From: a virus | Virus genome (UHGV): UHGV-0038492 | Length of the DNA stretch: 64,000 nt | Reading direction: 5' to 3' (one strand) | Shown here: positions 1 to 64,000 of the stretch, in pieces | Layout of the letters: each line of letters opens with the position of its first letter | Position numbering within the stretch: position 1 is the stretch's first letter | Translations under genes and position numbers: made by a program | The notes under the pieces: model-generated | What the model was told of the DNA's origin: nothing | What the model saw: the letters and a program-made list of their open reading frames with translations, nothing else | The model's database searches: none

Positions 1-24
1 GTCGAACAGTTAGTAAGACTGGAA

Positions 25-291
25 GTGATGCGACGGAAGTTCCAAATCGATAAGCGGACAGTTCAAGAGTTGTTCTTAGATATAATGAAGCGGTATCCCA
101 TCGTCGAGTTGGAGAAACCGAACAGTTACTGCCTTAATCATGTTATTGAAACCGAGCTGTTAGCCTCTAAGTCGTTATGGGCACGCTTAGAGGAAGAAGT
201 CCCATTCTTACCGAAATCAGATTTTCTTCTGTTTCATGTAGGCGGTGGTGTGTGGCGAATGTATACTACAGGAGTGATTTATGGTGCGTGA
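25..291 (+). CDS. hypothetical protein; reading frame is open to position 1, so it may be 5'-partial
   Basis: ORF track; GTG at 25 and ATG at 28; stop overlaps the next start. Confidence 0.4.
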   Translation: MMRRKFQIDKRTVQELFLDIMKRYPIVELEKPNSYCLNHVIETELLASKSLWARLEEEVPFLPKSDFLLFHVGGGVWRMYTTGVIYGA

Positions 292-790
292 GAGCTACTT
301 TATTATCCCGGACTATCAATTCATTTGTGGTCCATTAACCGAATTCGATCCCAATTCGATATTGCGAGAAATTAATACCGATCTTAATGAAGTGCTAAAC
401 TATGCGATTCAGTATGGAATAACTGGAGAGTTCCCTAAGCTGGATCGTTTTGCGATACAGGGCACCATTGAGTTTATCTCTCGCGAGTTAAATGCCCAGG
501 GGTATATCATCGAAGGTGAGAGAGCGCTCACTTATGTGAAAGCGGTTCAGGATGTGGCCAAAGCGTACTTACTCGCGGTCTCTAGTCATCCGCACTGGTT
601 CACCCGTTTTGGTACGTGGGTGGGCGCACGTTATTGTGCTAATAAACCAGGTGCTGTGGAGTTCCTGGTTCGTTATGAACAAGTAAAATACCCCGAATTT
701 GAGAACCCTGAGGCTATTCAAACGATGTCGGTTGGACTTCTTAGTGTTGTTGAGTTATTGCTTGGTAACCTGGCAGGGAAGATGCTCTAA
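281..790 (+). CDS. hypothetical protein
   Basis: 169-aa ORF packed against neighbours; stop overlaps next start (ATGA at 790). Confidence 0.5.
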   Translation: MVRESYFIIPDYQFICGPLTEFDPNSILREINTDLNEVLNYAIQYGITGEFPKLDRFAIQGTIEFISRELNAQGYIIEGERALTYVKAVQDVAKAYLLAVSSHPHWFTRFGTWVGARYCANKPGAVEFLVRYEQVKYPEFENPEAIQTMSVGLLSVVELLLGNLAGKML

Positions 791-1296
791 TGAGATACTA
801 CTTTCACGTAGCACAGCATGTACTTGATTACGGCAGGTTGAAGTTCTACGACGCCGTGCGCGAAGTTTTAGTGCAAGTTCTCGAAACAAGCAGGTTGACC
901 GTATCGGAGTACGATATACGTCGACTCTATGAGGACTTTGCAACCGCGTACATTATCGGTGTGAAAAGTCGTAATCCTGAACTGTTTAAAGAAATGGTGA
1001 TGACCGTTGCGTACGATGAGAATACCATCCCAGGTACTACGGTAGAAAGTATTAGTTTCCTTTCCACGCAGGGTACTGAGGACCAACATATTCTCGCAAT
1101 CGGAACCGCTGCCGATATTCTCTGTCGTGAATTGGAATCACAAACAGGGTTAGCCGGACTTATTAACTCTATGTTCCCTGGCCAGTTAGAAAACTGGTCA
1201 GGTGAGTCTTTTAGCGAATTGGTGATTATCTGTTATGATACTCTATATGGAAGTTTCGGAAGTGTTCTTTCGGGACCAACTGCTTTCGCGAGTTAA
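790..1296 (+). CDS. hypothetical protein
   Basis: 168-aa ORF, start overlaps upstream stop. Confidence 0.5.
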   Translation: MRYYFHVAQHVLDYGRLKFYDAVREVLVQVLETSRLTVSEYDIRRLYEDFATAYIIGVKSRNPELFKEMVMTVAYDENTIPGTTVESISFLSTQGTEDQHILAIGTAADILCRELESQTGLAGLINSMFPGQLENWSGESFSELVIICYDTLYGSFGSVLSGPTAFAS

Positions 1297-1297
1297 A

Positions 1298-1666
1298 ATG
1301 GCGGATCAATGTAAGGTGAAACCTGATTTGGCGTATCTGTTTCTGGCGAAGTATGCTGAGGAATCGGTACGCTCTATCGTTAAACGTATGGGCGAGGGTG
1401 AAACGTTTTTGACGTTCATCCCGCCCAACCGCTATTTTATTCTCACCCAGTTGTCACAAATGTATCCTGAAGATGAGGTTATTATCTTTTCGCATTCTTT
1501 AATGTGGGAAGAGATTGATAAAGGTATCGACTACCATCGTATACGTCAGTTGGTGGAGAGTTTGTGGCGAGAAAGCGGCTATACCGCAGAGGAAGGATCA
1601 AAAAGGTCGAGAGTCTCTTTGTTTATGAAAGAGATGGGAAAAGGTTTTATTCGTGTAGAGGTTTGA
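1298..1666 (+). CDS. hypothetical protein (start uncertain; ORF track allows 1235)
   Basis: ATG directly after upstream TAA; alternative ATG at 1235 overlaps previous gene. Confidence 0.4.
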   Translation: MADQCKVKPDLAYLFLAKYAEESVRSIVKRMGEGETFLTFIPPNRYFILTQLSQMYPEDEVIIFSHSLMWEEIDKGIDYHRIRQLVESLWRESGYTAEEGSKRSRVSLFMKEMGKGFIRVEV

Positions 1667-2269
1667 ATGTATAAAGTGCGTGGCGATCACTTTGTTCAGC
1701 CGAATTTAGGTTTACTGGAATATGTTTCCGGCGGTGACTTCTATAAAGAGTTGCTGATAAAATCGATGAATTTGTTTGACCAGCTAACGATTTCATTACC
1801 TACGGATATTGAAAATCCCGATGACGTCACGCGCATTTTCAACAAATGCTTGAACGAGCGTTCCGGTACGATTAAGTTTCCTGGTAACAAGAATGAGTTA
1901 GCCAAACTCGATAAATACCTAAAAGGGTTGAATAAGGAATATCGACAGTGGAATTTCATGTCAATGATGGAGACCTGTTATACAGACGCAGTTCTCGATG
2001 ACATGAAGCCACTTTTGGAAATTTACGAGTTCTGTAAATTGCAAGGCGATTCCTCATGGGGTGTTCTTCGTGAGCACGCTGTTGAGACGTTTCGTGAGGA
2101 GCTGGTCAGAATGTTTGACGAGAAATGTCGACCTGCTTTAGAACTGTTTCGTACAGCGCATAAGGGAAAAGTCTCTGGACTGGAACTTGCTATTAAAGTC
2201 TATAATCCGGGTTATGGTCAGGGTAGTTTGTTCTTGTCATTTACATTCCTGATTAAAATGAAAGGGTGA
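1667..2269 (+). CDS. hypothetical protein
   Basis: 200-aa ORF; GAGGT shortly upstream of ATG. Confidence 0.5.
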   Translation: MYKVRGDHFVQPNLGLLEYVSGGDFYKELLIKSMNLFDQLTISLPTDIENPDDVTRIFNKCLNERSGTIKFPGNKNELAKLDKYLKGLNKEYRQWNFMSMMETCYTDAVLDDMKPLLEIYEFCKLQGDSSWGVLREHAVETFREELVRMFDEKCRPALELFRTAHKGKVSGLELAIKVYNPGYGQGSLFLSFTFLIKMKG

Positions 2270-2272
2270 AAA

Positions 2273-2686
2273 ATGTACGACTTCAGTAACATCGAACCGG
2301 GTTCAATTGTAAACATCGTTTACGATACCCCGTTACGTGGTAACGAAACGCGAGTCCGTGTACTCGCATCAAAAGTGGGTTATGAGCTCGCTAAAAACTC
2401 AGGTGAAGATTTAGCCGCTATCCAGAAAAACATTTACTCGTCTTTGGTTGGTCAGCCGGTTAACGATTTGACCGCGTACAACTACATGTTGTTTAAGGAC
2501 TCCAGTAACCGCATCGGTGTCACTGCTGATGCTTGGGTACGTGAAGTTCGTGTGGTGAAAAGTCTCACTGCACGGTTTGTGGTTCAGTTAGACAACAAAC
2601 AAGAAAAAGACGATCTGGTAGCAGCGCTCAACGCACGCGGATTCAATGACGTCGAAATTGAAATCATTGAAAACGAAGCCGGTTAA
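2273..2686 (+). CDS. hypothetical protein
   Basis: 137-aa ORF with AAGGGTGA upstream; followed by terminator. Confidence 0.5.
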   Translation: MYDFSNIEPGSIVNIVYDTPLRGNETRVRVLASKVGYELAKNSGEDLAAIQKNIYSSLVGQPVNDLTAYNYMLFKDSSNRIGVTADAWVREVRVVKSLTARFVVQLDNKQEKDDLVAALNARGFNDVEIEIIENEAG

Positions 2687-2691
2687 AGTCA

Positions 2692-2730
2692 AGACCCTCT
2701 CTTCGGAGAGGGTTTATTTTTTTCTTTTTT
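2692..2730 (+). terminator. rho-independent terminator
   Basis: hairpin 'accctctcttcggagagggt' followed by T-run. Confidence 0.7.
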
Positions 2731-2783
2731 CACGTTACCTGCCATCCTTATAGCCGAGTTAAACTGCCTTTTCGAGGACAGCC

Positions 2784-5081
2784 GTGGAATACAATTCTCC
2801 TTTTCGTTTATCGGTAGACGAGTATCATCGTGATATCGATATTAACGATGCTTATCGTGAGCAGGTTGCGCTATACATTCACAACGTAACCGCACAAAAA
2901 TACCCTTTGGAATTATGTCGTAAAGAAGTTGACGAGATGTTGGCACCTGGTGGTGAATTATCAACCGAATCACCGTTGTGTAAGATGTGGGTGCGTAATC
3001 AAAAAACAGGAGACCGTGAAGAGAAATACACCACCGTTGATAAACTGTTTAAAACCGTAATTGATAAACAGATTATCTCCGCACCGTCATTAACCTTTTA
3101 TATCCCAGAACACATCAAACGTTCCAAGCTATCAGAATTCACTGCCGCTAACGTAGCTAAACGTGCAGCGGTGAAAAAAGAGATGTTTGCTGCCGAAGCA
3201 GCAGGTAATAGAGTTTTACAGATTAACAAAAAGAACGAACAGAACGCAGTCAAGACACTGAACAACGGGATGTCAGGCGCATTCTCTTCTCCATACACGA
3301 TCATCTTTAACCAATCGTCTCACTCTGTATTAACGTCAACCTGCCGTACTGCAACCTCATTCGGTAACGCAGGTAACGAACGTTTATTAGGCGGTAATCG
3401 TCATTATGACACACCGTCACGTATCATCGATCATTTCTTGTCCATCGGTACGTTAACCGATTGGGATAGCTTCAAGAAATGTATGGATACGTACGAGCTT
3501 CATTACCCAACCGTAGAAGAAGTGATGGATGTGATTCATTACTCTGCGGACTTCTACTTCAAGAACGAAGAGGGGATGGAGTTTGTCGAACACTATGTAT
3601 CAAATGTTTCTCCGCTCACTCGCGCGGCATTTGTTTACATGGGTGATTTTTATCATCTTGCGAAGTACAACGATCAGTTCATGCGCGGTTTTATTACCGC
3701 GTTGATTTCTCGCGAGATGATTGATGAAGTCGAAGACTGGGATGCTGCGGAAAAAACCATCGATGGTGACATGCAGATCATCATCTCCCAGTTCCGTACT
3801 GACGTGGTACCGATGGGTAAAGCATTCAGCCACGTTAAGAAACTCGACGATAAGAAAAAGCCATTGCCGTGGGATCAGCAGGACGACTACAAGGAACTGA
3901 TTCGTTCCGCACTGTTCTTACAGAAAACCATCGGTAAGTACGCACTTTTAATTCGTAATATCCTGACCACTAAAAACTTACCGATTAACATCGCAAGAAT
4001 GCCGGATGTGGTTCGTCGGGTAGGTGTGGTTTCAGATACCGACTCTACAATGATGACTGCACAATGGTGGGCGGTTTGGTATACCGGTAAGCATTACGGC
4101 GACGAAGCAACCCGTGTATCCAACGCAATGATTTATATTGCAACGCAGCACCTTCGTCACCTGATGGCGAGTATGTCTGCGAATATCGGTGTAGCGAAAG
4201 AACGCCTGTTCTTGTACGCGATGAAGAACGAATTTAAGTTCGATTCGTTTGCATTAACAACCAAAGCAAAACACTACTTCTCACTGATTACCGGTCAGGA
4301 AGGTCAGCTGAAAAAAGATCCCGAGCTGGAAGTAAAAGGAGTGTCTTTACGTACTTCGAACATTCCACCGATTATCATGAAGGAGTTTAAGAATACCATT
4401 AAAGGACTGTGTGAAGTCGTCGCACGCGGAGACCAGATTGAAATTATTCCGTTACTGGAAAAGGTTGCGCAGATCGAACACACCATTATGGATTCTATTC
4501 GTTCGGGTAATCCGGGTTATCTGAAAACAACGAACATTAAGGAACGTAGCGCTTATAACGAGAAGGACGAGAAAAACTATCACTACCATCGAATGTACAA
4601 CGCCATCTTTGGTCCGAAGTTTGGTCATCTGGAAGAACCGCCTTACGACGCTGTAAAACTACCGGTGGTTTTAGAAAACAAAACCAAGATTAAAGAGTGG
4701 TTGGACAGCATCGAAGATCCGATTATCCGAAACGGTGCAACCGCGTGGTTTGAGGAGAACAATTTCCGTAAATACAAAACGTTGATTCTGCCAGAGCACT
4801 TAGTAGAGAACTACGGTATTCCTAAAGAATTGATCGATATTGCGGACATTCGTCGCACGGCGTTCTCCACCGTAGAACCGTACTATCACATCCTTGAATG
4901 CTTAGGTGTGTTCATGATGGATAAGAACCGTATGCGTTTACTGTCGGATTTCTACGATAAAACTGCTGAAGACGATGGGCTGTATAAAGAGCTTGCGGAA
5001 GTACAGTATGTTAAGAAATCAGAAAGGGCAGGTGAGGATGATGAGGACGAAGATGAAGAAGAAACATTCGATGAAGAGTAA
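2784..5081 (+). CDS. large hypothetical protein with acidic C-terminus; weak candidate for the C-terminal half of a split family-B DNA polymerase
   Basis: 765-aa ORF, GTG start with GAGGA 5 nt upstream; contains 'VVSDTDS' (motif-C-like), 'KTLNNGMSGAF' (motif-B-like) and 'KAKHYF' (KKRY-like), but spacing is atypical; tail 'EDDEDEDEEETFDEE'. Confidence 0.5.
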   Translation: MEYNSPFRLSVDEYHRDIDINDAYREQVALYIHNVTAQKYPLELCRKEVDEMLAPGGELSTESPLCKMWVRNQKTGDREEKYTTVDKLFKTVIDKQIISAPSLTFYIPEHIKRSKLSEFTAANVAKRAAVKKEMFAAEAAGNRVLQINKKNEQNAVKTLNNGMSGAFSSPYTIIFNQSSHSVLTSTCRTATSFGNAGNERLLGGNRHYDTPSRIIDHFLSIGTLTDWDSFKKCMDTYELHYPTVEEVMDVIHYSADFYFKNEEGMEFVEHYVSNVSPLTRAAFVYMGDFYHLAKYNDQFMRGFITALISREMIDEVEDWDAAEKTIDGDMQIIISQFRTDVVPMGKAFSHVKKLDDKKKPLPWDQQDDYKELIRSALFLQKTIGKYALLIRNILTTKNLPINIARMPDVVRRVGVVSDTDSTMMTAQWWAVWYTGKHYGDEATRVSNAMIYIATQHLRHLMASMSANIGVAKERLFLYAMKNEFKFDSFALTTKAKHYFSLITGQEGQLKKDPELEVKGVSLRTSNIPPIIMKEFKNTIKGLCEVVARGDQIEIIPLLEKVAQIEHTIMDSIRSGNPGYLKTTNIKERSAYNEKDEKNYHYHRMYNAIFGPKFGHLEEPPYDAVKLPVVLENKTKIKEWLDSIEDPIIRNGATAWFEENNFRKYKTLILPEHLVENYGIPKELIDIADIRRTAFSTVEPYYHILECLGVFMMDKNRMRLLSDFYDKTAEDDGLYKELAEVQYVKKSERAGEDDEDEDEEETFDEE

Positions 5082-5236
5082 CCGTTCAGCGTTAGCCCCT
5101 AACGAATTGTGGTTTCGGTTAAAACCTGTGATTACAATCGATAACCAACCAGCTGACTTTAGTCGCGGTTGGTTAAGTCATGTAACGGGTAATAACGTTT
5201 TTGTTGAAGGTTACGTTTTGCGATAAAATAAAGAGG

Positions 5237-5262
5237 TAACGTTGCACATTTGTGCAACGTTA
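5237..5262 (-). terminator. perfect palindrome/hairpin in convergent intergenic region, possible terminator for the minus-strand gene
   Basis: 'taacgttgcaca ttt gtgcaacgtta'; T-rich tract follows on the minus strand. Confidence 0.4.
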
Positions 5263-5314
5263 TTACTCTATTATATGAGGATTCGAAAGAGTCCTCAGCG
5301 GGGGAGAGTAAGTC

Positions 5315-6376
5315 TTATTTTTCGAGTGCACTGTATAATGGCAGAATTAACTCGTGTCGGTAGTAGTTTCTTGCCGAGCGTGTGAGTTTCTCCAGAATCT
5401 TTGCATCCTCGAAACGGGCAATCCTTACCATCAGATTAGATTTGTATTTACCCATGCTCGCGTTGTCGTATTGCAGGCAGAACAATGCCCAATACCAGTT
5501 GACGATATTTCGATGCCAACTGCCCTGAATCGTCGAACCGGGTTCTTTAAACAGAATTCGATCCAACGCCGTGGACGGTTTGTGCGGGTCTTCAAAAATC
5601 TGAGGTATGTGAGCCATGACAACCGCAGGTAGTGGTTTACCAGCACGTAACGATTTTGAAATCGCTTTCGCGTGACGGATTGCTAAATCGCGTAGAGGTG
5701 GAGTAGGAATAACTCGTAACGGGTTTTCTTCTTCTATCTCTTTACCGAAGGCAATCGCACGATGGATATTTAAGAAAGCGATATCCATGTAACTGGGTAA
5801 CATCCTGTAGATGATGTGTCGCTGCGCATATACCAAGCGCGTGATGGGTTCTGGTTGTGTTCGGTAGTATTGTTCGGCAAGAACGTATTGCCACAGTAGT
5901 GCAACCAGATTTATCTCGATAATGCTGATCCCTCGGGGTTTGCCGTTACCGAGCGTCCAGTTAAGATTCGTGTATTCGTGATAAAGGTAAACCACCGGTG
6001 TGTAGTCACGGAATGAAAGATTAGGATCGACAGGTCTCGCAACTAACGAGATGATTTCATCCTGACCTTCTATAAAAGCGCCGTTAAAAACTTGACCATA
6101 CTCCCCCACAGAAGTTAAGCGTAGAGCGTTGCCGATATCTGACAGCTTTCGACGACAAGCCCATTCGATTTCTTCGTACGTGGGTTCACCGGCATAGCCG
6201 ATAGCTGCTAAGATTTTTAGGACGAGATGACCAGAACCAACGCTGGTTTGAATCGATTCTAAATAGTTGCGAATGCGCTGGTTATTATTTTTTACGGCAT
6301 TGACCAATTGTATAGCAGAAGGGTCTTCGTAGCGCCCCTTTATGACTGCTTGGTTTAACTCGGCTTGACTGAACAT
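5315..6376 (-). CDS. hypothetical protein
   Basis: minus-strand ORF; start moved to the ATG (MFSQAEL...) that has AAGGAG 6 nt upstream, instead of the track's 6400. Confidence 0.6.
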   Translation of the reverse strand: MFSQAELNQAVIKGRYEDPSAIQLVNAVKNNNQRIRNYLESIQTSVGSGHLVLKILAAIGYAGEPTYEEIEWACRRKLSDIGNALRLTSVGEYGQVFNGAFIEGQDEIISLVARPVDPNLSFRDYTPVVYLYHEYTNLNWTLGNGKPRGISIIEINLVALLWQYVLAEQYYRTQPEPITRLVYAQRHIIYRMLPSYMDIAFLNIHRAIAFGKEIEEENPLRVIPTPPLRDLAIRHAKAISKSLRAGKPLPAVVMAHIPQIFEDPHKPSTALDRILFKEPGSTIQGSWHRNIVNWYWALFCLQYDNASMGKYKSNLMVRIARFEDAKILEKLTRSARNYYRHELILPLYSALEK

Positions 6377-6427
6377 GACTGACTCCTTGGGGTTACACAT
6401 AGGAAACGGTCACATTCTACTCACATT

Positions 6428-6461
6428 GAAAAATATCTGAGAAAGATATTATCTATGTGAT
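6428..6461 (+). promoter_or_regulatory. phage promoter-like motif, copy 1
   Basis: 'aaaatatctgagaaagatattatctatgtgatgg', member of a recurring motif family. Confidence 0.45.
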
Positions 6462-6507
6462 GGTTCGGTGGTTAACTATTTTGAGTTATGTGTGTTCTAG
6501 ACGCATT

Positions 6508-6540
6508 CTAAAATATCTCAGGTATATGTTATCTACGTGA
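6508..6540 (+). promoter_or_regulatory. phage promoter-like motif, copy 2
   Basis: 'ctaaaatatctcaggtatatgttatctacgtga', tandem with copy 1 upstream of a highly expressed gene. Confidence 0.45.
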
Positions 6541-6582
6541 ACCAACACTACAATTGTATTAAACCTTTAAAGGATAAATAAA

Positions 6583-8421
6583 ATGGCTAAAGAGTTTAAC
6601 GATATTCCTAACAACGTAAATGCTGGCGCTGCTGGTGTAGACCCGGCTCCGTCTTTTGGTGGTGTGGGTGCTGGTGCAAGCAGCGTGGATAACACCCACG
6701 CAGCAAATGCTTTCGGTGGTATGACTAAGAATATCTCCACCTTCGATAAAGCGTTCGGCTATATGTCCTACGTTTCTGCCGCTTCACATTTCACCGCACT
6801 GATTGCGAAGATGGTTGAACGTAACCCGTACCTGAGCAAATTCCGCTGCGGTGTTATCGACGGTGTGAATCCAGAAATGGGTTCTGCGGCATACGTTGCT
6901 GCGCCAGCAGATGAAAACGGCAGCCACTGGATGTACGGTATCCTGTTCTTCGAACACGGTCAGTCTGTACGCTTCCGTGAAATCAACGGTAAAGAAACTT
7001 ATTACACCCTGGCTTCTCTGTTTGGTCAGGATGGTGTAATGGATTCTATCACCAAACAAATCTGCGAACAGCAGAACCTGCCGTCTGTGCAATTCATGGT
7101 AATGAACTGCATTCCAGACCTGGGTAAAACGCTGACTGAAGAGTGGGCTATCCAGCTGATGGGTCAGCTGACTCTGGGTATCTTTGGCCGTATTCCGGGC
7201 TACCTGGGTCAGATGAAACTGACTCGTGGCGATCGCTTCGTTGCACAGGTAACTGCGGTAGACGAAGGTTCTCTGACTGACGTTAACGGTTCTGCACAAC
7301 GTGCTGACCTGATGGTTCAAGTTGAACACACTCAGACCGGTAGCTTCGATACCAACCCGACGCTGATGTCCTCTGAACGTGTTCAGGGTTATCCGAGCGT
7401 TGCGGGTGTGGGTTACATCAACCTGCGTTACACTGGTCGTCGTGCACCTGAAAATGGCGTACAGGATTACAAACAGCTGCAAGCAGAAGTTGTTGTTTCT
7501 CTGATGGACTCTCAGTCTTCCGGGGCTATGGTACCAATCGAACGTCAGCTGATTGAACTGGCTGCCTTCGCAGAAATCGCCGCTATCGGTGGCTGGCGTG
7601 AACGCTTCATGCACTCTCTCAACAAAACCGATCGTCGTTTCTCCCGCGTTATGGAATACGTAGAGTGGGGTGACAAACGTCCTGATCTGAGCAAAATCGA
7701 TGGCAACCGCGAAGCTATCGAAGAGTGCCTGAACATGTTCGCCTACCCAGAAGCTGCGCTGGTTGTGAACCATCGTGCTGGTAACGGCATCGGTGGTCTC
7801 TCCACGATGTTCAGTGAAGTTTCCCAGGGTAACACTGGTACACTGTCTAACATCCTGACCATCCTGGACAACATGGCTCCGAAAGGTGCTACGGTGTTCA
7901 CGCAGCGTTTCGCTGAAATGCTGAAAGTTAATACCATCACCTGCAACCACGTTGTTATCGCTGGCGTGCCGACTGTTTCCGGTCAGTATTTCAGCAACAG
8001 CCAGAAACGTAGCTTCCAGGATCAGGACCTGGTGTCTGTTCTGAGCAAAGTTGGTGATAACCAACACGATGCCTACACTTACCTGTACGCGCAATCTTAC
8101 TCACACCGTCAGTTCAACGCGACTGAACAGCGTCTGTACCTGCTGAAGCTGGCCGCTTCCCTGTTCGGCAGCAAACAGCCGGTCGTAACTGGCGAGTCCA
8201 CCGATTTGGCAATCAACCCGAAATTCGCCAAAGCGCTGCTGGACTACGTGCGTGATAACTGCATCTTCCAAGTGAATGGTGTTACCGCAGTCAATAGCCT
8301 GGCTAATACGTTGTTCTTCAACAACGGCGGTGAAAACTTCACTCTGTCTGGTAACGGCCCGAATTCCTTCGGCAGTGACTACAACATGTCATTCGCTTCC
8401 GGTAACTACAGCCCTATCTGA
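6583..8421 (+). CDS. abundant protein with Gly/Ala-rich N-terminal tail; candidate nuclear-shell (chimallin-like) or major virion protein
   Basis: 612 aa; strong RBS 'aaaggataaataaaATG'; strong host-like codon bias (CTG/CGT/GGT) giving a 436-aa stop-free antisense frame. Confidence 0.7.
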   Translation: MAKEFNDIPNNVNAGAAGVDPAPSFGGVGAGASSVDNTHAANAFGGMTKNISTFDKAFGYMSYVSAASHFTALIAKMVERNPYLSKFRCGVIDGVNPEMGSAAYVAAPADENGSHWMYGILFFEHGQSVRFREINGKETYYTLASLFGQDGVMDSITKQICEQQNLPSVQFMVMNCIPDLGKTLTEEWAIQLMGQLTLGIFGRIPGYLGQMKLTRGDRFVAQVTAVDEGSLTDVNGSAQRADLMVQVEHTQTGSFDTNPTLMSSERVQGYPSVAGVGYINLRYTGRRAPENGVQDYKQLQAEVVVSLMDSQSSGAMVPIERQLIELAAFAEIAAIGGWRERFMHSLNKTDRRFSRVMEYVEWGDKRPDLSKIDGNREAIEECLNMFAYPEAALVVNHRAGNGIGGLSTMFSEVSQGNTGTLSNILTILDNMAPKGATVFTQRFAEMLKVNTITCNHVVIAGVPTVSGQYFSNSQKRSFQDQDLVSVLSKVGDNQHDAYTYLYAQSYSHRQFNATEQRLYLLKLAASLFGSKQPVVTGESTDLAINPKFAKALLDYVRDNCIFQVNGVTAVNSLANTLFFNNGGENFTLSGNGPNSFGSDYNMSFASGNYSPI

Positions 8422-8451
8422 TAGATGTAGTAGTGCGTAATTGGTAGTAAT

Positions 8452-8497
8452 TAGGGACAGGGGAAAAACCCCCTGTCCCTTCCCTCTCTTTTTTTGT
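8452..8497 (+). terminator. rho-independent terminator
   Basis: hairpin 'gggacagggg aaaaa cccctgtccc' followed by T-rich run. Confidence 0.7.
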
Positions 8498-8509
8498 TGA
8501 GGATTTGGC

Positions 8510-9877
8510 GTGAAAGACAGATTACAATACTTCGGTGTATCAGGGCGATTAATCAGTCACGATAAAATGTTACGTGACGCTTTCAAAGAGGCGGAGGAAA
8601 AGGGCTATAAACCGCCGATGATTATCAATGATGTTGCGAAATATAAAGACACCATTGAGACGTCAGAGTTGATTAACCGAATCTTACAGAACCGGATAGT
8701 CGACGAGACGCTAAATTCGGCACCTATTTGTAGTATTGATTGTGAAGCACCTATCGTTCATCGATATAATCTCGGTATGCGATGTCCTACCTGCGGCTAT
8801 GTGGTGACAGAACATCGTATTGTTTCAGAAGTCTGGATTCGTGCCCCGGAGGAAATAGGCAACTTTATTAACCCACGATTCTGGTCGATGTTTAATGCTT
8901 TCTTCGGTTCTAAACTTAAGAAGTTTAACCGAAACAAAGTGACCGTAGAACGTGGTTCTGATTTATTGATGTGGATGTTAGATCCGTGTTATAAACCTGA
9001 TAAAGACGAAGGTACTCGATCCCGAATAATCAAACGTATCTTTAGCGAGTATCAAGTTCCACGTGGTATTAGGAATTTTATTGACCATCATCGAACAATA
9101 TTCAATATCTTAACTTCTCCTGAAGTCTGGAAAGAAATTTATCCACCGACGAAAAATAACCGATATGAGAGCGAACGTACTCGCTTAGAGTGGAAAAAGT
9201 TCTTCGAAGAACAATCACACACTTTCTTTCCGGTTCATCTTCCAATCATTTCACCCAAACTGATCGTTACGGAGGAACGACGTCAGGGTATCTTTATCGA
9301 TCCTGTTTATACCAGTGCAATAGACGCGGTTAAGAACATCGCGTTACTTTATACCAATGCACGACGTATCCCAACGCATTTCATTATTAGTCGCGCATTG
9401 AAAGCAAATCGTCAGTTAGCGTACTTCTATATTGACCATCGTCAGGAGGTGATGGAAGGTAAACCTGGATTCTATCGTGCCAAATTAGGTTCAACACACA
9501 TCCCGTGGGGCGGTCGTGTAACAATCTCTCCAATCTCAGAACCACATGACGCTATGAAGGTTATTGCACCTTGGCGTTGGTTAGTGACGTTAGAATCTGT
9601 AGCTATTGAAAACAAACTCGGTCGACGGAACTTCACACCACGGCAGTGTGAACGTGTTATTGCATTTGCATCAATGCAGTACGTACCGTTGGTTCATGAA
9701 ATTATCAACGAACTTATTAAGGAGTCTCGTGGCGGTTACGGCCTGATGATATCAGCGCTACGAAACCCGACGCTTGTACAGTTGTCTATTCAGACATTAT
9801 TTATCTCAGCTGTTAACCCTGATGTTACACAGTGTTCGTTACGTATCTCCGATCGCGTCATCAAAGCTCCGAATGCT
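8510..9877 (+). CDS. RNA polymerase beta-prime subunit, N-terminal part, exon 1
   Basis: GTG start with GAGGA upstream; 'CPTCGY' zinc-finger-like element; 'RNPTLVQLSIQTLF...VIKAPNA' aligns to bacterial beta-prime 'NRAPTLHRLGIQAF...CAAYNA' immediately before the catalytic NADFDGD; exon end approximate. Confidence 0.7.
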
Positions 9878-10227
9878 AAAATTTGGCCCACTAGACGGGA
9901 AACCTCTAGTGCGTATCCCTCGAATTGCTGGGAACTCCTAAAGCTTACGATCCCGATAGGGTGGCGAAAGCCAGAAACAATTCGTAAGATAGCCTATGCT
10001 AACCAATAATGCTAAGGGTTGTGATAATGGATAACCAGCAGCGATGAAAATCGTTCAACGACTATCGAAAGGGTAAAACCGAGTAGAGTAGCTGCTTAGT
10101 TTAGCGGCGAAGTGGGGGAGACCTACGGGTAGCAATACCTACGGTTATGATATAGTCTGTGCCCATGTGAAAGCATGGGAGGGTGTCATTGCACACCTGC
10201 TCCAAAAGGAATGGAGTGGACAAACAG
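9878..10227 (+). ncRNA. group I self-splicing intron (no internal endonuclease ORF); boundaries approximate
   Basis: core elements in order: P 'gaattgctgggaa' (9922..9934), Q 'accagcagcg' (~10034), R 'gttcaacgactat' (10053..10065), S 'gatatagtc' (~10149); exon 1 ends in U, intron ends in G; downstream hairpins. Confidence 0.65.
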
Positions 10228-10467
10228 GATTTCGACGGCGACCAGTTACAGGTTAGACGTTTAGTTGATACCACGGAGATGGATTTAGCGCTGGCTTATC
10301 GTCCTGACAACGGATTTATGTCCAGCACAAACGTAGACGAAGTGTCTAGCAGCATGGTGTTACACAATGAGCTTATCAGCATGGAAAACCGTTTCTTACG
10401 CGATACCGAAGAAGATCTGGAGGCGGGTATCGCTATCGACTCAGAATTAATCTTAATGGCGGGGTAG
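10228..10467 (+). CDS. RNA polymerase beta-prime N-terminal subunit, exon 2, beginning with catalytic DFDGDQ
   Basis: 'DFDGDQLQVRRLVDTTEMDLALAYRPDNGFMSSTNV' aligns to '[32 protein letters not shown]'; no usable RBS or start codon for independent translation. Confidence 0.65.
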   Translation, partial: DFDGDQLQVRRLVDTTEMDLALAYRPDNGFMSSTNVDEVSSSMVLHNELISMENRFLRDTEEDLEAGIAIDSELILMAG

Positions 10468-10473
10468 TAAAAC

Positions 10474-11061
10474 ATGGGCATGTGGAATCTAGGCGGGTCT
10501 ATTTGGCAGCGTCAAGACGAAAATAGCGGTATGTATCGTTATTTCAAAGAGAACTTTAACCTGTCTAGTTTCGCACCGGATATGGTTGAACGCGTGAAGC
10601 AGAAGTGTAATGAACTGATCTCATTGCAACGTTTCCGCGAAATGTACGCAGCTGCGCGTAAGGTTCAGAATAGCGATGCAACGAATGTAGTAAGACAACT
10701 TGAAACTATCGGGCAATTCCAGTTTGCGAATGAGGCGTTACAACCGTTCTTAGTTGCAATGCCGGAATACCGACAGCTTTACAACAATAACATGGCGACG
10801 GGCTTTGAGAACGGCTACTCTAAGGTAGACCGATTCCGAGGCTCGGCGTACATGCACACTGACGATAACTATCGTGAAGTTACGTCAGGTATGTCAACGG
10901 AGTACGACGAGGATCGTATCTGGAACTGGGTATCCAACGAAGATCGCTCCAATCGACTTACTCGCGTTCAGCAAGTTGACATGCAGATTAACTGGGCACG
11001 TATGCGAAGTTTTGACTGGGAAGATGAAGATCCCTGTTCAGAACTTGGTGCGTCCTGCTAA
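10474..11061 (+). CDS. hypothetical protein
   Basis: 195-aa ORF followed by terminator. Confidence 0.5.
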   Translation: MGMWNLGGSIWQRQDENSGMYRYFKENFNLSSFAPDMVERVKQKCNELISLQRFREMYAAARKVQNSDATNVVRQLETIGQFQFANEALQPFLVAMPEYRQLYNNNMATGFENGYSKVDRFRGSAYMHTDDNYREVTSGMSTEYDEDRIWNWVSNEDRSNRLTRVQQVDMQINWARMRSFDWEDEDPCSELGASC

Positions 11062-11062
11062 A

Positions 11063-11092
11063 GTGAGGGGCTTCGGCCCCTTATTTTTTCTT
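11063..11092 (+). terminator. rho-independent terminator
   Basis: 'gaggggcttcggcccctt' followed by T-run. Confidence 0.7.
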
Positions 11093-11130
11093 AATTACGG
11101 CTCGAGCTATCAATGTGATAGGAGAGTAAG

Positions 11131-11514
11131 ATGGCTATTGCAGTAGGAACAGTTTCTACTCGCGGTTGGGCCAGAACTCCCCGCGAACGTATTCGTGAGG
11201 CAATGAATCACTATACAGAAGCAGGGTATAGCCAATCGCAGATTTATCAAGGGAATGTGCGTTCATTAGCAAAAGCACAGCAAATGTATGCACAAGATCC
11301 CGACGGTCTTGCTTCCAAAGTCAAATCTGACCTGACTGCTATCTACGGGAATATCTTCCCTGAAGGCGTTGAGGTCGAAACGAAATGGGAGTATCTCCCC
11401 GATACTGATGTTCGTTATCGTATCATTATTCAAGCTCGTGCGAAATCGGGCGGGATTTGGTACGATGTTGAACGGTATGTCGAAACTGAAACTTCAAGTA
11501 TTGAGGACGAATAA
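11131..11514 (+). CDS. hypothetical protein
   Basis: 127-aa ORF, GGAGAG upstream of ATG. Confidence 0.55.
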   Translation: MAIAVGTVSTRGWARTPRERIREAMNHYTEAGYSQSQIYQGNVRSLAKAQQMYAQDPDGLASKVKSDLTAIYGNIFPEGVEVETKWEYLPDTDVRYRIIIQARAKSGGIWYDVERYVETETSSIEDE

Positions 11515-11516
11515 AG

Positions 11517-12179
11517 ATGAGTCAAGAACCAGGAAAATTTAATGGGGTTCCTATTAATGAACTTTCTGGCCGCGCTAAATTCGAATACGATAAACTTCTG
11601 GAAATGGAGAGCGTACTCCAGCAAGGCCAGAATGTGTGCAGTGTTTTTACAGAATCGATGTTCCGTCGTCAAGGCTTACCTTTGTTGTCGGGGATGTTAG
11701 ACGGTACGTTTAACGAAGACACTTGGGTAGATTACGTCGGTAGCGCGTTTGTTCCGTTACAGATTGTTTCGGATGCTGACCATTCTAAACTGTTATTCAC
11801 TATCCCACCGTTGCTGAATACCGGTCGCTCTCTTCAACACGTTGAAGGTCAGCCCTCATTAACGGAGGAGACGGAAGCTATTCGCCAGACGGCCGATATC
11901 ATCTCCGAAGTGGGTGAGCAGCAGTTGCACCAGATGATCGATTACACGTTAGACGGCATCGAGAGACTGTCGTACGAAGAAAATGCACTGCGGGCAAAAA
12001 GAGTCATCGATCTCTTAAACTGGATTTTCCGTCGTTACCAAGTTAACGGTCAACTTCCTTATCCAGAAGGGTTGGAAGAACTTTGCAATCAGATTGAAGG
12101 TAAAAGTAAACCTGCTCAGGTTGTAGAGAAGAAACCTGAACCCGTTAAAACAAGACGTTTCGATGATTACGATTACTAA
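11517..12179 (+). CDS. hypothetical protein
   Basis: 220-aa ORF with RBS. Confidence 0.55.
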   Translation: MSQEPGKFNGVPINELSGRAKFEYDKLLEMESVLQQGQNVCSVFTESMFRRQGLPLLSGMLDGTFNEDTWVDYVGSAFVPLQIVSDADHSKLLFTIPPLLNTGRSLQHVEGQPSLTEETEAIRQTADIISEVGEQQLHQMIDYTLDGIERLSYEENALRAKRVIDLLNWIFRRYQVNGQLPYPEGLEELCNQIEGKSKPAQVVEKKPEPVKTRRFDDYDY

Positions 12180-13311
12180 TCCTCCGCCGAAACCTGCGGG
12201 CGTTAAACGTATCTTTTCAACAGGCGATGTACATCTCTTGCATCGCCGTGTACCGACGTGGCACATTGTTAATGTGTTGAAAGAGACGTTGGTGAAGTTT
12301 GAAAACACGATTGACGCTATTTATATAGCTGGTGATCTATTTGATGATTCCCGGCACTTGCGGCAGGAAGATTCTCAAGAAGCCATAGGGTTTTTAACTT
12401 GGTTGTTGTTCTGGGCTAAAAGCACCAATACGGCAATCCGTGTCCTGGAGGGAACACCGTCCCACGATCATAAACAGTCAAAAATTGTCGAGGAGCTGAA
12501 TTCAGCCGTTGGCGCAGATTGTTTGTATCTGGATAAGATTGGTGTTTTCTACGACGAGGCACTTGATGCTACGATTGGCTGGGTTCAGGACGAGTATAAA
12601 GCCCTAGGGTCGGAGACAATTGACGCCGCCGCAACGGAAAAGGAAATGGCTGAGCTTTTAGCCACGCGCGGTATAGAGCAGATGGACTTCTGCTTTATGC
12701 ATGGCTGTTTTCAGTTTCAAGTTCCTGTTGAGTCTACCCGTTTTTTCCACACTGATTTTTGGGAACCGTTAGTCAAGCATTTGATTATCATTCACCACGA
12801 TCATCGTCGAAAACAGTTGGGTAAGATTCGTGTACCAGGCAGTCCCGATCGTCTGGTAATGGGTGAAGAAGAGGACAAAGGCTTTGCTATTGTCGATTTC
12901 ACTCCTGAGTTGGCCAGAGATTATTTTCTGGTTAACGAACGCGCTTGCCCGCAAATAAAAATTGCGGCAGAAGAAGACTACGAATCGCAGTATGCGAAGT
13001 GTCTCAAGGCGTTAGAGTATATTGATACTCATCCGTCCTACGAGATAGGGCGGTTGGAAATTGAATATTATCCTGATTCTCCATTGGCCGAGGCCATTAC
13101 TAAATGGAAGTCGCAATATTCTTTCCATATTTCAGGCACGCGTATTCGTACGCCTGAAGAAGAGCAAGTTCTCGCAGCGGGTTTCGCTCTCGACGCTGAA
13201 GTCGAAGAAACTATCTCTGAAGAGAATGTTGAGTCGATTATGTTAGAAGCATTAGTGCCGTTTAAATACGATACACAAATTGTTACTGACATTATCAGGA
13301 GTATTAAATGA
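12163..13311 (+). CDS. SbcD/Mre11-like calcineurin-type phosphoesterase (putative nuclease)
   Basis: ordered motifs 'STGDVHL' (GDxH), 'AGDLFDD' (GDxxD), 'EGTPSHDH', 'MHGCF', 'HHDH'. Confidence 0.55.
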   Translation: MITITNPPPKPAGVKRIFSTGDVHLLHRRVPTWHIVNVLKETLVKFENTIDAIYIAGDLFDDSRHLRQEDSQEAIGFLTWLLFWAKSTNTAIRVLEGTPSHDHKQSKIVEELNSAVGADCLYLDKIGVFYDEALDATIGWVQDEYKALGSETIDAAATEKEMAELLATRGIEQMDFCFMHGCFQFQVPVESTRFFHTDFWEPLVKHLIIIHHDHRRKQLGKIRVPGSPDRLVMGEEEDKGFAIVDFTPELARDYFLVNERACPQIKIAAEEDYESQYAKCLKALEYIDTHPSYEIGRLEIEYYPDSPLAEAITKWKSQYSFHISGTRIRTPEEEQVLAAGFALDAEVEETISEENVESIMLEALVPFKYDTQIVTDIIRSIK

Positions 13312-14144
13312 CCCCAATCAGTGTTGATCGCACGTTTGGGTTTTATCAGATGTCAATTGCCACATCGTTGGCTTTTGAAGGGCTCCTCCATGAAGGAGAG
13401 TATGCCGACTGGAAGGGACCGATCCCTATCCACAAGTATCAGGAAATTTACCTGAATGTACGGACGCTGTTCCGTAACGCGTTTTACGCGTTTGAGACAA
13501 ATCGTGAAAGATTAACGCCTGAAGTGATGCTGGCATCGATTGAAGAAGATATCAATACTATCTACGCTACCGCGAAAGCGGTAGCGCCTTCGGTGCTATG
13601 TGTCCCTTATCTCTGTACGTACAAAAGTGCGAACAGAATCTTTCCCGAAGCGTCGTTCCGTACTATCGCAGGTGGGCAGGAAAAGATGACGCCTAACCAG
13701 TTACACTATAACGCGTTAGAACACGACACGTTAAAGTTGTACGGTGAAAAATATGCTGAGAAGTTCAAAAGCTTTGATGTATACCCGAAAGGGCAGCACG
13801 ACACGCTGATTTTAACCCATTACCCTGCCGACTTATTGGCCTACAAAGATTTCCCGTTACTGAATCTCTTAGAGTCGCACACGGGTAAGATTAAAGGCCG
13901 ATTAGAATGGTACACGAAACTAAACGGTAAACCCGAACAGATCCCGTTTAACAAAGCGTTCCTGACGTTATTTGGTGACGGGTATATGTTCGCTCCCCTG
14001 GACAGAAAAGTTCGTAAGGTGGTGTTAAATACCGCTGAAAAATATCACTGGCGACAAGACACGACGATGGATCGTATCTACAGTTGCTTAAAGTTGGTAA
14101 ACGAACCTTTCGTAATTGAGTTCCTTCACAGACTGGCTCGCTAA
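13308..14144 (+). CDS. hypothetical protein
   Basis: 278-aa ORF, GGAG upstream, start overlaps upstream stop. Confidence 0.55.
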   Translation: MTPISVDRTFGFYQMSIATSLAFEGLLHEGEYADWKGPIPIHKYQEIYLNVRTLFRNAFYAFETNRERLTPEVMLASIEEDINTIYATAKAVAPSVLCVPYLCTYKSANRIFPEASFRTIAGGQEKMTPNQLHYNALEHDTLKLYGEKYAEKFKSFDVYPKGQHDTLILTHYPADLLAYKDFPLLNLLESHTGKIKGRLEWYTKLNGKPEQIPFNKAFLTLFGDGYMFAPLDRKVRKVVLNTAEKYHWRQDTTMDRIYSCLKLVNEPFVIEFLHRLAR

Positions 14145-14202
14145 TTTTACAGAACGTTTTGTTAGTTTGAGCACTCCGAAAATGTAGAATAGGATAAAGT
14201 AA

Positions 14203-14844
14203 ATGGTTAACAAAAATTTCTTTAAAGAAAAATATCTTTACCCGCAAACCGAACCGGACCAGCAGGGCCGTACCCGTAAACTGGGTATTGAGCTTAACGA
14301 ATTCAACGGTGACGTTGAGCTGATGAAGTTCAGCTATTCTTTCGGTAAAGGCGAAGGTTTGTATTTTACTGCTGGCTATACCGTTTGTGTGGACATTTTC
14401 GAAACGCTCCGCACCGTGATGGTGAAACCAGAGAAAATCGTTTATAAATGGGAAGATGCTAAAGGGAAGAAATCGCCAGTTAGCCTGCACGTAGGCCGCG
14501 ATGAAAACCTGACGCCGTTCATGGCTATTAGCGGTGAGATCCCAGGGGTTGGCGCACGCCAGAAGAAATTCTACTTCACCTATCCGAAAGGTTATCGCGT
14601 ATTCCGTAATGGCCAACAGGTTTCTGATTTAGAACTGGCAGAACGTACTCTGCGTGCGTTTATTAAGAATGCTGATGTCTTCCTGGAAGATTTCCGTGAC
14701 AACTATAAACCTCGTGAGTTCAACAACACTGGTGGCGGTAGCTACGGTCGTGGTGGCTATAATAGCAACAACAACGGCGGTGGTTACAACCAGCAGGCAG
14801 CAAAAGCACCCGCACCAGACAGCAGTTTTGACGACATTATTTAA
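14203..14844 (+). CDS. hypothetical protein with Gly/Tyr/Asn-rich linker and acidic C-terminal tip; possible SSB-like protein
   Basis: strong RBS 'aggataaagtaaATG'; optimised codons; tail 'GGGSYGRGGYNSNNNGGGYNQQ...DSSFDDII' resembles SSB linker plus acidic tip. Confidence 0.55.
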   Translation: MVNKNFFKEKYLYPQTEPDQQGRTRKLGIELNEFNGDVELMKFSYSFGKGEGLYFTAGYTVCVDIFETLRTVMVKPEKIVYKWEDAKGKKSPVSLHVGRDENLTPFMAISGEIPGVGARQKKFYFTYPKGYRVFRNGQQVSDLELAERTLRAFIKNADVFLEDFRDNYKPREFNNTGGGSYGRGGYNSNNNGGGYNQQAAKAPAPDSSFDDII

Positions 14845-14863
14845 TTAACGTAAAAACAATAAT

Positions 14864-14895
14864 TCAGCCCCAGGGAATCCTGGGGCTTCTTATCG
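14864..14895 (+). terminator. hairpin terminator (weak T-tract)
   Basis: 'cagccccagggaatcctggggct'. Confidence 0.5.
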
Positions 14896-14921
14896 TGTAT
14901 GTGTGCAGAACACAGTCGAAG

Positions 14922-14958
14922 TTATCTTAGATAGATTTTATCTTTGTGGTCGACTATG
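14922..14958 (+). promoter_or_regulatory. phage promoter-like motif, copy 3
   Basis: 'ttatcttagatagattttatctttgtgg'. Confidence 0.4.
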
Positions 14959-14978
14959 TTATCCCTGGAGATTTTAAA

Positions 14979-16607
14979 ATGCGTATTGAGAAAAATCGCG
15001 ACCGTCTCATTATTAGTTACGGTGATAAGGAAGTAGGGTTTAACGGATTCCGTAATGGACGCAAAGATGCGAATGTGCCAGACGTACGCGATAGCTCCGG
15101 CAAAGTGGTTACCCATGACAAAATTATGTTCATGGAAATCGAACGTTATTGGTCAACGTTAACGTCGGAGGAAAAGGAAGAGTTATTCTCGGCGTACGAA
15201 GAGTTAGAAATGCTGGGTAATGAAGAACCCGAAACGATTCGTAAACATGCGCCAGAGATTGTTGCACAAATTGCCAAATTCCACCACGCGGACAGATTCC
15301 GCCAACTCTATCCACAAAGTTCCGTGTGGATTCCTCAAAACGTCCACGAAACTTACGAAGAAATGTCATCTAACTATCCGAAAGAGATGACGTATATCGT
15401 ACAAGACTACTACGAACTGGTCATACTGTCGCTGATGGTAAAACCGTTCATTCCGGTATTCTTGGTCATGGATGCTTTCCCGACAACACGCGCCGCTGTG
15501 GACTCTAAGCGGAAAAGCGTTTATAACTTAACCCATTGCATGGAATTGCTTTACGACACCGAGATAGCACAACTACCTGCAATCAGTAAATTGCGGGACT
15601 TCTTAGTGTCGGTGATTTCGAAAGTACAGGACGGTGGTAATAAAGGACCGAACAGTGCGAACTTAACGGTGCTGGCCTCTATCTGTGGTTACGGTACGGA
15701 TATGGTGGAAGAGTATATCATGGCATTCGCGGTGATTCGCTTAATCGCCATGAAACTCATCGGCGCAGAGTTACCTCCAGGCACGATGGTGGAGAACAAC
15801 ATCGTTGCGGGGATGTACTTTAATATCAAGCAGGAAATCGAAACAGGATTTGCAGGAAAGATTTCGTCACAGAACGTCATCTTAAAAGCGCATCCTGAAA
15901 AGATTATGTTTAACGGTGAGAAAGGGAAAACCTGTGCGATAGACTTGGTTCAGGCGCGTTCTAAAGCGCCAATGAAAGAGTTTGTTCGTACTCAAGAGTT
16001 TTTCAACGATTACCGTCGTGTGGTGCGTTCTTTAGGGATCGATATCGCCCCTGCGGATGCTAAGGTACTGATTGATTCTATTCACCTGAATCATCAATAT
16101 CCGTTCTACGAACTGTACGAGTGGCTGGTTGCAGCTGCACTGCATCGCTTTGCTGACCGCAGAACCTATAAGGACATTGACGCTGCTGCGTTTAAGAATG
16201 CAATGGGGATCGCACAAGCGATTTATATCTACTACGGAATGCATGAGATAGCACAGTTGCTAAGCTGTGAAATGGTCTTAGATCCCAATAACGGGGGCTA
16301 TCCAATCGAACCTATTGATAATGAGATCAAAATAAAATCGGATAGATTTTATCCTCAGGCATACCGTACCAATCGCAATATCTACGAACAGTCAACACTG
16401 AAGACGTCTTTGACGTTGTTGGTACGTGAACATATTGCACCGTTTAACTTCAATCTCAGGGCAACACCTGAAGCAGCAAGAATGCTTCGGAGTGGAGAAG
16501 TGATGTTAGGCTACACACCACACCCACGACTTCAGAACATGTTAGCAGAATTCCTGTTAATTCAGAACAGGAAGAAATGTGAAGAAGTGGCGTGGTTTAA
16601 TCAGTAA
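14979..16607 (+). CDS. hypothetical protein
   Basis: start moved to ATG (MRIEKN...) with GGAG 8 nt upstream; track start is 14946. Confidence 0.55.
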   Translation: MRIEKNRDRLIISYGDKEVGFNGFRNGRKDANVPDVRDSSGKVVTHDKIMFMEIERYWSTLTSEEKEELFSAYEELEMLGNEEPETIRKHAPEIVAQIAKFHHADRFRQLYPQSSVWIPQNVHETYEEMSSNYPKEMTYIVQDYYELVILSLMVKPFIPVFLVMDAFPTTRAAVDSKRKSVYNLTHCMELLYDTEIAQLPAISKLRDFLVSVISKVQDGGNKGPNSANLTVLASICGYGTDMVEEYIMAFAVIRLIAMKLIGAELPPGTMVENNIVAGMYFNIKQEIETGFAGKISSQNVILKAHPEKIMFNGEKGKTCAIDLVQARSKAPMKEFVRTQEFFNDYRRVVRSLGIDIAPADAKVLIDSIHLNHQYPFYELYEWLVAAALHRFADRRTYKDIDAAAFKNAMGIAQAIYIYYGMHEIAQLLSCEMVLDPNNGGYPIEPIDNEIKIKSDRFYPQAYRTNRNIYEQSTLKTSLTLLVREHIAPFNFNLRATPEAARMLRSGEVMLGYTPHPRLQNMLAEFLLIQNRKKCEEVAWFNQ

Positions 16608-16640
16608 TTTATCGGCATAACCTAAAGGAGTATTTACAAA

Positions 16641-18344
16641 ATGGCAATGAAACTTCTAAAGCTTCAAATCAACCCAGTGTACGAAATCCCTAAACAGATT
16701 CGTCGTCGTATTGGGTTCTTTGAATCTAAGTACGCTTTAGATGAACTCGTAAACGTTGTGGCGCAACATGGCGAGAATGCGACCAAGACTCGAGATTATC
16801 AAGAAGCGTTAGGGCAGATTGTAGGGTTTGATAATACTCCGACCGGTGTTGAATCTCCGCTGATTAACGTAAGCGATGATGAATCCCGTCCGGTACAATT
16901 CCAGTATAATTCCCGTGACACTGGCGTGTATAACTTCGTTGCGATTATCGTAGGTAACGTGATTAACGAATGTCGTACGCAAGAAACCCGTTATGTTGTC
17001 TCGGGTTATACCTCCCAGGCAGAGCGCTCCGTATTTAACCACCTGCCAGATGACATGGTGTTATACATCAATGAAATCTACGGCTTGCAGTGTACGTACA
17101 TTACCGATGCGTTCGGGGGACGTCGTATCAACCCAGATTCATTCCGTCTGGTTGATAACTACGTGCTGTCTAAAACATTGACAGCGGATAGCTACAGTGA
17201 GCACACTATCGATGCGATCTCTACTGCAAAAGCAGCATCCACGATTCGTAATCTGATTAACGCAGGTGAGAAGTTCACTTACGATGACCAAACGGTTATC
17301 TCTGCGAACTGTCAATCCGCACCGCAGCTGATGTCTGGTCAACTGACTCGTCCTGAGTCTTTCGTCACAGCGATTGCTAACTCTTTCATCAACACGATGG
17401 GGATTGAAACAGAACTGAGCACGGTAGACAGCTTCTTTGCAGGTGACCATTCTCTCGGTGTAGAATCCGAGCTGAACCAAATCGGGGTAATGCGCAATTT
17501 CAATAACTACGAACTGATCCGTGCTTTCCGTGCCGCGTTAACGAACGCGACGTCGGATGTGACTGGTGGTTGGAACGCAGTCAACCGCGCAGCGTTTAAG
17601 TTAGCTGATTTGCGTAACGCAATCATGAACCCGCAAGATTTGGATATTGCGATTTCGCAATCTCTAGCGGTAGCTGACCGCCGTGGTTTCGGTGAGATTG
17701 AACGTACCGATGATTGGGTAGGACGTAATAACTATTCTACCCAAGGTTCTCTGGTTGCGTTTGATTTGGCGATGGTACTCGGTCCAATCGTGTCCCGTAA
17801 CTTGATTGGTGAGATTACTTTCTTCTACGATAACCGCATGGCGGATATTTCCACGCAACCGATGCTGCAAGTTGCTCACCACACAGTCGGCGCGTTAACT
17901 GATGAAGGTTTGCCAGATGTATTAGCACGTCGTTTCATGAGCGATCTCCAGGGTTTGATGCTACAAGTGACCAAACACAACCGTATTCGTTGCTGCATGA
18001 CAGTAACTTGTATCGTTGGTGTGGTAACGCGCATTGAGATTGAACTCGATGGTGAGATGCCTGAGTATTACACCTTTGCATCGTTCATGAAAGCGCGTAT
18101 CCATAGTGGGGTGACAACTGATCTTAACTACACCAATCAGTTGGCTGTCGAAACGGCACAGCTGATGAATAAAGTAGAAGAAGGTTATCAGGAATTCAAC
18201 CGTGGACAAAACCGGACTAATATCCTGTCCAACATTCCTACGGCAGCGGCTGCGCCTACCAATAGCTTCGGTTCTTTCGGTAGCTTTGGTGCTCCTGACA
18301 ATACTTCCACCACAGGCGGTCTATTCGGCGCTTTCGGCGAGTAA
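16641..18344 (+). CDS. hypothetical protein with FG-rich C-terminal tail
   Basis: 567 aa; RBS 'aaaggag'; tail '...APTNSFGSFGSFGAPDNTSTTGGLFGAFGE'. Confidence 0.6.
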   Translation: MAMKLLKLQINPVYEIPKQIRRRIGFFESKYALDELVNVVAQHGENATKTRDYQEALGQIVGFDNTPTGVESPLINVSDDESRPVQFQYNSRDTGVYNFVAIIVGNVINECRTQETRYVVSGYTSQAERSVFNHLPDDMVLYINEIYGLQCTYITDAFGGRRINPDSFRLVDNYVLSKTLTADSYSEHTIDAISTAKAASTIRNLINAGEKFTYDDQTVISANCQSAPQLMSGQLTRPESFVTAIANSFINTMGIETELSTVDSFFAGDHSLGVESELNQIGVMRNFNNYELIRAFRAALTNATSDVTGGWNAVNRAAFKLADLRNAIMNPQDLDIAISQSLAVADRRGFGEIERTDDWVGRNNYSTQGSLVAFDLAMVLGPIVSRNLIGEITFFYDNRMADISTQPMLQVAHHTVGALTDEGLPDVLARRFMSDLQGLMLQVTKHNRIRCCMTVTCIVGVVTRIEIELDGEMPEYYTFASFMKARIHSGVTTDLNYTNQLAVETAQLMNKVEEGYQEFNRGQNRTNILSNIPTAAAAPTNSFGSFGSFGAPDNTSTTGGLFGAFGE

Positions 18345-18364
18345 AAAATATCAAGGATTAATAA

Positions 18365-19744
18365 ATGAAAATTATTGAATTCTATAAATCGTTTCTTAAA
18401 TCACAAGGATTCGATTTCGAGAACGATTTGCTTACCCGTGATGACGGTGAGCCAGCAGAATTTACCTACAACAAAGTGAAGCGCCGCCTGGCGCTTCCAA
18501 CGTCAGCAATGATTAAGAAAGGAATGGAAGATGACGACGGACGTGAATGTCAGGCATTCCATCCTCTCTGTGAATCTGTGCTGGCCGGTGAATCGGGCAC
18601 TATCCGTTTCTTGAAGAAATCCATCAATGCGAATTTGTTCATTCGTTCCTTTGCGTTGATTGACGCTATTCTGGAAACGGCTGCCAGTGGTAAAGCAATT
18701 CGTTCTGCGGCGTACAAGAAGTTCTTAACGGAACAGATTTGTGAAGGGATGAAAGATCCGACGTTTGACGATCGTTTGGTGAAATCCTGGGAAGCAGTTA
18801 AACAATACGTTTATGGCTTATTGGAGCGCGATAAAAAGCACAAAGTTACCCAGCTCTTTATTGCATCTGATTTAGTTATCGACGGTGTGAAGTTTAACCG
18901 TGTGGCTAATTATCGCCATATGTTCGAAGAAGAATCCTTAGATGGTACTGCAATGTACTTCTCGGTGAAGCTTCAACGTAAACAGGATAAGGTGATTATT
19001 CATCGTCTGCTGACCACTGTGTTCGGTTGGTATCCAAGTGTCACCGGTTCTAACGATTCCCGTCCGTACTTCGGGTCGTTAGCACGCGGTTGGGCACAGT
19101 ACGTGGTAAACTACAATAACGTAGTGAAAGGGTTACGTGACCACACACCACTGCGTCCGTTGGACGATGAATGGATTTCACAGCTGGACAACATGGAGAT
19201 TTACGATAATGTCATTCAGACCTTGCCGTATAACACCGGTCCACGTTCAGACAATCCTGAGCGTGATACCAGTGCCCGCGAGTTCAGAATTGACAGATCG
19301 TCGGCAACGGAACAGATCCCGACGAAGAAGGCGTCTGATGCGGATAAACCGAACCTGGACGATCCGGTAGAGTTCTTCCGTGCGCGTAAGCAACGGATGA
19401 CGCCGACAAACAGCTTCGGTAATCTTTCTCCAGCAATGCAGCGTTTTGTGGAAGAGCACAACACAACTAACCTGGCTGGTACAGGAATGGTAGGACGGAT
19501 TTCTGTAGTAGATGCTTTCGGTGGCGAGCGTAAGAGTAGTGGTTTTGGTGACGTAGGTGGATTCGGTCAACCGAACTCGTTGTCGAATACGTTTGGTGGT
19601 GGGCACTCTTTTGGCGGGGGTTCATCATTCGGAGGCAGCTCTTTCGGCAGCCAGCCTCAGTTTGGTTCGTCTAGCGGATTTGGTAGTAGTACAGGCAACC
19701 CATTTACCAGTGCTTCTACGAGTCCGTTTAAGAGCTCGTACTAA
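18365..19744 (+). CDS. hypothetical protein with long FG/GF/Ser-rich low-complexity tail
   Basis: 459 aa; tail 'SGFGDVGGFGQPNSLSNTFGGGHSFGGGSSFGGSSFGSQPQFGSSSGFGSS'; shares 'PTNSFG' with the upstream protein. Confidence 0.6.
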   Translation: MKIIEFYKSFLKSQGFDFENDLLTRDDGEPAEFTYNKVKRRLALPTSAMIKKGMEDDDGRECQAFHPLCESVLAGESGTIRFLKKSINANLFIRSFALIDAILETAASGKAIRSAAYKKFLTEQICEGMKDPTFDDRLVKSWEAVKQYVYGLLERDKKHKVTQLFIASDLVIDGVKFNRVANYRHMFEEESLDGTAMYFSVKLQRKQDKVIIHRLLTTVFGWYPSVTGSNDSRPYFGSLARGWAQYVVNYNNVVKGLRDHTPLRPLDDEWISQLDNMEIYDNVIQTLPYNTGPRSDNPERDTSAREFRIDRSSATEQIPTKKASDADKPNLDDPVEFFRARKQRMTPTNSFGNLSPAMQRFVEEHNTTNLAGTGMVGRISVVDAFGGERKSSGFGDVGGFGQPNSLSNTFGGGHSFGGGSSFGGSSFGSQPQFGSSSGFGSSTGNPFTSASTSPFKSSY

Positions 19745-19751
19745 GGTAGTA

Positions 19752-19783
19752 AAAAGAAGGGACAGTGTCCCTTCTTTTTTTAA
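19752..19783. terminator. bidirectional terminator between convergent genes
   Basis: 'agaagggacagtgtcccttct' followed by T-run. Confidence 0.65.
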
Positions 19784-20103
19784 TCGTCTACGATGGTGCT
19801 AAGAATACTGGCGACGACCCCGGCATCTGGAACTATCAGCTCTGTAATCTCAGGGGTGAAGTTCATAGGGTCTTCCAAGTTATTGAGCAGCATCATTGGG
19901 TAGATGATGTTTTCGGCATAACCTTTCAGTTTGCAGTAAGCGTAGAAATTGTGAATCTCAGGATAACTGAATCGTGGGTCTACAGTTTCTACTTTAGTTT
20001 GTGGGTGTTTACGCAGAAAATCTGTGTAATCGTGCAGCACTTTCCAGGTGCTGGTATAGGGCGCAGGTATGATTTCTTTTAGGGTAATAAAATCTTCAAG
20101 CAT
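19780..20103 (-). CDS. hypothetical protein
   Basis: 107-aa minus-strand ORF with AGGAA upstream of ATG. Confidence 0.5.
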   Translation of the reverse strand: MLEDFITLKEIIPAPYTSTWKVLHDYTDFLRKHPQTKVETVDPRFSYPEIHNFYAYCKLKGYAENIIYPMMLLNNLEDPMNFTPEITELIVPDAGVVASILSTIVDD

Positions 20104-20114
20104 AGTTGTTCCTA

Positions 20115-20145
20115 AATTAAGTGAGATAGATATTATCCTACCGAA
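20115..20145 (+). promoter_or_regulatory. phage promoter-like motif, copy 4
   Basis: 'aagtgagatagatattatcctacc' in a divergent intergenic region. Confidence 0.4.
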
Positions 20146-20166
20146 TCAACCTAAAGGAGCATTAAA

Positions 20167-22407
20167 ATGAAAACGCCGGTTGAGCTATTGAGCAGCGTCG
20201 CTGACCGTGAAGTTAATATCGCACAGGTATCAGGTGCAAGGGCATCGATGGTAGGTAACCATATGAAATCCTCGGTGCCGATTGACCATCCTGAGCCGTC
20301 GCCTCACTTTACGGGCGCAGATACCAATTACCACGATTTTCTGTTTAACGATATTGTGGAAGACAGTGGGAGCATCTGTCATTACACAACTAAGGAAGGT
20401 AGACAACGTCGCGCAACGTTTACCCGTTATGGTCGTCGTGGGGATTCCCGTGCGCTGGAACACGCGATATTCTTCCGCCGTGCAGAATGCCGTATTCCGG
20501 GCAAAACAATGATAGACGTTATCGAGATTAACTTTTATACTAATCACGATAACGTGTTCTCTTCCGAGAAATGGGAATCACCAAAGCTGCGTAGTTTGTT
20601 ACGCGGTGAAACCGACCAGTTAGAAAAGGATGAAATCCTGACGACGATGCCGTGTATGGTGGATGGTGAATTCGCAGACAGTGTGGTGCTGCCAACGGTT
20701 ACCATTTCACACCCAGACATTATCGAGGATTCCTACACGATTTCCGAAGAAGCGGCACAGAAGCTTCACGGATACGGGTTGAAGGTTATCGAGAAAACCT
20801 TACGTGAAGATGAATTCTTGCTGGATACCTACGGCTATAACGATCCCGAGGGAAATCGTGTACCGCGCTATTTTCCAGACGTGGGTGAAGCGATTCGTGA
20901 TGACGGATTAGTTATCGCTTCTCGTCGTTTCGATGACCTGTACGCAGCGATTGATGCAACCTTAGGGGAAACTCAACACGTTTCTCCGTTCTTCGATAAC
21001 TGTGATTACGTGGATGCCGATCCGATACACTATAAAGCGCGTTTGGAAAACAATCACGAACTGATGGAACGTAGCGGAACTCGCATTGTTGATATTCAGG
21101 TTTGGCGTGATGAAACGTCATGCGGTAATGGAACGAATAACATTAACTGTACTGAAGAGAACAAACGTGAGCTTGACAAATACGCATTGGCGTTAAAGGA
21201 CTACTACAATGCGATTGTTCGCTTCTATTTCTCCGTGTCGAGAGATAAAAACATTATCTGGTCTCCCAAAGCGTGTGTGTTGCTGGAGAAAGCTTTTGCA
21301 TCCGAAACGTACGAAGTCTACGCAGAGTTTCGTGAAGAAATTCGCGGAGTGATTGAAGACGCAATTCGTCGCGGCGAATACGGTAAAGAGAACGTAAGTC
21401 AACAGATTATCTCCAAATTGACTTCACCTGTTCAGCGCGGATTAAGCGATCCCATCAATACGTGCACAATTCGTATCGCGGTACGTTATCCGATCCCGGT
21501 GACGGTGTCTTCTAAGATTACCGACCGCTCGGGTACGAAAGGGATTGTGGGTCGTGTACTGCCAGTTGAACAGATGCCAATTAACGAGTTCGGCGAACGT
21601 GTCCACGTACTACGTTCAATGAACGCCGTGATTCGTCGTTCTACCTACGCCGCGCTGTTCCACATGTATTGGTCAGCAGCATCTGAACAGCTGAAGATGC
21701 GTCTTAAACCGATGCTGGATGAAGGACGTATTGGTGAGTGTTGGGAAATCCTGATGGACTACCTTTCACGCTATAATCCAGAATGGGCGAACACGTTACA
21801 GGCTACGCATCCTACGGAGGATTTGCAGCGAGAACTCTTTAAAGAGATTTACGATTTCACCATCCGCATTTACTTACCTCACGAACTTGATGACACTCCG
21901 GTGGAAATCAGTGAACGTTTAGGTGAGTTTAAACCTCGTAAGTCGAAACTGCTTATTACCAATTACGATGGTAAACAGGAATGGACAAAAGACGAGTTTT
22001 ACGTGGGTGGTGTAGAAACATTACGGCTTGATAAGACGGGACGTGAATTCTCAAGTATTTCGTCGATGTACCTGAACTACCTGGGCACGATTGATGCGTC
22101 TAACCAAGGACGTGGTTCGTATCCGGTAAACTATAAAACGTTAAAATGGGCTGGTCCTTCGGAAGAACGACTATTAGCGGGTTATGGTCCAGGTAACTAC
22201 GAAGAGGTTCACGATAGGGCAAATAACCCTGCTGTACATCGAGAGATTTTAGTAGGGCTGTACCGATCTCAAACCCCTTCCAATCCGGGCGTACTGGTAG
22301 ACCGGAATAAACTCCCATTAGGAGATTCGCAGATTGACAGAATGATGAAAAACATTCATAGCTGCGAAGGGTTTGAATTGGTGAAAATGAAAAGGGGCGA
22401 AGAATAA
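20167..22407 (+). CDS. RNA polymerase beta subunit, C-terminal fragment
   Basis: 'DRSGTKGIVGRVLPVEQMPINEFGERVHVL' aligns to beta '[31 protein letters not shown]'; 'EERLLAGYG' aligns to 'GEMEVWALEAYG'. Confidence 0.7.
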   Translation: MKTPVELLSSVADREVNIAQVSGARASMVGNHMKSSVPIDHPEPSPHFTGADTNYHDFLFNDIVEDSGSICHYTTKEGRQRRATFTRYGRRGDSRALEHAIFFRRAECRIPGKTMIDVIEINFYTNHDNVFSSEKWESPKLRSLLRGETDQLEKDEILTTMPCMVDGEFADSVVLPTVTISHPDIIEDSYTISEEAAQKLHGYGLKVIEKTLREDEFLLDTYGYNDPEGNRVPRYFPDVGEAIRDDGLVIASRRFDDLYAAIDATLGETQHVSPFFDNCDYVDADPIHYKARLENNHELMERSGTRIVDIQVWRDETSCGNGTNNINCTEENKRELDKYALALKDYYNAIVRFYFSVSRDKNIIWSPKACVLLEKAFASETYEVYAEFREEIRGVIEDAIRRGEYGKENVSQQIISKLTSPVQRGLSDPINTCTIRIAVRYPIPVTVSSKITDRSGTKGIVGRVLPVEQMPINEFGERVHVLRSMNAVIRRSTYAALFHMYWSAASEQLKMRLKPMLDEGRIGECWEILMDYLSRYNPEWANTLQATHPTEDLQRELFKEIYDFTIRIYLPHELDDTPVEISERLGEFKPRKSKLLITNYDGKQEWTKDEFYVGGVETLRLDKTGREFSSISSMYLNYLGTIDASNQGRGSYPVNYKTLKWAGPSEERLLAGYGPGNYEEVHDRANNPAVHREILVGLYRSQTPSNPGVLVDRNKLPLGDSQIDRMMKNIHSCEGFELVKMKRGEE

Positions 22408-24506
22408 TGAAGGCGACTCCGGTTCACGTAAGAGACTTGTGCAAGTTGAATTCGGATCAGGTGTGGCTACTTCGGGGCGTTTACGACGTGTCCTTCGACG
22501 ATGGGGTCACGTTGAGAATGTCTGGTCGACACATTAAGTTGAGCTGGCCGTATTGGGGATTAACCCAGTTTTATCCCCAGGTGCCAATCTCGTCGAACAT
22601 GGCGTATAAGCATGGCGACACGGCAACTGACGATGCGCATCTGCGCTTTATGTCGTTGGCGGCTGTAGCGGCACGTAAGGCCGGAGTGGATCTGGCCGAT
22701 ACCCGTTACCTGTTATCACAACACGTTTATGCAAACGCGTTTAACCTGACGGTGAAAAACTTGTTGTCGTATTGTGTTACCATTGACTACGATACGATGA
22801 TGGAGATTTATCAGCATGAAAACTTCAAGCTGATTATTGAGTGGTCTAAGCACTATCCGACGGGTTACGATGAAGAGGGTAACGATAAGGTAGAAGAAGC
22901 CTATCAGCTCATTGAGAAAATCTTTAAAGATCCGAGACTCTCAAACAACCCGGTCGTCATGTCTGTGTTAGACCGCACACTGAAAATGGATCAGATTCTC
23001 CAGGCTTACATTCGTGGTAAGACTTCAGAGATTGATTCCCGTGTGTATTCTAACCAGGTATGGGAAGGTTTCTTCACCGGCCTGCATTCTGTTATCAGTC
23101 GACTGAAAGAAGCAGGTGCGACATCGCGTTCACACCTGTATAACACCGACAAGATTGCAGACGCAGAGTACGCATCACGTAAGTTGCAGTTAGCGGCTAA
23201 CGTGCTGATGTTCTTCGATTACGAAGACTGTGGTACACATCACGTACACAGACACACCTTTACGAATTCGCCGTTGGAAGAAGCGAAATTCAAAGCGATG
23301 AAAGGAATGCGTTATCGCTTCGAAGGTACTGGTGGTCCGTGGTTACGATTCGAAGACGGTGAGTTTGAGAAAGTCTTGAACAAACCTATCGAGTTCCGTA
23401 CCGCGATGTGTTGTAAAGGGATGTCACGGCAGACTATCTGTGCAACGTGTATGGGTGACTTGATTTATAACCTGTCACCTGGTACATCACCGGGTCACCT
23501 TGCGTCAACCGCAATCTCGGAAAAGGGTACTCAGGGTATTCTGTCGACGAAACACCTTGACTTCCTGCGTTATCTGCTGAACTTGGTTTTGTCGCCAAGA
23601 ATGCGTGATTATCTCACGGAGTATAAACACAACTCCGTTAAAGGGATTAGTTTACTGGAGAAGCCGCAATACGGTACTTGGGATGAATACCAACTGGTAA
23701 TTTCGGATGAAGTCTATTCAGAGATTAGCCAGATTGCGTATCATGAAGACCTGGACGATATTGATGAAACGGCACTCCCGGAAATTAACGACCTTACGTT
23801 TGTTCGTTTAGATGCAGAAGGGAATATCCTGGCAGAAGATCCGATTGACGTTCGAATGGGCGTCTGCGGTAACTTCTCTAAGTCATTCCTTCGCTTCTTC
23901 TTGAAGAATCGTGATAAGCTCGTATTCCCCAGCAAGAAAACGGTGCGTGTTCCGCTAAAAGGGTGGAAACCGTCCTGGCCGATCCTAATTTATACGAATC
24001 GGTCTGAATCTATGGCGGAGTTTGTAGCAGGGTTGGAATTGATTTTACGTTCGGTAGCATCGGACAAGTCAGATAACTTCGAACAGTTCTCGGACGAGTC
24101 AATGCGTTTGAGCAAGAAGAGTGGTAAGGTTAAACCGATTACCCTCGTTCAGATGCGTGGTGCCACGGAGAAACAATGTACTCATGCGTTGTTCTACGTG
24201 TTCAAATATATCCAACGTAAACTCAAAGGGATTCCGATGACGCACATCGCGATTATGTTGGCAATCTCTCGTGTTGAGTCACCTACTAACCCATTCCCGG
24301 CAGTAGGGTTTGACAGTGAGGATGCTGATGCCGCAGAAGGAAAACGTTTCGAAGATCACAATACGCTGATTGCGATGCGTTCTGCGATTCCGATGTTGCT
24401 GTTTGAGGGACAACAGAAGAACTTGGACAACGTACGTTTCTATACGTCACGTAAACGTCCTGCTTCGTTGTACGACAATTCTGTCGCGGCAACGATTATT
24501 GAGTAA
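22407..24506 (+). CDS. RNA polymerase beta-prime subunit, C-terminal fragment
   Basis: bridge-helix-like 'GATSRSHLYNTDKIADAEYASRKLQ...EDCGTH' and trigger-loop region 'CCKGMSRQTICATCMGD...AISEKGTQGILSTKH' align to beta-prime '[24 protein letters not shown]...DDCGTH' and 'CAHCYGRDL...SIGEPGTQLTMRTFH'. Confidence 0.7.
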   Translation: MKATPVHVRDLCKLNSDQVWLLRGVYDVSFDDGVTLRMSGRHIKLSWPYWGLTQFYPQVPISSNMAYKHGDTATDDAHLRFMSLAAVAARKAGVDLADTRYLLSQHVYANAFNLTVKNLLSYCVTIDYDTMMEIYQHENFKLIIEWSKHYPTGYDEEGNDKVEEAYQLIEKIFKDPRLSNNPVVMSVLDRTLKMDQILQAYIRGKTSEIDSRVYSNQVWEGFFTGLHSVISRLKEAGATSRSHLYNTDKIADAEYASRKLQLAANVLMFFDYEDCGTHHVHRHTFTNSPLEEAKFKAMKGMRYRFEGTGGPWLRFEDGEFEKVLNKPIEFRTAMCCKGMSRQTICATCMGDLIYNLSPGTSPGHLASTAISEKGTQGILSTKHLDFLRYLLNLVLSPRMRDYLTEYKHNSVKGISLLEKPQYGTWDEYQLVISDEVYSEISQIAYHEDLDDIDETALPEINDLTFVRLDAEGNILAEDPIDVRMGVCGNFSKSFLRFFLKNRDKLVFPSKKTVRVPLKGWKPSWPILIYTNRSESMAEFVAGLELILRSVASDKSDNFEQFSDESMRLSKKSGKVKPITLVQMRGATEKQCTHALFYVFKYIQRKLKGIPMTHIAIMLAISRVESPTNPFPAVGFDSEDADAAEGKRFEDHNTLIAMRSAIPMLLFEGQQKNLDNVRFYTSRKRPASLYDNSVAATIIE

Positions 24507-24507
24507 A

Positions 24508-24537
24508 CGAGAGGGGCCTGCGCCCCTCTTTTTTTGT
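24508..24537 (+). terminator. rho-independent terminator
   Basis: 'gaggggcctgcgcccctc' followed by T-run. Confidence 0.7.
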
Positions 24538-24548
24538 AAGAGGGGAGC

Positions 24549-26258
24549 ATGTACGAATTCCACATGACCTTTACCAGCATGGGGGTGAGGGTTGAAGTCC
24601 CGTGCCGACAGATAGAGTCGGCGATACTTAAGTGGGCAGAAGAACATATGCACGCTCCTAAGATGGGCAAGCAATACGGTCGTATATTCACTGAACGTGG
24701 CGATCCGTATTACGCGCATATACCTTCTCTCCGCTCGTTTATCTTCCACAGGAACTTTTCTGAGCGTTTACGCATTATTATTAATCGTACGGCAACCGAA
24801 TTTGGTATTGAGTATAAGCTCTACGAGCATTACTTAACGCAGGGAACACCTTATAGGTGTAAGTTTGAAAACTACGGCTTTAAGATGGTGGAGGACGATG
24901 AGAAATCACGTTTCTTTTACCAGAACGCTGTGGTTGAAACGGCTTGCGAACCAAATCGTTTTCAAACCATCTTTGAAATTGGTACAGGGATGGGTAAGTC
25001 GAAAACGAACATGAAAGTAATGGTACGTAAGGGTGTCAGGACGCTACTGATTCACCGTCCGACGTACATCTCAAAATGGTTGTTTGATTTAACTGAAGAC
25101 CCAACGGGCTTACGTGAGTCGAAAGACGACGTTTTGGTTATCCAAGGCGTTCAGGCTATCTACGAAGCGTTAGAAATGGGGGAATCAGGCGAATTAGACA
25201 AACGTGGGATTAAGGTTATCATTATCTCAACGGTAACGTTGCAACGATTCCTTAAAGAGTACATTAACACTGCCGCAACTAACCCAGTGAACATTGATGA
25301 TTTCTACAACACCTTAGGTGTTGGGTTTTTGTCAATGGATGAAGTGCACGAGCATTTCCATCTGGTGTACATGGCAGGGATAATGCTCAACCCGCCACCG
25401 TCTGTTGAGATGTCTGCGACGTTACAGCCGGGTGAATCAAAAGCGTTTTTAGCCGAACGGTATCGAGAGCGTTTTCCACAAGAGTCACGTATATTCATTC
25501 CGATTATTCCTGCTGTGCACGTTAAAGCGTTGTACTACAGCATTGAGAATAAACGGTTTGCGTGGTGGGCGAATAAGATGACGCCGTATAATCACAAACT
25601 ATTCGAAGGTAAGTTAATAAGTGAGAACATGCACTTATCTTACGCGGATATGGTGTGGGACGTCATCGAGCGAACGTATCTGGCGAGTTACCAGCCTGGT
25701 CAGAAAGTGTTGGCGCTGTTTGCAACCGTTGCGATGTGTGAGTTCTTTACAGAGTACGTGCGAGAGAAACTGGCACAGTCTGATAAGTTCCACGCCCTGA
25801 TGGTTGCGAAATACAACGCGGGGGATTCGTATGACGACTTTATTCAAGCGGATTTCTCGATTTCAACACCAGGGAAAGCAGGCACTGCGGTCGACAAACC
25901 GGGGTTGGTTCACATGTACATTACCACCCCTGTGGAAGACCAGCAGTTAAACCGTCAGATGGCCGGTCGTCCGCGTAAGATACTTCACAACGATTGGGGT
26001 GAACTCGATCCCGTTGTGTGGTTATTCCATTCACTCTCGATAGGGAAACACTGCAATTACTTGAACGCGCGTCAGAAGTCGCTGAGTGATTCCGTGTTGT
26101 CGTTTAAGATAGCCTCTTCACCGTATGTTGTAAGGAAAACCAATGTTACTACCGCCGCAGCCGACCGAGCCAACAGCACCGTATGCCGGGCTGAACTTAG
26201 CAAGTTTTCTCGAAAAGGTTTTAAAGGCATACCCAGACGTCGAAAACGTCGTCGATAA
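24549..26258 (+). CDS. superfamily-2 DExH-box helicase/ATPase
   Basis: motif I 'GTGMGKSKT'; motif II 'SMDEVHEH'. Confidence 0.6.
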   Translation: MYEFHMTFTSMGVRVEVPCRQIESAILKWAEEHMHAPKMGKQYGRIFTERGDPYYAHIPSLRSFIFHRNFSERLRIIINRTATEFGIEYKLYEHYLTQGTPYRCKFENYGFKMVEDDEKSRFFYQNAVVETACEPNRFQTIFEIGTGMGKSKTNMKVMVRKGVRTLLIHRPTYISKWLFDLTEDPTGLRESKDDVLVIQGVQAIYEALEMGESGELDKRGIKVIIISTVTLQRFLKEYINTAATNPVNIDDFYNTLGVGFLSMDEVHEHFHLVYMAGIMLNPPPSVEMSATLQPGESKAFLAERYRERFPQESRIFIPIIPAVHVKALYYSIENKRFAWWANKMTPYNHKLFEGKLISENMHLSYADMVWDVIERTYLASYQPGQKVLALFATVAMCEFFTEYVREKLAQSDKFHALMVAKYNAGDSYDDFIQADFSISTPGKAGTAVDKPGLVHMYITTPVEDQQLNRQMAGRPRKILHNDWGELDPVVWLFHSLSIGKHCNYLNARQKSLSDSVLSFKIASSPYVVRKTNVTTAAADRANSTVCRAELSKFSRKGFKGIPRRRKRRR

Positions 26259-26526
26259 ACTGTGTACCGACCCAACAATGTCCGTAGCGTTCCACTACTA
26301 TATGGTAACGGAGCACTTCGCCGGTATGCAGATTTTCCAACGTGGTAAATGTTATTACATTACGCGTAACTCCAGTATCCGCAATACCTCGTCTTACGAG
26401 CTTTACAGCTGGGTACTGTGGTCTGAAAACCCTGCGGGCAATATTGATGAAAACCCGAAGGTGGCTTATCGACTATACTCTGAGAAATGGCACAGTTGGG
26501 TAGCCGTTCCTCACGATAGCAATTAA
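26143..26526 (+). CDS. hypothetical protein (overlaps helicase 3' end by 116 nt)
   Basis: 127-aa ORF with AAGGAAAA upstream of ATG. Confidence 0.45.
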   Translation: MLLPPQPTEPTAPYAGLNLASFLEKVLKAYPDVENVVDKLCTDPTMSVAFHYYMVTEHFAGMQIFQRGKCYYITRNSSIRNTSSYELYSWVLWSENPAGNIDENPKVAYRLYSEKWHSWVAVPHDSN

Positions 26527-26536
26527 AAAGTACAGA

Positions 26537-26572
26537 ACGGGTGTATATTGTGTACACCCTTTCTTTTTTTGT
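26537..26572 (+). terminator. rho-independent terminator
   Basis: 'gggtgtatattgtgtacaccc' followed by T-run. Confidence 0.7.
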
Positions 26573-26587
26573 TAAAGGAATATTAAA

Positions 26588-27160
26588 ATGTCACGTCGTA
26601 AGAAGAAACCCGCTTATAACCCGCGTACTCTGGCGAAAAAAGAACTTCGCGATAGCGTGAAATCAGTGTATAAACTACTGGTTATCTTTGAAGAACAGAT
26701 GAAGATTCTGGCGGAGCGTATCGACAAAGAACGTGAAGTCCTGGAAGCTCTGGAGGAGCCAGAATACAAAGCCTTTGCTATTAAAGCGTTGGACGAAGCC
26801 AAAGCTGCGTTTGTTGGCCTGATGGCAGAAGGGAAAGAAAAACTGGGTGCAAAACTTATTGAGATCGATAAGGTTGCAACCAATGCAAAAACCATGCTGG
26901 AAAACAACAGCTGGGCGTCTGTGAAAGACGAGTTTAGCGTGGAAAGCATGAACGTAACCACGTTAGAGACCGAAGCTGTGTGGCTGGGTAAAGATATCCA
27001 GGGCGCTGCCATTGAAATCCTGTCGCTGTATAATGGCCGCGCTGATTTTGTAAAACGTGCTATGCACCAGGGTCACACCTTCGCAGAAGCCTACGAACTG
27101 CTTCAACAAGCTGAAGCCGCAGTAAAACAACCCGACACTGAAGTCGTTACCGAGGTATAA
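26588..27160 (+). CDS. hypothetical protein, coiled-coil-like
   Basis: 190 aa; strong RBS; optimised codons (132-aa antisense open frame). Confidence 0.6.
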   Translation: MSRRKKKPAYNPRTLAKKELRDSVKSVYKLLVIFEEQMKILAERIDKEREVLEALEEPEYKAFAIKALDEAKAAFVGLMAEGKEKLGAKLIEIDKVATNAKTMLENNSWASVKDEFSVESMNVTTLETEAVWLGKDIQGAAIEILSLYNGRADFVKRAMHQGHTFAEAYELLQQAEAAVKQPDTEVVTEV

Positions 27161-27162
27161 AG

Positions 27163-29121
27163 ATGTCTGATTCATTAGACCAACGTCCTGGCAACGGACG
27201 CCGTCGTCTACAGACGGAACCTGTACAGGTTCACATCCCTGAGCTCGACTACAGCACTATGTCAGCGGACGATGGGATTATGGCCATTAAACGTGCCAAC
27301 CCACAACTGTCCTTTGCAGAAGCTGAAGAAGCGTACAAAGGACTGAACGTGGTGAAAGAAGAACATATTCTTCAACCGCCTACGTTCGAAGAAGAACCCC
27401 TTCCTGAATCTCTACAGACCGAACTGACAGGACAACCCGTCATTGCTGAAGTTGTAGAGCGTAAAGAAGTGGTCGTTGAAGAACGTAAGCCGGAACGTGT
27501 CCTGGTAGCGGAGAAAACGCGGGAAGAATATGTTCCACCGGCTCCTGAGCCTCAGGCACCTGCGGCGGATCACGAACCAGAAGCCACTCCCGCAGTAAAA
27601 GAGAAAGCTTCTACCGATCGTATCAACTTCGGCGATCAGCCCGTTCACGAAGAGTTCTCGGAAATGGAAGAGGACTCAGAAGCGGCGATTATGGCCAGCT
27701 TCCGCACGCTTATCGGTCTTTGCCAGGACCCGAACCTGGTTGGAAACGATCTGAAGAAATTCTTCTCAAGTATCCCAACGAGCAAAGACGGACGTCTGTT
27801 GTTCAAGTCCGAAGAACAGCGTGATTTGTACGAACGTCTGCGTCGTGCTCTGAATATGACGCCACCGCGTTTGCAGAATAACCTGCAAGCGTTCGATGTG
27901 GCTCTGTCGCGTGACGACACAGCGTGGGAACAGCGAGTACAGTTGCCGGGGATGAATAAACCGGTAGGTCTGATCAGTACCCGTCTCAACCAGCAGACAG
28001 GTGCAATTGCAGCCCTGCGTCGTCGTCGTAAATCCGGTATTCCTAACTGGGTATGGCTACCTGCTACGGGTATCTTTGTCGGTTTCCGTGCACCGCTGGA
28101 GCGCGAGATTTGTGACTTCGATATTGAACTGGCGTTAGAAACCGCGAAGATTGGGATGCAGACTTACGGTCTGATGCTCTCTGCATCTTCTGGTGTGTAC
28201 TTAAGCCACATGATCGAATTCGCTTTACGGTTTGTTACCGATTGCAGCTTAGACTGCGAAGGTAACGACATGAAGACCGTACTGATGGATACCATCGACA
28301 TTGCTGACTACTGGTTACTGTTAATCGGTGTTATGCAGGCGAAGTTCCCAGGTGGTTTACCGTGGACGCTGATTTGTGGTCACGAAGGTTGTGGCCATCA
28401 GGAAGACGTTCGTCTGAACCTGGCACGCTGTATCCGTATGGGGACTTCTCTGTATACGGATATTCAACGTAACCTGTGGGCACTTCAACGCGGTAAAGAC
28501 GACGCGACGATCACCCGTGCCGACCAACGTAAGTTCGTTGAAGAACACATCAAAGACCCATCGGCGATTTTCGAACAAGACGGGATTATCGTTAAGTTCG
28601 GTCGTTCTACTCTGGGTAAATTCTTCGACAACACCGAACGTTGGATTGAAGAAACCAACGCGGCCACAACCTCTGCGTTGGCAGAAAAAGGTACAGAACG
28701 TGAGCGTGAAGACCATTTACGCTTAACCGCTGAGGCACGTCGTCTAACCCGTTATGCGCACATGGTTGAATCTATCACCGTTATGGAAGAAATCTACGAC
28801 GGTGAAGAATCCCACGAAGAACCTATCGTAGAGAAAGATTACGATAAGATCGTCCAGATGTTGGAAGAACTGTCGTCCGATCGTAAATACGTGGCTAACT
28901 TCGAAGGCGCTATTGCGACGTACAACGACCGCAGCCGTCTGGCGGTGTTCGGGTATATGGGGCAACGTTGCCCAGCATGTGGTAAAGCCGATGAAGGCGA
29001 GAAAGAAGGTGTGTATCGTGGTATCGTAACGATTTCCCCGGACCGCGTTTTTTTCGAGCTATCTCGAGTGGTGTTCGAGATTCAGCGGTTTATGAGGGAT
29101 CAATTCGGCGTTACTGGCTAG
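27163..29121 (+). CDS. hypothetical protein with disordered acidic/Pro-rich N-terminus; possible frameshift extension into 29235..29543
   Basis: 652-aa ORF; TTTTTTC slippery heptamer at 29049..29055, 22 codons before the stop. Confidence 0.55.
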   Translation: MSDSLDQRPGNGRRRLQTEPVQVHIPELDYSTMSADDGIMAIKRANPQLSFAEAEEAYKGLNVVKEEHILQPPTFEEEPLPESLQTELTGQPVIAEVVERKEVVVEERKPERVLVAEKTREEYVPPAPEPQAPAADHEPEATPAVKEKASTDRINFGDQPVHEEFSEMEEDSEAAIMASFRTLIGLCQDPNLVGNDLKKFFSSIPTSKDGRLLFKSEEQRDLYERLRRALNMTPPRLQNNLQAFDVALSRDDTAWEQRVQLPGMNKPVGLISTRLNQQTGAIAALRRRRKSGIPNWVWLPATGIFVGFRAPLEREICDFDIELALETAKIGMQTYGLMLSASSGVYLSHMIEFALRFVTDCSLDCEGNDMKTVLMDTIDIADYWLLLIGVMQAKFPGGLPWTLICGHEGCGHQEDVRLNLARCIRMGTSLYTDIQRNLWALQRGKDDATITRADQRKFVEEHIKDPSAIFEQDGIIVKFGRSTLGKFFDNTERWIEETNAATTSALAEKGTEREREDHLRLTAEARRLTRYAHMVESITVMEEIYDGEESHEEPIVEKDYDKIVQMLEELSSDRKYVANFEGAIATYNDRSRLAVFGYMGQRCPACGKADEGEKEGVYRGIVTISPDRVFFELSRVVFEIQRFMRDQFGVTG

Positions 29122-29234
29122 ACCCGAGAGAGATTCCTTCAGACCACGTCATTAACACGCTTAAGTTAGACACCACCTCTTTATTCAAGCAACGCAGTAC
29201 CCGCCCTATCACTTATCAGGAAGCGCATGACGAA

Positions 29235-29543
29235 TTGTTAGGTGCCTACGATTTGTCGATAGGGTTGGACACCGGTTCAAAGCACGTCGGCTTGTCAGAT
29301 TTCGAAAACCCGGAATACGGGAGCTTACACGAAATCTGGATGGAAGTTTATTTGCGTGAGCAGATAAATGAACATTATCGGCTCTCGTTTGACGAGTGGC
29401 TTAATCGCCCTCGTTGGGAGATTATGATGATGCTCCGTGTGCTTAATCGTCGTAAAGCGTCGATTAAGAAAATCATGAACGATGTTGCTGGCAGTGACCC
29501 AGAACTGCAAAATCTTGAAAAAGAGCTTAAGTTGAAAGGTTGA
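29235..29543 (+). CDS. ORF lacking a convincing start; likely the C-terminal extension of 27163..29121 reached by -1 frameshift or a homopolymer indel
   Basis: TTG start with no RBS; same frame is stop-free back to 28995; protein-like translation across 29122..29234. Confidence 0.35.
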   Translation: MLGAYDLSIGLDTGSKHVGLSDFENPEYGSLHEIWMEVYLREQINEHYRLSFDEWLNRPRWEIMMMLRVLNRRKASIKKIMNDVAGSDPELQNLEKELKLKG

Positions 29544-29545
29544 AT

Positions 29546-29590
29546 TTAAGGGAGTCTTAATAGACTCCCTTAGCTTTTTCTTTTTTTTGC
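29546..29590 (+). terminator. rho-independent terminator
   Basis: 'aagggagtcttaatagactccctt' followed by T-run. Confidence 0.7.
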
Positions 29591-29622
29591 TTTGGTATGA
29601 ACCCCTTGTATTGGAAAAGGCT

Positions 29623-30474
29623 ATGATTGACATTTATACAGATTACGCCGCCGTTCTTACCGTCAATCGTTCGGAGGAACGTGCTGCACCGTTTCTGGAT
29701 TTAGTCACGCTTTGCATGGACTACGGATACGACGTTGCGTTAAGTGATGTGTACTGGCAACCGTCTTCTGACCCGGCAGACGAAACGGTTCGATTAGAAG
29801 GCATTATCGTTAAGTGTGCGGTAGCGTTAGGTAACCGTCTAGGGATAGCGTTAAATCCCCAGGAAGTTTACCATAAACCCAAAGAGACCGTACGTATTCT
29901 GGACGGTATTACTTCCAAGTTTGAAGAGTTTGAAGACACCGATACGCTTTACGGTATCGTGATGTCAGGCGAGACGCCGGAATACATTCTGGAAAGTATC
30001 TGTCGTTATGTTTACGGTGACGACAATATTCATTTCGAAGATTTGGTTGTTCGGGTGTCTCCTCGTGTAATGACCGTGATGAGAAACTACCTGTCTTCTG
30101 TGACCGTGGATGAACAATTAGCGGCAGGTAACGACAGACGTTTGTCTCGTATTGCTGATTACCTTCGTTTATATCCTCAAAACCCATCAGCATTTGTATT
30201 CCTTAACTTACCAGACCTGCCTGATTTGACCGTGGTTCAGCAGTCGCTGGTCTTCGATGTTGAAGACTACTCGGAAGCCGAGCTGTTGGAAATGTATGCA
30301 GTGGGCTTAACGATTATCGATAACGAGGATTACGAAGATGCGTATGGTGCGTTATCAGAGAACCTGGAGAAGCTCAACAACGAAGGGTTAAAACCTATTC
30401 CTATCTTGCAACCTGCTCTGGAAAGCTTGAAGGAGATTTATAAGGTGGCGGAGGAAGACAATGACGAGATTTGA
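29623..30474 (+). CDS. hypothetical acidic protein (start uncertain; track start 29587 lies in the terminator T-run)
   Basis: ATG at 29623; 3' end overlaps next gene. Confidence 0.45.
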   Translation: MIDIYTDYAAVLTVNRSEERAAPFLDLVTLCMDYGYDVALSDVYWQPSSDPADETVRLEGIIVKCAVALGNRLGIALNPQEVYHKPKETVRILDGITSKFEEFEDTDTLYGIVMSGETPEYILESICRYVYGDDNIHFEDLVVRVSPRVMTVMRNYLSSVTVDEQLAAGNDRRLSRIADYLRLYPQNPSAFVFLNLPDLPDLTVVQQSLVFDVEDYSEAELLEMYAVGLTIIDNEDYEDAYGALSENLEKLNNEGLKPIPILQPALESLKEIYKVAEEDNDEI

Positions 30475-31762
30475 GTTTCTGGTGGCGGCGTGTAAAGCCG
30501 AAGCCTGGCGTCGTTTAGTGTGGCGTATTGCAATATTCAACATGTCAGTGTTCCCGTCGAATCGTGAAGAACCTGAAGCGTTCGATATTACGTATATTGA
30601 CGGAATGCCGCACTACTACGCGGTAGAAGATGGGAAAGGAGATTGGCAGCCCATTACTGATGGCGTGAAAGACCAAGAACTGTTTATTCCTGAAGAACAG
30701 TTTGAGTTGAAAGTCGACGACTACCCAGGATTAGAAGGACCGATTCCTACTACCGTAGGGCGTTATATCTTTAACTGGGTTGTTATCTGGTATGCGTTTG
30801 GTACACGCTTGCCGTATATGGGTATTTCACAAAACCCGTTAGAGTATCGTAAAGAGATGCACCGTCGTTGTTTGGATCACGAAACCGATGAACCTGAGAA
30901 CGAAGGTGCTATTCGTCCGAGCATGATAGAACGCTTTGTAAGCGGTTTACACGAGCTTGCACCGTTAACCGCTGGTATTGCACCAACAGGTACACTTAGA
31001 AGCCTTACAGTGCATCCTGATGCGTATAAAATACGTGATGCGTTGCTATTAAAGCATAAGGACGAGTTAGACGACCCAGCGGTGATTGTTAAGATAGAAA
31101 AAGCACTGGACGAACTGGATAAACAGTGGTTGTCGGGTGACCAATCTATCGAGTTCTATAACTCACCGAAATCACGAATGCGTCGACGTAAGTTGATGCT
31201 GATGTACGGGATTGAATCGTCTTTCCAGGAAGGGGGTAACTATACGTTAATTCCTAACGCATTGGTGGAAGTCGATAAAGCGGGAATGGATAATCTGGTC
31301 GCGAAGTTTAACTCTATTCGTGAAGGTTCGTTCTCGCGTGGTGCGGAAACCGCGAAAGGTGGGGAACAGGTACGTATCATTCAGATGATTTTCCAGAACC
31401 ACCGAATCGTTACAGGTGACTGCGGGACGAAACTCACGCACCCTGTGGTTATCACAAAAGACAACGTAAAACGTTACGTTGGGATGAACGCGATGGTTAA
31501 TGGGAAACTAACCTCCCTGACGGAAGAGTTTTTGAATAGTCAGCTAGGGAAAGTTGTGCGCCTACGCCGACCCATCTTATGTCAATACGGCCACATCGAC
31601 TGCTGTACTGCGTGCTCCTCCGAAGCGAAAGGTGAAGAACCTCGCGCTATCGCAGCGGATATTTCGTCAGCGTTTTCTAACGTTATGTCCGTGGCAATGG
31701 CCGCAATGCACGGTAAAGAAACCGTCGTTCACGAATACGATCCGTTGATCCATATCACCTAA
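30461..31762 (+). CDS. second RNA polymerase beta-prime C-terminal-like protein
   Basis: 'RGAETAKGGEQ...TGDCGT' and 'ILCQYGHIDCCTACSSEAKGE' parallel the bridge-helix and C..YG..C..C elements seen in 22407..24506; GGAGGAAG upstream of ATG. Confidence 0.5.
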   Translation: MTRFEFLVAACKAEAWRRLVWRIAIFNMSVFPSNREEPEAFDITYIDGMPHYYAVEDGKGDWQPITDGVKDQELFIPEEQFELKVDDYPGLEGPIPTTVGRYIFNWVVIWYAFGTRLPYMGISQNPLEYRKEMHRRCLDHETDEPENEGAIRPSMIERFVSGLHELAPLTAGIAPTGTLRSLTVHPDAYKIRDALLLKHKDELDDPAVIVKIEKALDELDKQWLSGDQSIEFYNSPKSRMRRRKLMLMYGIESSFQEGGNYTLIPNALVEVDKAGMDNLVAKFNSIREGSFSRGAETAKGGEQVRIIQMIFQNHRIVTGDCGTKLTHPVVITKDNVKRYVGMNAMVNGKLTSLTEEFLNSQLGKVVRLRRPILCQYGHIDCCTACSSEAKGEEPRAIAADISSAFSNVMSVAMAAMHGKETVVHEYDPLIHIT

Positions 31763-31774
31763 GGATTATTAGTA

Positions 31775-32284
31775 ATGGCAACCAAAGACATTTCTACCCA
31801 AGATGCTCGTCCTGCTGCTGTTAAGCGCTCCGCAGAAGCGGCAGTAGCTTATAGCCAAGATGACTCTTATCAGGTAAACCTTATTGCTGCGCAGTTAGAC
31901 GAAGCAGGGAATACCATCGGCACCAACAAACCGAAAAATACGTCGGAAGCAGATGACGCTTTCCGTAAACTGCATCAGTCTTTCCGTAGCCTGTTTGAAC
32001 TGCGCGGTCAAGCGTTTATCGACGCTTTTAACGTTTTCGTTGCTGCTGCGATTAAACACAAGCGTAGCATCTTCTATTACCCGAATGTGAACTACCACCT
32101 GGATTGGTTCCACGATTCTGCTGAACGTGAAACTTACGTGGTGTTTATCAACATGCTGGTACGTTTTGCTAACTCTCAAGATAAAGCAAACTTCGCACAG
32201 CGTGACAACGTTAACCGTCTGCTGCAACGCGTAACTGACCCAGAACTGCAACAGCTGCTGGCGTACTGCTTCAACGCGGCTTAA
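31775..32284 (+). CDS. hypothetical protein
   Basis: 169 aa; RBS 'aaggattattagtaATG'; optimised codons. Confidence 0.6.
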   Translation: MATKDISTQDARPAAVKRSAEAAVAYSQDDSYQVNLIAAQLDEAGNTIGTNKPKNTSEADDAFRKLHQSFRSLFELRGQAFIDAFNVFVAAAIKHKRSIFYYPNVNYHLDWFHDSAERETYVVFINMLVRFANSQDKANFAQRDNVNRLLQRVTDPELQQLLAYCFNAA

Positions 32285-32289
32285 TAAGC

Positions 32290-32332
32290 ATTACCCTACT
32301 CCTCTCGGGAGTAGGGTAGCTTTTATTTTTTC
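32290..32332. terminator. bidirectional terminator between convergent genes
   Basis: 'taccctactcctctcgggagtagggta' followed by T-run; near-duplicate of the hairpin at 37655. Confidence 0.7.
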
Positions 32333-34114
32333 TTAGTGAGTGGTTTTGATGTATTCAAACGGATCGGTAACGGTTTCTCCCTGACGACGTAAGAATGCTT
32401 CTAACACAACGTTCTTATCCGGCAGTAAGAAGAAGTCCGTTGCGATTTCCATTGCATTAACACGCCCTGCGGTAAGGTTAATCCCTACACGACGACGTAC
32501 TTCTTCAGGAACACCATGAATACTCAGCAACTCGATTAACGTTGTTTCACGAGACTGGTTCATCATGTTCGTTGCAGAAGGATACGCCTGGGTTAAGTCC
32601 GCATCTGCGGTTTGCCCACGGAAAGCAGTGTAGAAATCATCAAACTCTTTAATGATTCCTCGCAGACCGTTTTCTGCGTTCATACACGCAGTTAACGTAA
32701 CAATCCAACCGTCCGTACCGATAACTTCTTCATCGAAATCATTACGCATTGCACTACCTACACAACCGATAACCAATCCTTGTTCATAAAGGTAATAGGT
32801 GTAAGCAATACAAATACGTTTTGGTAACGAAGGGAAGATATCGTACATCGAATAACCTGCCAGTACGGAAATTGCCGAAGACAAGTCGTTCGTCTTTTTA
32901 TCCAACAACACAATCATCAGGTTATCGAAGATGTTATAAACGCAGTATTCGAGCGGGAACTCTTTCTGTGCTTTTAAGTGCCATTCCAGTTTCTCCTCGT
33001 AAGGCAACTCTGGCAAGTCTAACTTGTTTAAGCCCAGTTCGGTTTCCAGAATAGCGTTAAGTTTGTAAGAAGGACGTTGGCCTTCGTGAACACGCAGTGA
33101 ACGAAATAGACACATTGCATCCACACAGTAGAACGATGCGGTACAATAAAGTACGTGCCACTGTTGTGAAGGTGCTTTGGTCAGTGATTTCGATTCCGTT
33201 TTCTTCGATGCTTCGTCTTTCTTGAAGTAAACACGACGGTATTGTTTCGGTACATCAGGATGGCAAAAGACGTCTTCTGGTGGAATCCCTGCGGCTTCCA
33301 GTGCTTCTAACATGCGTGAAATATCGAACTCGTGGTTCCATGCAACTAATAAGTCAGGTAGACGAGGGTGAATCTCTTCAAACATGCGTTGAATACAGCA
33401 GCCAGAGTTTAAGCATTCGTAAACGAAGATTTTATATCCGTCGATAACGTCTTTGATTTCAGTCTTAGGATTGCCTTCTTTGTCTTTGCCACGAAAAGCA
33501 ATTTTAGAAAGTAACTCCTTCGCACGTTTAATTAGTCGCGCTTCGAAGTTCTCACGGCCACAACGCGCAACGTAGTCTTTCGTTGCGAAGAAATGAATTT
33601 CGTCATCCAAAACAAAACTCATAATCCAAGGGTCTCGAGATTTGTCTTCTTCTCGAGTTTCCACGTCGTATACACAAATACGGTTAGGTGAAACGGCGTT
33701 AGGCCATTTCTTTACATACCTTTCTTTAATCCAGCTGGTGATAGGTAAGTCAGCCCAGTATACGTACGGAGAGGTACAGACTTGGCGTAATGAACGTTTT
33801 TTGTCAGGAAATCTTGCCCCTAGACCCATCTGGATAGTTTGTGACATCATCACATCCGTGGTCATGTATTCCTGACACTTACTGCGTTCTTCGTATTCTT
33901 TCTTTTCTTGATGGTTACGGTGTTGTGGTAAAGTAATGTAGATAGGCCGTTTCAGATTTTCACGCATGACGATACGCGGGATGAATCTGCCATCTTTAGT
34001 ATGGACGACCTCCTTTATGAGCACGAAGTCGTTTTCTTTCTGCTGATCGGTTGCGTACGAAACAAATTTGCACTCTTTGGCAATAACGTCTTCCGGTGCG
34101 TAATAGTTATTCAT
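32333..34114 (-). CDS. family-B DNA polymerase, N-terminal fragment (3'-5' exonuclease domain plus motif A)
   Basis: Exo I 'YDVET', Exo II 'WNHEFD', Exo III 'YNIFD', motif A-like 'DADLTQAYPSA'; ORF ends ~70 aa after motif A with no motif B or C; start set at MNNYY (track start 34249). Confidence 0.55.
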   Translation of the reverse strand: MNNYYAPEDVIAKECKFVSYATDQQKENDFVLIKEVVHTKDGRFIPRIVMRENLKRPIYITLPQHRNHQEKKEYEERSKCQEYMTTDVMMSQTIQMGLGARFPDKKRSLRQVCTSPYVYWADLPITSWIKERYVKKWPNAVSPNRICVYDVETREEDKSRDPWIMSFVLDDEIHFFATKDYVARCGRENFEARLIKRAKELLSKIAFRGKDKEGNPKTEIKDVIDGYKIFVYECLNSGCCIQRMFEEIHPRLPDLLVAWNHEFDISRMLEALEAAGIPPEDVFCHPDVPKQYRRVYFKKDEASKKTESKSLTKAPSQQWHVLYCTASFYCVDAMCLFRSLRVHEGQRPSYKLNAILETELGLNKLDLPELPYEEKLEWHLKAQKEFPLEYCVYNIFDNLMIVLLDKKTNDLSSAISVLAGYSMYDIFPSLPKRICIAYTYYLYEQGLVIGCVGSAMRNDFDEEVIGTDGWIVTLTACMNAENGLRGIIKEFDDFYTAFRGQTADADLTQAYPSATNMMNQSRETTLIELLSIHGVPEEVRRRVGINLTAGRVNAMEIATDFFLLPDKNVVLEAFLRRQGETVTDPFEYIKTTH

Positions 34115-34185
34115 GTTTTCACTCTCAAATCTAGCGGCTGCTATACTGATTTGTGGGTAATGTAATTTCTCAAAAGGAAACACAA

Positions 34186-35520
34186 ATGGGATACTGGCAA
34201 AATCACATTGCATCAGTTGCGGATGCAAAGGTTGTAGCCGCAGAATCAATTAAATTCCAAGATAAAAAGAAACTCGCAGAACTGGCAGACATTATTGCTA
34301 AATTTCGTGCAGCCGGAGACTTCAGTCCGGCCGGTTACGAGAGTTCTGGCGTTTCTGATTGGGTATTTAAAACCAACGGCATTAGCATTAACTTTAAGAA
34401 CGGTAGCGAACTCGGATTATTCGACGTTGCCTTCGCAGGTGTAGAACCGCCTAAACTGGACGCGAACAGTCCGGTCATTGCGTCAATGGCGCGTGCACTG
34501 TACGCAGGCAATAAAGACCTGGATATGTACAGTAAGTTTATTAAAGAAAACGAACTGAACAGCACCATTGACGATTCCAGTGCGAAAATCAGCGGTGATT
34601 TAAGCAAAGTCGCTTCCCCGCTCTATCTGACTCCGGTGTTGTTAGAGAAGCTGGAGCTGACCGATTTGGAGGTTGCTGCGGTAATCCTTCACGAAGTCGG
34701 GCACGTTTATTATTACTTCCGTACGCTGATGCGAACCGTGGTAACGGATTTACTGGCAGACGCTGCGGCTAACCGTATCATGGAAAGCGAAGACCCAGCT
34801 GTTCGTTTACGTGTGGTTAAAGACGTTGAACGAATGCTGAACACGAAAGTGAATCAGCCTGAGACCATCTGCACTGAGTACAAGAAAGAAAACGTCTACA
34901 TGCATCTGGTAACAGATTTGCTGTTAGACCGTCCGTTCATTACCGGTAGTCAAGGCTTTGCAAACCGTACCTGGGAACGTGCTGCTGACGACTTCGCTGC
35001 CCGTTTTGGTGCGGCCCCGTACTTAGCTTCTGCGCTGTACAAAATGGAAACCAGCCCGTTCTATCTACTGCGTAACTCGTCGTATATGAACATGGGCGTC
35101 CACCTGACGATTGAGTTGTTCCGTGTGACTGCGCTGATTGCTCAAGCCGCCATTCCGATTCTTCCGGTTATCTCTGTTACGTTCGGGATGATTCTGAACG
35201 ACCCAGATAACACCATCTACGATCCGCCGCAGGAACGTTTTGAAGCGATGCGTCGTACGCTGGTAGAAGAACTGAATACCATCAAAGACAAAAACACGAA
35301 AGCGGCTAACGAGCAACGTAAACGTATTCTGGATGGTATCGCGGTAATTGACCGAATTCTCCTTACGGTTAAAGACAAAGATAACCTGTATCAGTTTATC
35401 TGGAAGACGCTGACACCGAAAGGGCGTCGTGACCGTGCTGCGGTGGATTATCAGCGCGCTATCGGGAAGTATATGTCGAATGACCTCCGTATCGCATCTG
35501 CCATGTTTAACGTCGATTAA
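34186..35520 (+). CDS. hypothetical protein
   Basis: start moved to ATG with AAAGGAAA upstream (track start 34153 is GTG). Confidence 0.55.
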   Translation: MGYWQNHIASVADAKVVAAESIKFQDKKKLAELADIIAKFRAAGDFSPAGYESSGVSDWVFKTNGISINFKNGSELGLFDVAFAGVEPPKLDANSPVIASMARALYAGNKDLDMYSKFIKENELNSTIDDSSAKISGDLSKVASPLYLTPVLLEKLELTDLEVAAVILHEVGHVYYYFRTLMRTVVTDLLADAAANRIMESEDPAVRLRVVKDVERMLNTKVNQPETICTEYKKENVYMHLVTDLLLDRPFITGSQGFANRTWERAADDFAARFGAAPYLASALYKMETSPFYLLRNSSYMNMGVHLTIELFRVTALIAQAAIPILPVISVTFGMILNDPDNTIYDPPQERFEAMRRTLVEELNTIKDKNTKAANEQRKRILDGIAVIDRILLTVKDKDNLYQFIWKTLTPKGRRDRAAVDYQRAIGKYMSNDLRIASAMFNVD

Positions 35521-35534
35521 GTAAAGGTAAAACC

Positions 35535-35978
35535 ATGACGCATAAAGTTTCTCTGAATTCGTTAGTTCTGGATTTTAAACGTGCTAACGAAGGTAAAGGT
35601 GTTCAGGCGCAGCGTGCCCTGACTGGCCTGGTTGCATTCTCGCTGGCGTATAATGCCGATATGCCAGACAACGGACCGTATGGTTCTAACGAAGTTTCAC
35701 AAATCAAACTTCGTCCACTGATGAAAAACGTGGTATCCGACGTTAACGAGCTTTACTGCGTTGACTTAGGCACTATTGAAGACCTGACCGTTGCGTTGTT
35801 CTGTAACCGTTACGACAGCGCCTGGGGTGGACGTCGTGCAATTGAAAACTTCTCCGTACGTGAGATTTTCAACGAAGCCTTAGGTGATGATGTTTGGAAC
35901 ACCGTCAACCTGTGGCTGGAACGTTTTGTCGACGCAGTGAAATTCTACATGGATGAAACGCGAGGCAAATTATCATGA
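35535..35978 (+). CDS. hypothetical protein
   Basis: 147-aa ORF with RBS 'aaaggtaaaaccATG'. Confidence 0.55.
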   Translation: MTHKVSLNSLVLDFKRANEGKGVQAQRALTGLVAFSLAYNADMPDNGPYGSNEVSQIKLRPLMKNVVSDVNELYCVDLGTIEDLTVALFCNRYDSAWGGRRAIENFSVREIFNEALGDDVWNTVNLWLERFVDAVKFYMDETRGKLS

Positions 35979-37648
35979 GCATGGAAATGACAGCAAACAT
36001 TGCACAACCGCAATGGAAACTCGACGAACTTCCAACCATTATCGAACAGCGAATGGAAGAACGTATCGATTCTGTCAGCCAGCTCAACCTCTACATGCAG
36101 CGTAACGAAGCCGATTTGATTTACGGTTCACGTATTATCGCGCAGATTGAAGCGATTCTTCGTGAAGTTCGTAAAGCGGGTCTAAATCGTGACGTTGCCG
36201 TAGCGACGGAATCTTTGCGTCCAGGTACCATTCCAAAAGCAGTGCAAAGCATCCTGACGTCGAATTACAGCCGTACCCATCAGAAAGAAACCGTCATCGC
36301 GTTAGAGTCTTACGCAAACTTCGGTAAGATCAGTCTTATCGTGATGGTAATGATGGGGATTATGAAAATCCTGAACTGGATTATCAGTAACGCTGTACCG
36401 TTTGCAGGGGCTGCTGACGTGGATGGGGACGAGTATCGTGACAAGCTCTTAGAGAAGATCGATGCGGTTCCTTTCTTTGAACGTCTGAAAATTACCGCGC
36501 TGAAAGAAGCGTATATGGACGCATCGAAGGGACTGAAAGACGGCGAACTGAATAACCTGGAATTGGCTATTCTGATGGCGGATGAAGTCCTGACGAACAT
36601 GAACGCGGAAGACCTGCTGAACAAGCTCAGTGCGGCACTGGGTCGTTCTCCGTTCGTAGGGATGTTTAAAGACTACACGAAACGCCGTCAGAACGAACAG
36701 CAGGTTATCCACGATATCCTCGATACGTTGCTGCGTACCAATATCGGTTGTGCAGTATTCAGTCAGCAGGTTTGTGACGAAGTGTACAAAGGTTTACCGG
36801 CGGACGTTCGTAAAGCAGGTGTCAACATTCCTAACGAAGCGTTCTACCGCCAGATGGGAAGAAACCTGGAGAACTTCTCCGCAGGGTTAAAACGTTTAGA
36901 ACAGTCGTTAAAAGACCTCAAGACCTATTACTTCTCGGGTGACCGTAGGCTGGGTACGGATCAAGAAAACCGTATTAGCGCAACGGGCATCGTTCAAGCA
37001 CTGGCGTTGCTTAACGGTGAAATTGAAATAGGGTTAACTGATTTTGCATCGTGCCGTGGCGCACCCTTACCGACGATAATGGTGAAATCCGATCGTGACT
37101 TAATCGGCTATTCATCTCGTGAGTTCGGTAATGGTTTCATTATCGCTTCTGCGGGCGTTAACTCGTATTTCGGTTCTGCGGCTAACATGGAAATTATGCG
37201 CCAGGAGCTGAGCTTTACCAGCGGTGATTCTCGTGAACTGTTAGCGTGTCTGATTACGTTAGCTCGTAGCGGTATTACCAAAGGGCCAGCCGATACGTCT
37301 CTTGACCGTTTCAAAGTGGTAGAGAAACAGATCGAGAAAGTGGTTAGCCAGTTGAAAGACATGTCTCGCCAATCTCGCTCTGGTATGAACAGCAAAGCTT
37401 GGCAGATGATGGAACAAGCGTTCCGTGACGAAGCACAACGTTCAGAACTGTACGAATTGGACATTGGTCGTGAACTGACGACGATGACCGTGATGGACCC
37501 AGACCGAAACGTGTGGGATTCTGTTGCGTTTACAACGGAACTGATTAAGTCCTGGACAACTGCCGCCGGTGCGCTGGCGACGATTCTGAAACGGGCTAAG
37601 AACAACCCGCTGGTAAAAGGTGGGAAGTTTAATAAACTCGTCGACTAA
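35975..37648 (+). CDS. hypothetical protein with hydrophobic segment
   Basis: 557-aa ORF, ATGA overlap with upstream stop. Confidence 0.55.
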   Translation: MSMEMTANIAQPQWKLDELPTIIEQRMEERIDSVSQLNLYMQRNEADLIYGSRIIAQIEAILREVRKAGLNRDVAVATESLRPGTIPKAVQSILTSNYSRTHQKETVIALESYANFGKISLIVMVMMGIMKILNWIISNAVPFAGAADVDGDEYRDKLLEKIDAVPFFERLKITALKEAYMDASKGLKDGELNNLELAILMADEVLTNMNAEDLLNKLSAALGRSPFVGMFKDYTKRRQNEQQVIHDILDTLLRTNIGCAVFSQQVCDEVYKGLPADVRKAGVNIPNEAFYRQMGRNLENFSAGLKRLEQSLKDLKTYYFSGDRRLGTDQENRISATGIVQALALLNGEIEIGLTDFASCRGAPLPTIMVKSDRDLIGYSSREFGNGFIIASAGVNSYFGSAANMEIMRQELSFTSGDSRELLACLITLARSGITKGPADTSLDRFKVVEKQIEKVVSQLKDMSRQSRSGMNSKAWQMMEQAFRDEAQRSELYELDIGRELTTMTVMDPDRNVWDSVAFTTELIKSWTTAAGALATILKRAKNNPLVKGGKFNKLVD

Positions 37649-37654
37649 AAAAGA

Positions 37655-37700
37655 AGTACCCTACTCCCGAAAAGGAGTAGGGTAGCTTTTTATTTTTTTA
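37655..37700. terminator. bidirectional terminator between convergent genes
   Basis: 'taccctactcccgaaaaggagtagggta' followed by T-run. Confidence 0.7.
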
Positions 37701-40652
37701 GTCTGCGGTGGTGTCGTGACGGTTGTAAACGATAACAACGTCGTCTTTCAGACCGATGTCACCACTGGCTTCAATATCCAGTTTCTTACCAATCGTTGCG
37801 CGTGCAGCTTCGGATACCACAGTAAACAGACGCATGTCTTTGTCTGGACCCATCGCATCCAACTCAACCCCGATGATCGACGTGTCAAGCGTTTCGCTGA
37901 GCTCATTACCAATCTCTGTTGCCGAGATAGTAAGATGTGAACCCAAGTAGTCGTTGATAACTTGAGACGTTTTCTTACGAATCTGCGTTAACAGATCGCT
38001 GTTGCTACGGTTAGCCGCTGTGAGGTAATAACGAACGGTAAACTGGTTTTCAGCCGGTTTCGGCGTCACCACCCCGTCTTCGGTACGTGCATCGATATAA
38101 CCCATCGTGGTGATAGGAACGAAATACCCTTCCGTACGCTCTAACAACATCGGTTTTAACGTCGGTAGAACCACGGTCACGTAGTTAACGATATTCTCAA
38201 TAACTGCGTTCAGATAGGATTTCGCAGACGCTGTGGTAGCGAATTTATAACGTGCGTCGAAGACCGCCATTTCACTACGGAACTTAATAGAACGAGATTT
38301 CGCAATCTTAGGATTACCGTACTCGTCTTTTACTAAGTCCCCTTCGTGGTGCAGGATAATCTGCTGGCCGGTTTCGTCAAGCTTAGGATCGCCTTTACGG
38401 TGTTCGTAAGTGATTTGTAGCGGTGGTGTACGGCCTGCGTCATACGTGTAAACCGGAACCCCATTCTCATCACGTTTCACCACGTCAATTTCCCACGTCG
38501 CTAACACGTCTTTGTCGTAATACTCGTAGTTGATGCTGTCAGTAACAGCACGCGCTTTACGCCAATAGTACGTCATCGCTTTACCCAGTTCGATTTTGAA
38601 TATCTCGTGGGTAATACCGATAGCGTCACGAGAAGGCGCTGTGATTAACGTATCCATCTCTACACGTTCGTAGTTCCCAGGGTAATAACCTGTGCAACCG
38701 TAGAACAGGTTAAAATCTGTCAGCAGTGGAACAGGTGTTTCCGTTGGGTTACTTCCGTTAATGCGGGTGTTGGTCAGTACCAGTTCGTCGTTACGGTCAA
38801 CGTCCAGGTTAGTTTCCAGCAAGAACTCCCAAACACGTTCACTGCCCTGCTTACCGACTAACGTACCGTTAATGTACGCCAAGGTGTTATCGGAATTACG
38901 AGGACGGAAAGACAGCTGTGCAAAGACTTGGTCATCAGTCAGTGCCTGGTAAGGTGCTTCTGACTTCGTAATCGTACGCAACACATAACCTGCTTCCGTT
39001 TTCTCGATAGTGTAGTCAGCAGTAACGACGCTGAGCTCCGTCGAGACGTTGGTCGCAATAAAGCGTTTGGAGTTTAATAGCGGTTTATCCAACTGGTAAA
39101 TACGCACGTCAATCGCTTTGTTGTTAATGTCAACAACGTAATGGAACGGTGTAAACAAATAACGGTTCGTGTTTGCTGCGTTAATCAAGTCTTCCTTACG
39201 CATGGTCTTCGCCAATACCGTCATCTCGGCATCTACAGTCAGACTGGTATCCGTAAAGCGATAGAGTGTGTCAGGAAGAATGGTCAGGCGATTACCGTTG
39301 ACTTTCACTGTCGGAAGATTAACCAGCTCGTTCCAGGAGAAATAGAACGGCGCAGTAATCGTACCAATCGGTGAGCTGACGTTAGCAATCGTCGATTCCA
39401 ACATCGGTGCTGTCATGAAGTACGTACGACTGGTCACATAGTCGTTAGGTTTAGACAGCGTAAGACCGTAATCGGAAACCGTAGCTTCAAGCTGCTTTTC
39501 CGTCACAGGTAATTTACGTGCACCCACAGCGTTATTAACAACGCGAGTACGTAAGTCACTGAACGAGAGCTGACTGCGACCACCCGACAGCATCTTCCCA
39601 GCTTTTGCTGCAAGCTGTTTAATAGAGAATGCTTTAATCGGGTTGATATAGTTCGCGTCATACTCTTCGTTTAAGTCACGTAGACTGAAGCTATACTCAT
39701 CAGACGGGTATGCAGAGATGTCTAACTCCAACGGCCCTAAGGTCGTATAGACGTCCATCCTGATAGTCCCACTGACGAGATTCTTCGCCATGTAAATAGA
39801 TGGAATCGTACAACGGATGTTGCCGTTACCCACCTGAATCAATGCTGTTGGCGTGTTCGGGTCGTAAACATCCCGACTGTGGGTGTGCTGTATCTCTACC
39901 CACTTGTTGCTGCCCGTTGCCTTCATCCAAACACGAACGTAGAAGAACTTGTTAGTGTAAGCACGGGTCATGACGAAAGTGTTGTTACCTTCGACAGTGT
40001 TACTTTCTTCTTTCACCGCATACTGCATAACCGGGATATGAATAGCCAGCAGCTGTGACGACGTTGTGTTAGTGGACGTTAGTTCCCATTCCAGGGCGTT
40101 CGTGGAAACTGGTGAAATCGGCGATTGTGTTTCAGTAATCCACAGTACCTGGAATGCCGGGTTCTCGTTCGTTCCGTATGGAAGTACACGGATTTCGATT
40201 GGGTACTGAATAGCAAACGTGTAACCAGAAACCGTAAAAACAGTGTCACGTGGGATAACGACTTTACGAACCCCCGCGATTTGCAACGGATACGCTTTCG
40301 AGATTAAGCTGTCAACGTCAATTAACAGTAACAGTTCTGTAGTAGCAGGCTGCGCAAAGACGTCAACGTAATCCACGTCTGACATGTGTCGGAACAGGTC
40401 ATCGTAGGTCTGTGCCATTGACGGGAACGTTTTAGGAATAGATTCCTGGAGCCCCATCAACGTCGCGTGTCCCATCATCGTTCCCATTTCTGCCAAATAA
40501 ACGACAGGGTCGGTAGGGTCACGGAGATAAATTTGACCATCGGCATCTTCAACATCTTGAAGCTGGTTTAGCAGCATTGTCTGCATCGCCGCAGGGTTGT
40601 GTGCGAACAGCAGAAGTTTCTTTGCCAAAGTATCGTAAGTTGTTGAACTCAT
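37698..40652 (-). CDS. large hypothetical protein (984 aa), plausibly structural
   Basis: long minus-strand ORF; start overlaps upstream stop (TGATG). Confidence 0.6.
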   Translation of the reverse strand: MSSTTYDTLAKKLLLFAHNPAAMQTMLLNQLQDVEDADGQIYLRDPTDPVVYLAEMGTMMGHATLMGLQESIPKTFPSMAQTYDDLFRHMSDVDYVDVFAQPATTELLLLIDVDSLISKAYPLQIAGVRKVVIPRDTVFTVSGYTFAIQYPIEIRVLPYGTNENPAFQVLWITETQSPISPVSTNALEWELTSTNTTSSQLLAIHIPVMQYAVKEESNTVEGNNTFVMTRAYTNKFFYVRVWMKATGSNKWVEIQHTHSRDVYDPNTPTALIQVGNGNIRCTIPSIYMAKNLVSGTIRMDVYTTLGPLELDISAYPSDEYSFSLRDLNEEYDANYINPIKAFSIKQLAAKAGKMLSGGRSQLSFSDLRTRVVNNAVGARKLPVTEKQLEATVSDYGLTLSKPNDYVTSRTYFMTAPMLESTIANVSSPIGTITAPFYFSWNELVNLPTVKVNGNRLTILPDTLYRFTDTSLTVDAEMTVLAKTMRKEDLINAANTNRYLFTPFHYVVDINNKAIDVRIYQLDKPLLNSKRFIATNVSTELSVVTADYTIEKTEAGYVLRTITKSEAPYQALTDDQVFAQLSFRPRNSDNTLAYINGTLVGKQGSERVWEFLLETNLDVDRNDELVLTNTRINGSNPTETPVPLLTDFNLFYGCTGYYPGNYERVEMDTLITAPSRDAIGITHEIFKIELGKAMTYYWRKARAVTDSINYEYYDKDVLATWEIDVVKRDENGVPVYTYDAGRTPPLQITYEHRKGDPKLDETGQQIILHHEGDLVKDEYGNPKIAKSRSIKFRSEMAVFDARYKFATTASAKSYLNAVIENIVNYVTVVLPTLKPMLLERTEGYFVPITTMGYIDARTEDGVVTPKPAENQFTVRYYLTAANRSNSDLLTQIRKKTSQVINDYLGSHLTISATEIGNELSETLDTSIIGVELDAMGPDKDMRLFTVVSEAARATIGKKLDIEASGDIGLKDDVVIVYNRHDTTAD

Positions 40653-41956
40653 CAGTTAGTACCTGCCTCTGTAACAAGACCATTGACGCTGTCAAGTAAT
40701 CCTGCTTTCTTGAGAATATATTGATAGTCTGCTTGGTAGACATACCAGGTAAGCTTGCGCCGTACGGAATCGATATGTGGATAGCCGTAATAGTTAAATA
40801 AAGGCAATAACTGTGGCGCGATAGGAACAAGTTGGCTGCTGGCCATCGGGATAAAATTCCCCGAAGCGACTGAGCCGGGTTGTGGGAGCATATCTGGGTT
40901 AAACATCCCAACGGTTTTATTGAACATCTCCATGTAAAGCGGATCGTTAAACCGTGCCCCGATTGCTTGCCAGTTGATGTTAATCGTTACATCGTCATTT
41001 AACTGTGGTTTTGAGTTATCGACGTTCGCCATTTGACCCGCGTTATCGTTCATCGGCCAGGCTACACAGATTGTCCAGAAACGGGTGATGTTCCCTAACG
41101 CATCGTAACGTAGACCGTAGATACGTGACTGGTAATCAATGCGTCGTTGGATGGAGTTGCGCATCTTCGGACGGAACTTACCCATCTTAACGCCCGCCAT
41201 ATACTCCAACCACACGCCCATCATTCGCATTAATGGGTCACCGTAAGGGTTGTTTAAGGACATTGACACAGAGAACGCGTTGTTGATTTCGTGCGTAGAA
41301 TCAACCATACCCCATTGTTCGCGCATCAACCCTTCACTGGCCATCCAGTTGTCGACGGACTGATCGGGTGTTCCGCTTAAACTGATCAGCTGTGTACTGA
41401 GTATTGGTATGAACGCTTGTAGATTATCGAATCTTACCTGCGGCATAAACGGAGTACCTAAGCGGTTTCTTCGTATCCCCGTTTTGCTCTCAACAGGTGA
41501 GTCCGAAAACCCTAATTCGAAATCAGGGTCGAGAGCAGCAAGTATCGAATAATCTAAAGAGTCCTTCGGCTGCAATGCCATGTTTGACATTTTACGCGAC
41601 TTGGCAATGTTGTCGTAGCACAGGTTGAAATCGGGCCGGGTAATAAATGTTAGACCGCCGTATTCTCGGTTGATTGGCGTGGGGTTAGACGCCATCATAT
41701 GGTTGAACCCCATGTAGGGGTTGGTCAAACGCTGCGCAGCAAGACCCAAACCTACAGTAAGGCGGATACGATCGTTCCATGCCGTAAGTTCGGTGTTTGC
41801 ATCGTAAGGTGTTGCCGGATTGTTGTTGCTGAGTCGGTTATTAAAATACCCGGCAACAGAAGGCACCGCGTCCGCGTTATTCGGATTGTGGAGAGAATCG
41901 TCGTAATCAGTATTCGGGTCATACCCCGGATCGTTCTTATCTGTCTCGTCACTCAT
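40652..41956 (-). CDS. hypothetical protein (434 aa)
   Basis: minus-strand ORF with GGAG 8 nt upstream of ATG. Confidence 0.6.
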   Translation of the reverse strand: MSDETDKNDPGYDPNTDYDDSLHNPNNADAVPSVAGYFNNRLSNNNPATPYDANTELTAWNDRIRLTVGLGLAAQRLTNPYMGFNHMMASNPTPINREYGGLTFITRPDFNLCYDNIAKSRKMSNMALQPKDSLDYSILAALDPDFELGFSDSPVESKTGIRRNRLGTPFMPQVRFDNLQAFIPILSTQLISLSGTPDQSVDNWMASEGLMREQWGMVDSTHEINNAFSVSMSLNNPYGDPLMRMMGVWLEYMAGVKMGKFRPKMRNSIQRRIDYQSRIYGLRYDALGNITRFWTICVAWPMNDNAGQMANVDNSKPQLNDDVTININWQAIGARFNDPLYMEMFNKTVGMFNPDMLPQPGSVASGNFIPMASSQLVPIAPQLLPLFNYYGYPHIDSVRRKLTWYVYQADYQYILKKAGLLDSVNGLVTEAGTN

Positions 41957-41982
41957 CTTTAACTCCGGAGTTCATTAGGAAA

Positions 41983-43089
41983 ATGTTAGAAAAAACGTTT
42001 GAGACAAGCGTTGTCTCTTTCCTCTCCAGACTTCCCATGCTATTTCGTTCGCGTGCGGAGTCGACGGAGGAATTTAACTCCGTGCTCTATAATGAGCACA
42101 TTACCTTAGTCGAACAAAGCCTGCTGGGTTTAGATTACCTTCCGGGAATTCTGGAGAAAATCCAAGTTTTGCTGGCAGGAAACCAACTTACTGCAATCTC
42201 ACTGTTAACGGGTGTGCCTGACGTTGATATTATCGGTACACTGGATCAAGTAAGTACCCGTCGTAGCGCACTCGATAACGCAGTGCGTAGCGGCTCACGC
42301 TTAGCAGCACTGGCAGTCGGCGAATCTTCCCGCCTAGGATTACCATCATACGATAAAATCGGCATTGCTGTGGGTGAATGCGCCCGCCGTGTCGCACAGG
42401 AATCCAAAGGTTCCGTTACCGGTGGTAAAGCAGACCCGATTAAACAACTGTTCGATCAGGAAGGGCTGTCTAACGGGAAAATGTTCTCTGTAACGTTTGA
42501 ACGTGACGGTAATAAAGTCGAACTTCCAATGCGTTTACGTTTGGACGTTAAGTCTCTTCCGACTGAGCAGATTGAAACCCTGATTGCATTCAGCGACCAG
42601 ACGAAAACGTTCTGGGAACGTTGGCTGCGTGCGCGTGTAGGTGCACTGAGCTATGTTAAAGACATTGCGTTCTGTAACGACCTGGTAGAAGAATACCGTA
42701 AGAACCGTTATCGCGATAAGTCAGGTTACTATCGTAAGATGATGGAGAAGAAAAACGGCAACTGGCTGTCTGGCTTGCTGACGCTGGCACCGTCTATTAA
42801 TAACGCTTCTTCTGTCATGGTGGTTTCTCAAGACACTATCGACGGTCTGACTGCCCAGCTAGGCGGTGAGTTTGACGATTTCAATATTCGTCAGCGTGTC
42901 TTCAAAGACACCTTAACCGTCTATTACGTGGTAGTGGACACCGCGTGGAACCGCGTTACTATTTATACTCGTGGTCAGAACGGTTCTCAGGAACTTGATA
43001 AATCCGATTTCAGCAAAGCGAAGTCCGGTAGCGCTGATGTGAACAAAATCATTGAAGCGTATCGCTCTGGCGCACAGCCAGTTCTTTAA
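41983..43089 (+). CDS. hypothetical protein
   Basis: 368-aa ORF with RBS; divergent from 40652..41956. Confidence 0.55.
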   Translation: MLEKTFETSVVSFLSRLPMLFRSRAESTEEFNSVLYNEHITLVEQSLLGLDYLPGILEKIQVLLAGNQLTAISLLTGVPDVDIIGTLDQVSTRRSALDNAVRSGSRLAALAVGESSRLGLPSYDKIGIAVGECARRVAQESKGSVTGGKADPIKQLFDQEGLSNGKMFSVTFERDGNKVELPMRLRLDVKSLPTEQIETLIAFSDQTKTFWERWLRARVGALSYVKDIAFCNDLVEEYRKNRYRDKSGYYRKMMEKKNGNWLSGLLTLAPSINNASSVMVVSQDTIDGLTAQLGGEFDDFNIRQRVFKDTLTVYYVVVDTAWNRVTIYTRGQNGSQELDKSDFSKAKSGSADVNKIIEAYRSGAQPVL

Positions 43090-43099
43090 GGGGTAAGGC

Positions 43100-44035
43100 A
43101 TGGCATTCCCGAATATGCTCGCTATGTTGTTGCCGAGCTTTGAAGCAACAAACTTGAAAAACCAGCTTTCGTCCAACTGCGATGCAATTGGCGAACAACT
43201 TTTACCACGTTTCCAGTCTTTACAAGAACTGGTAGCGTCGAAAGAAGGCAAACCGTTTAAATCGAAAACGGTACAAGAAATATCCGATGAAGTGGTTAAC
43301 TACCTGCGGACTTCCGGTCTGGAAGCCAAAGGTCTCCGCAATCCATCGATGTTAGAGTACATCGTTTCCTCGATGGAAAACGTGTTGCAGTTGCGTTCTT
43401 TCTTAGACCAATGTATTGCGCGTGACATTGGTAAATCGTTAGTCACGTCTTCAATGACGTTTAATAAATTAACGGTGCTCAGACTGCTTGACCTGATTGA
43501 TTTCTTCACAGGTTACAGTGCTACGTTACTTAACTACGTTACCGCAGAAGAGATTGCCGCTGTTGAAGGCTCGAATATTGAAGTGAAGGGCATCGGTCCG
43601 AATGACCTTCAATACCTCAATACTCGTTCGGTCTCTTACTGCATCGCCATCCGTGTTTTGGCAACGCCGGTAAATAAACTGAAAGCGGATTATGCCGAAA
43701 TCCCAGAAGCGATTTTCAACGACGAAACTTACGGTGAGTTGGTTCAGCAGTTCGGTTCGGGCTCGACTGACCCGCTGGGAATGAGCAGTGTACCGTTCCC
43801 GATCTCACTGATACTTCGCGTTCGTTTGAATATTGCTGAAAGGCAGATGGATAAATACGACGAGTGTGTAGAAGCAGCGAAAGCTGCGGAGTTGCGTATC
43901 CTGCTTTACAAAAAGCAAGTAGCGGAAGGTAAGGGAGATGCGCATATCGAAAAACTCATCGAGCTAAGTGAAAAGCATCTGTTGGAACTCAAGCATAAGC
44001 GTGAGCGTCTTGAGAAGAAATACGGTTTAGTGTAA
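43100..44035 (+). CDS. hypothetical protein
   Basis: 311-aa ORF with RBS. Confidence 0.55.
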   Translation: MAFPNMLAMLLPSFEATNLKNQLSSNCDAIGEQLLPRFQSLQELVASKEGKPFKSKTVQEISDEVVNYLRTSGLEAKGLRNPSMLEYIVSSMENVLQLRSFLDQCIARDIGKSLVTSSMTFNKLTVLRLLDLIDFFTGYSATLLNYVTAEEIAAVEGSNIEVKGIGPNDLQYLNTRSVSYCIAIRVLATPVNKLKADYAEIPEAIFNDETYGELVQQFGSGSTDPLGMSSVPFPISLILRVRLNIAERQMDKYDECVEAAKAAELRILLYKKQVAEGKGDAHIEKLIELSEKHLLELKHKRERLEKKYGLV

Positions 44036-44052
44036 ACCGTTAGGAGAGCCTC

Positions 44053-44613
44053 ATGTTTGAGCACGATAGTCCCGATTTTAATGTGGCCGTAGAGCGCATT
44101 AAAACCTATATGTCGATTTTATCAAAAAACCCAATCGACACACACGATGACGAGCTTATTCACAAAACGCTGGAAGCGTGTGCGGTTATATTGCCGTATT
44201 TTCGTCTGTTCGCTGCTGACTCTGTGCAGCAGGTATTATATGACGAATATCCGCAGGTCGGATTTACCTTTAATACGTTTTATAACGAAAGCGTAGCCTT
44301 CCTGCTTGATGGTAAACGACGCACCGTGACGTTAGGACAGTGGTCCGTATTGCTGTCGTCGTACATGAATGATGTTCGCAATACGAAGAACGTTGAACAG
44401 ACGGGCTCATTGGGTGCACGTCTTCTTGCTGCTGCGTTTGGTCGCCGGGGTACTGTACGTAATATGGGTTCCGCTCACCAGTCTGTTGAGTGTAGCAAAC
44501 GTCTTTTATCTTATGCAGACCATGAACTGCTGGCACGCTGGATGACACGCCCGAACGGGTTGTCCGACATGATCTCGTCGTTAGCAGTGTTTTTGAAAAT
44601 CGCACGTCCCTAA
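44053..44613 (+). CDS. hypothetical protein
   Basis: 186-aa ORF; RBS 'taggagagcctcATG'. Confidence 0.55.
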   Translation: MFEHDSPDFNVAVERIKTYMSILSKNPIDTHDDELIHKTLEACAVILPYFRLFAADSVQQVLYDEYPQVGFTFNTFYNESVAFLLDGKRRTVTLGQWSVLLSSYMNDVRNTKNVEQTGSLGARLLAAAFGRRGTVRNMGSAHQSVECSKRLLSYADHELLARWMTRPNGLSDMISSLAVFLKIARP

Positions 44614-44672
44614 GGGGGCCCCTCATTCTAGGGGCGTGTAATTGGGTTATATAACCAAAGGAAATAAACGAA

Positions 44673-45944
44673 ATGGCAAATTTCGCAAAAACTCGCGCCG
44701 CTCGTGAATCAATGGAAGCGGCCGATGAAGTAATCGACGGTATCAGCAACGTTGAACCGGCAGAAGAGAACCTGGACGTCCAGCTTGCAGAAGTAGCCTC
44801 TATGGATGGTGAACTGGATCAGCTGGAAACTGACGGTGAAACTTTGGCCGCCGATACTGAGCGTACTGAAGACGCTATCGATCAGGCGGAAGAAGCCGTT
44901 GCTAACGGTGAAGAAATGCCGGAAGAAGCGGTTGCCCTGCACGAAGTGGCCCAGGAATCCATCGCACGTCGTTGGTGCCTGGAACGTACCAAACTGGCTC
45001 GTGAATCCTATCGCCGTGGCCGTGGCATGACTGCTGCTGCGCAGGAAGGCTGGAAAGAAACCCTGAAAGATCTTTACGATCGTTTCATTCAGTTCTGTAA
45101 AGAAGTGATTGCGAAGATCAAAGACCTGAAACTGAAATATTTCAACGTCGGTAAGACCGCACAGAAACGTGCGAAGAAATATCAGGAAATGCTGCGTAAG
45201 CTGGGCAAACAGAAGAAAGATGAAATCTCTGGTGGCTTTATCACCAAGCTGTCGATCGAAGGTAAATTCGATGCTGCTGGCTCTATCGCTATTGCGAAAG
45301 AAGTTACCGCTGGCAAAGCTAAAGGTTCCATCAGTGTTCTGGAAAAACAAGCTGGTGAAGCTGTGACCGCTGTGAGCAAAGGTGACGACGACGCATTCAA
45401 AGCAATGCGTGGCGATCAGCCGGTAGAACTGTTTGGTAAAGCGGCTTCTAAACTGCACACTCTGCCGAACTTTGAAAAAGGTGATGCGTCCAAACTGCTG
45501 GCTCTGCCGGGCAACGCATACGTTCAGGCTGGTACTAAAGAACTGGCTGGCGGTCACAAGTTCACTGCAATTGCATTCATGAGCACCGGTGACGCGTCTG
45601 AAGATAAAGACGTGAAAACTCCGTCCGTTTCTGAAATGGCTGGCGCTGCTTCTGCTCTGGAAGCAATCGGTAAAGGCTTCGAAGCTGTACTGAAAGATTT
45701 CCGTGCTTATGACGCTGAAATCGTGAAGCTGCAACAGGCTGCTGAGAAAGCTGCTACCGCACTGAATACCGAAAAAGACCAGAGCAAGTGGGATGGCCTG
45801 CGTAATGCACGTCAAGCTGCTGATTGGTCTGTGAAGAACTACCAGACCCTGAACCGCGCCGTTAGCTATGTTGCTAACACCGTTATTAGCGGTCTGAACG
45901 GCTACCTGGGTGCTGGTATCGGTGCTTACGAAAAATCTAAATAA
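44673..45944 (+). CDS. abundant protein, paralog A (candidate major head/inner-body-type virion protein)
   Basis: 423 aa; strong RBS; heavy codon optimisation (368-aa antisense open frame); paralogous to 46027..47292. Confidence 0.7.
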   Translation: MANFAKTRAARESMEAADEVIDGISNVEPAEENLDVQLAEVASMDGELDQLETDGETLAADTERTEDAIDQAEEAVANGEEMPEEAVALHEVAQESIARRWCLERTKLARESYRRGRGMTAAAQEGWKETLKDLYDRFIQFCKEVIAKIKDLKLKYFNVGKTAQKRAKKYQEMLRKLGKQKKDEISGGFITKLSIEGKFDAAGSIAIAKEVTAGKAKGSISVLEKQAGEAVTAVSKGDDDAFKAMRGDQPVELFGKAASKLHTLPNFEKGDASKLLALPGNAYVQAGTKELAGGHKFTAIAFMSTGDASEDKDVKTPSVSEMAGAASALEAIGKGFEAVLKDFRAYDAEIVKLQQAAEKAATALNTEKDQSKWDGLRNARQAADWSVKNYQTLNRAVSYVANTVISGLNGYLGAGIGAYEKSK

Positions 45945-46026
45945 TCATTTAGATTCGTAGTTCCGTACAGTTCTTGAAATAAATCATCAGGGGAACAACG
46001 CGTTCCCCTTAGAGGAAAAGCTTAAA

Positions 46027-47292
46027 ATGGCGAATTTCTACAAAAACAAAATTGCTCGTGAGTCTATGGAGTCTACTTCTACTGTAGTTCCAGACGGCAT
46101 CGAACTGCCAGCAGAATCTGTAGAAGGTACTCTGGCCGATATCGAGCATGACACCAAACCGATCGAAGCAATGGACGCAGACGCAGAGCTGCTGGCCGAA
46201 GACGGCGACGAAACCGATGCTCAGCTGGAAGTCCTGGACGAAGCTCAGGCTGCTGCTGACGGTGAAGGCGCTGAAGACGGCGAAGAGCCGATGGACGCTG
46301 AAGAAGACATGCCGGACGACGCTGCTAAAGCGCTGGACGTTGCTCAGGAATCCATCCGTTCTCGCTGGAACTTCGAACACCGTTCTTCTGTTGCTCACGA
46401 ATCCTACGGTTCTCGTAACCGCCGTCAGGTTGCTCGTGAATCCCTGTGGGAAGACATTAAAGCCTTCATGAAACGTATCCTTGATTGGCTGAAAGAACAG
46501 GGTCGTAAGATCAAAGATCGTTGGCTGAAATTCCACAACCAGGGTAAATCTATCCAGGCGCGTGCGAAGAAAAACGACGCAATTATCCGTAAGCTGGGCA
46601 AACAGAAGAAAGATGAAATCTCTGGTGGTTTCATTAAATCTCTGTCCATCGACGGTAAGTTCGTTGGTGACGACTCCACGAAACTGAAAGGTATTCTGAC
46701 CCAGGTTTCCAGCTTCTATAGCTCTAAAATGCCTTCTATGGCTGCTAAAGCCTCTGCCATGGTTGAAGATGTTACTAAAGGTAACGGCGCTAAGATTGAA
46801 AACCTGAAAGCCGAGTTCGGTGAACTGGCTAAACAAGATAATCTTAAGAACTTCAAGCTCGGTAACATGGCTGTTAAGTCTGAGTACGATAACGAAGGCG
46901 GTTTCTCCACTACCTTCGTTGAGTCTGAAAACACCGTTGAAACCAGCGTGAAAACTCCGTCTGTTGGCGATCTGGCTAAACTCAATGCCTTCTTCAACGA
47001 AGTGGGTAAACAGATTGAGAAGAACGTTCAGGATTATCGTAAAGTTGAAAGCGCACGTAAGTCTTTCGAAGACAGCATCGATAAGCTGCTGAAAGAAATC
47101 GACAAAGTTAAGATCGATGAAAAACCGGAACTGACCGAAAACGTGCGTCGCGCTCGTCGTTACGTTACCAGTGTTAACCAGGCTCTGTCTCTGGGTGAGA
47201 AAGTTATTGCTTCTACTCAGAAACATCTGGCTAACGGTCTGAACGGTTATATCTCAGCAGGTATTGCCGCTTACGAAAAGACTAAAGCTTAA
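46027..47292 (+). CDS. abundant protein, paralog B
   Basis: 421 aa; shared blocks 'MANF..K..ARESME', 'IRKLGKQKKDEISGGFI', 'VKTPSV', 'LNGY..AGI.AYEK.K'; 405-aa antisense open frame. Confidence 0.7.
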   Translation: MANFYKNKIARESMESTSTVVPDGIELPAESVEGTLADIEHDTKPIEAMDADAELLAEDGDETDAQLEVLDEAQAAADGEGAEDGEEPMDAEEDMPDDAAKALDVAQESIRSRWNFEHRSSVAHESYGSRNRRQVARESLWEDIKAFMKRILDWLKEQGRKIKDRWLKFHNQGKSIQARAKKNDAIIRKLGKQKKDEISGGFIKSLSIDGKFVGDDSTKLKGILTQVSSFYSSKMPSMAAKASAMVEDVTKGNGAKIENLKAEFGELAKQDNLKNFKLGNMAVKSEYDNEGGFSTTFVESENTVETSVKTPSVGDLAKLNAFFNEVGKQIEKNVQDYRKVESARKSFEDSIDKLLKEIDKVKIDEKPELTENVRRARRYVTSVNQALSLGEKVIASTQKHLANGLNGYISAGIAAYEKTKA

Positions 47293-47306
47293 CTGAACAG
47301 TTAGGC

Positions 47307-47355
47307 AAGAGAACCACCCTGTAATGGGGTGGTTCTCCCTTTTCTTTTTTTTTCG
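47307..47355 (+). terminator. rho-independent terminator
   Basis: 'gagaaccaccctgtaatggggtggttctc' followed by long T-run. Confidence 0.75.
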
Positions 47356-47359
47356 ATTA

Positions 47360-47398
47360 AAAATAATCTCAGATAGATATTACCTTAGTGAGATTACG
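47360..47398 (+). promoter_or_regulatory. phage promoter-like motif, copy 5
   Basis: 'aaaataatctcagatagatattaccttagtgagattacg'. Confidence 0.5.
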
Positions 47399-47443
47399 CT
47401 GTAATCTTTTAACGACCTGTTTATTACGTTTAGGAGAATTATC

Positions 47444-47620
47444 ATGAACCGCTTCCAATCCAAGAAAGAATTCCAGACAACCGAAGACATGGTGGTCACT
47501 GTGGAAACACCAACCACTGATGTCGTTTGCTTAGTGACACCCATCATAGCGCACAAGAGAAAAGAAGTTTCTCAGTGCCCAGAGGTTCGGGCAGTAAAAC
47601 GTTTTATTAAAGCGCTATAA
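47444..47620 (+). CDS. small protein (58 aa), below ORF-track cutoff
   Basis: RBS 'taggagaattatcATG'; sits between promoter motif and terminator. Confidence 0.5.
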   Translation: MNRFQSKKEFQTTEDMVVTVETPTTDVVCLVTPIIAHKRKEVSQCPEVRAVKRFIKAL

Positions 47621-47624
47621 TTGC

Positions 47625-47654
47625 TAAGCCCTTCGTAGAGGGCATTATTTTTTC
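47625..47654 (+). terminator. hairpin terminator
   Basis: 'gcccttcgtagagggc' followed by T-run. Confidence 0.55.
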
Positions 47655-47673
47655 GACCTTTAGGAGAATAGAA

Positions 47674-48225
47674 ATGAACAAATTTAATATCTTAGACGCT
47701 AAAATCGTATCCGAGTCTTCTATTCAGCAAGAAATCTTTCGTGTTCAGTTCGGTGAGAAAGTTCTGAATATTCCGCGCCCAGTTATGATTGGCTTAGCGA
47801 TATTCGTTAACAACAGTCATTGCAACGGTTCGGCGTTGTCAGTTCTTGAGTACGGTAACTATCAGTTCTATATTCCAGAACACCTCGAGTATAACCGTTT
47901 TATTGAACTTAAACCGTTCTATAAGTTCATGCTTGATGCAGGGTATTCGATTCTAACCAAAACGTATATTCGTGACTACTCGAAGTTAGAATCTTTCTAT
48001 CGTGCCCGTGGTTTTCGTGTCCCACAACCGTTTGACGGATACCAGACACGTGTTGTGTTAACTGCACCGTTAACGAAAGAACTGGCTTCCTACAAACTGG
48101 ATATCGAGCAGAAACTGCTGCGTGACGACTTACTGAAAATCTATAACCAGTTGTCCGTGGTTCCTTCTTCAACTATCTCGAACATTGAACCAGAATACGG
48201 AATAAGACAATACATGGAAGGTTAA
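47674..48225 (+). CDS. hypothetical protein
   Basis: 183 aa; RBS 'taggagaatagaaATG'. Confidence 0.55.
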   Translation: MNKFNILDAKIVSESSIQQEIFRVQFGEKVLNIPRPVMIGLAIFVNNSHCNGSALSVLEYGNYQFYIPEHLEYNRFIELKPFYKFMLDAGYSILTKTYIRDYSKLESFYRARGFRVPQPFDGYQTRVVLTAPLTKELASYKLDIEQKLLRDDLLKIYNQLSVVPSSTISNIEPEYGIRQYMEG

Positions 48226-48226
48226 G

Positions 48227-48532
48227 ATGAATCCGAGAGCCGACAGAATAGACGTGATACGTTTTGAAGAGTGTGAAACCGAGTACCAGGTTAAACGTAT
48301 CGAATTACGTTTAGTTATCCCTAAGCTAAACGAGCCTGAGTGGAACGGTGAGCTGATGGTACCGCTCGCCGAACCAATTAAAACGGGGGCAGGTGAGATT
48401 AATTATCTTCATTTAGAGGCGGCGGGTCGAAAAGTAACCGTTTGGCATCTTGCCGACGGTTACAAAACCAGTCAGCTTACACGTAAAGCTTTTATTCGGA
48501 AATTAAGAGAGTCGATGGGAGTTGTGAAATGA
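48227..48532 (+). CDS. hypothetical protein
   Basis: 101-aa ORF with RBS. Confidence 0.5.
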   Translation: MNPRADRIDVIRFEECETEYQVKRIELRLVIPKLNEPEWNGELMVPLAEPIKTGAGEINYLHLEAAGRKVTVWHLADGYKTSQLTRKAFIRKLRESMGVVK

Positions 48533-49065
48533 CAGTTACTGTATCTTTGATTGCAGCAGCGGGACTTAATAATGAAATAGGGAAAGACAATAAACTCCCT
48601 TGGCATATTCCCGATGACTTGAAGAACTTCAAAGCACTTACGTCAGGTAGGGTCATCGTGATGGGACGCAAGACGTGGGAATCGTTGGGGTATAAGCCCT
48701 TACCGAACCGACACCATGTTATCTTAACACGAAAACAAGGCGGTGTTCCTGATATCGACGGTGTGTTGAACCTTAAAGGTGATATGGGGTCGGTTATCGA
48801 GTTTCTCAAGAAAGAAGTTGTGGAGAAAGATTACCCGAAAGAAATCTTTATTATTGGCGGTGCAGAGATTTACCAACAAGCGATGCCTTATGCGGATAAG
48901 ATTTACTTGTCTCGTGTTGAGGTTAAGGTAGAGGGTGCGGATGCGTTCTTCCCTGAAATCGATCGCGATGAGTTTAAATTGACTTATAACTTAACACACT
49001 GCTCGAAACCAGAAAGTGGTATTCCGCGTTGGCATTATCAGATTTGGAAAAGAGATGGAAACTGA
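48529..49065 (+). CDS. folA: dihydrofolate reductase
   Basis: 'VSLIAAAGLNNEIGKDNKLPWHIPDDLKNFKALTSGRVIVMGRKTWESLG' matches the DHFR N-terminal signature. Confidence 0.85.
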   Translation: MTVTVSLIAAAGLNNEIGKDNKLPWHIPDDLKNFKALTSGRVIVMGRKTWESLGYKPLPNRHHVILTRKQGGVPDIDGVLNLKGDMGSVIEFLKKEVVEKDYPKEIFIIGGAEIYQQAMPYADKIYLSRVEVKVEGADAFFPEIDRDEFKLTYNLTHCSKPESGIPRWHYQIWKRDGN

Positions 49066-49351
49066 GTTTGTAACCTTAGAAAAACTCTTTTTAGGCAGCG
49101 TCGCGAAAAGGAAGATAGTCAGTTTCACTTGGAGCCGCACTCCCGTAAAATACGCGTTTCTACGTCGTTTACACTACGAGAAAAGCATCAAGCTGGTCTT
49201 GGTCGTGTTGTTCGAAAACAAACGCGGATTGTTGATTAATAATCATCGTTTTGCGGCGGAGATCTGGGCGACCACATCTGGCGGTGAGGAAGCGTCTGTT
49301 GGCTTTGCTAACGATAAGGTTATCTTTGAGGATATACCTTATCTGTTATAG
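49052..49351 (+). CDS. hypothetical protein (start uncertain; track start 49016)
   Basis: ATG with AAAGAG upstream, overlapping DHFR end. Confidence 0.4.
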   Translation, partial: EMETEFVTLEKLFLGSVAKRKIVSFTWSRTPVKYAFLRRLHYEKSIKLVLVVLFENKRGLLINNHRFAAEIWATTSGGEEASVGFANDKVIFEDIPYLL

Positions 49352-49362
49352 CACAGATAAAC

Positions 49363-49400
49363 ATAAAAGGGGACTTCGGTTCCCTTTTATTTTTTTTTTC
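49363..49400 (+). terminator. rho-independent terminator
   Basis: 'aaaaggggacttcggttccctttt' followed by T-run. Confidence 0.75.
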
Positions 49401-49441
49401 ATTTCGCGCCTGTGATATGACTATAACGAAGGAACAAGCCA

Positions 49442-50950
49442 ATGCAACAGTATTTTGAAATTCCGTCGTTAGACGCGACCATTCGCAAACCAATAATCGA
49501 TGGCGTTATACAACGTGTACTTAATGAATCAGGTATTGATAAAGCAGCGGTTGTTTTCCTTGATGAATTCAATAGCGCGCATCAACCCGATTCCACGTTA
49601 GGCGACGGTACAGAAGTTGAGTACAGCTCGCCTGAAAAGGTGTATGTTGAAGTAGAAGAAGAACGCGATGAGTGGGCCAGAATCAATCGTCAGGTTGGTC
49701 AGCAAGCCGAACCGTACTTCTTTGAAAACTCCGTCGATCAGGTGCGTGCCTGGCCCGTTAGAACGATGTATAACGTAACGGTAACGTTACGACGTACCAG
49801 TGCTTCTCGTGATGAGTTATTGCGCTGGACAAACCGTTTGGACTCGTTAGTGGACATGGGTCGTTATTCGACAATGACCGAGTCAGAAGCGTTTTATTAT
49901 ATTCCGAAACCGGCACTGAAGTTATTGAATGCCTGTTATGTCGCCGCAGGGACTCGTGTACCGACGTTTGATGATTTTAAAGCCTATCTCAAAGCGTACT
50001 TTACACCCGACGTGTTCCGCGCTGCTAACGTTGCCGGTGGTCAGGAATCTATTGCGGTACGCTATGCACCTACTCGCTTAGAGACTGTATACGACGTTCA
50101 GACACCTGCCTGGGATAAAGACGAGAACCACTGGGAAGCCACATTCGTTGTGCGTTTCTCTTATCAACGTCCCGAAGAGATTGTGGTTTCGTATCCGTAT
50201 ATCATCAACCAGACACCGCTTCCTGATGAATACTGGCCAGAGATAGATCCACCGTGGGTGTCTAACGAAGAACTGGTGTATCGTCATCCGCAACAAAAGA
50301 ATCTCGATTCAACGTGGTGGATTAACGAAACCCGTCAGTATATTCGTTTACCGTATCTACTGTCGCCGACAGAACAGTTCCACCGTACACATTCCCCGTT
50401 AAAAGATAAACTCCTGCACGTCTTCGGTACAGACGTTGTATTCGATGAAGACAACATGAGTTCACCGAAAGTGTTATCTGTCGAGGATTTACCGTACGAG
50501 TGGAATCCAGATTTGTTGCCGTATATCGAACACTGTCGAGCAATAGACCCTACCGGGCAGACGGGTGTCTTCCGTGTAGAGCTGTTCGAAGAAGGACAAA
50601 TCATCGAACCCCGTTTCTATCATTGGGAAGACAATACCTTCTTTTTGAAAGGACGTGATTTAAAAGTTAACAAGAGTTACTACCTAACCGAATCGGTGAT
50701 GTTCGATTGGCGAGGGATGAACCTGTGGCCACTCCAGCTTTATCCTAAAGCCGCGAAAGTGTTGATAGAATGGTTGTTCCCGAAATGGGATGTACCGGAC
50801 TGGTGGTGGGATAAACCCGTATTACCGCCGAGTGTTATCGACGACATTAATAAACTGATTCCTAACGTAGAAGCCCGCGTCTTGCTGACGGTGCTGAACT
50901 CGACCGTGATTACCATGCGAGGGACAGAGAATGCTCAAAGCGAAGCGTGA
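49442..50950 (+). CDS. hypothetical protein
   Basis: 502-aa ORF with RBS. Confidence 0.55.
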   Translation: MQQYFEIPSLDATIRKPIIDGVIQRVLNESGIDKAAVVFLDEFNSAHQPDSTLGDGTEVEYSSPEKVYVEVEEERDEWARINRQVGQQAEPYFFENSVDQVRAWPVRTMYNVTVTLRRTSASRDELLRWTNRLDSLVDMGRYSTMTESEAFYYIPKPALKLLNACYVAAGTRVPTFDDFKAYLKAYFTPDVFRAANVAGGQESIAVRYAPTRLETVYDVQTPAWDKDENHWEATFVVRFSYQRPEEIVVSYPYIINQTPLPDEYWPEIDPPWVSNEELVYRHPQQKNLDSTWWINETRQYIRLPYLLSPTEQFHRTHSPLKDKLLHVFGTDVVFDEDNMSSPKVLSVEDLPYEWNPDLLPYIEHCRAIDPTGQTGVFRVELFEEGQIIEPRFYHWEDNTFFLKGRDLKVNKSYYLTESVMFDWRGMNLWPLQLYPKAAKVLIEWLFPKWDVPDWWWDKPVLPPSVIDDINKLIPNVEARVLLTVLNSTVITMRGTENAQSEA

Positions 50951-52301
50951 TAAGCCGTCAACATTTGAACCTGTAGACCGGCCTATCCCCGAATTAAACA
51001 AACCCCAGGACGGTGTAAAAGAAACCACCAACATCGTTACGCAACCCACACGTACAACCGTTACTGATTTAGACCGTATTCCAAAGCAATACCTAATGAA
51101 GTATCTGGAAGGGTCAGCATGGACGGTGGACTTCTTTAACTTCCTGAAAGGAAGAAACGACGCCAAGAAGTTTTTCGATTCGAAAGTGCTTACACCTGAC
51201 CAACAGGTAGAGAAAATCATCGGGTTGGAACTGCGTGTAACGACACCACTCGACCGTAGCCAAGACACCACGAACAAAACGTTCAGCATGTCAGGCGCTG
51301 CAACAATCGCAAACTCGATTATCCCTAACGAGGGTTGCTTTTTCATCGCCCCTATCGGTGACGGTCGTTTTGCGTTGTTTAACGTTACCAACGTTGTGCG
51401 TATGTCGAATAACAAAGTCGCGACGTACAACATCGAATACACGTTACTTTTCGAAGTTGACCCAGAAACCGCAGAAACGATTCGTCGTTGTACCGTACGT
51501 GAATACTACTACGTTGCAGAGCGTGCCTGGACAGGCGGTGATACACTTCTCACACCGAAAGAGTACCGCGCGTTCCTGGAAGTCGTTGACGCGATTGAAG
51601 ACATTGAGCAGACGTATGTAAAACGTTTCTACGACGGTGAAACGGCCACATTGTTGTTCCCACACGATCGGCACAGTGACGGTTTGCGTAGCCGTGCTTA
51701 CTACGATGTGTTCTTAGCGCTGTTTGTGCGCGCGCTGGGATTACGTACCGTAGGTAAGGATATTCAGATTTATCCGCACCCACCGATGAACGTGGAAGAC
51801 ATTGAAACGGTGTGGACAGCGCTGCTGCAACAGTCGCCAACGTTCTTAGCAGATTACAAACGTGACAGTTCGGTGTGGCAAACGAAAACTTTCCGTACGA
51901 TGCAACATCGTAATTCAGTAACGTGGTCGTTGATTTCTGACACCCGATTCTTTACGGAAGAGTTAAAGCCCGGTTACGGGATGGCACAACGTTTCCCCGG
52001 TCAGTGGCCAGAATGGAAACCGTTTGAACCGGTTGAAGTTGAAAACTATCGTGGGAACGAAGGAGAGTCTATTCCGGCCTTCCTACCGCTGTCCTTTAAA
52101 CCGTATTTGCTGAGCGAGACGTTCTACGACGGTTCTTACAGTTCGTTGTTGGAATACGGCTTGTACTTGTACCTGCATAAACGTCCGCTACCGTCGGTAA
52201 TTGCGTTAAAATTGTTTGAGGAGGTTTATAAACTTCCGAAAGACGCACAGTTCTATTACATTCCGATGGTGTATCTGCTTTTAAGATATTCGAGGGATTA
52301 A
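50931..52301 (+). CDS. hypothetical protein
   Basis: 456-aa ORF, overlaps upstream gene by 20 nt. Confidence 0.55.
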   Translation: MLKAKRDKPSTFEPVDRPIPELNKPQDGVKETTNIVTQPTRTTVTDLDRIPKQYLMKYLEGSAWTVDFFNFLKGRNDAKKFFDSKVLTPDQQVEKIIGLELRVTTPLDRSQDTTNKTFSMSGAATIANSIIPNEGCFFIAPIGDGRFALFNVTNVVRMSNNKVATYNIEYTLLFEVDPETAETIRRCTVREYYYVAERAWTGGDTLLTPKEYRAFLEVVDAIEDIEQTYVKRFYDGETATLLFPHDRHSDGLRSRAYYDVFLALFVRALGLRTVGKDIQIYPHPPMNVEDIETVWTALLQQSPTFLADYKRDSSVWQTKTFRTMQHRNSVTWSLISDTRFFTEELKPGYGMAQRFPGQWPEWKPFEPVEVENYRGNEGESIPAFLPLSFKPYLLSETFYDGSYSSLLEYGLYLYLHKRPLPSVIALKLFEEVYKLPKDAQFYYIPMVYLLLRYSRD

Positions 52302-52302
52302 T

Positions 52303-52842
52303 GTGTCAGTGAAACGTAGTGCAGCATTTATGCTGTTCCATAAGTGGGTAGCGTGGCGTGTTCCTGAATGGACAACCATCACCCAGTATATGTCGCAAGA
52401 ACACGGATTGTTCTTGCCGGATGACGAAAAGAAAGCACGAGCGATTTTGTTGAACAAGAAAACGGTGTATATGCGGCCATTTGAAGTGGCGGTGTATGCT
52501 GAGACCGGTGCTGCGTTAGATGTTCACGATCCGAATGACGGTATTATCGTTTACGGGTATATCATGGAACACCTGGCAGATTGGTTACATTACATGCAAG
52601 AACCTCATCTGACGACGCGCAAAGTGCCGATAGAAGGACTCCGGCAGTTCAACGCCTTAGCGTGTAAACTCTTTCCCGTTGCTAACCGATACGGTTACTT
52701 TAAGAAGCCGGAAGTGACGATGGCGACGTCGGTACAAGCGTTATTTGGAGAGGTGCGTTTAGAAGCGCAGCAACACCGTTTTAACGATACGATAATGCGA
52801 CGTATAGAAACGATTTATCGTAAAAGGGGAGGTATACTGTAA
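52303..52842 (+). CDS. hypothetical protein (GTG start)
   Basis: 179-aa ORF; GAGGGA upstream. Confidence 0.45.
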   Translation: MSVKRSAAFMLFHKWVAWRVPEWTTITQYMSQEHGLFLPDDEKKARAILLNKKTVYMRPFEVAVYAETGAALDVHDPNDGIIVYGYIMEHLADWLHYMQEPHLTTRKVPIEGLRQFNALACKLFPVANRYGYFKKPEVTMATSVQALFGEVRLEAQQHRFNDTIMRRIETIYRKRGGIL

Positions 52843-54161
52843 TGTCGTTTGGTCGGTTACAGAACATAGCAAACGTGCATATCGCACAAGCGGCGGGATT
52901 ACCGGCCATCGAATACGTACCTATCATTACGGTACGTGGCACAGTTATCAGCGTGTTTAAAACGTTGTCGATAATCCATGCCAGTAACTTCGCGCAGGAC
53001 TTAACGACCATCACCCATCTTACCGTGATGATACCGTTAAGCCAACAGCGTGTGTTAACGTCTTCCGCAGACGGGGATTTGTCCGTGAAAATTCTAATGC
53101 GGACAATGAACAAGAAAACCGTTGCGAAACTCGACTATCGGGGTATCGTCGTAAACAACCACGATCCCGACATGGAATCACCCACGATGTTCTTAGGTGA
53201 GTCTGACCAGAAAGCGTTAGCGGTCGTCACCCTGGAGCTGATGGACGAGTCAATGTGGTTCTTACGTTGCCGACAAGTCGGTGGGATTTATCACGAGACA
53301 GACGGTCTTAGTGTTGTTCGTGCACTGCTGTCAGATACGTTACCTACTGGTGATGCGCCAGAAGGTCAGTTGGTGGGCGTGGAATACGAGGAAGAGGAGC
53401 AACAACCGTATCGGGATATTTTGATTCCTGACTCGGAAAGTTTCTTGTCTGTGTTCGATTACCTTCAGAATCGTTACGGGGTTTATAGCCAAGGGCTGGG
53501 GGTGTTCCTTTACAAACACCGCTGGTATATTTTCCAACCTTGGGATTCTAAGAAGTTTTCATCAGCGAAGAATAAGCTGGTGATTATAAATCTACCGAAA
53601 GAGAAAGCAGCGTATCTGAATAAGACTTGCCACATTGACGGTGACGTGATTTACCTGATTTGTGGGGGTGATGTACACACCTTCGAAGATAAAGACTCCT
53701 TAGCACTAAACCAAGGTACCGGTTATCGTGTGGGGTCTATCCGTGCGTTGGATGGTCGTGCGTCCTCGTTCTCGTCAGGTGATGTTTCTGCTACAACGTC
53801 TGATTCGTTCGTGTCAGCGGCTGACCCGACGCAATATCCGGGTGGGGTAGTTAACGCACCAATTGACCCGAACCAACACTTCTCGGACACAGATAAACCG
53901 CAACGGTCTAAGTTAGCGGCGGCGAAAGGAACGCTAACCGCAACAACCTGGAACGCATCAACGTATGGCCTACTCCGTCCGGGGATGGCAGTAAAATACA
54001 TTTATGCGAATAACTATGGTGTATACACGCGTTACGGAACATTGGTTGCAGAAGTTTTCCAAGGTGCAATTGATGGCGGTTCAGCGGCTTCACCACGGTT
54101 TAATACCATTAGTCAGTTGACGTTGTGGCTGACTAATGAAAATTTTACATCCACAACGTAA
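52842..54161 (+). CDS. hypothetical protein
   Basis: 439-aa ORF, start overlaps upstream stop. Confidence 0.5.
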   Translation: MSFGRLQNIANVHIAQAAGLPAIEYVPIITVRGTVISVFKTLSIIHASNFAQDLTTITHLTVMIPLSQQRVLTSSADGDLSVKILMRTMNKKTVAKLDYRGIVVNNHDPDMESPTMFLGESDQKALAVVTLELMDESMWFLRCRQVGGIYHETDGLSVVRALLSDTLPTGDAPEGQLVGVEYEEEEQQPYRDILIPDSESFLSVFDYLQNRYGVYSQGLGVFLYKHRWYIFQPWDSKKFSSAKNKLVIINLPKEKAAYLNKTCHIDGDVIYLICGGDVHTFEDKDSLALNQGTGYRVGSIRALDGRASSFSSGDVSATTSDSFVSAADPTQYPGGVVNAPIDPNQHFSDTDKPQRSKLAAAKGTLTATTWNASTYGLLRPGMAVKYIYANNYGVYTRYGTLVAEVFQGAIDGGSAASPRFNTISQLTLWLTNENFTSTT

Positions 54162-54187
54162 GTTATGTCGACAGCAACCTAAAGGAT

Positions 54188-54994
54188 TTGTTAATGAGCA
54201 ATTTACTTACTTTCCGCATGTCTGGTCAAACGTTAATGCAGATTGACGAGTACGAAAAAGAACATTTCGCTAAACCGTCTAAACTGTTAGAACGTTGCTT
54301 AAAGGTTATTCCAGGCGGCGAGCATTGTCAGCTAGATTTCGTCATGGCGTCTTCTGCTGACAAAACGGTCTCTGTTATCTACACGGTTGACGGAGTACAG
54401 GGCCATCGCTTATTACCGATTGAAGAAAAAGGTTCTTTGGGTAATTTGTTGTTCTTGCACGCAATCACGACAGCGGTAGTGACGGGTGCACTGGAAGCAC
54501 AGTACGGTTTCGCGTATTGCTATTTCTACGCACAGAAGCTGGCGAATGCGGTAGTTCCAGGAGAGCCGGAAACGTATCCGAAGTATATCGAACGTTTGCT
54601 TCCGACACACTTTGCTGAGTCTGACGACTATGAGTTCAATGCTTTCCGTTTCACGATGATTGGCGAAGCGCGCGATCCTGAAAACACCATTGCGTTACGT
54701 GCCGTTGTTCGTTACGCGGTAATTTCGTCTGACAGCGGAATGGCAAGCAACTTCAACGAAGTGTTCCCGGTTATGCAACTCGGTCCGTATATCACGTTTA
54801 ACGCGTACGTACCGTTTACTTGTCAGTTAATCGGCCCGCAGGATAACGATTCTATCCTCCCGATTACTGAAGAGAAAGGTCTGCATATTCGTGACGCCGT
54901 AGAAGTCATCAACGATAAACGTTTTACGATCTCATCGAAAAGCGGCATTGCTGATGAAGAACTTGCGGTCGTGAACAAAATGCAAGTGATGTAA
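54188..54994 (+). CDS. hypothetical protein
   Basis: 268-aa ORF with RBS; followed by terminator. Confidence 0.55.
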   Translation: MLMSNLLTFRMSGQTLMQIDEYEKEHFAKPSKLLERCLKVIPGGEHCQLDFVMASSADKTVSVIYTVDGVQGHRLLPIEEKGSLGNLLFLHAITTAVVTGALEAQYGFAYCYFYAQKLANAVVPGEPETYPKYIERLLPTHFAESDDYEFNAFRFTMIGEARDPENTIALRAVVRYAVISSDSGMASNFNEVFPVMQLGPYITFNAYVPFTCQLIGPQDNDSILPITEEKGLHIRDAVEVINDKRFTISSKSGIADEELAVVNKMQVM

Positions 54995-54997
54995 AAT

Positions 54998-55040
54998 TAT
55001 CCCGTTACCTTTGTGGGTAACGGGATGTCCTTTTATTTAC
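54998..55040 (+). terminator. rho-independent terminator
   Basis: 'tcccgttacctttgtgggtaacggga' followed by T-rich tract. Confidence 0.65.
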
Positions 55041-55149
55041 TCGTAAATGCGTCTTAGACGCTGTTTTACACCTTAAGACGATTAATGGTGTTTAAAAAAT
55101 AAAAGGTCGTCAGAATGCGATACAGCGCGTTTTAGAGGGTGTTTTAATT

Positions 55150-55190
55150 AAAATATTTTCAGATATATATTACTTAGGTGAGAGAATTAC
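55150..55190 (+). promoter_or_regulatory. phage promoter-like motif, copy 6 (near-identical to copy 5)
   Basis: 'aaatattttcagatatatattacttaggtgagagaattacg'. Confidence 0.5.
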
Positions 55191-55230
55191 GTAATACTCA
55201 TTTATCGAATACCTAATTAGGAGCTATATC

Positions 55231-55374
55231 ATGATTTCTGTAAAACACAAAAAAGCTATCTTCGCTGTTGTTATCGCTGTTGTTCTGGGTTGCCTGTACC
55301 TGGATATCGACAAAGGCTACGACACTTGCATCGACAACGGTAATTCCGTTGCACAGTGCACTGGTCGTGGTTAA
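55231..55374 (+). CDS. small hydrophobic peptide (47 aa), below ORF-track cutoff
   Basis: RBS 'taggagctatatcATG'; 'MISVKHKKAIFAVVIAVVLGCLYLDIDKGYDTCIDNGNSVAQCTGRG'; optimised codons; own terminator. Confidence 0.6.
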   Translation: MISVKHKKAIFAVVIAVVLGCLYLDIDKGYDTCIDNGNSVAQCTGRG

Positions 55375-55378
55375 TGTA

Positions 55379-55410
55379 TAAGGCACCTTCGGGTGCCCTT
55401 AATTTTTTAT
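55379..55410 (+). terminator. rho-independent terminator
   Basis: 'ggcaccttcgggtgcc' followed by T-run. Confidence 0.7.
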
Positions 55411-55428
55411 CTATTGGAGTATTTTTAA

Positions 55429-56244
55429 ATGAAAACTATCAAAGACTATTTTCCGACTGGCATCAGTAGCGACCATTTCGTACCAGCGGATTCGATGGAA
55501 ATTATCAGCAAGTCCAGTAGCGGTGAGTTTGTTATTTACCTAACTAATGTAGGAGGTAGACCGAGTTTCATTCTCCTCGAGCCTAAAGAAATAAGTGTCT
55601 GTACGGTTGCTGTAAATGTTTCTTGCGGCCTTAGCTGGTTGAAGTCCAGGCTGTTACGCTTGCTCGTGGTTAATACTGACCCAGCAGTACGCTTAGAGCG
55701 ATTAAAAGCAATGAATGAAGTTATCCTGGGTTTTCTGCTACATCCTATTTACGGTAACCCTAAAGTCGCAGAAGCAATACAAAACGTACAGTTAGTAGAG
55801 TGGAGTGATATTAACTACGAGCGTGCCTCCGAATTTGTATTACAGGCAGACGACAACACCGGTGTGTTCTCACAAACGTTGGATAACGTAACGGTAACCG
55901 CGCGTGTGTTGTTTGGTTTACAACGCGTAGAGTTTGAATTGAAACACGTCTACGTGAGCAATGAGCCAGAGATGGTGGAAACGTTGATTCGTGCGTTCGC
56001 ATATCCGTTAGACGGTGAATGGGAACAGCAGATTAACGGAGCGTTGGAAGCCATGCATTTCCTGGCTCAAACGTTAAGGAAGGATGAGAAATTGAAAGGT
56101 CGTGTTTATCCAGAACACGATTTTGTTTGTGAAGAATGTGGGGCACAGTATCAAATCCGTGTTCCTTTAACCGGCCTAACATTCCCGCAAGCCAACGTGC
56201 AATGTAAGGAATGTGGCCATGTTCAATACGTAGCGATTAAATAA
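55429..56244 (+). CDS. hypothetical protein with C-terminal CxxC...CxxC zinc-ribbon-like motif
   Basis: 271 aa; 'CEECGAQYQ...CKECGH'. Confidence 0.55.
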   Translation: MKTIKDYFPTGISSDHFVPADSMEIISKSSSGEFVIYLTNVGGRPSFILLEPKEISVCTVAVNVSCGLSWLKSRLLRLLVVNTDPAVRLERLKAMNEVILGFLLHPIYGNPKVAEAIQNVQLVEWSDINYERASEFVLQADDNTGVFSQTLDNVTVTARVLFGLQRVEFELKHVYVSNEPEMVETLIRAFAYPLDGEWEQQINGALEAMHFLAQTLRKDEKLKGRVYPEHDFVCEECGAQYQIRVPLTGLTFPQANVQCKECGHVQYVAIK

Positions 56245-56248
56245 AAGC

Positions 56249-56296
56249 AACCCCTAATCCCGAAAAGGATTAGGGGTACACTTTATTTATTTTCGC
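56249..56296 (+). terminator. hairpin terminator
   Basis: 'cccctaatcccgaaaaggattagggg' followed by T-rich tract. Confidence 0.6.
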
Positions 56297-56320
56297 AATT
56301 TCAACATAGGAGAAAAGTTC

Positions 56321-56479
56321 ATGAAACATGAACAGTTGTTTCAAAGGTTAAACGAGTTGTCCGTAAAACAGCTCGAATTTCAACGAAGGGTTAGTGAAAT
56401 AGCGCAACCAACGTTAACTCAGCCCAAAGTTGCTTATCCAAGAAACACCCAGTTGATAGTTGAAAGGAGAAGTAACTGA
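56321..56479 (+). CDS. small protein (52 aa), below ORF-track cutoff
   Basis: RBS 'taggagaaaagttcATG'; followed by hairpin plus T-run. Confidence 0.45.
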   Translation: MKHEQLFQRLNELSVKQLEFQRRVSEIAQPTLTQPKVAYPRNTQLIVERRSN

Positions 56480-56486
56480 TAAAAAC

Positions 56487-56515
56487 AAGGGGGTGCTGCC
56501 ACACCCCTTTTTTAC
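56487..56515 (+). terminator. rho-independent terminator
   Basis: 'ggggtgctgccacacccc' followed by T6. Confidence 0.6.
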
Positions 56516-56601
56516 GCTTTAACTTTTCCAAAGAGAAGTTAAAGCAGTAGGGGATGACCGACATCCCCTACTGTACGGTGCCAACGCATAAAGACGTTGG
56601 C
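56516..56601 (+). other. three tandem perfect stem-loops (9-, 10- and 7-bp stems) in intergenic region; candidate structured RNA or regulatory element
   Basis: 'ctttaactt..aagttaaag', 'gtaggggatg..catcccctac', 'gccaacg..cgttggc'. Confidence 0.4.
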
Positions 56602-56633
56602 GTTTCTTACAACGTTACTAAAGGTAATGAAAA

Positions 56634-56804
56634 ATGAACGATTATCAATTACAGATGTTTAATGCGGCGATGCGTAACCGTGAAAAACAAATTCAGTTCA
56701 ACCAACGCATGGATGAATATGTTCGCCTCGGTCTTGTTGCGGCACCTAAAACATCTAATAACCAGAATATACAGCAACCCTATGTAAGGAGAACTGGCTA
56801 CTAA
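56634..56804 (+). CDS. small protein (56 aa), below ORF-track cutoff
   Basis: RBS 'aaaggtaatgaaaaATG'; followed by hairpin 'agggggtg..caccccct'. Confidence 0.45.
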   Translation: MNDYQLQMFNAAMRNREKQIQFNQRMDEYVRLGLVAAPKTSNNQNIQQPYVRRTGY

Positions 56805-56941
56805 TTAACTAATACAGGGGGTGCACTACCACCCCCTACTTGGTTCAGTAGTTGACTTTCGTTCATAATTATTAGATGTCTTGTTTTTTTTGCTTTTCAG
56901 GACGCATAAGGGGTCGTAGGGGGAGCCGAAGCTCCCCAGAC

Positions 56942-58504
56942 TCAAAAGAGTTCGTCACCCATACCGCCTGTAAAGACGTTAATCGACGATGCAGTCACTG
57001 TTTCTTCTTTATCGCAATCCCAAGGCAGAATGCCAACTTCACGGAAAGGTATTACTGTATAATGGTAAGCTTCTTTAGTATCGATAATTGTACGGTGTTT
57101 ACCACGTTGTACTTCTAAGTAACTATGTCCATTGACAACACGTTTGTTAAAATACATCTCACCGTCAGCTTCGTTATCCAAGCTGGAGCAGTTATCGTAA
57201 AGACCGCGACCTGGTAAGTTCTTACAGAAACTTGCTGGGTCTAACGCTTTTAATTTTTTGCCTTCTGGTGAGATTTGGTGTGGTGCTAACAAGAAACCAC
57301 GGTTACGTACTACCTGGATGTTTCGAGCGATACGATAAATTTCTTTAATGTCGCTACCGGCAATCCCGTTACCGTGACCTGCTTTACTGATAGTCCCGAA
57401 ATAGTCTCCGCGAATCCCAGCTACATGATAACCTCGACGCTTTAAGTCCAGTATTAAGTCGTTTAAGTAGTGTATTTTAAAATCTGAGTTTGTGTGTTTC
57501 TGAAAGATGTATTCCCAACCGTTAGCCCGCATTTTACTACAGAGGTAGTCCGACATTTTTGTGTTGTGTAAAGCTTTCTCTTCGTCGGTAGCGTTTTCAG
57601 AAGCAACCATAACCGGTGCTTCACCTTCAAAATGACCGTAGAGCGCTTGGTACGCATACGCCAAGTTAACGTCCAGTTCGTTCTCTAAACTTAAATCGAG
57701 AATAACCGGCTGCAAATCCCCTTTAACATTTTCCATTACTTTTTCGGGTGTATTGAATACCGGAATACTGATAGACAACAACAGACTAAAAAGTGATTTA
57801 CAGTTAAAAGGCAGTGCAGGCATTAACCAAAGCTCTTCGGTAATCCCTTTGTTACAACCCAGCATCTGGTTAATGGCTTTCCATCCGGTACGTAAACCGT
57901 TACCCGCTGCTTTCTTACTGATGGAGTCGAACACATGCACGAACGGTGCACGGTTATCCGTAATAAGCTCGCCTACGAGTGAGGGAATCTTATTATGAGA
58001 GCGTTCACTGAACGTAGAGAGACTATCTCTGAGGTCGTTGAGCGCCGTTTGTAAATCAACGCGCGTTTCGGTTCCGTTCAGTGCGCCTAACGTACGACCT
58101 AATTTTTGTTTCAGTTGTACGCCTTGAATAGCTTGACGTAATTGGAAGTAGTATTGTGCTACTTGACGGTTAAGATGCTCGATGCGTGCTTCTGGTTCTT
58201 CTGGAATATCATCTTCCAGGAATTTGGTAATCGTATCGTATAGAGGACGTATTTGCGTAGTGGCCAACTTCAAACGTTTCATGACGTTTGTGTGGTCGTA
58301 AGGCATACCGCCGTCTATGATGGATGTGATGATATCCTTGATTTCGACGAGGGCGGCACGTTCGTCACCTTCCTCTACGTAATCAGGAAGCTTAGCCTCT
58401 AACAGCACTTTTCTTATGACCTCATGATCCTTCTCAGGGTCGGTCAACAGACTTTCAGTGTATAGTGTGGCTAATGCGGTTATCAACATCATTTTGTTAT
58501 TCAT
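56942..58504 (-). CDS. hypothetical protein (520 aa), antisense to the surrounding plus-strand cluster
   Basis: minus-strand ORF; AAGGA upstream of ATG; hairpin 'ggggagccgaagctcccc' just beyond its stop. Confidence 0.6.
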   Translation of the reverse strand: MNNKMMLITALATLYTESLLTDPEKDHEVIRKVLLEAKLPDYVEEGDERAALVEIKDIITSIIDGGMPYDHTNVMKRLKLATTQIRPLYDTITKFLEDDIPEEPEARIEHLNRQVAQYYFQLRQAIQGVQLKQKLGRTLGALNGTETRVDLQTALNDLRDSLSTFSERSHNKIPSLVGELITDNRAPFVHVFDSISKKAAGNGLRTGWKAINQMLGCNKGITEELWLMPALPFNCKSLFSLLLSISIPVFNTPEKVMENVKGDLQPVILDLSLENELDVNLAYAYQALYGHFEGEAPVMVASENATDEEKALHNTKMSDYLCSKMRANGWEYIFQKHTNSDFKIHYLNDLILDLKRRGYHVAGIRGDYFGTISKAGHGNGIAGSDIKEIYRIARNIQVVRNRGFLLAPHQISPEGKKLKALDPASFCKNLPGRGLYDNCSSLDNEADGEMYFNKRVVNGHSYLEVQRGKHRTIIDTKEAYHYTVIPFREVGILPWDCDKEETVTASSINVFTGGMGDELF

Positions 58505-58517
58505 GGAGCATCCTTAA

Positions 58518-59042
58518 ATGCAAATTCGTTTTAGTCCACCGTGGGAAGTTCAGCCTAACATAGATAAAGGCGCTGCCGTTAAAAGTGTAGAATTGCTCCA
58601 GGCAGGGTTCTTTAACTGGTTATATGACTGTCCGAATGGTTTCAGTTCTATCATTATACCTGAAGTAAGTCGTTCTGCTATTTATAAAGCGTTAATGGCT
58701 CCGCCTGTACTTCCAGGTAAATATTATGATCAGGTGTTACGTCTGGTCGAATCAGGCGAAAAGGTTTCCCTTGACGATTTATATGGGGAAACAATTCCTT
58801 GTCGCTTACGCTGGGTCTTTACCCAACGTGGTGATACGATTGTGGCGTCATTTGCAGAAGCGAAGTCCGGTTCGGGTTTTTCTTCGGGTGAAGACCACGC
58901 TGCGAAAAAGATGTTCTGCGCAGAACTTTTTAAATATATGCGTACCAAGACTCGCGTCGTGGATGACTGCTTCAGTACCTCAACGCAGTTTGCCGCTAAC
59001 GAAGTGCTGACGCAATTATACGCATGTCATTTATCTCATTAA
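58518..59042 (+). CDS. hypothetical protein
   Basis: 174 aa; RBS 'ggagcatccttaaATG'; start 13 nt from divergent gene start. Confidence 0.55.
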   Translation: MQIRFSPPWEVQPNIDKGAAVKSVELLQAGFFNWLYDCPNGFSSIIIPEVSRSAIYKALMAPPVLPGKYYDQVLRLVESGEKVSLDDLYGETIPCRLRWVFTQRGDTIVASFAEAKSGSGFSSGEDHAAKKMFCAELFKYMRTKTRVVDDCFSTSTQFAANEVLTQLYACHLSH

Positions 59043-59054
59043 GGTATTAAACAA

Positions 59055-61340
59055 ATGAAAGATACCCGAATCTCTAATTTAGAGAAACTCGTAGAAGCCG
59101 GTACTAGTCTGGCCCAAAACGTCATCGGCAACAACACCGCCAGCGAAATGTGGAATACGATTGTTGCAGGCGAGTCCGTACGCAGCAACGCAAAAGTGTT
59201 TGGCGTTCTGCGTGACGAAGCATCACAGCACTATGCCAACGCTTTTGGTGGCAAGAAAATGTCTCATGCTGCGACTGTCGCCTCCGCAATGATTCTGGGT
59301 GCAGCTAACCACGGTAAAGACCTGCAAGAACGTGTTGCCCAGGAATACGCTAAGCCGGAATTCCACACCAAGTATAACCTGGATATTGGTATCCCTGGTG
59401 CGCAAGGTGGTGACTGGGGTCGTGAGCGCATGGTTGTTGCTCAGGAATATTACAGCAACAAAGACTACGACAAAAACCTGGGCCTGACCTGGACCCTGAA
59501 CGTACGTGCTCTGGAAACTCAGTCCAAGTTTGCTGAAACGCTGTTCCCGACCATTACCGTTGACACCAACGATGTTGGTATTACCGTACGTACTAAAGTG
59601 ACTACCGTTTCTCGCGGTATCATGAACGCGCTGCTGAGCAAAGACGTGGTTGAAGACCATCGTCGTCCGCTGCACAACGCACTGACTGACCACACCGTTC
59701 TCCAGGACGAAGCGATCAACATCGTTCCTTACGTAATGGAAACCGGTGAAAACCAGGAATACTTCGTAAGCGAAGAACTGGTTCCGAACGAAAAAGTTCG
59801 CCTGGGTCGTGTACCTCCGTACCCGACTAACTACCTGAGCTTTGCAAACGACACGCTGAACCTGTTCCAGCTGTCTGCGCATCCGGGTATCGTTCAGGAA
59901 GGTTACGATGAAACTGATGAAATCGCACCGGGTTGTGCTCTGGGCAGCCTGCTGATTTCTGTACGTAAACCTGCCGAAGAAGCGAAAGCAGGTAAATTCA
60001 TCAAACTACACGTTCGTGACATGCAGTTCGCAACCTTCCAGCGTCCTGCTGAAGGTGACGGCCGTGAACTGGTTCTGCAATTCCGTCGTACCGCGTTCTC
60101 TCTGAATGCGAAAACCACTGACTGGAAAGGCGACGCTATTCCGGCTCTGCAAGCACTGGGTCAGAACTCCTACACCCTGCGCTACGTTATCACCATCACC
60201 ATGTCCCTGTTCACCAGCGGCCAGTTCGGTGGTAAAGTAGACATTTCCGGCCACAAACTGGAAATCGAAGGTCTGTACGATGCAACTGGTAACAAAGTTG
60301 ATACCAAGTCTGGTACCGGTAAAGTTATCCTGGACGGCCTGAAACTCGAACTGATGGGCTGGCGCTTCGATGGTACTCGTACCAACGAAAACCGTCGTAC
60401 CCAGGGTCTGCTGCTTGACCCAATTTGGGAACAGGAAAACTACAAACTGCAATACGGTTCTCCGATTCTGACCAAGTCTCCGGTTGGTGTTGAATACGAC
60501 GACACTGAACGTCTGGACGACCTGATCTCTGCGGTGAACATCCGTAACGAACAGCTGGCTATTACTCAGACGCTGTCTTACACTGAAGCAGTACGTAACG
60601 CAGCCGCTGCGATGATCACTCCGTGGGACAAACCGGCTATCCGTGGTCTGGGCCGTCACTGGGTTGCTCCGTGGTTCAAAGAGTCTGACTACAAAGTCGA
60701 TGAAGTTGTTCAGTCTCTGGATACCAAAGAAGCGCTGATCAACGCTCGTCAGGGTCTGTTGCAGCGTATCGGTAGCCAGGTAACTCAGGCTATCCAGGAT
60801 TCTCGTTTCATTCCTGCACTGCGCCTGCTGACCGCTGATCCGGACATTCTGCCGAAAGTTATCATCGCAACTGACGAACCGACTGCATCTATGCTGCTGC
60901 TGGTTCAGGGCGACCAACGTCTGCTGGGCGACCGTTATGAATACGAAGTCGTTACCACCAACGATGACCGCTGGCGTATCTACAACGCAGCTGACGATTC
61001 CTGGACTCGTCGTCTGCAATGGTTCCTGAAAGTTCCGACTGCGGACGATGGTTCCTACTGCGTACTGAACTGGGGTAACCACTTCTGGTCTCCGATCATG
61101 GTTACCAACATCAACATCCAGCGTAACGGTTCTACTTCTAAAGAACTGGCTGTACAGCCGCGTAACGCGCATATCTGCCACTGCCCGATCACTGGTCTGA
61201 TTTGGGTTAAAGGCATCACCAAACTGGTTGAAGAAAAACTGGCTTACAACGTTTCTGTAGAACAGAACGGCCAGAAACAAACCGACGGTGGTGTAGCAGG
61301 TAATGTTGCTGGCGACGGTAAAGACAAAGCTGGTAAATAA
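59055..61340 (+). CDS. candidate major capsid protein (abundant structural protein)
   Basis: 761 aa; strong RBS; extreme codon optimisation (424-aa and 219-aa antisense open frames); size matches phiKZ-type major capsid proteins. Confidence 0.65.
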   Translation: MKDTRISNLEKLVEAGTSLAQNVIGNNTASEMWNTIVAGESVRSNAKVFGVLRDEASQHYANAFGGKKMSHAATVASAMILGAANHGKDLQERVAQEYAKPEFHTKYNLDIGIPGAQGGDWGRERMVVAQEYYSNKDYDKNLGLTWTLNVRALETQSKFAETLFPTITVDTNDVGITVRTKVTTVSRGIMNALLSKDVVEDHRRPLHNALTDHTVLQDEAINIVPYVMETGENQEYFVSEELVPNEKVRLGRVPPYPTNYLSFANDTLNLFQLSAHPGIVQEGYDETDEIAPGCALGSLLISVRKPAEEAKAGKFIKLHVRDMQFATFQRPAEGDGRELVLQFRRTAFSLNAKTTDWKGDAIPALQALGQNSYTLRYVITITMSLFTSGQFGGKVDISGHKLEIEGLYDATGNKVDTKSGTGKVILDGLKLELMGWRFDGTRTNENRRTQGLLLDPIWEQENYKLQYGSPILTKSPVGVEYDDTERLDDLISAVNIRNEQLAITQTLSYTEAVRNAAAAMITPWDKPAIRGLGRHWVAPWFKESDYKVDEVVQSLDTKEALINARQGLLQRIGSQVTQAIQDSRFIPALRLLTADPDILPKVIIATDEPTASMLLLVQGDQRLLGDRYEYEVVTTNDDRWRIYNAADDSWTRRLQWFLKVPTADDGSYCVLNWGNHFWSPIMVTNINIQRNGSTSKELAVQPRNAHICHCPITGLIWVKGITKLVEEKLAYNVSVEQNGQKQTDGGVAGNVAGDGKDKAGK

Positions 61341-61352
61341 TACCGAATAAAA

Positions 61353-61396
61353 AGTGTCTAAGCCCTTCGGGGCTTAGACCTTTTATTTTTTTCTTT
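61353..61396 (+). terminator. rho-independent terminator
   Basis: 'gtctaagcccttcggggcttagac' followed by long T-run. Confidence 0.8.
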
Positions 61397-61408
61397 CTAT
61401 TATTTTTT

Positions 61409-61437
61409 GGATAGATATTATCAAAGGGAGACTGTCA
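61409..61437 (+). promoter_or_regulatory. phage promoter-like motif, copy 7
   Basis: 'ggatagatattatcaaagggagactgtcag'. Confidence 0.45.
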
Positions 61438-61457
61438 GTTGGTTTAAAGGAGACTTT

Positions 61458-61508
61458 ATGGAAAAATTACAGTTAAAACTAAAGATATGTACCATTATTA
61501 AAACTTAA
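61458..61508 (+). other. 16-codon upstream mini-ORF with strong RBS, in frame with the downstream gene and separated from it by one TAA
   Basis: 'aaaggagactttATG'; MEKLQLKLKICTIIKT-stop, then 4 codons, then ATG at 61521. Confidence 0.35.
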
Positions 61509-61520
61509 TCTGGCCCCTAC

Positions 61521-62531
61521 ATGAACCGTCTTGATATTGATGTGGTGCCCAGTATTACTGACCGCTCGTTGTATCAAAAGTCAGGACTGCAAAAACTCAT
61601 CACTTTTGAGAATAATACTGGTGTGCCAATTTACGTCACTGAAACCAGTGGCGGTAGCTTTATTTTAACTCCGTCCAAAAGCCCGGCTGATGAGCATGGG
61701 GTTGTTGTTTATGTAACGTATCAATCGTTCGGAAATCTGGTTAACCTGAACGGGTTTGCAGAAGTCTTACCAGAAAAACAATTCACTAAATTCTGTGCAG
61801 ATTTAAAGGAGAAAGGAGAGGTCACACTCCGATACGTGGTTGACGATATCGGTGCTTTATTACGTGGGGACTTGGTTGTATTGAAGCAGCTAGGATTCGC
61901 ATTTTCAATCACACCAGTTCGATTAGAAAGTACGCCACCGAGCGTAAGACCAGGAGGCGAGAGAACTGAATTTACATTAGGTGTTATTGTTGTGCAGCGT
62001 TACGACGATCCCGAACTATATCGATGGATTAGATTCTACGGAACGCGCATGGAAGTACAACCGATTCTATCTCGATATTACGAACCGGGTGTGTACATGG
62101 TAATCGGAGGAGGAGACAAAGTAGAAGGGAGTAGGATGATTCACTTCGAGTTCGATGACTTACTGTCACCGTTCCGTGTTTTTAAAGATAAAGAAACAGC
62201 CACTGCGTTTCGATGGCAAGAAACGTTACCGGATATTCACGAGATAAAGGAAAAGCTGGAAAGTCAATACAGAGAAAAATTAGAAAGTTTGGATTCGGCA
62301 AAAGACAAACTGGAAATAGAACACAAAAAACAACTACAGAATTTGGCTTTGGAAAAGGAGCGTTTGACTCTAGCGTATAAACAACAAGAACTAGAAGCAA
62401 AGTCTCGGGCAGAGGCACGAAAAGAATTCTACGAGACTCGTTCTTACATTCGTAAAGATGGGTCAGACCTATTTAAATCAGTCCCTGCGTATCTGGCGGC
62501 GGGTGTCGCATTTATAGGGATGCTAAAGTAA
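61521..62531 (+). CDS. hypothetical protein with C-terminal coiled-coil and hydrophobic tail
   Basis: 336-aa ORF; no RBS of its own; tail 'AYLAAGVAFIGMLK'. Confidence 0.5.
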   Translation: MNRLDIDVVPSITDRSLYQKSGLQKLITFENNTGVPIYVTETSGGSFILTPSKSPADEHGVVVYVTYQSFGNLVNLNGFAEVLPEKQFTKFCADLKEKGEVTLRYVVDDIGALLRGDLVVLKQLGFAFSITPVRLESTPPSVRPGGERTEFTLGVIVVQRYDDPELYRWIRFYGTRMEVQPILSRYYEPGVYMVIGGGDKVEGSRMIHFEFDDLLSPFRVFKDKETATAFRWQETLPDIHEIKEKLESQYREKLESLDSAKDKLEIEHKKQLQNLALEKERLTLAYKQQELEAKSRAEARKEFYETRSYIRKDGSDLFKSVPAYLAAGVAFIGMLK

Positions 62532-62541
62532 GGAGCGTGGC

Positions 62542-64000
62542 GTGTTTAAAGATGCAATCAGAAAGCTTAAAGAGGATGGCAAAATAGTACCCTTTAACCG
62601 AGCGATTGCGGAAGGTGTCGGTTATACACAGGCCAAAGACGGTATACACGAGCGTGTTCAGATTATCTTGAAACGTGAGCTGGATTATCATCCTGTTGAT
62701 AATCCGCGTGTTCCTGAAGGGCTGGCTGTATTAGGCGTACGGTTAATGTCACCGTTTGAAACGTTCATCTATAAGCTGTCTCGTTCTGAGAGCAGCAGAA
62801 TGGATAGACGTCGTGGTGTGATGTCCATTGCGAATACTGATGCGTATATGGTCATGTCAACATTCCGTATTCCAGGAGATTCTCGACCGATCTCAAGACC
62901 GATTAACTTACCCTTTATCCGTCGTGGTGGTTTAATGAACTACTACGGTACGACGTATCACGTTGCACCGGTTATTCACCAGCCAGGTATCTGTCGCGAA
63001 CACGGTGGGGTATTTGTTAACTTTGACTTTAAACGTAAAGCCTCGTTGAAATTCTGTAAGCAACCTGTCCGTGTGTTAGTCAACGGCAAGAAAGAGGAGC
63101 TATTCTTACCAGGCACCAAAAACCTGTTCAAAGCGAAGAACGCAACACATCCTGATACTGACGAGAAACCGTTAATGTATTGGTTGTTCGGACGTTACGG
63201 ATTTAAAGAAGCGATTAAACGCTATACTGGTGTTGACGTAGAAATTTATCCGTCGTTTAAGATCCCAGAACTCGATCTCAACGAGAAAGTTGTAATCAGT
63301 TCCGGTGAATCGAAATATAACCGTTCGATAATGTACGCGGTTGTCGTGCCCGCGGAAGCATTGCCGAACGTGGATAAAGTCGGTTGGGATCAAAACGAGC
63401 ATTTGTTGCTGGCCGCAATTGCCGCGTTCTTCAAAGCCGCTCATTACTATTGCAGTAAACAATCCATTAAGAACGGTAACGTCACGCCGCTCCCGCCGCT
63501 GTTTACCGCAATTAACGAGTTAGCGATGGAAGACGATATTGCTAACCTGAACTCTGCTCCGATTTGGCGTGAGATTCTGGGAAGAAGTATCGTAGGACTA
63601 AAACCTTCCGATATTGAGTTAGCACACAGTATGGCGAAACACTATACTGAATGCGATCGCTATGTTAACTCAACGTTCCGTGCAGAACTGAAGATGACCG
63701 ATCCCGACATTCCAGACGACATGGATATGTTCGATTTCTTCTGGTATGCAACGAAGCTGATGGTACGTACCCGTTTAACCAAACAGGGTGACATTCCGTC
63801 AATGTACGGAAAACGTTTAACCGTAACTGACTACTTACTGTTAGGTGACCGTGGCTTTACACCAACGGTAGCGGCTATTCGTTTCCACCTGGGACAAACG
63901 GAGAATCGTTCGCCAGAATCCTGCGCGAATATGATTCGTAGCGCACTCAATAAAGAAATTGTCACGAGTCTGGTGTTGCGTAATATCACTGGTAACGGTG
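62542..64000 (+). CDS. hypothetical protein, 3'-partial (runs off the window end)
   Basis: GTG start with AGGAG 6 nt upstream; frame open to position 64000. Confidence 0.5.
   Translation, partial: MFKDAIRKLKEDGKIVPFNRAIAEGVGYTQAKDGIHERVQIILKRELDYHPVDNPRVPEGLAVLGVRLMSPFETFIYKLSRSESSRMDRRRGVMSIANTDAYMVMSTFRIPGDSRPISRPINLPFIRRGGLMNYYGTTYHVAPVIHQPGICREHGGVFVNFDFKRKASLKFCKQPVRVLVNGKKEELFLPGTKNLFKAKNATHPDTDEKPLMYWLFGRYGFKEAIKRYTGVDVEIYPSFKIPELDLNEKVVISSGESKYNRSIMYAVVVPAEALPNVDKVGWDQNEHLLLAAIAAFFKAAHYYCSKQSIKNGNVTPLPPLFTAINELAMEDDIANLNSAPIWREILGRSIVGLKPSDIELAHSMAKHYTECDRYVNSTFRAELKMTDPDIPDDMDMFDFFWYATKLMVRTRLTKQGDIPSMYGKRLTVTDYLLLGDRGFTPTVAAIRFHLGQTENRSPESCANMIRSALNKEIVTSLVLRNITGNG

Follow-up and report, generated by a model that had tools for sequence, protein, structure and literature searches.

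The closest described counterparts of the locus analysed here are gp53 and gp54 of the jumbo phage SPN3US. According to virion mass spectrometry, an SPN3US head contains over 600 copies of each (PMC5694885). N-terminal mapping showed that both are cut by gp245, i.e. the S80 prohead protease of SPN3US, which cleaves after A-x-E motifs (PMC10052503): gp53 is cut at ARE-12, AQE-95 and AQE-125, and gp54 at AQE-124 and ARE-137 (PMC10052503, Table 2), with the mature N-termini reading (E)GWKETLKDLFER and (E)SLWDDIK, respectively (PMC10052503, Fig. 3). The SPN3US papers name both ejection (E) proteins (PMC7411985), reasoning from homology to inner-body proteins of phiKZ (PMC5694885). Injection was seen by microscopy for phiKZ gp93, gp95 and gp97 and for Goslar gp58 (bioRxiv 10.1101/2024.03.24.586471; bioRxiv 10.64898/2026.04.21.720040), and an inner shell has been described in relatives (PMC7552025).

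The window, i.e. the whole stretch of 64,000 nucleotides of virus genome UHGV-0038492 that we analysed, had been the subject of an earlier note made without database searches, which proposed a tandem pair of paralogous genes for abundant proteins. The two ORFs of 423 and 421 aa that it described were found at exactly 44673–45944 and 46027–47292, on the same strand, i.e.:

44673..45944, + strand: gene A, 423 aa, 45.7 kDa, very probable internal head (ejection) protein of family PF12699; ortholog, by sequence, of SPN3US gp53 and Asesino gp70
46027..47292, + strand: gene B, 421 aa, 46.7 kDa, very probable internal head (ejection) protein of family PF12699; ortholog, by sequence, of SPN3US gp54 and Asesino gp71

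Taken together, the data given below make it very probable that A and B are PF12699 internal head or ejection proteins of an SPN3US-like jumbo phage and orthologs of gp53 and gp54.

Paralogy, family and orthology of genes A and B

Pairwise alignment, proposed as a check in the earlier note, showed 35 % identity between the two products over their full length (BLASTP, E 1e-54); this similarity is far above chance, and genes A and B are true paralogs. The described pattern of shared blocks at both ends and in the middle, with divergence in between, was also seen in a sliding identity profile: identity reaches 53 % over the first 30 alignment columns, 43–50 % near residues 79–104 and 57–73 % at residues 149–194, while the sequence between the conserved blocks is mostly 7–27 % identical, with few stretches at 33–40 %. 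The C-terminal motif GLNGYxxAGIxAYEKxK is common to both products, and the basic central block of A (aa 158–182, net charge +9) lies inside the stretch where the two paralogs are most alike. Only A and B were recovered when an HMM of six orthologs was run against the six-frame ORFs of at least 50 aa in the window, i.e. no third paralog was found there. Two long antisense ORFs, 44709..45815 (368 aa) and 46009..47226 (405 aa), were rejected as real genes, being codon-aligned mirror images with low-complexity translations; they arise from the near absence of TTA, CTA and TCA codons in the sense genes A and B.

Membership of Pfam PF12699 (phiKZ_IP, phiKZ-like phage internal head proteins) was defined as a full-length HMM match above the curated gathering score of 27 bits. 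Both products gave such a match, gene A with 245.3 bits (E 1.7e-72, profile positions 3–387 of 387) and gene B with 197.2 bits (E 6.7e-58, positions 2–387 of 387), and both matched PHROG 2497 ‘internal head protein’ as well (E 1.2e-147 for A and 5.4e-117 for B). The AlphaFold2 model of the gene A product (pLDDT 84.8, pTM 0.82) has the predicted elongated, helix-rich fold common to jumbo-phage internal head proteins, with 105 internal-head or virion proteins of jumbo phages in BFVD matching it at E <= 1e-3 and TM up to 0.84. A sequence profile of the six orthologs returned nothing meaningful from the PDB (best match: a coronavirus spike coiled coil, E 0.14), and no full-length solved PF12699 domain structure for comparison was found by this search or by Foldseek.

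Identity and synteny make A the ortholog of SPN3US gp53 and B that of gp54 (‘paralog family A’). The locus is syntenic with SPN3US gp50–gp54 and Asesino gp67–gp71, keeping the order gp50-51-52-53-54 ... DHFR, and orthology is one-to-one, each gene resembling one of the SPN3US paralogs more closely than the gene beside it in the window: identity is 69 % between A and SPN3US gp53, 74 % between A and Asesino gp70 and 61 % between B and SPN3US gp54, but only 30–36 % across paralogs. Therefore, the duplication is older than the split between Seoulvirus, Erskinevirus, Machinavirus and this phage.

The window and SPN3US pairs are alike in tandem layout, order, strand and flanking genes, in lengths (within 2 aa), in the N-terminal MANFxKxxxARES motif, in the division into an acidic propeptide and a basic mature part, in the position of the intergenic hairpin and in the terminator after gene B. 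They differ at ~30–40 % of residues, in the sequence of the hairpin stem, which is altered with compensated changes, and in the AHE-125 of window B where gp54 has AQE-124. A further difference concerns the 5' ends of the two genes: the SPN3US paralogs are identical over the first 15 residues and 93 % identical over the first 30 nt, but in the window only 10 of the 15 residues and 60 % of the nucleotides agree between A and B. Gene conversion between the 5' ends of A and B was therefore rejected for this phage. A signal of such conversion was found in SPN3US, pEa_SNUABM_8 and ChrisDB (93, 93 and 83 % over nt 1–30, respectively); the observed mean of 5'-end A/B similarity was reached by 13 of 720 pairings.

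The closest named phages by DNA are the Erskinevirus members Asesino and phiEaH2, with ~76 % identity over 72–74 % of the locus. Synteny in Asesino is identical, while Erskinevirus infects another host genus; gp70/gp71 of Asesino and gp237/gp238 of phiEaH2, both Erwinia phages, are annotated as ‘internal head protein’ and are homologs known by annotation only. The closest public records are ‘plasmids’ of about 222 kb from E. coli and Enterobacter, in which A and B are labelled ‘hypothetical protein’, and one A/B-related fragment in the protein database carries the label ‘YajC’.

Predicted protease sites, propeptides and mature domains

Both products can be divided at A-x-E motifs into the following predicted parts:

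44673..45047, + strand: predicted gene A propeptide, aa 1–125; pI 4.2, net charge -20; motifs ARE-12, AQE-95, ARE-111 and AQE-125
45048..45941, + strand: predicted mature gene A protein, aa 126–423; 32.0 kDa, pI 9.4, net charge +11; starts GWKETLKDLYDR
46027..46440, + strand: predicted gene B propeptide, aa 1–138; pI 4.1, net charge -26; motifs ARE-12, AQE-108, AHE-125 and ARE-138
46441..47289, + strand: predicted mature gene B protein, aa 139–421; 31.6 kDa, pI 9.5, net charge +13; starts SLWEDIK

The last site of A reads AQE-125 followed by GWKETLKDL, and that of B reads ARE-138 followed by SLWEDIK. All five mapped sites of SPN3US gp53 and gp54 have in-register counterparts in A and B with conserved P1' contexts, and B additionally has a predicted ARE-12 motif. 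For ARE-111 of A, no cleavage has been reported at this site in SPN3US gp53. The masses that we computed for the SPN3US proteins (45.2/31.5/13.7 kDa for gp53 and 45.1/30.3/14.8 kDa for gp54) agree within 0.1 kDa with those in Table 2 of PMC10052503, which validates the mapping of the cleavage sites.

The same organisation extends through the family. Among 64 members, the A-x-E motifs at positions 12, 95/108, 111/125 and 125/138 are retained in 64, 57, 63 and 58, respectively, A-x-E density per 100 aa is 4.55 in the propeptides vs 1.03 in the mature parts, and the median pI is 4.28 for the propeptides and 9.32 for the mature parts.

A gene for an S80 prohead protease is absent from the 64-kb window. 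The record NZ_CP134650.1, whose copy of the locus is 97 % identical to the window, encodes an ‘S80 family phage morphogenetic serine protease’ that is 81 % identical to the head maturation protease gp267 of Asesino, which in turn matches Pfam Peptidase_S80 (E 1.4e-87). The window also encodes a phiKZ-type major capsid protein, in which the site AQE-131 followed by YYSNK matches ATE-130 followed by YYTNK in SPN3US.

The proposal that A and B are high-copy head proteins trimmed by a prohead protease thus gains support, by orthology, from PF12699, synteny and the SPN3US gp53/gp54 data, and the tests suggested for it, i.e. virion mass spectrometry and N-terminal mapping, are covered by the work on the SPN3US orthologs (PMC5694885, PMC10052503). 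Virion presence, copy number, cleavage and ejection of A and B themselves we infer from these orthologs, which are 61–69 % identical, or from distant relatives. As for the more specific wording of a phiKZ-like ‘head or inner-body’ protein, the head part stands, while ‘inner body’ is only loosely apt because SPN3US-type phages lack the cylindrical inner body of phiKZ.

Expression signals of the proposed A–B unit

The signals in and around the two genes are:

44618..44635, + strand: GC-rich hairpin, GCCCCT / 6-nt loop / AGGGGC, 5 nt past the stop of the upstream gene; no T-run
44636..44656, + strand: near-invariant upstream block, GTGTAATTGGGTTATATAACC, which holds the perfect palindrome GGTTATATAACC (44645–44656)
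44658..44663, + strand: Shine-Dalgarno site AAGGAA of gene A, separated from the ATG by 9 nt; AGGAA invariant in 6 phages
45989..46009, + strand: A–B hairpin, AGGGGAAC / AACGC / GTTCCCCT, separated by 1 nt from the gene B Shine-Dalgarno site; no T-run after it
46011..46016, + strand: Shine-Dalgarno site AGAGGA of gene B, separated from the ATG by 10 nt; invariant in 6 phages
47309..47353, + strand: canonical intrinsic terminator, predicted to close the A–B unit, 13-bp stem (7 G-C pairs), 3-nt loop and long T-run

The gene upstream of A (44053..44613) encodes a phiKZ gp91-like vertex protein. From its stop region to the first codons of A (44608–44678), the sequence is 89 % identical across six phages, i.e. 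three named genera plus this unclassified phage, compared with ~72–77 % at best in the gene region, and an invariant GTGTAATTGGGTTATAACC block lies upstream of gene A. The stem of the GC-rich hairpin at 44618..44635 is invariant in all six, so that covariation is not assessable there. The block at 44636..44656 is a candidate promoter or regulator site of the A–B transcription unit. Neither this block nor the downstream block at 47369–47391 behaves as a recurring promoter consensus, both being unique in the window at <= 3 mismatches. The 8-mer ATATTACC is not enriched in the window (one occurrence vs 1.6 expected), while GGTTATAWAACC-like sites are mildly enriched (16 vs 9.6 expected). TATATTAC may resemble the early-promoter consensus of phiKZ, which we take as a lead only. 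A stem plus T-run follows gene B at the same place in six of six phages.

The hairpin reported between the two genes is indeed present, with its stem at 45989–45996/46002–46009 and a 5-nt loop. Its position is kept in five related phages (48 of 48 cells paired), compensatory double changes occur in four of the eight pairs, and its covariation is 0.64 vs 0.24 in shuffles (0 of 500 reach 0.64) and at most 0.19 in slid registers. Rfam holds no family for the non-coding elements of the locus, this hairpin included, the single sub-threshold miRNA match being due to chance. We rejected the hairpin as an intrinsic terminator: it is not followed by a T-run on the + strand, and gp53 and gp54 of SPN3US occur in nearly equal amounts (PMC5694885), which together make a strong terminator unlikely.

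The ‘strong’ ribosome-binding sites claimed for both genes were not borne out. Predicted anti-Shine-Dalgarno pairing amounts to -5.6 kcal/mol for A (rank 32 of 44) and -6.0 kcal/mol for B (rank 23 of 44), i.e. both sites are recognisable and conserved, and ordinary in predicted strength among the 44 window genes compared. With ribosome-binding sites of no more than average strength, high output would have to come from transcription, the stability of the mRNA and codon choice. In avoidance of TTA, CTA and TCA, genes B and A rank first and second of 45 window genes, ahead of the major capsid protein (P ~2e-6 for B and ~1e-5 for A), a codon bias that supports very high predicted expression of both.

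Proposed roles in the head and in the next infection

On these data, A and B would form a single late transcription unit, with the near-invariant regulatory block upstream, a strong intrinsic terminator downstream and the conserved, U-tract-less hairpin between the cistrons, and both would be translated at very high levels. Hundreds to thousands of precursors of ~46 kDa would be taken up into the procapsid and build an inner shell under the capsid lattice, as shown for SPN3US, with the MANFxKxxxARES segment and the acidic propeptide probably providing targeting and contacts. The S80 protease would then cut after A-x-E at positions 12, 95/108, 111/125 and 125/138, in line with the cleavage shown in the SPN3US orthologs, and fragment the acidic propeptide of 13.7–15.1 kDa. 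The basic, helical mature domains of 32 kDa (pI about 9.4) would stay in the head, as they do in SPN3US, and probably contact the DNA. In the next infection, by analogy with phiKZ gp93/gp95/gp97 and Goslar gp58, they would be expelled into the host together with the genome.

More distant systems are consistent with this course of events. A and B resemble phiKZ gp93, gp95, gp97 and gp162 and Goslar gp53–gp58 in PF12699 membership, predicted fold class, clustering of paralogs beside head-structure genes and, probably, high head copy number and injection of the mature proteins with the DNA; the predicted S80 processing near the N-terminus is a further likeness to phiKZ, where gp93 is cut at SLE-13 vs ARE-12 here. 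However, identity to A and B is only 12–18 % in structural alignments, and the number of paralogs is eight in phiKZ and six in Goslar, compared with two here. In addition, phiKZ has the protease motif S/A-x-E and a visible cylindrical inner body, whereas SPN3US-type heads show a bolus or an inner shell.

The proteins IPI, IPII, IPIII and Alt of T4 are a functional analogy only, since they have no sequence or fold relationship to A and B and are processed by T4 gp21, not by an S80 protease. The T4 internal proteins are basic, too. Their targeting peptides measure 10–20 residues, whereas the A and B propeptides comprise 125–138 residues and carry multiple cuts. As proposed for A and B, an N-terminal sequence that targets the T4 proteins to the head is removed after a glutamate by the prohead protease, and the proteins remain with the DNA until their ejection into the host cell (summarised in PMC7411985).

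Other roles have to be weighed against that of processed and ejected head proteins. A and B might serve mainly as scaffold or core, building a short-lived T=1 inner shell that acts as template or stabiliser for the T=27 procapsid, with the retained domains being inert filler or DNA counter-ions with no host function; we regard this as possible, if doubtful. In protease-deficient ‘mottled’ capsids of SPN3US, gp53 and gp54 are in fact the chief constituents of a T=1 shell, which vanishes on maturation (PMC7552025), a gp243 amber mutant loses gp53/gp54 incorporation and has unstable heads (PMC5694885), and the division into acidic propeptide and basic mature part would suit an acidic part that leaves and makes room for DNA. 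Classical scaffolds, however, leave the head, whereas the 32-kDa mature domains stay, at more than 600 copies each (PMC5694885, PMC10052503), and the distant relatives phiKZ gp93/95/97 and Goslar gp58 are demonstrably injected (bioRxiv 10.1101/2024.03.24.586471; 10.64898/2026.04.21.720040). Regardless, scaffold and ejected cargo are not mutually exclusive roles, and the question is one of emphasis. It seems rather unlikely to us that each precursor gives two lasting products, with residues 13–95 of A and 13–108 of B staying behind as a fibre-like inner-capsid cement between hexamers and only the C-terminal domain being freed. Cryo-EM of phiKZ resolves gp93 residues 14–84, starting right after the SLE-13 site, as an S-shaped cement between hexameric capsomers (PMC11297242), but gp93 is a distant relative. 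The equivalent site, ARE-12 followed by S, is present in 64 of 64 family members, and peptides of the gp53 propeptide are still found in mature heads at elevated counts, although the propeptides of most processed SPN3US proteins are undetectable (PMC10052503). The propeptide of A is strongly acidic and predicted to form long helices (34–77 and 84–100), which does not fit arms plus a helix-loop-helix.

That the mature domains are bundles resembling alpha-pore-forming toxins of the ClyA type, remodelling the host membrane for an early phage infection vesicle, is highly improbable. About half of the top 50 Foldseek matches in the PDB, all non-significant, are ClyA, SmhA/B, MakA/B/E, Hbl, NheA and AhlB, but every one of them has E >= 0.1 and TM <= 0.28. 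Once injected, gp93 of phiKZ is seen to co-localise with puncta stained for membrane (bioRxiv 10.1101/2024.03.24.586471), yet a hydrophobic segment is missing from A and B, the maximum 19-residue Kyte-Doolittle value being 0.99 for A and 0.44 for B. Neither the structural comparison, which gave no significant match to the helical tail and beta-tongue head of ClyA-type toxins, nor the hydropathy profile therefore lends support to a membrane remodeller. One could also imagine a joint reading, which we consider distinctly unlikely, where the N-terminal fragment of the 13–95/108 type stays on the capsid as a cement, like that of phiKZ gp93, the basic C-terminal bundle is injected as an effector that acts either on the DNA as it enters or on the early infection compartment, the paralogs have specific roles and the hairpin sets the A:B ratio.

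Returning to A and B as internal head or ejection proteins, the result in itself correctly annotates two orthologs of giant-phage head proteins that are already well characterised, i.e. known biology in a new ortholog pair and ordinary for the SPN3US-like phage group. PF12699 proteins matter because each jumbo-phage head is packed with hundreds to thousands of copies, which are delivered into the cell along with the genome, and a 2026 structural study of Goslar called their role ‘a key unsolved mystery’. For the tractable phage SPN3US, the comparison offers experimental handles, i.e. the four conserved cleavage positions common to both paralog lineages, the charge switch, the basic central block, the covarying inter-cistron hairpin and the near-invariant upstream control region.

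Paralogy, family and genomic context

Genes A and B lie on the same strand, with exactly the coordinates and lengths that the earlier note had given, and their gene order is the same as that of gp50-gp54 of the Salmonella giant phage SPN3US and gp67-gp71 of the Erwinia phage Asesino, including a dihydrofolate reductase gene a few genes downstream. The genes of this part of the window are:

41983..43089, SPN3US gp50 counterpart
43100..44035, gp51 counterpart
44053..44613 (+), gp52 counterpart directly upstream of A, a phiKZ gp91-like vertex protein (Pfam PhiKZ_gp91, vertex-binding protein, E 1.1e-6)
44673..45944 (+), gene A, gp53 counterpart, 423 aa
46027..47292 (+), gene B, gp54 counterpart, 421 aa
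59055..61340, phiKZ-type major capsid protein (Pfam PhiKZ_MCP, E 1.4e-207)

A homolog of SPN3US 'virion structural protein 3' is encoded at 40652..41956 (-) and matches Pfam Phage_TTP_15, a putative tail tube protein (E 8.9e-175); together with the PhiKZ_gp91 match, this means that tail and head genes are interleaved around the locus.

The paralogy of A and B is beyond doubt, since BLASTP aligns the products over their full length (35% identity, E = 1e-54). A sliding identity profile also reproduced the proposed conserved blocks at both ends and in the middle, i.e. 53% identity over columns 1-30, 43-50% near A residues 79-104 and 57-73% over A residues 149-194, with intervening stretches mostly at 7-27% and a few at 33-40%; at the C-terminus both share the motif GLNGYxxAGIxAYEKxK. 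Searching the six-frame ORFs (50 aa or more) of the whole window with an HMM built from six orthologs revealed no third paralog. Both products match PF12699 (phiKZ_IP), the Pfam family of phiKZ-like phage internal head proteins, from end to end (E 1.7e-72 for A and 6.7e-58 for B; cut-off 27 bits), as well as PHROG 2497, 'internal head protein'.

Product A shares 69% identity with SPN3US gp53 and 74% with Asesino gp70, and product B shares 61% with SPN3US gp54, whereas all cross-paralog identities are 30-36%. Judged from these identities, the duplication predates the split of Seoulvirus, Erskinevirus, Machinavirus and this phage. At the nucleotide level, the locus shows approximately 72-77% identity over much of its length to the Erwinia phages phiEaH2, Stratton, Asesino and ChrisDB, and approximately 78-80% to SPN3US and relatives over the first quarter of gene A.

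Above about 77% nucleotide identity, the GenBank phage collection has no record of this phage. Over 44000-48000, and by extension over the window as a whole, 97% identity is however reached with two 'plasmid' records, both circular and about 222 kb long, from E. coli 98232 (human urine, NZ_CP173450.1) and Enterobacter ludwigii (gull cloaca, NZ_CP134650.1). Protein homologs at 87-99% identity also occur in many isolate assemblies of Salmonella, Shigella and E. coli, on contigs of ~220-227 kb, with the annotation 'hypothetical protein' and, for one fragment, 'YajC'. These records suggest that an SPN3US-like jumbo phage is either carried by enterobacterial isolates or was sequenced along with them, and that its genome was deposited as a plasmid.

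Protease sites and predicted products

The earlier note had proposed high-copy head proteins trimmed by a prohead protease; virion mass spectrometry with N-terminal mapping, the check it had suggested, has been published for the SPN3US orthologs, and the resulting abundance and cleavage data match this prediction. In SPN3US, gp53 and gp54 ('paralog family A') are, with the capsid protein, the most abundant head proteins, near-equimolar and conservatively present at >600 copies each (PMC5694885). In protease-deficient 'mottled' capsids they make a T=1 inner shell under the T=27 lattice, which is remodelled at maturation with gp53 and gp54 themselves retained (PMC7552025). The S80 prohead protease gp245 cleaves both after A-x-E, i.e. 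gp53 at ARE-12, AQE-95 and AQE-125 (maturation site) and gp54 at AQE-124 and ARE-137 (maturation site), and recombinant gp245 cuts gp53 in vitro (PMC10052503, Table 2 and Fig. 3; PMC7411985).

By sequence comparison, all five mapped sites are kept in register. A carries ARE-12/SME, AQE-95/SIA and AQE-125/GWKETLKDLYDR (the slash marking the cut), the last being equivalent to the gp53 maturation junction (E)GWKETLKDLFER, and B carries AHE-125/SYG and ARE-138/SLWEDIK, the latter equivalent to (E)SLWDDIK of gp54. ARE-12/SME is also present in B, its gp54 counterpart being predicted rather than mapped. The site numbering was validated by recomputed SPN3US masses, which fell within 0.1 kDa of the published table.

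Aligned, the sites of A and B are homologous and fall at four positions in total. The homolog search yielded a 64-sequence family alignment, in which A-x-E occurs at these positions in 64, 57, 63 and 58 sequences, nearly always followed by Ser or Gly at P1'. Across this alignment, propeptides hold 4.55 A-x-E per 100 residues versus 1.03 in mature parts, and are uniformly acidic (median pI 4.28) versus basic (9.32). Cleavage at the maturation sites is predicted to split A into a propeptide of 13.7 kDa (net -20) and a mature protein of 32.0 kDa (net +11), and B into the corresponding parts of 15.1 kDa (net -26) and 31.6 kDa (net +13). Positive charge is highest in a 25-residue segment (net +9 in A, +8 in B) that lies inside the central conserved block ...KRAKK...RKLGKQKKDEISGGF and is a putative DNA-contact surface.

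The S80 protease gene is absent from the 64-kb window; NZ_CP134650.1, the E. ludwigii 'plasmid' whose copy of the A/B locus is 97% identical to the window, encodes a morphogenetic protease of the S80 family that shares 81% identity with the head maturation protease of Asesino. Other homologs of gp245 substrates in the window also keep A-x-E sites, i.e. the major capsid protein (AQE-131/YYSNK; SPN3US ATE-130/YYTNK) and the gp45 and gp47 homologs at 34153..35520 and 35975..37648 (AAE/SIKFQD vs ASE-20/SIGFQD, and ATE-79/SLRPGT vs AVE-75/SSRPGT). The published gp47 ALE-111 and gp50 ATE-127 had no match at those numbers with RefSeq start codons.

An AlphaFold2 model of A, based on the 64-sequence alignment, was confident (pLDDT 84.8, pTM 0.82), with long helices at 34-77, 84-100, 119-174, 319-366 and 370-417 and a small beta region. 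A BFVD search with this model gave 105 matches at E <= 1e-3 to predicted internal-head or virion proteins of jumbo phages, among them 201phi2-1, PhiPA3, RSF1, RP12 and Ea35-70. Among solved structures there was neither a sequence match nor a significant Foldseek match, and no hydrophobic segment was found in A or B; a toxin-like reading is therefore without support.

Expression signals and codon usage

The non-coding signals were compared in six phages, the upstream alignment covering three named genera plus this phage:

44618-44635, GC hairpin upstream of A, within the conserved non-coding stretch 44608-44672
44645-44656, perfect palindrome GGTTATATAACC (relatives: GGTTATAACC), in block GTGTAATTGGGTTATATAACC upstream of A, beside the Shine-Dalgarno site
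45989-46009, hairpin between A and B, AGGGGAAC-AACGC-GTTCCCCT
47309-47337 plus T-run, canonical terminator after B, position conserved in 6/6 phages

The stretch from the preceding stop codon to the ATG of A (44608-44672) shows 89% identity across the six phages, above the about 72-77% reached at best by the genes themselves. The block GTGTAATTGGGTTATATAACC occurs once in the window and is a good candidate for a promoter or control site. Both Shine-Dalgarno sites are conserved (AAGGAA for A, AGAGGA for B), but the strength once attributed to them did not hold: predicted anti-SD pairing is -5.6 and -6.0 kcal/mol, ranking 32nd and 23rd of 44 window genes.

The proposed hairpin between the genes is present. 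Its position just upstream of the B Shine-Dalgarno site is kept in 6/6 phages while the stem sequence varies; all 48/48 cells are paired, with compensatory double changes in 4/8 pairs, and the covariation score of 0.64 compares with 0.24 for shuffles (0/500 reaching 0.64) and at most 0.19 for slid registers. Since it lacks a U-tract, and since SPN3US has gp53 and gp54 in near-equal amounts (PMC5694885), we favour a role in mRNA stability, processing or translation insulation over termination.

Just past the B terminator and ahead of a set of small genes, block TCAGATAGATATTACCTTAGTGA (47369-47391) shows little or no variation across 6/6 phages and has no second copy in the window; it may resemble the phiKZ early-promoter consensus TATATTAC. 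Between this block and the next gene lies a small ORF with its own AGGAG site (47445-47621, 58 aa, start MNRFQSKKEF). The E. coli 'plasmid' record lists it as a CDS, and a small terminator-like hairpin (47628-47643) follows it.

Over the first 30 nt, A and B are 93% identical within SPN3US, 93% within pEa_SNUABM_8 and 83% within ChrisDB, with a within-phage mean of 0.78 versus 0.71 across phages (13/720 pairings reach 0.78). This likeness, higher than expected, points to either short tracts of gene conversion or a constraint common to the first ~10 codons of both genes; the A/B pair of the window, at 60% over nt 1-30, carries no such signal.

TTA, CTA and TCA make up 1/54 (A) and 1/62 (B) of Leu and Ser codons, versus 23% window-wide (P about 1e-5 and 2e-6, respectively), placing B first and A second among 45 genes, ahead of the major capsid protein. 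Such codon usage is what one would expect of genes with the highest expression. Fourth among the 45 is gene 6583..8421 (612 aa), so its product is probably another very abundant protein. Because these sense genes almost totally avoid the three codons, long codon-aligned antisense ORFs exist, which we reject as genes and regard as artefacts:

44709..45815 (-), over A, 368 aa
46009..47226 (-), over B, 405 aa
60006..61280 (-), over the major capsid protein gene, 424 aa
6784..8094 (-), over gene 6583..8421, 436 aa

Proposed role in the head

In the account with the best support, both precursors would be made late, in very large amounts, and incorporated in the procapsid interior, where the S80 protease would cut them at the four conserved A-x-E sites and break the acidic propeptide into fragments; the basic helical domains would stay with the DNA and then be expelled into the next host. 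Such expulsion was shown for distant PF12699 members, i.e. phiKZ gp93/95/97 and Goslar gp58 (bioRxiv 10.1101/2024.03.24.586471; 10.64898/2026.04.21.720040), the post-injection role of the proteins being 'a key unsolved mystery' according to the Goslar study (bioRxiv 10.64898/2026.04.21.720040). Two possible variants are compatible with this account. A and B may serve mainly as scaffolding, a reading based on the SPN3US inner shell (PMC7552025), or their 13-95/108 fragment might be retained as capsid cement, for which phiKZ gp93 residues 14-84 provide a precedent (PMC11297242).

Taken together, the tandem paralogs are confirmed and their interpretation as protease-trimmed head proteins is supported, i.e. 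A and B represent already-known biology in an uncharacterised ortholog pair, for which the comparative details may help experiments on the PF12699 family.

Follow-up and report, generated by a model that had tools for sequence, protein, structure and literature searches.

A 58-codon phage ORF as a miniature allele at a variable, recombining slot with a predicted early promoter in Seoul-like jumbo phages

The window analyzed here is a stretch of viral DNA of 64,000 nucleotides in its full length. At positions 47444–47620 it carries a single open reading frame (ORF) on the plus strand, which the ORF listing translates as MNRFQSKKEFQTTEDMVVTVETPTTDVVCLVTPIIAHKRKEVSQCPEVRAVKRFIKAL. The features of the unit and of its two flanking genes are as follows.

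46027–47292: second phiKZ_IP head-protein gene, upstream of the unit
47309–47353, plus strand: upstream terminator with a 13-bp stem and a T-run, found by the terminator scan; it closes the phiKZ_IP gene and forms the left border of the unit
47361–47389, plus strand: early-type promoter motif of the phiKZ-group class, with the core AGATAGATATTAC at 47371–47383
47390, plus strand: predicted transcription start, a G located 6 nt past the TTAC core
47391–47407, plus strand: leader hairpin AGATTAC-GCT-GTAATCT, which the MFE structure and the centroid structure both contain
47432–47436, plus strand: Shine-Dalgarno sequence AGGAG with a 7-nt spacer to the ATG, identical across all allele classes
47444–47620, plus strand: 58-aa ORF, the short-1 allele of the slot gene, from the ATG start to the TAA stop (included)
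47628–47653, plus strand: terminator-like hairpin GCCCTTCGTAGAGGGC (GCCCTT-CGTA-GAGGGC) followed by ATTATTTTTT, identified by scan and fold; right border of the unit
47674–48225, plus strand: conserved 183-aa neighbor (phrog_12369), outside the unit, which served as anchor and control gene

The first-pass annotation had proposed that this ORF is an unannotated real gene forming a compact single-gene unit, and most of that proposal stood. The ribosome-binding site it called strong is the AGGAG lying 7 nt 5′ of the ATG, and this site and the ATG are intact in all of the ~38 short-allele loci examined. Both a translation signal and conservation of the 58-aa frame were found. The proposed distance of 60 nt to copy 5 of a promoter motif is correct when counted from the TATTAC core, and amounts to 56 nt from the end of the motif. 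The hairpin terminator said to follow the ORF corresponds to GCCCTT-CGTA-GAGGGC at 47628–47643, which starts 8 nt past the stop and has a stem conserved in ~20 haplotypes, so that an early-class promoter, a ribosome-binding site, and a terminator-like hairpin of the unit's own are all present. The word "unannotated" describes the ORF track used in that first reading and does not extend to the public records, since PGAP calls the identical 177-nt CDS as "hypothetical protein" on two circular RefSeq replicons of 222 kb (NZ_CP173450.1 and NZ_CP134650.1). Furthermore, the exact 58-aa protein falls in a cluster that groups 67 sequence variants from E. coli, Shigella, and Salmonella assemblies under the name "hypothetical protein", and the identical or a near-identical peptide is encoded on well over 200 contigs of the Seoul-like jumbo phage in enterobacterial assemblies. 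Its tryptic fragment EFQTTEDMVVTVETPTTDVVCLVTPIIAHK is suited to targeted mass spectrometry. Collectively, the ORF is a real, conserved small gene with its own predicted early promoter and terminator. Already known are the CDS, annotated as hypothetical, and the common class to which it belongs, that of small early phage ORFans; the new elements are the history and the population genetics of the gene, a shrunken allele at an early-gene slot where several alleles recombine.

The promoter motif belongs to a family of 27-nt direct repeats, D2, of which positions 47361–47387 are copy 5. Its core AGATAKATWTTAYC occurs seven times in the window, always on the plus strand, against an expectation of 0.10, and seven copies were never reached in 100 shuffles; six of the seven copies are intergenic and the remaining one lies near a gene end. 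Published early consensuses include TATATTAC for phiKZ, TTTCARRYAKATATTATYWAAGTGWA for N1M2, and TTTCARRYAKATATTATYWAAGTG(WA) for the early promoters of OBP and N1M2 (PMC7058600), and the window motif, TCAGATAGATATTACCTTAGTGAGA, fits such consensuses nearly base for base. The early promoter of AR9 reads AAATATATATTAT-(6N)-G, where the G is the start site, and a start 6 nt past the element has been determined experimentally for AR9, phiKZ, and phiR1-37 (PMC5312081). Transcription from such early promoters in the phiKZ-related phages is ascribed to the RNA polymerase carried in the virion (PMC5312081; PMC7598289). Like those promoters, the motif of the window has an AT-rich core of the ATATTAC/ATATTAT form, which is found in AGATAGATATTAC, carries a G exactly 6 nt past the TTAY in all seven copies, and is over-represented on one strand in front of genes. 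Unlike them, the motif copies of this phage have a consensus with AGATAG/T on the 5′ side, where the others read TATAT. The motif is conserved at the same slot in the phages Asesino, phiEaH2, and SPN3US, and no sigma-70-like site was found at 47300–47444. At the sequence level, the promoter is one of the phiKZ-group early class, and we infer that the unit is expressed early. A start at G47390, giving a leader of 54 nt, is predicted from the sequence together with the literature on related phages.

It is well established that stem-loops at the 5′ terminus stabilize bacterial and phage mRNAs, the ompA leader being an example. The leader hairpin of the unit resembles such elements in lying 1 nt from the 5′ end, whose position is itself a prediction, and in combining a conserved stem with a variable loop and one compensatory pair. 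Among close relatives the stem is fixed and the loop takes six forms (GCT, ACA, ACC, ATC, GGT, and ACT). At the sixth pair the window has A-T, Erskinevirus has C-G, and SPN3US has G.T, as tabulated by eye; MAFFT set the distant sequences out of register. None of the other six early promoters of the window is followed by such a hairpin. A scan against Rfam gave only sub-threshold matches of the terminator-like kind.

Two putative terminators bound the unit, and the upstream one (hairpin 47309–47337) is the stronger. It is kept in the related loci L005–L007 and, with a different stem sequence, in Asesino and SPN3US. The downstream hairpin is followed by ATTA and by six T residues at 47648–47653. 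It shows the G+C-rich stem and the T-run of an intrinsic terminator, in a modest form, with a stem of 6 bp including a G.U as the sixth pair and a T-run offset by 4 nt. A generic terminator scan of the 5-kb region found seven candidates, with 4.8 expected from shuffles, and is not enriched, so the downstream hairpin is backed by conservation rather than by the scan. Its loop varies among the ~20 haplotypes, at least seven different loops being present, and the stem, GCCCTC/GAGGGC among relatives, shows a compensatory change to ACCCTC/GAGGGT (G-C to A-T) in L007. This compensatory change in a conserved stem argues that the hairpin acts as a boundary. Because their stems are kept, their loops vary, and compensatory pairs occur, the leader hairpin and the terminator hairpin are both regarded as selected structures.

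The surrounding genes identify the phage. The upstream genes encode two paralogous phiKZ_IP internal head proteins, and the downstream series consists of the 183-aa gene, a 101-aa gene, and DHFR. Homologues of the 183-aa neighbor, 35–45% identical, are present in the Erwinia phages Asesino, phiEaH2, and Stratton and in the Salmonella phage SPN3US and its relatives, and 20 kb of the window align to these 240-kb phages at ~76% identity. Near-identical DNA was found in IMG/VR contigs of ~225 kb, in two circular 222-kb "plasmids" (from E. coli and Enterobacter ludwigii), and in hundreds of Salmonella, E. coli, and Shigella assembly contigs. The DNA of the window also matches the persistent Seoul-like jumbo phages described in a recent preprint (bioRxiv 10.1101/2024.12.31.630880). 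The phage belongs to the phiKZ group and is a Seoul-like jumbo phage, related to SPN3US, from Salmonella and E. coli. In a megablast search of a phage collection from which this phage is absent, the locus gave a match of only 52 nt, and a tblastn search of the peptide against 50,697 phage records returned chance matches only (E=9).

We define the slot as the interval between the second phiKZ_IP paralog and the 183-aa gene. It is occupied by a gene for 218 aa in Asesino (ASESINO_72, gp72) and in phiEaH2 (gp239), and by one for 251 aa in SPN3US (ACQ60_gp211, YP_009153349.1); these three genes belong to phrog_18643 (PHROGs) and are located behind the same promoter motif and leader. Two IMG/VR relatives whose 183-aa neighbor is 78% identical carry a 213-aa slot gene, and so does the IMG/VR contig L004, although its 183-aa neighbor is 100% identical to that of the window. 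A look-up of the exact neighbor returned 10 distinct places, of which 8 have the 213-aa gene and 2 have the 58-aa gene. Three long types were distinguished.

Long type A, 213 aa: contig L004, in the window's species
Long type B, 213 aa: L006 and L007, in a sister species whose neighbor gene is ~70% identical at the nucleotide level
Long type C, 213 aa: L040, in the window's species

These 213-aa types are mutually 35–53% identical, and the long families are collinear homologues of the Erskinevirus/Seoulvirus slot genes (hhalign E=1.4e-4 over 162 columns). Within the species of the window, the slot holds long types A and C, short forms of 58 aa and 59 aa, and rarer in-frame derivatives of 52 aa and 38 aa. 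A single phage species carries multiple alleles at this slot, and at least four of the allele classes are deeply diverged. A similar wording at the N-termini suggested that the slot gene could be a paralog of the 183-aa neighbor, an idea that was rejected (BLASTP E=1.0). The position and the regulatory flanks in the window are those of the slot-gene family: the 58-aa ORF shares with the Seoulvirus/Erskinevirus gene the same position, promoter motif, leader hairpin, and layout of the ribosome-binding site, and it aligns to both ends of that gene. It differs in having no counterpart of ~155 central residues, and the full-length architecture of the family (~213–251 aa, with an N-terminal domain at residues 1–130 in the model) is absent from it. 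Neither the 58-aa ORF nor the 213-aa alleles matched phrog_18643 at E<=0.01.

The relation of the short form to the long gene can be followed along the ORF, where the following segments were delimited.

47444–47533, plus strand: codons 1–30, the beta-hairpin region, aligned by MAFFT to the N-terminal ~33 residues of long alleles
47534–47617, plus strand: codons 31–58, with the terminal helix ...AVxRFxxAL, aligned by MAFFT to the C-terminal ~33 residues of long alleles
47528–47545, plus strand: 18 nt (codons 29–34) missing in the 52-aa allele (P0004, locus L010)
47483–47542, plus strand: 60 nt missing in the 38-aa allele (P0005, loci L011–L014, 14 contigs)

The inferred deletion junction lies at ~47533/47534. 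The N-terminal alignment is exemplified by VTVETPTTDVVCL against VTMVAPNSKVVIL, and the C-terminal one by ...P-IIA...AVKRFIKAL against ...PLVAS...AVDRFFEAL. When the two halves were compared with the long family by an HMM shuffle test, 248 of 5000 shuffles scored as well as the N-terminal half (p=0.05) and 8 of 5000 as well as the C-terminal half (p=0.0016), and hhalign placed residues 32–58 of the ORF on residues 181–213 of the long family with p=0.02. Taken alone, these homology statistics of the 58-aa allele are modest; the link is closed by a 59-aa allele, short-2 (P0091, MNRLISAKEISLTEDVAVITATPTAEVICILTPVLKLTRKEEKPSTSAAQAVDRFFEAL), whose full-length identity to the 58-aa ORF is 45% (E=4.7e-6, HMMER against 1.84 billion representatives). 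On at least 24 contigs, short-2 fills this slot in the window's own phage species. Its final 39 nt, including the stop, match long type A exactly; recombination between short and long forms therefore takes place within the coding sequence, and the two are allelic. Two large protein collections, one of them comprising 1.84 billion representatives, contained no long protein with a short-type N-terminus. A match to a 225-aa repeat protein (P0092, E=4e-4) was judged spurious. The slot gene is a hypervariable accessory gene whose ancestral form is the one of 213–251 aa, and the 58-aa ORF is its miniature allele, from which ~155 central codons were lost in frame. As for the shorter derivatives, the 60-nt deletion is bounded by an imperfect direct repeat, GACAACC and GACACCC (47476–47482 and 47536–47542), and leaves the 38-aa allele without the entire predicted beta-hairpin.

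The sequences on both sides of the slot gene tell a different story from its coding body. Compared with the type A contig L004, the window is 100% identical in the leader from TTAGTGAGATT to the ATG, unalignable from the second codon on, and 96–98% identical downstream of the slot. Across the allele types, the promoter, the 5′ UTR, and the terminator are near-identical and the coding bodies are saturated with change. Types A and C have an amino-acid identity of 35% and a pS of 0.78, versus 100% identical protein and a dS of 0.1 for their neighbors, and neighbor genes beside different allele classes are up to 99.6% identical. Because the bodies are saturated and the neighbors near-identical, these comparisons show that old alleles have moved among genomes, apparently by homologous recombination in the flanks, namely the promoter and leader on one side and the terminator and next gene on the other. 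Within each long type dN/dS is 0.13–0.19, which indicates that the long proteins are functional. The long gene is missing from many viable genomes, and therefore the slot is dispensable in nature.

A comparable arrangement is known from T4-type phages. The hyperplastic regions of their genomes contain PeSL (promoter-early stem-loop) cassettes, where modules of early promoter and stem-loop enclose ORFans that are not essential and that recombination shuffles (Arbiol et al. 2010, PMC2839356; PMC4122927). The slot is similar to them in that a small non-essential early gene lies between a stem-loop with an early promoter and a second stem-loop, and in that conserved flanks enclose a content that varies, by replacement, deletion, or swapping, among phages otherwise ~96–100% identical. 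It differs as follows: the promoter is of the phiKZ-group virion-polymerase class instead of the sigma-70 class, the flanks share only TTTTTTCGA and are not copies of one dispersed repeat, and the exchange looks like ordinary allelic homologous recombination rather than recombination between dispersed PeSLs. In its logic the slot comes nearest to the PeSL cassettes and works as they do, although it falls outside their family.

The two short classes allow selection on the small frame to be assessed. Short-1 and short-2 share the same junction and differ in length by one codon. They differ at 79 of 174 nt, distributed as 24, 18, and 37 over the three codon positions, with a pN of 0.36 and a pS of 0.76 (Fisher p=5e-6), a divergence that includes a tract of 39 nt acquired through recombination with long alleles; in codons 1–33, dN/dS is 0.17 (p=7e-4). 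Since the two classes differ mostly at synonymous sites, the frame is considered to be under protein-level selection. The three length changes identified, from long to short, from 58 to 52 aa (−18 nt), and from 58 to 38 aa (−60 nt), are all multiples of three. Among the ~38 loci, no nonsense or clear frameshift allele was observed, the sole frameshift (P0003) being located 6 nt from the end of a 1.5-kb contig, and the six loci that were found without use of the peptide sequence (L008, L009, L036, L045, L046, and L047) are all intact. A short form that has diversified under purifying selection points to a working small protein rather than debris.

Within the 58-aa class, 7 non-synonymous and 6 synonymous changes segregate, which gives a pN/pS of 0.33, a value biased downward by a sample partly chosen by exact protein identity and only marginally below neutrality (p=0.05). 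In the same genomes, the 183-aa neighbor has 10 non-synonymous and 66 synonymous changes, with a pN/pS of 0.04 (Fisher p=0.002 for the difference). Synonymous diversity is 6 per 38.7 sites in the 58-aa class versus 66 per 120 sites in the neighbor. Exact-pattern scans for copies of the short allele irrespective of frame found one locus each in the JGI metagenomes and in IMG/VR, a number that does not allow an unbiased census. The 58-aa class appears to be under relaxed constraint, and further in-frame shrinkage to 52 and 38 aa is tolerated. In our reading, the frame encodes a real small protein, presumably translated, under weaker constraint than the core genes; less probably, it has already begun to drift.

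The product was also compared with known families and structures. The 58-aa ORF and the 213-aa alleles have no match in Pfam or PHROGs, and neither the long nor the short forms have a match in the PDB. The AlphaFold model of the 58-aa peptide, of low confidence (pLDDT 55, pTM 0.25), contains strands at residues 16–21 and 26–31 and a helix at residues 46–57, and may be said to agree with the alignment at that confidence. The model of long type A (pLDDT 59) is reasonably confident for residues 1–130 only; a search of BFVD with it returned the Erwinia-phage orthologue and other uncharacterised phage proteins only. The structure alignment is shallow, and the search with the long-type profile did not return types B and C. 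By residue count, the charge of the peptide is about −2 in the N-terminal half and about +5 in the C-terminal half, and no membrane segment is present in it. The neighboring head proteins prompted the idea of a propeptide cut by the prohead protease (S/A/G-x-E), which was dropped after inspection, the motif being inconsistent across alleles. The early promoter also argues against a virion protein. The literature on SPN3US "gp55" contained nothing relevant.

These observations bear on three other explanations of the unit. An internal deletion may have inactivated a dispensable 213-aa gene, leaving a decaying remnant whose signals are not yet eroded and whose peptide is idle. Such an origin would agree with the derivation of the ORF, by loss of ~155 codons, from a family whose members are long in every outgroup, with the further natural deletions to 52 and 38 aa, with the relaxed pN/pS relative to the neighbor in the same genomes, and with the missing fold or family match; the lower synonymous diversity than in the neighbor would fit a young allele spreading by recombination. 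Against this, the two short classes are only 45% identical and nevertheless keep length, junction, and frame, synonymous change dominates between them, including in the N-terminal 33 codons, and random substitution to that divergence leaves only ~11% of replicates free of stop codons. The three in-frame indels and the intact frames of the ~38 loci also speak against decay, and we regard a remnant as unlikely, though as an explanation to be taken seriously.

Alternatively, the unit could matter as DNA or RNA, with the promoter, the leader hairpin, and a leaky terminator feeding early transcription into the 183-aa, 101-aa, and DHFR genes and the frame staying open solely because a closed one would cause polarity or disturb the next ribosome-binding site. 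The far better conservation of promoter, leader, and terminator than of the coding body in all allele classes would be expected then, as would the modest terminator; no early-type motif precedes the genes directly downstream of the unit, which start 30 nt past the hairpin, and deletions restricted to multiples of three are equally expected if translation to the natural stop is what matters. However, the excess of third-position changes and the low dN/dS between short-1 and short-2 indicate selection on the amino-acid sequence, the long alleles give the same signal within types, and the compensatory change in the terminator stem suggests that the hairpin is there as a boundary. This explanation is very unlikely in our view. 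It is scarcely credible that the ORF arose by chance and that no frame, or a frame on the opposite strand, is the real feature. A minus-strand ORF of equal length (58 aa, 47380–47556) does exist, but its start codon is TTG, it lacks a Shine-Dalgarno sequence, and the 18-nt and 60-nt deletions seen in nature interrupt it; the substitutions are distributed over the codon positions as the plus-strand frame would predict, the gene callers and PGAP all call the plus-strand ORF, and no Rfam family reaches its threshold at the locus.

The reading we prefer, and hold to be probable, is that the unit would be a monocistronic early gene and that its ORF is a recombining shortened allele with a working small protein. 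The injected virion RNA polymerase would start at about G47390, 6 nt past the AGATAGATATTAC core, and produce a 54-nt leader that opens with the 7-bp hairpin, probably shielding the 5′ end from decay. Ribosomes would then load at the AGGAG and translate the 58 codons, and transcription would stop, at least partly, at the hairpin and T-run of 47628–47653. The predicted product would join a net-acidic beta-hairpin segment at its N-terminus to a net-basic helix segment at its C-terminus. Our best guess for its function is that it binds a partner, from the host or from the phage, at an early stage of the infection, in host takeover or counter-defence. This guess draws on the early promoter, on the dispensability of the gene, and on how deeply its alleles have diverged, in analogy to other phage early accessory genes. 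A bolder proposal is that the slot is a balanced multi-allelic arms-race locus of persistent Seoul-like jumbo phages and that the 58-aa and 59-aa alleles are a selected minimal module, made up of the beta-hairpin and the basic C-terminal helix, instead of damaged copies; this module either keeps one activity of the 213-aa protein (e.g., binding of a host defence or takeover target) or acts as a decoy or antagonist. We consider this quite unlikely at present; if it were true, the frequency of the module should be tied to host genotype or to the persistent (carrier-state) lifestyle.

For the annotation of such phages, the locus indicates that a frame of fewer than 60 aa can be a genuine gene when it follows an early promoter of the phiKZ type. 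Searching for the motif-(6N)-G pattern offers a cheap means of finding such frames, a second of which is located at 55231–55374. The long, short, 52-aa, and 38-aa alleles constitute a natural, ready-made deletion series. The alleles of the slot are shuffled via its conserved regulatory flanks, here in a jumbo phage that forms a nucleus and persists in clinical isolates of Salmonella and E. coli. The evolutionary logic is that of the hyperplastic regions of T4, with a virion-polymerase promoter as the driver, and such loci are natural candidates for host-interaction or counter-defence genes.

The second phiKZ_IP paralog, which lies upstream of the slot holding the 58-aa gene, varies strongly in its 3' half (46671-47292), where the window and L004, a close relative carrying the 213-aa type A allele in the slot, are only 52-86% identical, whereas their identity downstream of the slot is 96-98%. 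The divergence island thus covers more than the slot and takes in the C-terminal half of this head protein gene as well. In one relative, the 101-aa gene that follows the 183-aa gene is called at just 58 aa (L038 2179-2355, equivalent to 48227-48532 of the window), which suggests that the small accessory genes of the slot region are truncated recurrently.

Finer variation is found in the two conserved hairpins of the unit, the leader hairpin and the terminator-like hairpin. Across near-identical genomes (relatives L004-L053), their stems are fixed and their loops (47398-47400 and 47634-47637) are hypervariable. In the terminator hairpin, the loop sequence CGTA is the reverse complement of TACG, another of its loop forms, and this relationship suggests that the loop is inverted by template switching. 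Each of the unit's two terminators is followed by a T-run and CGA (TTTTTTCGA; 47348-47356 and 47648-47656), and the downstream copy of this element, TTTTCGACC, is kept out to Asesino and SPN3US in a comparison that took in loci L001 and L002. The element could serve in end-processing or as a promoter element.

The slot gene is overlapped on the - strand by an antisense ORF (47380-47556), likewise of 58 aa, with a TTG start and without a Shine-Dalgarno sequence. We considered this ORF as a gene and judged it to be a chance occurrence, because it is interrupted by the deletions that occur naturally and because the pattern of substitutions matches the + frame.

Copies of the phiKZ-group type early-promoter motif also precede other small ORFs of the window. 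Within 55161-55374, AGGAG and then a 47-aa ORF come after a further copy, AGATATATATTAC-TTAGGT-G. This ORF is also under the 60-aa cutoff and contains a hydrophobic, membrane-like segment in its sequence. Within 61409-61520, a mini-ORF of 16 codons, preceded by a GGAG site, lies downstream of another copy; it may be a leader peptide or only chance.

Small ORFs behind early-promoter copies
55231-55374, 47-aa ORF (MISVKHKKAIFAVVIAVVLGCLYLDIDKG...), with AGGAG and an early-promoter copy upstream
about 61458-61508, 16-codon mini-ORF (MEKLQLKLKICTIIKT), directly ahead of the 336-aa gene at 61521

Near the copy at 6440, a weaker second copy, CTCAGGTATATGTTATCTACGTG, lies about 90 nt further on (6440-6560), and the two may be tandem early promoters ahead of the gene at 6583.

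The window's phage was not found in the phage collection searched, where the top match has about 76% identity. It is present as circular 222-kb 'plasmids' (NZ_CP173450.1 and NZ_CP134650.1) and as 220-230-kb contigs in many isolate assemblies of Salmonella, E. coli, Shigella, and Enterobacter. This occurrence matches the 'Seoul-like' phages, the persistent, virulent jumbo phages described in bioRxiv 10.1101/2024.12.31.630880.

Follow-up and report, generated by a model that had tools for sequence, protein, structure and literature searches.

T4 Imm and Sp (spackle) are early envelope proteins that confer superinfection immunity, and the T5 Llp and Cor-type proteins are receptor-masking lipoproteins, early or constitutive, of lytic or temperate enterobacterial phages. 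In Bacillus phage SPO1, gp56 is a small bitopic early inhibitor of the Bacillus divisome, and the type I toxins of the Hok/Gef kind are host killers silenced by antisense RNA. Small early membrane proteins with no assigned function are common in phage genomes. The peptide described here, 47 residues long and encoded in 64,000 nucleotides of the virus genome UHGV-0038492 (the whole of this stretch being referred to as the window), can be set beside each of these systems. By analogy, it is like Imm and Sp in its predicted early expression, in its predicted location at the inner membrane and periplasm and in a proposed block to entry, but it shares no sequence or fold similarity with them and is about half their size. 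The T5 Llp and Cor-type lipoproteins are small envelope proteins too, and the window peptide has the lipobox-like sequence VVLGC; however, there is no homology, and the lipobox cysteine of the window family is unconserved and never found in the strict consensus. The Hok/Gef toxins are alike in having about 50 residues, a basic N-terminus, one cysteine-bearing apolar helix and a short periplasmic tail with a cysteine, but they are silenced killers, whereas the window gene would be strongly expressed by a phage that needs a living cell, and no Pfam Hok/Gef match was found for the peptide at E-values up to 1. SPO1 gp56, a small N-in/C-out early host-takeover protein that acts via its extracytoplasmic part, offers an analogy only, since its sequence is unrelated and its host is Gram-positive.

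The relative by descent is found among the jumbo phages. Gp66 of Salmonella phage SPN3US (SPN3US_0066; YP_009153360) is the ortholog of the window peptide and belongs to the family phrog_8574, annotated as "unknown function". The two have the same length, genomic position, early promoter and C-x9-C-TGRG end, and are 53% identical over their full length. They differ in that SPN3US gp66 is the first of three overlapping cistrons (gp66-68) with no terminator of its own, whereas the window gene is directly followed by one, and in that the apolar run has 16 residues in the window peptide versus 19 in gp66, with an extra cysteine, C21. No mention of gp66 was found in the searchable SPN3US literature, and the reviews of jumbo phages contain nothing on small membrane proteins, holins or spanins. 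For the promoter there is more to compare, as an early-promoter consensus has been predicted for N1M2, OBP, 201phi2-1 and phiKZ, with the core TATATTAC in phiKZ and WWWWWTTTCARRYAKATATTATYWAAGTG in N1M2 and OBP (PMC7058600). Such motifs are early virion-polymerase promoters wherever transcripts were profiled (reviewed in PMC7598289).

In the window, the preceding gene on the left encodes a 268-aa protein (phrog_8163, a homolog of SPN3US gp65) and ends in a terminator hairpin at 54998-55027 (+ strand; 13-bp stem, -20.9 kcal/mol, z -5.2), which forms the left boundary of the unit. A phiKZ-type early promoter, to be read by the virion RNA polymerase, is then predicted at 55144-55184 (+ strand), and is followed by a putative 5' untranslated leader (55180-55230), a Shine-Dalgarno sequence AGGAG (55219-55223) with a 7-nt spacer to the ATG, and an open reading frame at 55231-55374 (+ strand) that runs from ATG to TAA and encodes the 47 aa MISVKHKKAIFAVVIAVVLGCLYLDIDKGYDTCIDNGNSVAQCTGRG, identical to RefSeq WP_262880969.1. 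Directly 3' of it is an intrinsic terminator at 55379-55408 (+ strand). The next gene, of 271 aa (55429-56244, + strand), has its own ribosome-binding site and no copy of the early promoter. The original prediction had proposed a promoter, ribosome-binding site, 47-codon frame and terminator in close succession, and all four are indeed in place, within 55144-55408.

That the frame belongs to a conserved family is clear from several searches. Residues 1-47 match positions 1-47 of the 47-position phrog_8574 profile (E 3.4e-23), and tblastn placed the C-terminal two thirds of the peptide in the SPN3US/Machina/Kwan/Asesino group, with matches in 61 phage genomes. Among 5.8 billion proteins, a profile search gave 32 clusters with lengths of 45-51 residues, and an exhaustive profile search of 1.84 billion representatives returned the family, two further distant small orthologs, one repeat protein and one spurious eukaryotic repeat. 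One distant ortholog could be located, in the same genomic place and behind the same promoter. More than 35 homologs are syntenic; the variable island that contains them is bordered by the gp64/gp65 structural genes on one side and a divergent DnaB-like helicase gene on the other. Among the homologs, the last 20 codons show 233 synonymous versus 177 non-synonymous codon differences, and invariant residues carry differing synonymous codons between phages. A gp65 homolog and chimallin each occur in 62 phage records and the peptide in 61, which makes it nearly a core gene of the clade. We are therefore confident that the frame is a real early gene of an Enterobacterales jumbo phage that forms a nucleus (it encodes chimallin), and that it is the ortholog of SPN3US gp66. 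The window peptide thus adds a member to an already catalogued family, and its promoter is of a known kind.

The exact peptide, WP_262880969.1, is encoded on at least 1000 contigs from assemblies of Salmonella and E. coli isolates, the longest of 238,689 bp. Circular "plasmids" of ~222 kb from E. coli 98232 and Enterobacter ludwigii match the region at 95-97% identity. The proteins of the window are at most ~65% identical to those of deposited phages. A genus of persistent nucleus-forming phages, "Bapsvirus", was recently proposed (PMC12768965; bioRxiv 10.1101/2024.12.31.630880), along with a carrier-like state for such phages (PMC12768965). Given the exact protein on the ~222-kb "plasmids", the phage of the window is probably a "Bapsvirus".

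The block at 55144-55184 consists of an A/T-rich stretch followed by TTTCAGATATATATTACTTAGGTGA, with the core TATATTAC at 55166-55173. It matches the extended, A/T-rich consensus with ATATTAY from PMC7058600 almost base for base. The same block is 93-95% identical to intergenic sites of 28 SPN3US-like phage genomes, and all of the related loci have the same promoter in the same island. Copies in the window were located by a fuzzy scan and a core-pattern search. The core motif AGATAKATATTAYCT, at up to 3 mismatches, has 11 matches in the window versus 3.8 expected, a number reached in none of 100 shuffles. At up to 2 mismatches there are seven + strand copies directly 5' of genes, at 6440, 6520, 14929, 20124, 47371, 55161 and 61409, and the one discussed here (core AGATATATATTACTT, 55161-55175) is the sixth of them, in agreement with its earlier numbering as motif copy 6. 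Two tandem copies precede a 612-aa protein, a homolog of SPN3US_0022 whose AlphaFold2 model matches chimallin structures (Foldseek E 1e-20), and others precede homologs of the phiKZ gp68 and gp71 non-virion RNA polymerase subunits. The consensus match and the copies ahead of the chimallin and non-virion RNA polymerase genes are our reasons for assigning this promoter to the early class, presumably read by the virion RNA polymerase. Since the early motif is centered near -10 relative to the start (PMC7598289), transcription would begin at about 55178-55182. A promoter scan of 54500-56500 found no sigma-70-like promoter, and Rfam gave no RNA family in 54500-57000.

The 5' side of the promoter adjoins a conserved non-coding element of 44 nt (55101-55144, with no strand assigned), composed of three phased repeats of about 10 bp (GCGwTnnAGr). 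It occurs once in the window and is kept at the same place in nine related phages. A site 90-95% identical to it is found in 943 enterobacterial plasmid records, for example in an IncX4 plasmid, which has a toxin-antitoxin module on one side of the site and, on the other, the replication gene accompanied by iterons and DnaA boxes. At 81-86% identity, the element also appears in RaK2-like jumbo phages and in T5-like phages, where it is next to DnaA boxes within the non-coding terminal-repeat region. A replication origin at the element was considered and dropped, there being no inflection of GC skew. The element may or may not belong to the peptide unit.

The gene has the strongest expression signals among the scored genes of the window. 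Its frequency of optimal codons (Fop), counted with the standard E. coli set, is 0.935 (43 of 46 codons), the highest in the window and in line with the optimized codons noted before, against a mean of 0.54 (sd 0.09) for the 45 longest genes. Only 0.2% of the 47-codon windows inside genes reach this value, and the homologs of the peptide have a Fop of 0.71-0.89. The measure is validated by the genes next in rank, which all encode proteins known to be abundant: the major head protein (0.83), a phiKZ-type internal head protein (0.785) and chimallin (0.78). The leader shows less structure than shuffled sequences do (z +1.44; 193 of 200 shuffles fold at least as well). The ribosome-binding site AGGAG, described as strong in the original prediction, is good but unexceptional: 14 of 38 genes match 5 nt and 5 of 38 match 6 nt. 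Taken together, the open leader, the good ribosome-binding site and the nearly complete set of optimal codons suggest that synthesis of the peptide is probably both rapid and abundant. With the consensus early promoter added, the proposal that it is strongly expressed holds up, as far as sequence evidence can carry it.

The terminator has the form AAGGCACC-UUCG-GGUGCCCUU followed by AAUUUUUU; the stem GGCACC-UUCG-GGUGCC lies at 55382-55397 and can be extended to 55379-55400, with U6 at 55403-55408 (-11.6 kcal/mol, z -2.5). With a promoter, ribosome-binding site and terminator of its own, the gene had been seen as a self-contained unit, and to that extent the description stands. However, the genes that follow have no early promoter of their own: the window scan found no copy between 55161 and 61409, the latter being beyond the island, so the unit is not fully self-contained. 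The gene at 55429-56244, whose 271-aa product has a weak match to phrog_10180 and a sub-threshold zinc-ribbon-like C-terminus, is probably expressed by read-through of the terminator, as are the small ORFs after it. Since the terminator directly follows the peptide frame and the genes beyond it lack promoters, its role is probably to set a high ratio of peptide to downstream products rather than to close a unit. In all the loci compared, the peptide gene is cistron 1, 2 or 3 behind a single early-promoter copy, and in related phages this promoter heads operons of 2-8 genes. In SPN3US, gp66 overlaps gp67 (TAATG) and the terminator comes after gp68, and in ChrisDB the peptide gene is third in the operon.

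The anatomy of the peptide is best seen in a set of 36 family members. All 36 have 2-4 Lys or Arg residues ahead of an apolar run that spans 15-22 residues in all members but one (mostly 18-19; 13-22 overall) and is followed by a short linker ending in (N/D)-D-Y and then by C-x2-N-G-N-S-x3-C-T-G-R-G at the C-terminus. The C-x9-C spacing is kept in 36 of 36, within the C-terminal motif C-x9-C-T-G-R-G/S; no variation is seen at C33, G37, S39, C43, T44, G45 and R46, and conservation is at least 90% at Y30, N36 and G47. In the window peptide, the basic N-terminus MISVKHKK (residues 1-8; 55231-55254, + strand) is predicted to be cytoplasmic. Residues 9-24, AIFAVVIAVVLGCLYL (55255-55302, + strand), are an apolar run of 16 residues, the single hydrophobic segment that had been proposed, and could serve as a membrane anchor or as a signal peptide. 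Residues 33-47, CIDNGNSVAQCTGRG (55327-55371, + strand), contain the invariant C-x9-C loop and the C-terminal TGRG, predicted to be periplasmic and closed by a disulfide. The peptide would give the tryptic fragment GYDTCIDNGNSVAQCTGR. Where the original prediction counted two cysteines, there are three, C21, C33 and C43, of which only C33 and C43 are invariant in the family, C21 being the non-conserved cysteine of VVLGC.

AlphaFold2, run with the family alignment, gave a model with pLDDT 86, in which a helix (4-35), a turn at NGNS and a second helix (40-44) could form a small helical hairpin stapled by C33 and C43. From the positive-inside rule, the invariant cysteine pair and this model, we infer an N-in/C-out topology with the loop in the oxidizing periplasm. 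The functional part is presumably this periplasmic C-x9-C-TGRG loop, rather than the hydrophobic segment. A similar module, YNxCIxNGNSxxQC, is found four times in an apparently extracytoplasmic metagenomic protein of 381 aa (E 1e-5), which fits an extracytoplasmic disulfide module. Searches of Pfam, NCBIfam, PADLOC and PDB sequence profiles with the peptide gave no significant match, and in Foldseek all hits to its model had E > 4, the weak thionin-like and toxin helical-hairpin matches reflecting only the shape of a disulfide-stapled hairpin. The idea of a small membrane peptide agrees with the predicted helix (4-35), with the basic N-terminus and with the apolar run of 16 residues.

Whether the apolar run anchors the peptide or is cleaved is less uniform across the family. 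On an insertion-energy scale that, with Lpp, Rz1, OmpA, Hok and T4 RI as controls, is a rough guide only, the family ranges from -2.9 to +2.8. On this rough scale SPN3US gp66, at -2.1, is like a membrane anchor, whereas the window peptide, at +2.8 and with its 16-residue run, resembles the cleavable signal peptide controls and not an anchor. A permissive PROSITE-type lipobox is present in 14 of 36 members including the window peptide (VVLGC), the strict form [LVI][ASTVI][GAS]C in 0 of 36, and the cysteine is absent in 20 of 36. With its short apolar run, its energy of +2.8 on that scale and the lipobox-like C21, the window peptide could be processed and end up elsewhere. We take the membrane anchor as the unifying reading for the family, because lipidation would send the orthologs to different membranes.

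Of the three functions offered by the original prediction (lysis timing, superinfection exclusion and host membrane remodeling), we tentatively prefer superinfection immunity of the T4 Imm/Sp kind, by way of an abundant envelope peptide, although we hold it to be less likely than not. The following pathway could be envisioned. The virion RNA polymerase would transcribe the gene early from its near-perfect early promoter, and the terminator would make the peptide the main product of this promoter, with partial read-through feeding the downstream accessory genes. The N-terminus would stay in the cytoplasm, residues 9-24 would anchor the peptide in the inner membrane, and the last 15 residues, C33-x9-C43-TGRG, would face the periplasm, where closure of C33-C43 by the host Dsb system would give a small helix-turn-helix loop lying against the surface of the membrane. 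The target bound by this loop would be one conserved among the phages that infect Salmonella, Escherichia, Erwinia and Proteus. Within minutes of infection, the periplasmic face of the inner membrane would be coated with the peptide, and the coat would block the entry of the genome or ejection proteins of later-arriving phages of the same clade. The peptide would thus be a functional analog of T4 Imm and Sp, without homology to them. An early, abundant, envelope-located product with a loop invariant across genera would be expected to act as a stoichiometric binder on the periplasmic side of the inner membrane, and the variable neighboring genes imply that it has no fixed partner gene. As an argument, an immunity role fits an early, fast, abundant and envelope-located gene whose loop stays conserved from one host genus to the next. 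No sequence or fold similarity to known exclusion proteins was found in PHROG, Pfam, NCBIfam, PDB or PADLOC. Moreover, abundance and a conserved loop would fit the binding of an abundant host envelope component just as well.

That last point leads to the alternative that survives best, which we hold to be rather unlikely, namely that the target of the anchored periplasmic loop is a host component, both conserved and abundant, at the inner-membrane surface, and that its binding reprograms the cell early in infection, as SPO1 gp56 does by way of the divisome. The divisome, cell-wall synthesis, envelope-stress sensing, the flagellar stator and Tol-Pal would be among the candidates. The early gene class, the apparent high expression, a loop invariant in phages of four host genera and the lack of a fixed phage partner gene nearby would all suit such an effector. 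However, PHROG, Pfam and the profile searches showed no similarity to known effectors, nothing points to a particular host target, and a low-copy target such as the divisome would not need the top codon optimization of the window. A host protein mimicked by the loop was also looked for, and the profile search of 1.84 billion representatives gave none. No PADLOC model was matched that would make the peptide a known anti-defense or defense protein.

It is improbable that the peptide is instead a processed lipoprotein or secreted peptide, in which a cleavable Sec signal peptide is removed, C21 is lipidated (VVLG|C) and receptors are masked as by T5 Llp or Cor. In that case, Leu at +2 would sort a mature lipopeptide of 27 residues to the outer membrane. 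The permissive lipobox in the window peptide and 13 others of the 36, the short apolar run with its signal-peptide-like energy on the rough scale and the UniRef name "Lipoprotein" for the Kwan homolog are consistent with this, and the cysteine-less members have small residues at -3 and -1 in the same columns. But in addition to the 20 of 36 orthologs that lack the cysteine, one other has a preceding residue that is not small, and the stricter lipobox fits none of the 36. Most members have apolar runs of 18-20 residues and anchor-like energies (SPN3US -2.1), the AlphaFold2 helix is continuous through the putative cleavage site, and orthologs would land in different membranes. An arbitrium-like signaling peptide was also considered, on account of the C-terminal GRG and weak single-member matches to the N-termini of AimP, Phr and NprX (E 0.01-0.15), and was dropped since these matches reflect a signal-peptide-like composition and the host is Gram-negative.

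A role in membrane remodeling or persistence is similarly improbable. Here the peptide would enter the inner membrane or the early genome vesicle, where it would form, open or tether the genome compartment, or it would aid a carrier-like persistence in isolates. The gene is, by its signals, early, abundantly expressed and membrane-directed, the phage encodes chimallin, and the lineage is on those 1000 or more isolate-assembly contigs and on the ~222-kb "plasmids", for which kind of phage a carrier-like state has been proposed (PMC12768965). Against it, the invariant cysteine pair suggests oxidation in the periplasm and not a vesicle enclosed in the cytoplasm, and other nucleus-forming phages such as phiKZ, 201phi2-1 and Goslar lack the family, which was confined to the SPN3US-like clade in the search of 1.84 billion representatives. 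A related form of this idea would limit it to an abundant early membrane factor of the SPN3US/"Bapsvirus" phages, for membrane events specific to the clade or for persistence in isolates, and we give it the same low standing. Such a factor might close off the envelope to other nucleus-forming phages that co-infect the cell, or its site of action might be the early genome vesicle.

Even less can be said for a lysis function, as a holin, antiholin or spanin-like protein that times or completes lysis, which we regard as very unlikely. The peptide is a small, predicted single-pass membrane protein, and its residues 4-37 match the N-terminal anchor of the Rz-like spanin family phrog_4297, weakly and without significance (E 0.042). 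However, the promoter is of the early class, the one that serves the chimallin and non-virion RNA polymerase genes, which makes lysis timing the least likely of the three functions originally offered. None of the neighboring genes scanned matches a lysis family, no endolysin was identified adjoining the gene, and the neighbors vary between phages. In place of the charged cytoplasmic tail of a holin, the C-terminus has a cysteine loop with a predicted periplasmic location, and together with the early-class promoter and the scanned neighbors this led us to reject the peptide as a holin. The periplasmic part has 23 residues, versus about 100 or more in i-spanins, the conserved lipobox required by an o-spanin or u-spanin is lacking, and there is no paired gene, so that spanins of the i-, o- and u-type were rejected as well. 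Finally, that the frame is a chance ORF in an intergenic spacer and untranslated is next to impossible, for its mere 47 codons stand against the phrog_8574 match (E 3e-23), conservation at the protein level with synonymous changes, synteny kept in more than 60 genomes, extreme codon bias and a promoter, ribosome-binding site and terminator in register.

The SPN3US/Seoulvirus and "Bapsvirus" groups of nucleus-forming jumbo phages are candidate therapeutic agents, and hundreds of Salmonella and E. coli isolate assemblies were recently found to carry such phages, which suggests a carrier-like state. The invariant 15-residue loop, predicted to be periplasmic, points to a specific and conserved target, and the small size of the peptide allows easy synthesis, expression and mutation (C33S, C43S, deletion of TGRG), thus providing a cheap entry to how these phages handle the envelope. 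If the peptide is an exclusion factor, as we tentatively prefer, this would bear on the design of phage cocktails. If it is instead a membrane factor of the clade, it would be the first membrane-level player identified in the nucleus-forming life style.

Immediately 5' of the early promoter (a phiKZ-type motif of the virion RNA polymerase) that precedes the 47-aa membrane peptide ORF lies a 44-nt non-coding element (55101-55144, AAAAGGTCGTCAGAATGCGATACAGCGCGTTTTAGAGGGTGT) built of three phased ~10-bp repeats, and comparison of nine related phages showed it to be kept at the same site in all SPN3US-like phages. The element is also carried, at 90-95% identity, by 943 enterobacterial plasmid records, and in one example, an IncX4 plasmid, it lies near the origin region. 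At 81-86% identity it recurs both in RaK2-like jumbo phages and in T5-like phages, where it is located in the non-coding region of the terminal repeat, adjoining DnaA boxes. The element could be a host-factor site held in common, or else a priming signal.

Downstream of the peptide ORF, after the terminator, a gene of 271 aa (55429-56244) follows for which no separate early-promoter copy was found in the window. Its product shows a weak match to phrog_10180 and ends, C-terminally, in a zinc-ribbon-like CxxC...CxxC arrangement, with Pfam matches below threshold. The hairpin lying 3' of this gene (56250-56277) is a perfect palindrome that scores as a terminator on either strand, and it is followed by two small ORFs of 52 aa (56321-56479) and 56 aa (56634-56804), which have the motif Q-F-x-Q-R-V/M in common. 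Both resemble SPN3US gp71 and gp72 (...FNQRVQQL...IKGLGG...), duplicated 48-aa genes that occupy the same genomic place in relatives, and the two ORFs look like a small paralogous pair.

The cysteine loop of the peptide, predicted to be periplasmic, has a counterpart outside the phage family. P0033, a metagenomic and apparently membrane or secreted protein of 381 aa found by profile search, contains four tandem cysteine-loop modules (A-Y-N-x-C-I-G-N-G-N-S-A-S-Q-C) that closely resemble it, and this suggests that the loop is a reusable extracytoplasmic module.

Elsewhere in the window, a 423-aa phiKZ-type internal head protein (44673-45944; Pfam phiKZ_IP, E 2e-72) is encoded by a gene within the top three of the window by codon optimisation, and 5' of a 612-aa gene (6583-8421) the early promoter is duplicated in tandem (6436-6540). 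Chimallin is the shell protein of the phage nucleus. While a PDB sequence search with the 612-aa protein returned no match, its AlphaFold2 model matched chimallin in Foldseek (E 1e-20). The SPN3US homologue of this chimallin-like protein is SPN3US_0022, and the naming of SPN3US chimallin across the literature is ambiguous. One paper uses "gp244", in agreement with the RefSeq tag ACQ60_gp244 (SPN3US_0022); a second cites YP_009153538, which by linear numbering would correspond to SPN3US_0244, a small piece of the virion RNA polymerase. The modelled fold of the 612-aa homologue supports SPN3US_0022 as the chimallin.

The window phage shares 95-97% identity with circular "plasmids" of ~222 kb that form part of complete genomes from E. 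coli and Enterobacter ludwigii (NZ_CP173450.1 and NZ_CP134650.1), and its peptide is present in at least 1000 contigs of isolate assemblies. The phage probably belongs to "Bapsvirus", a proposed genus of persistent jumbo phages.
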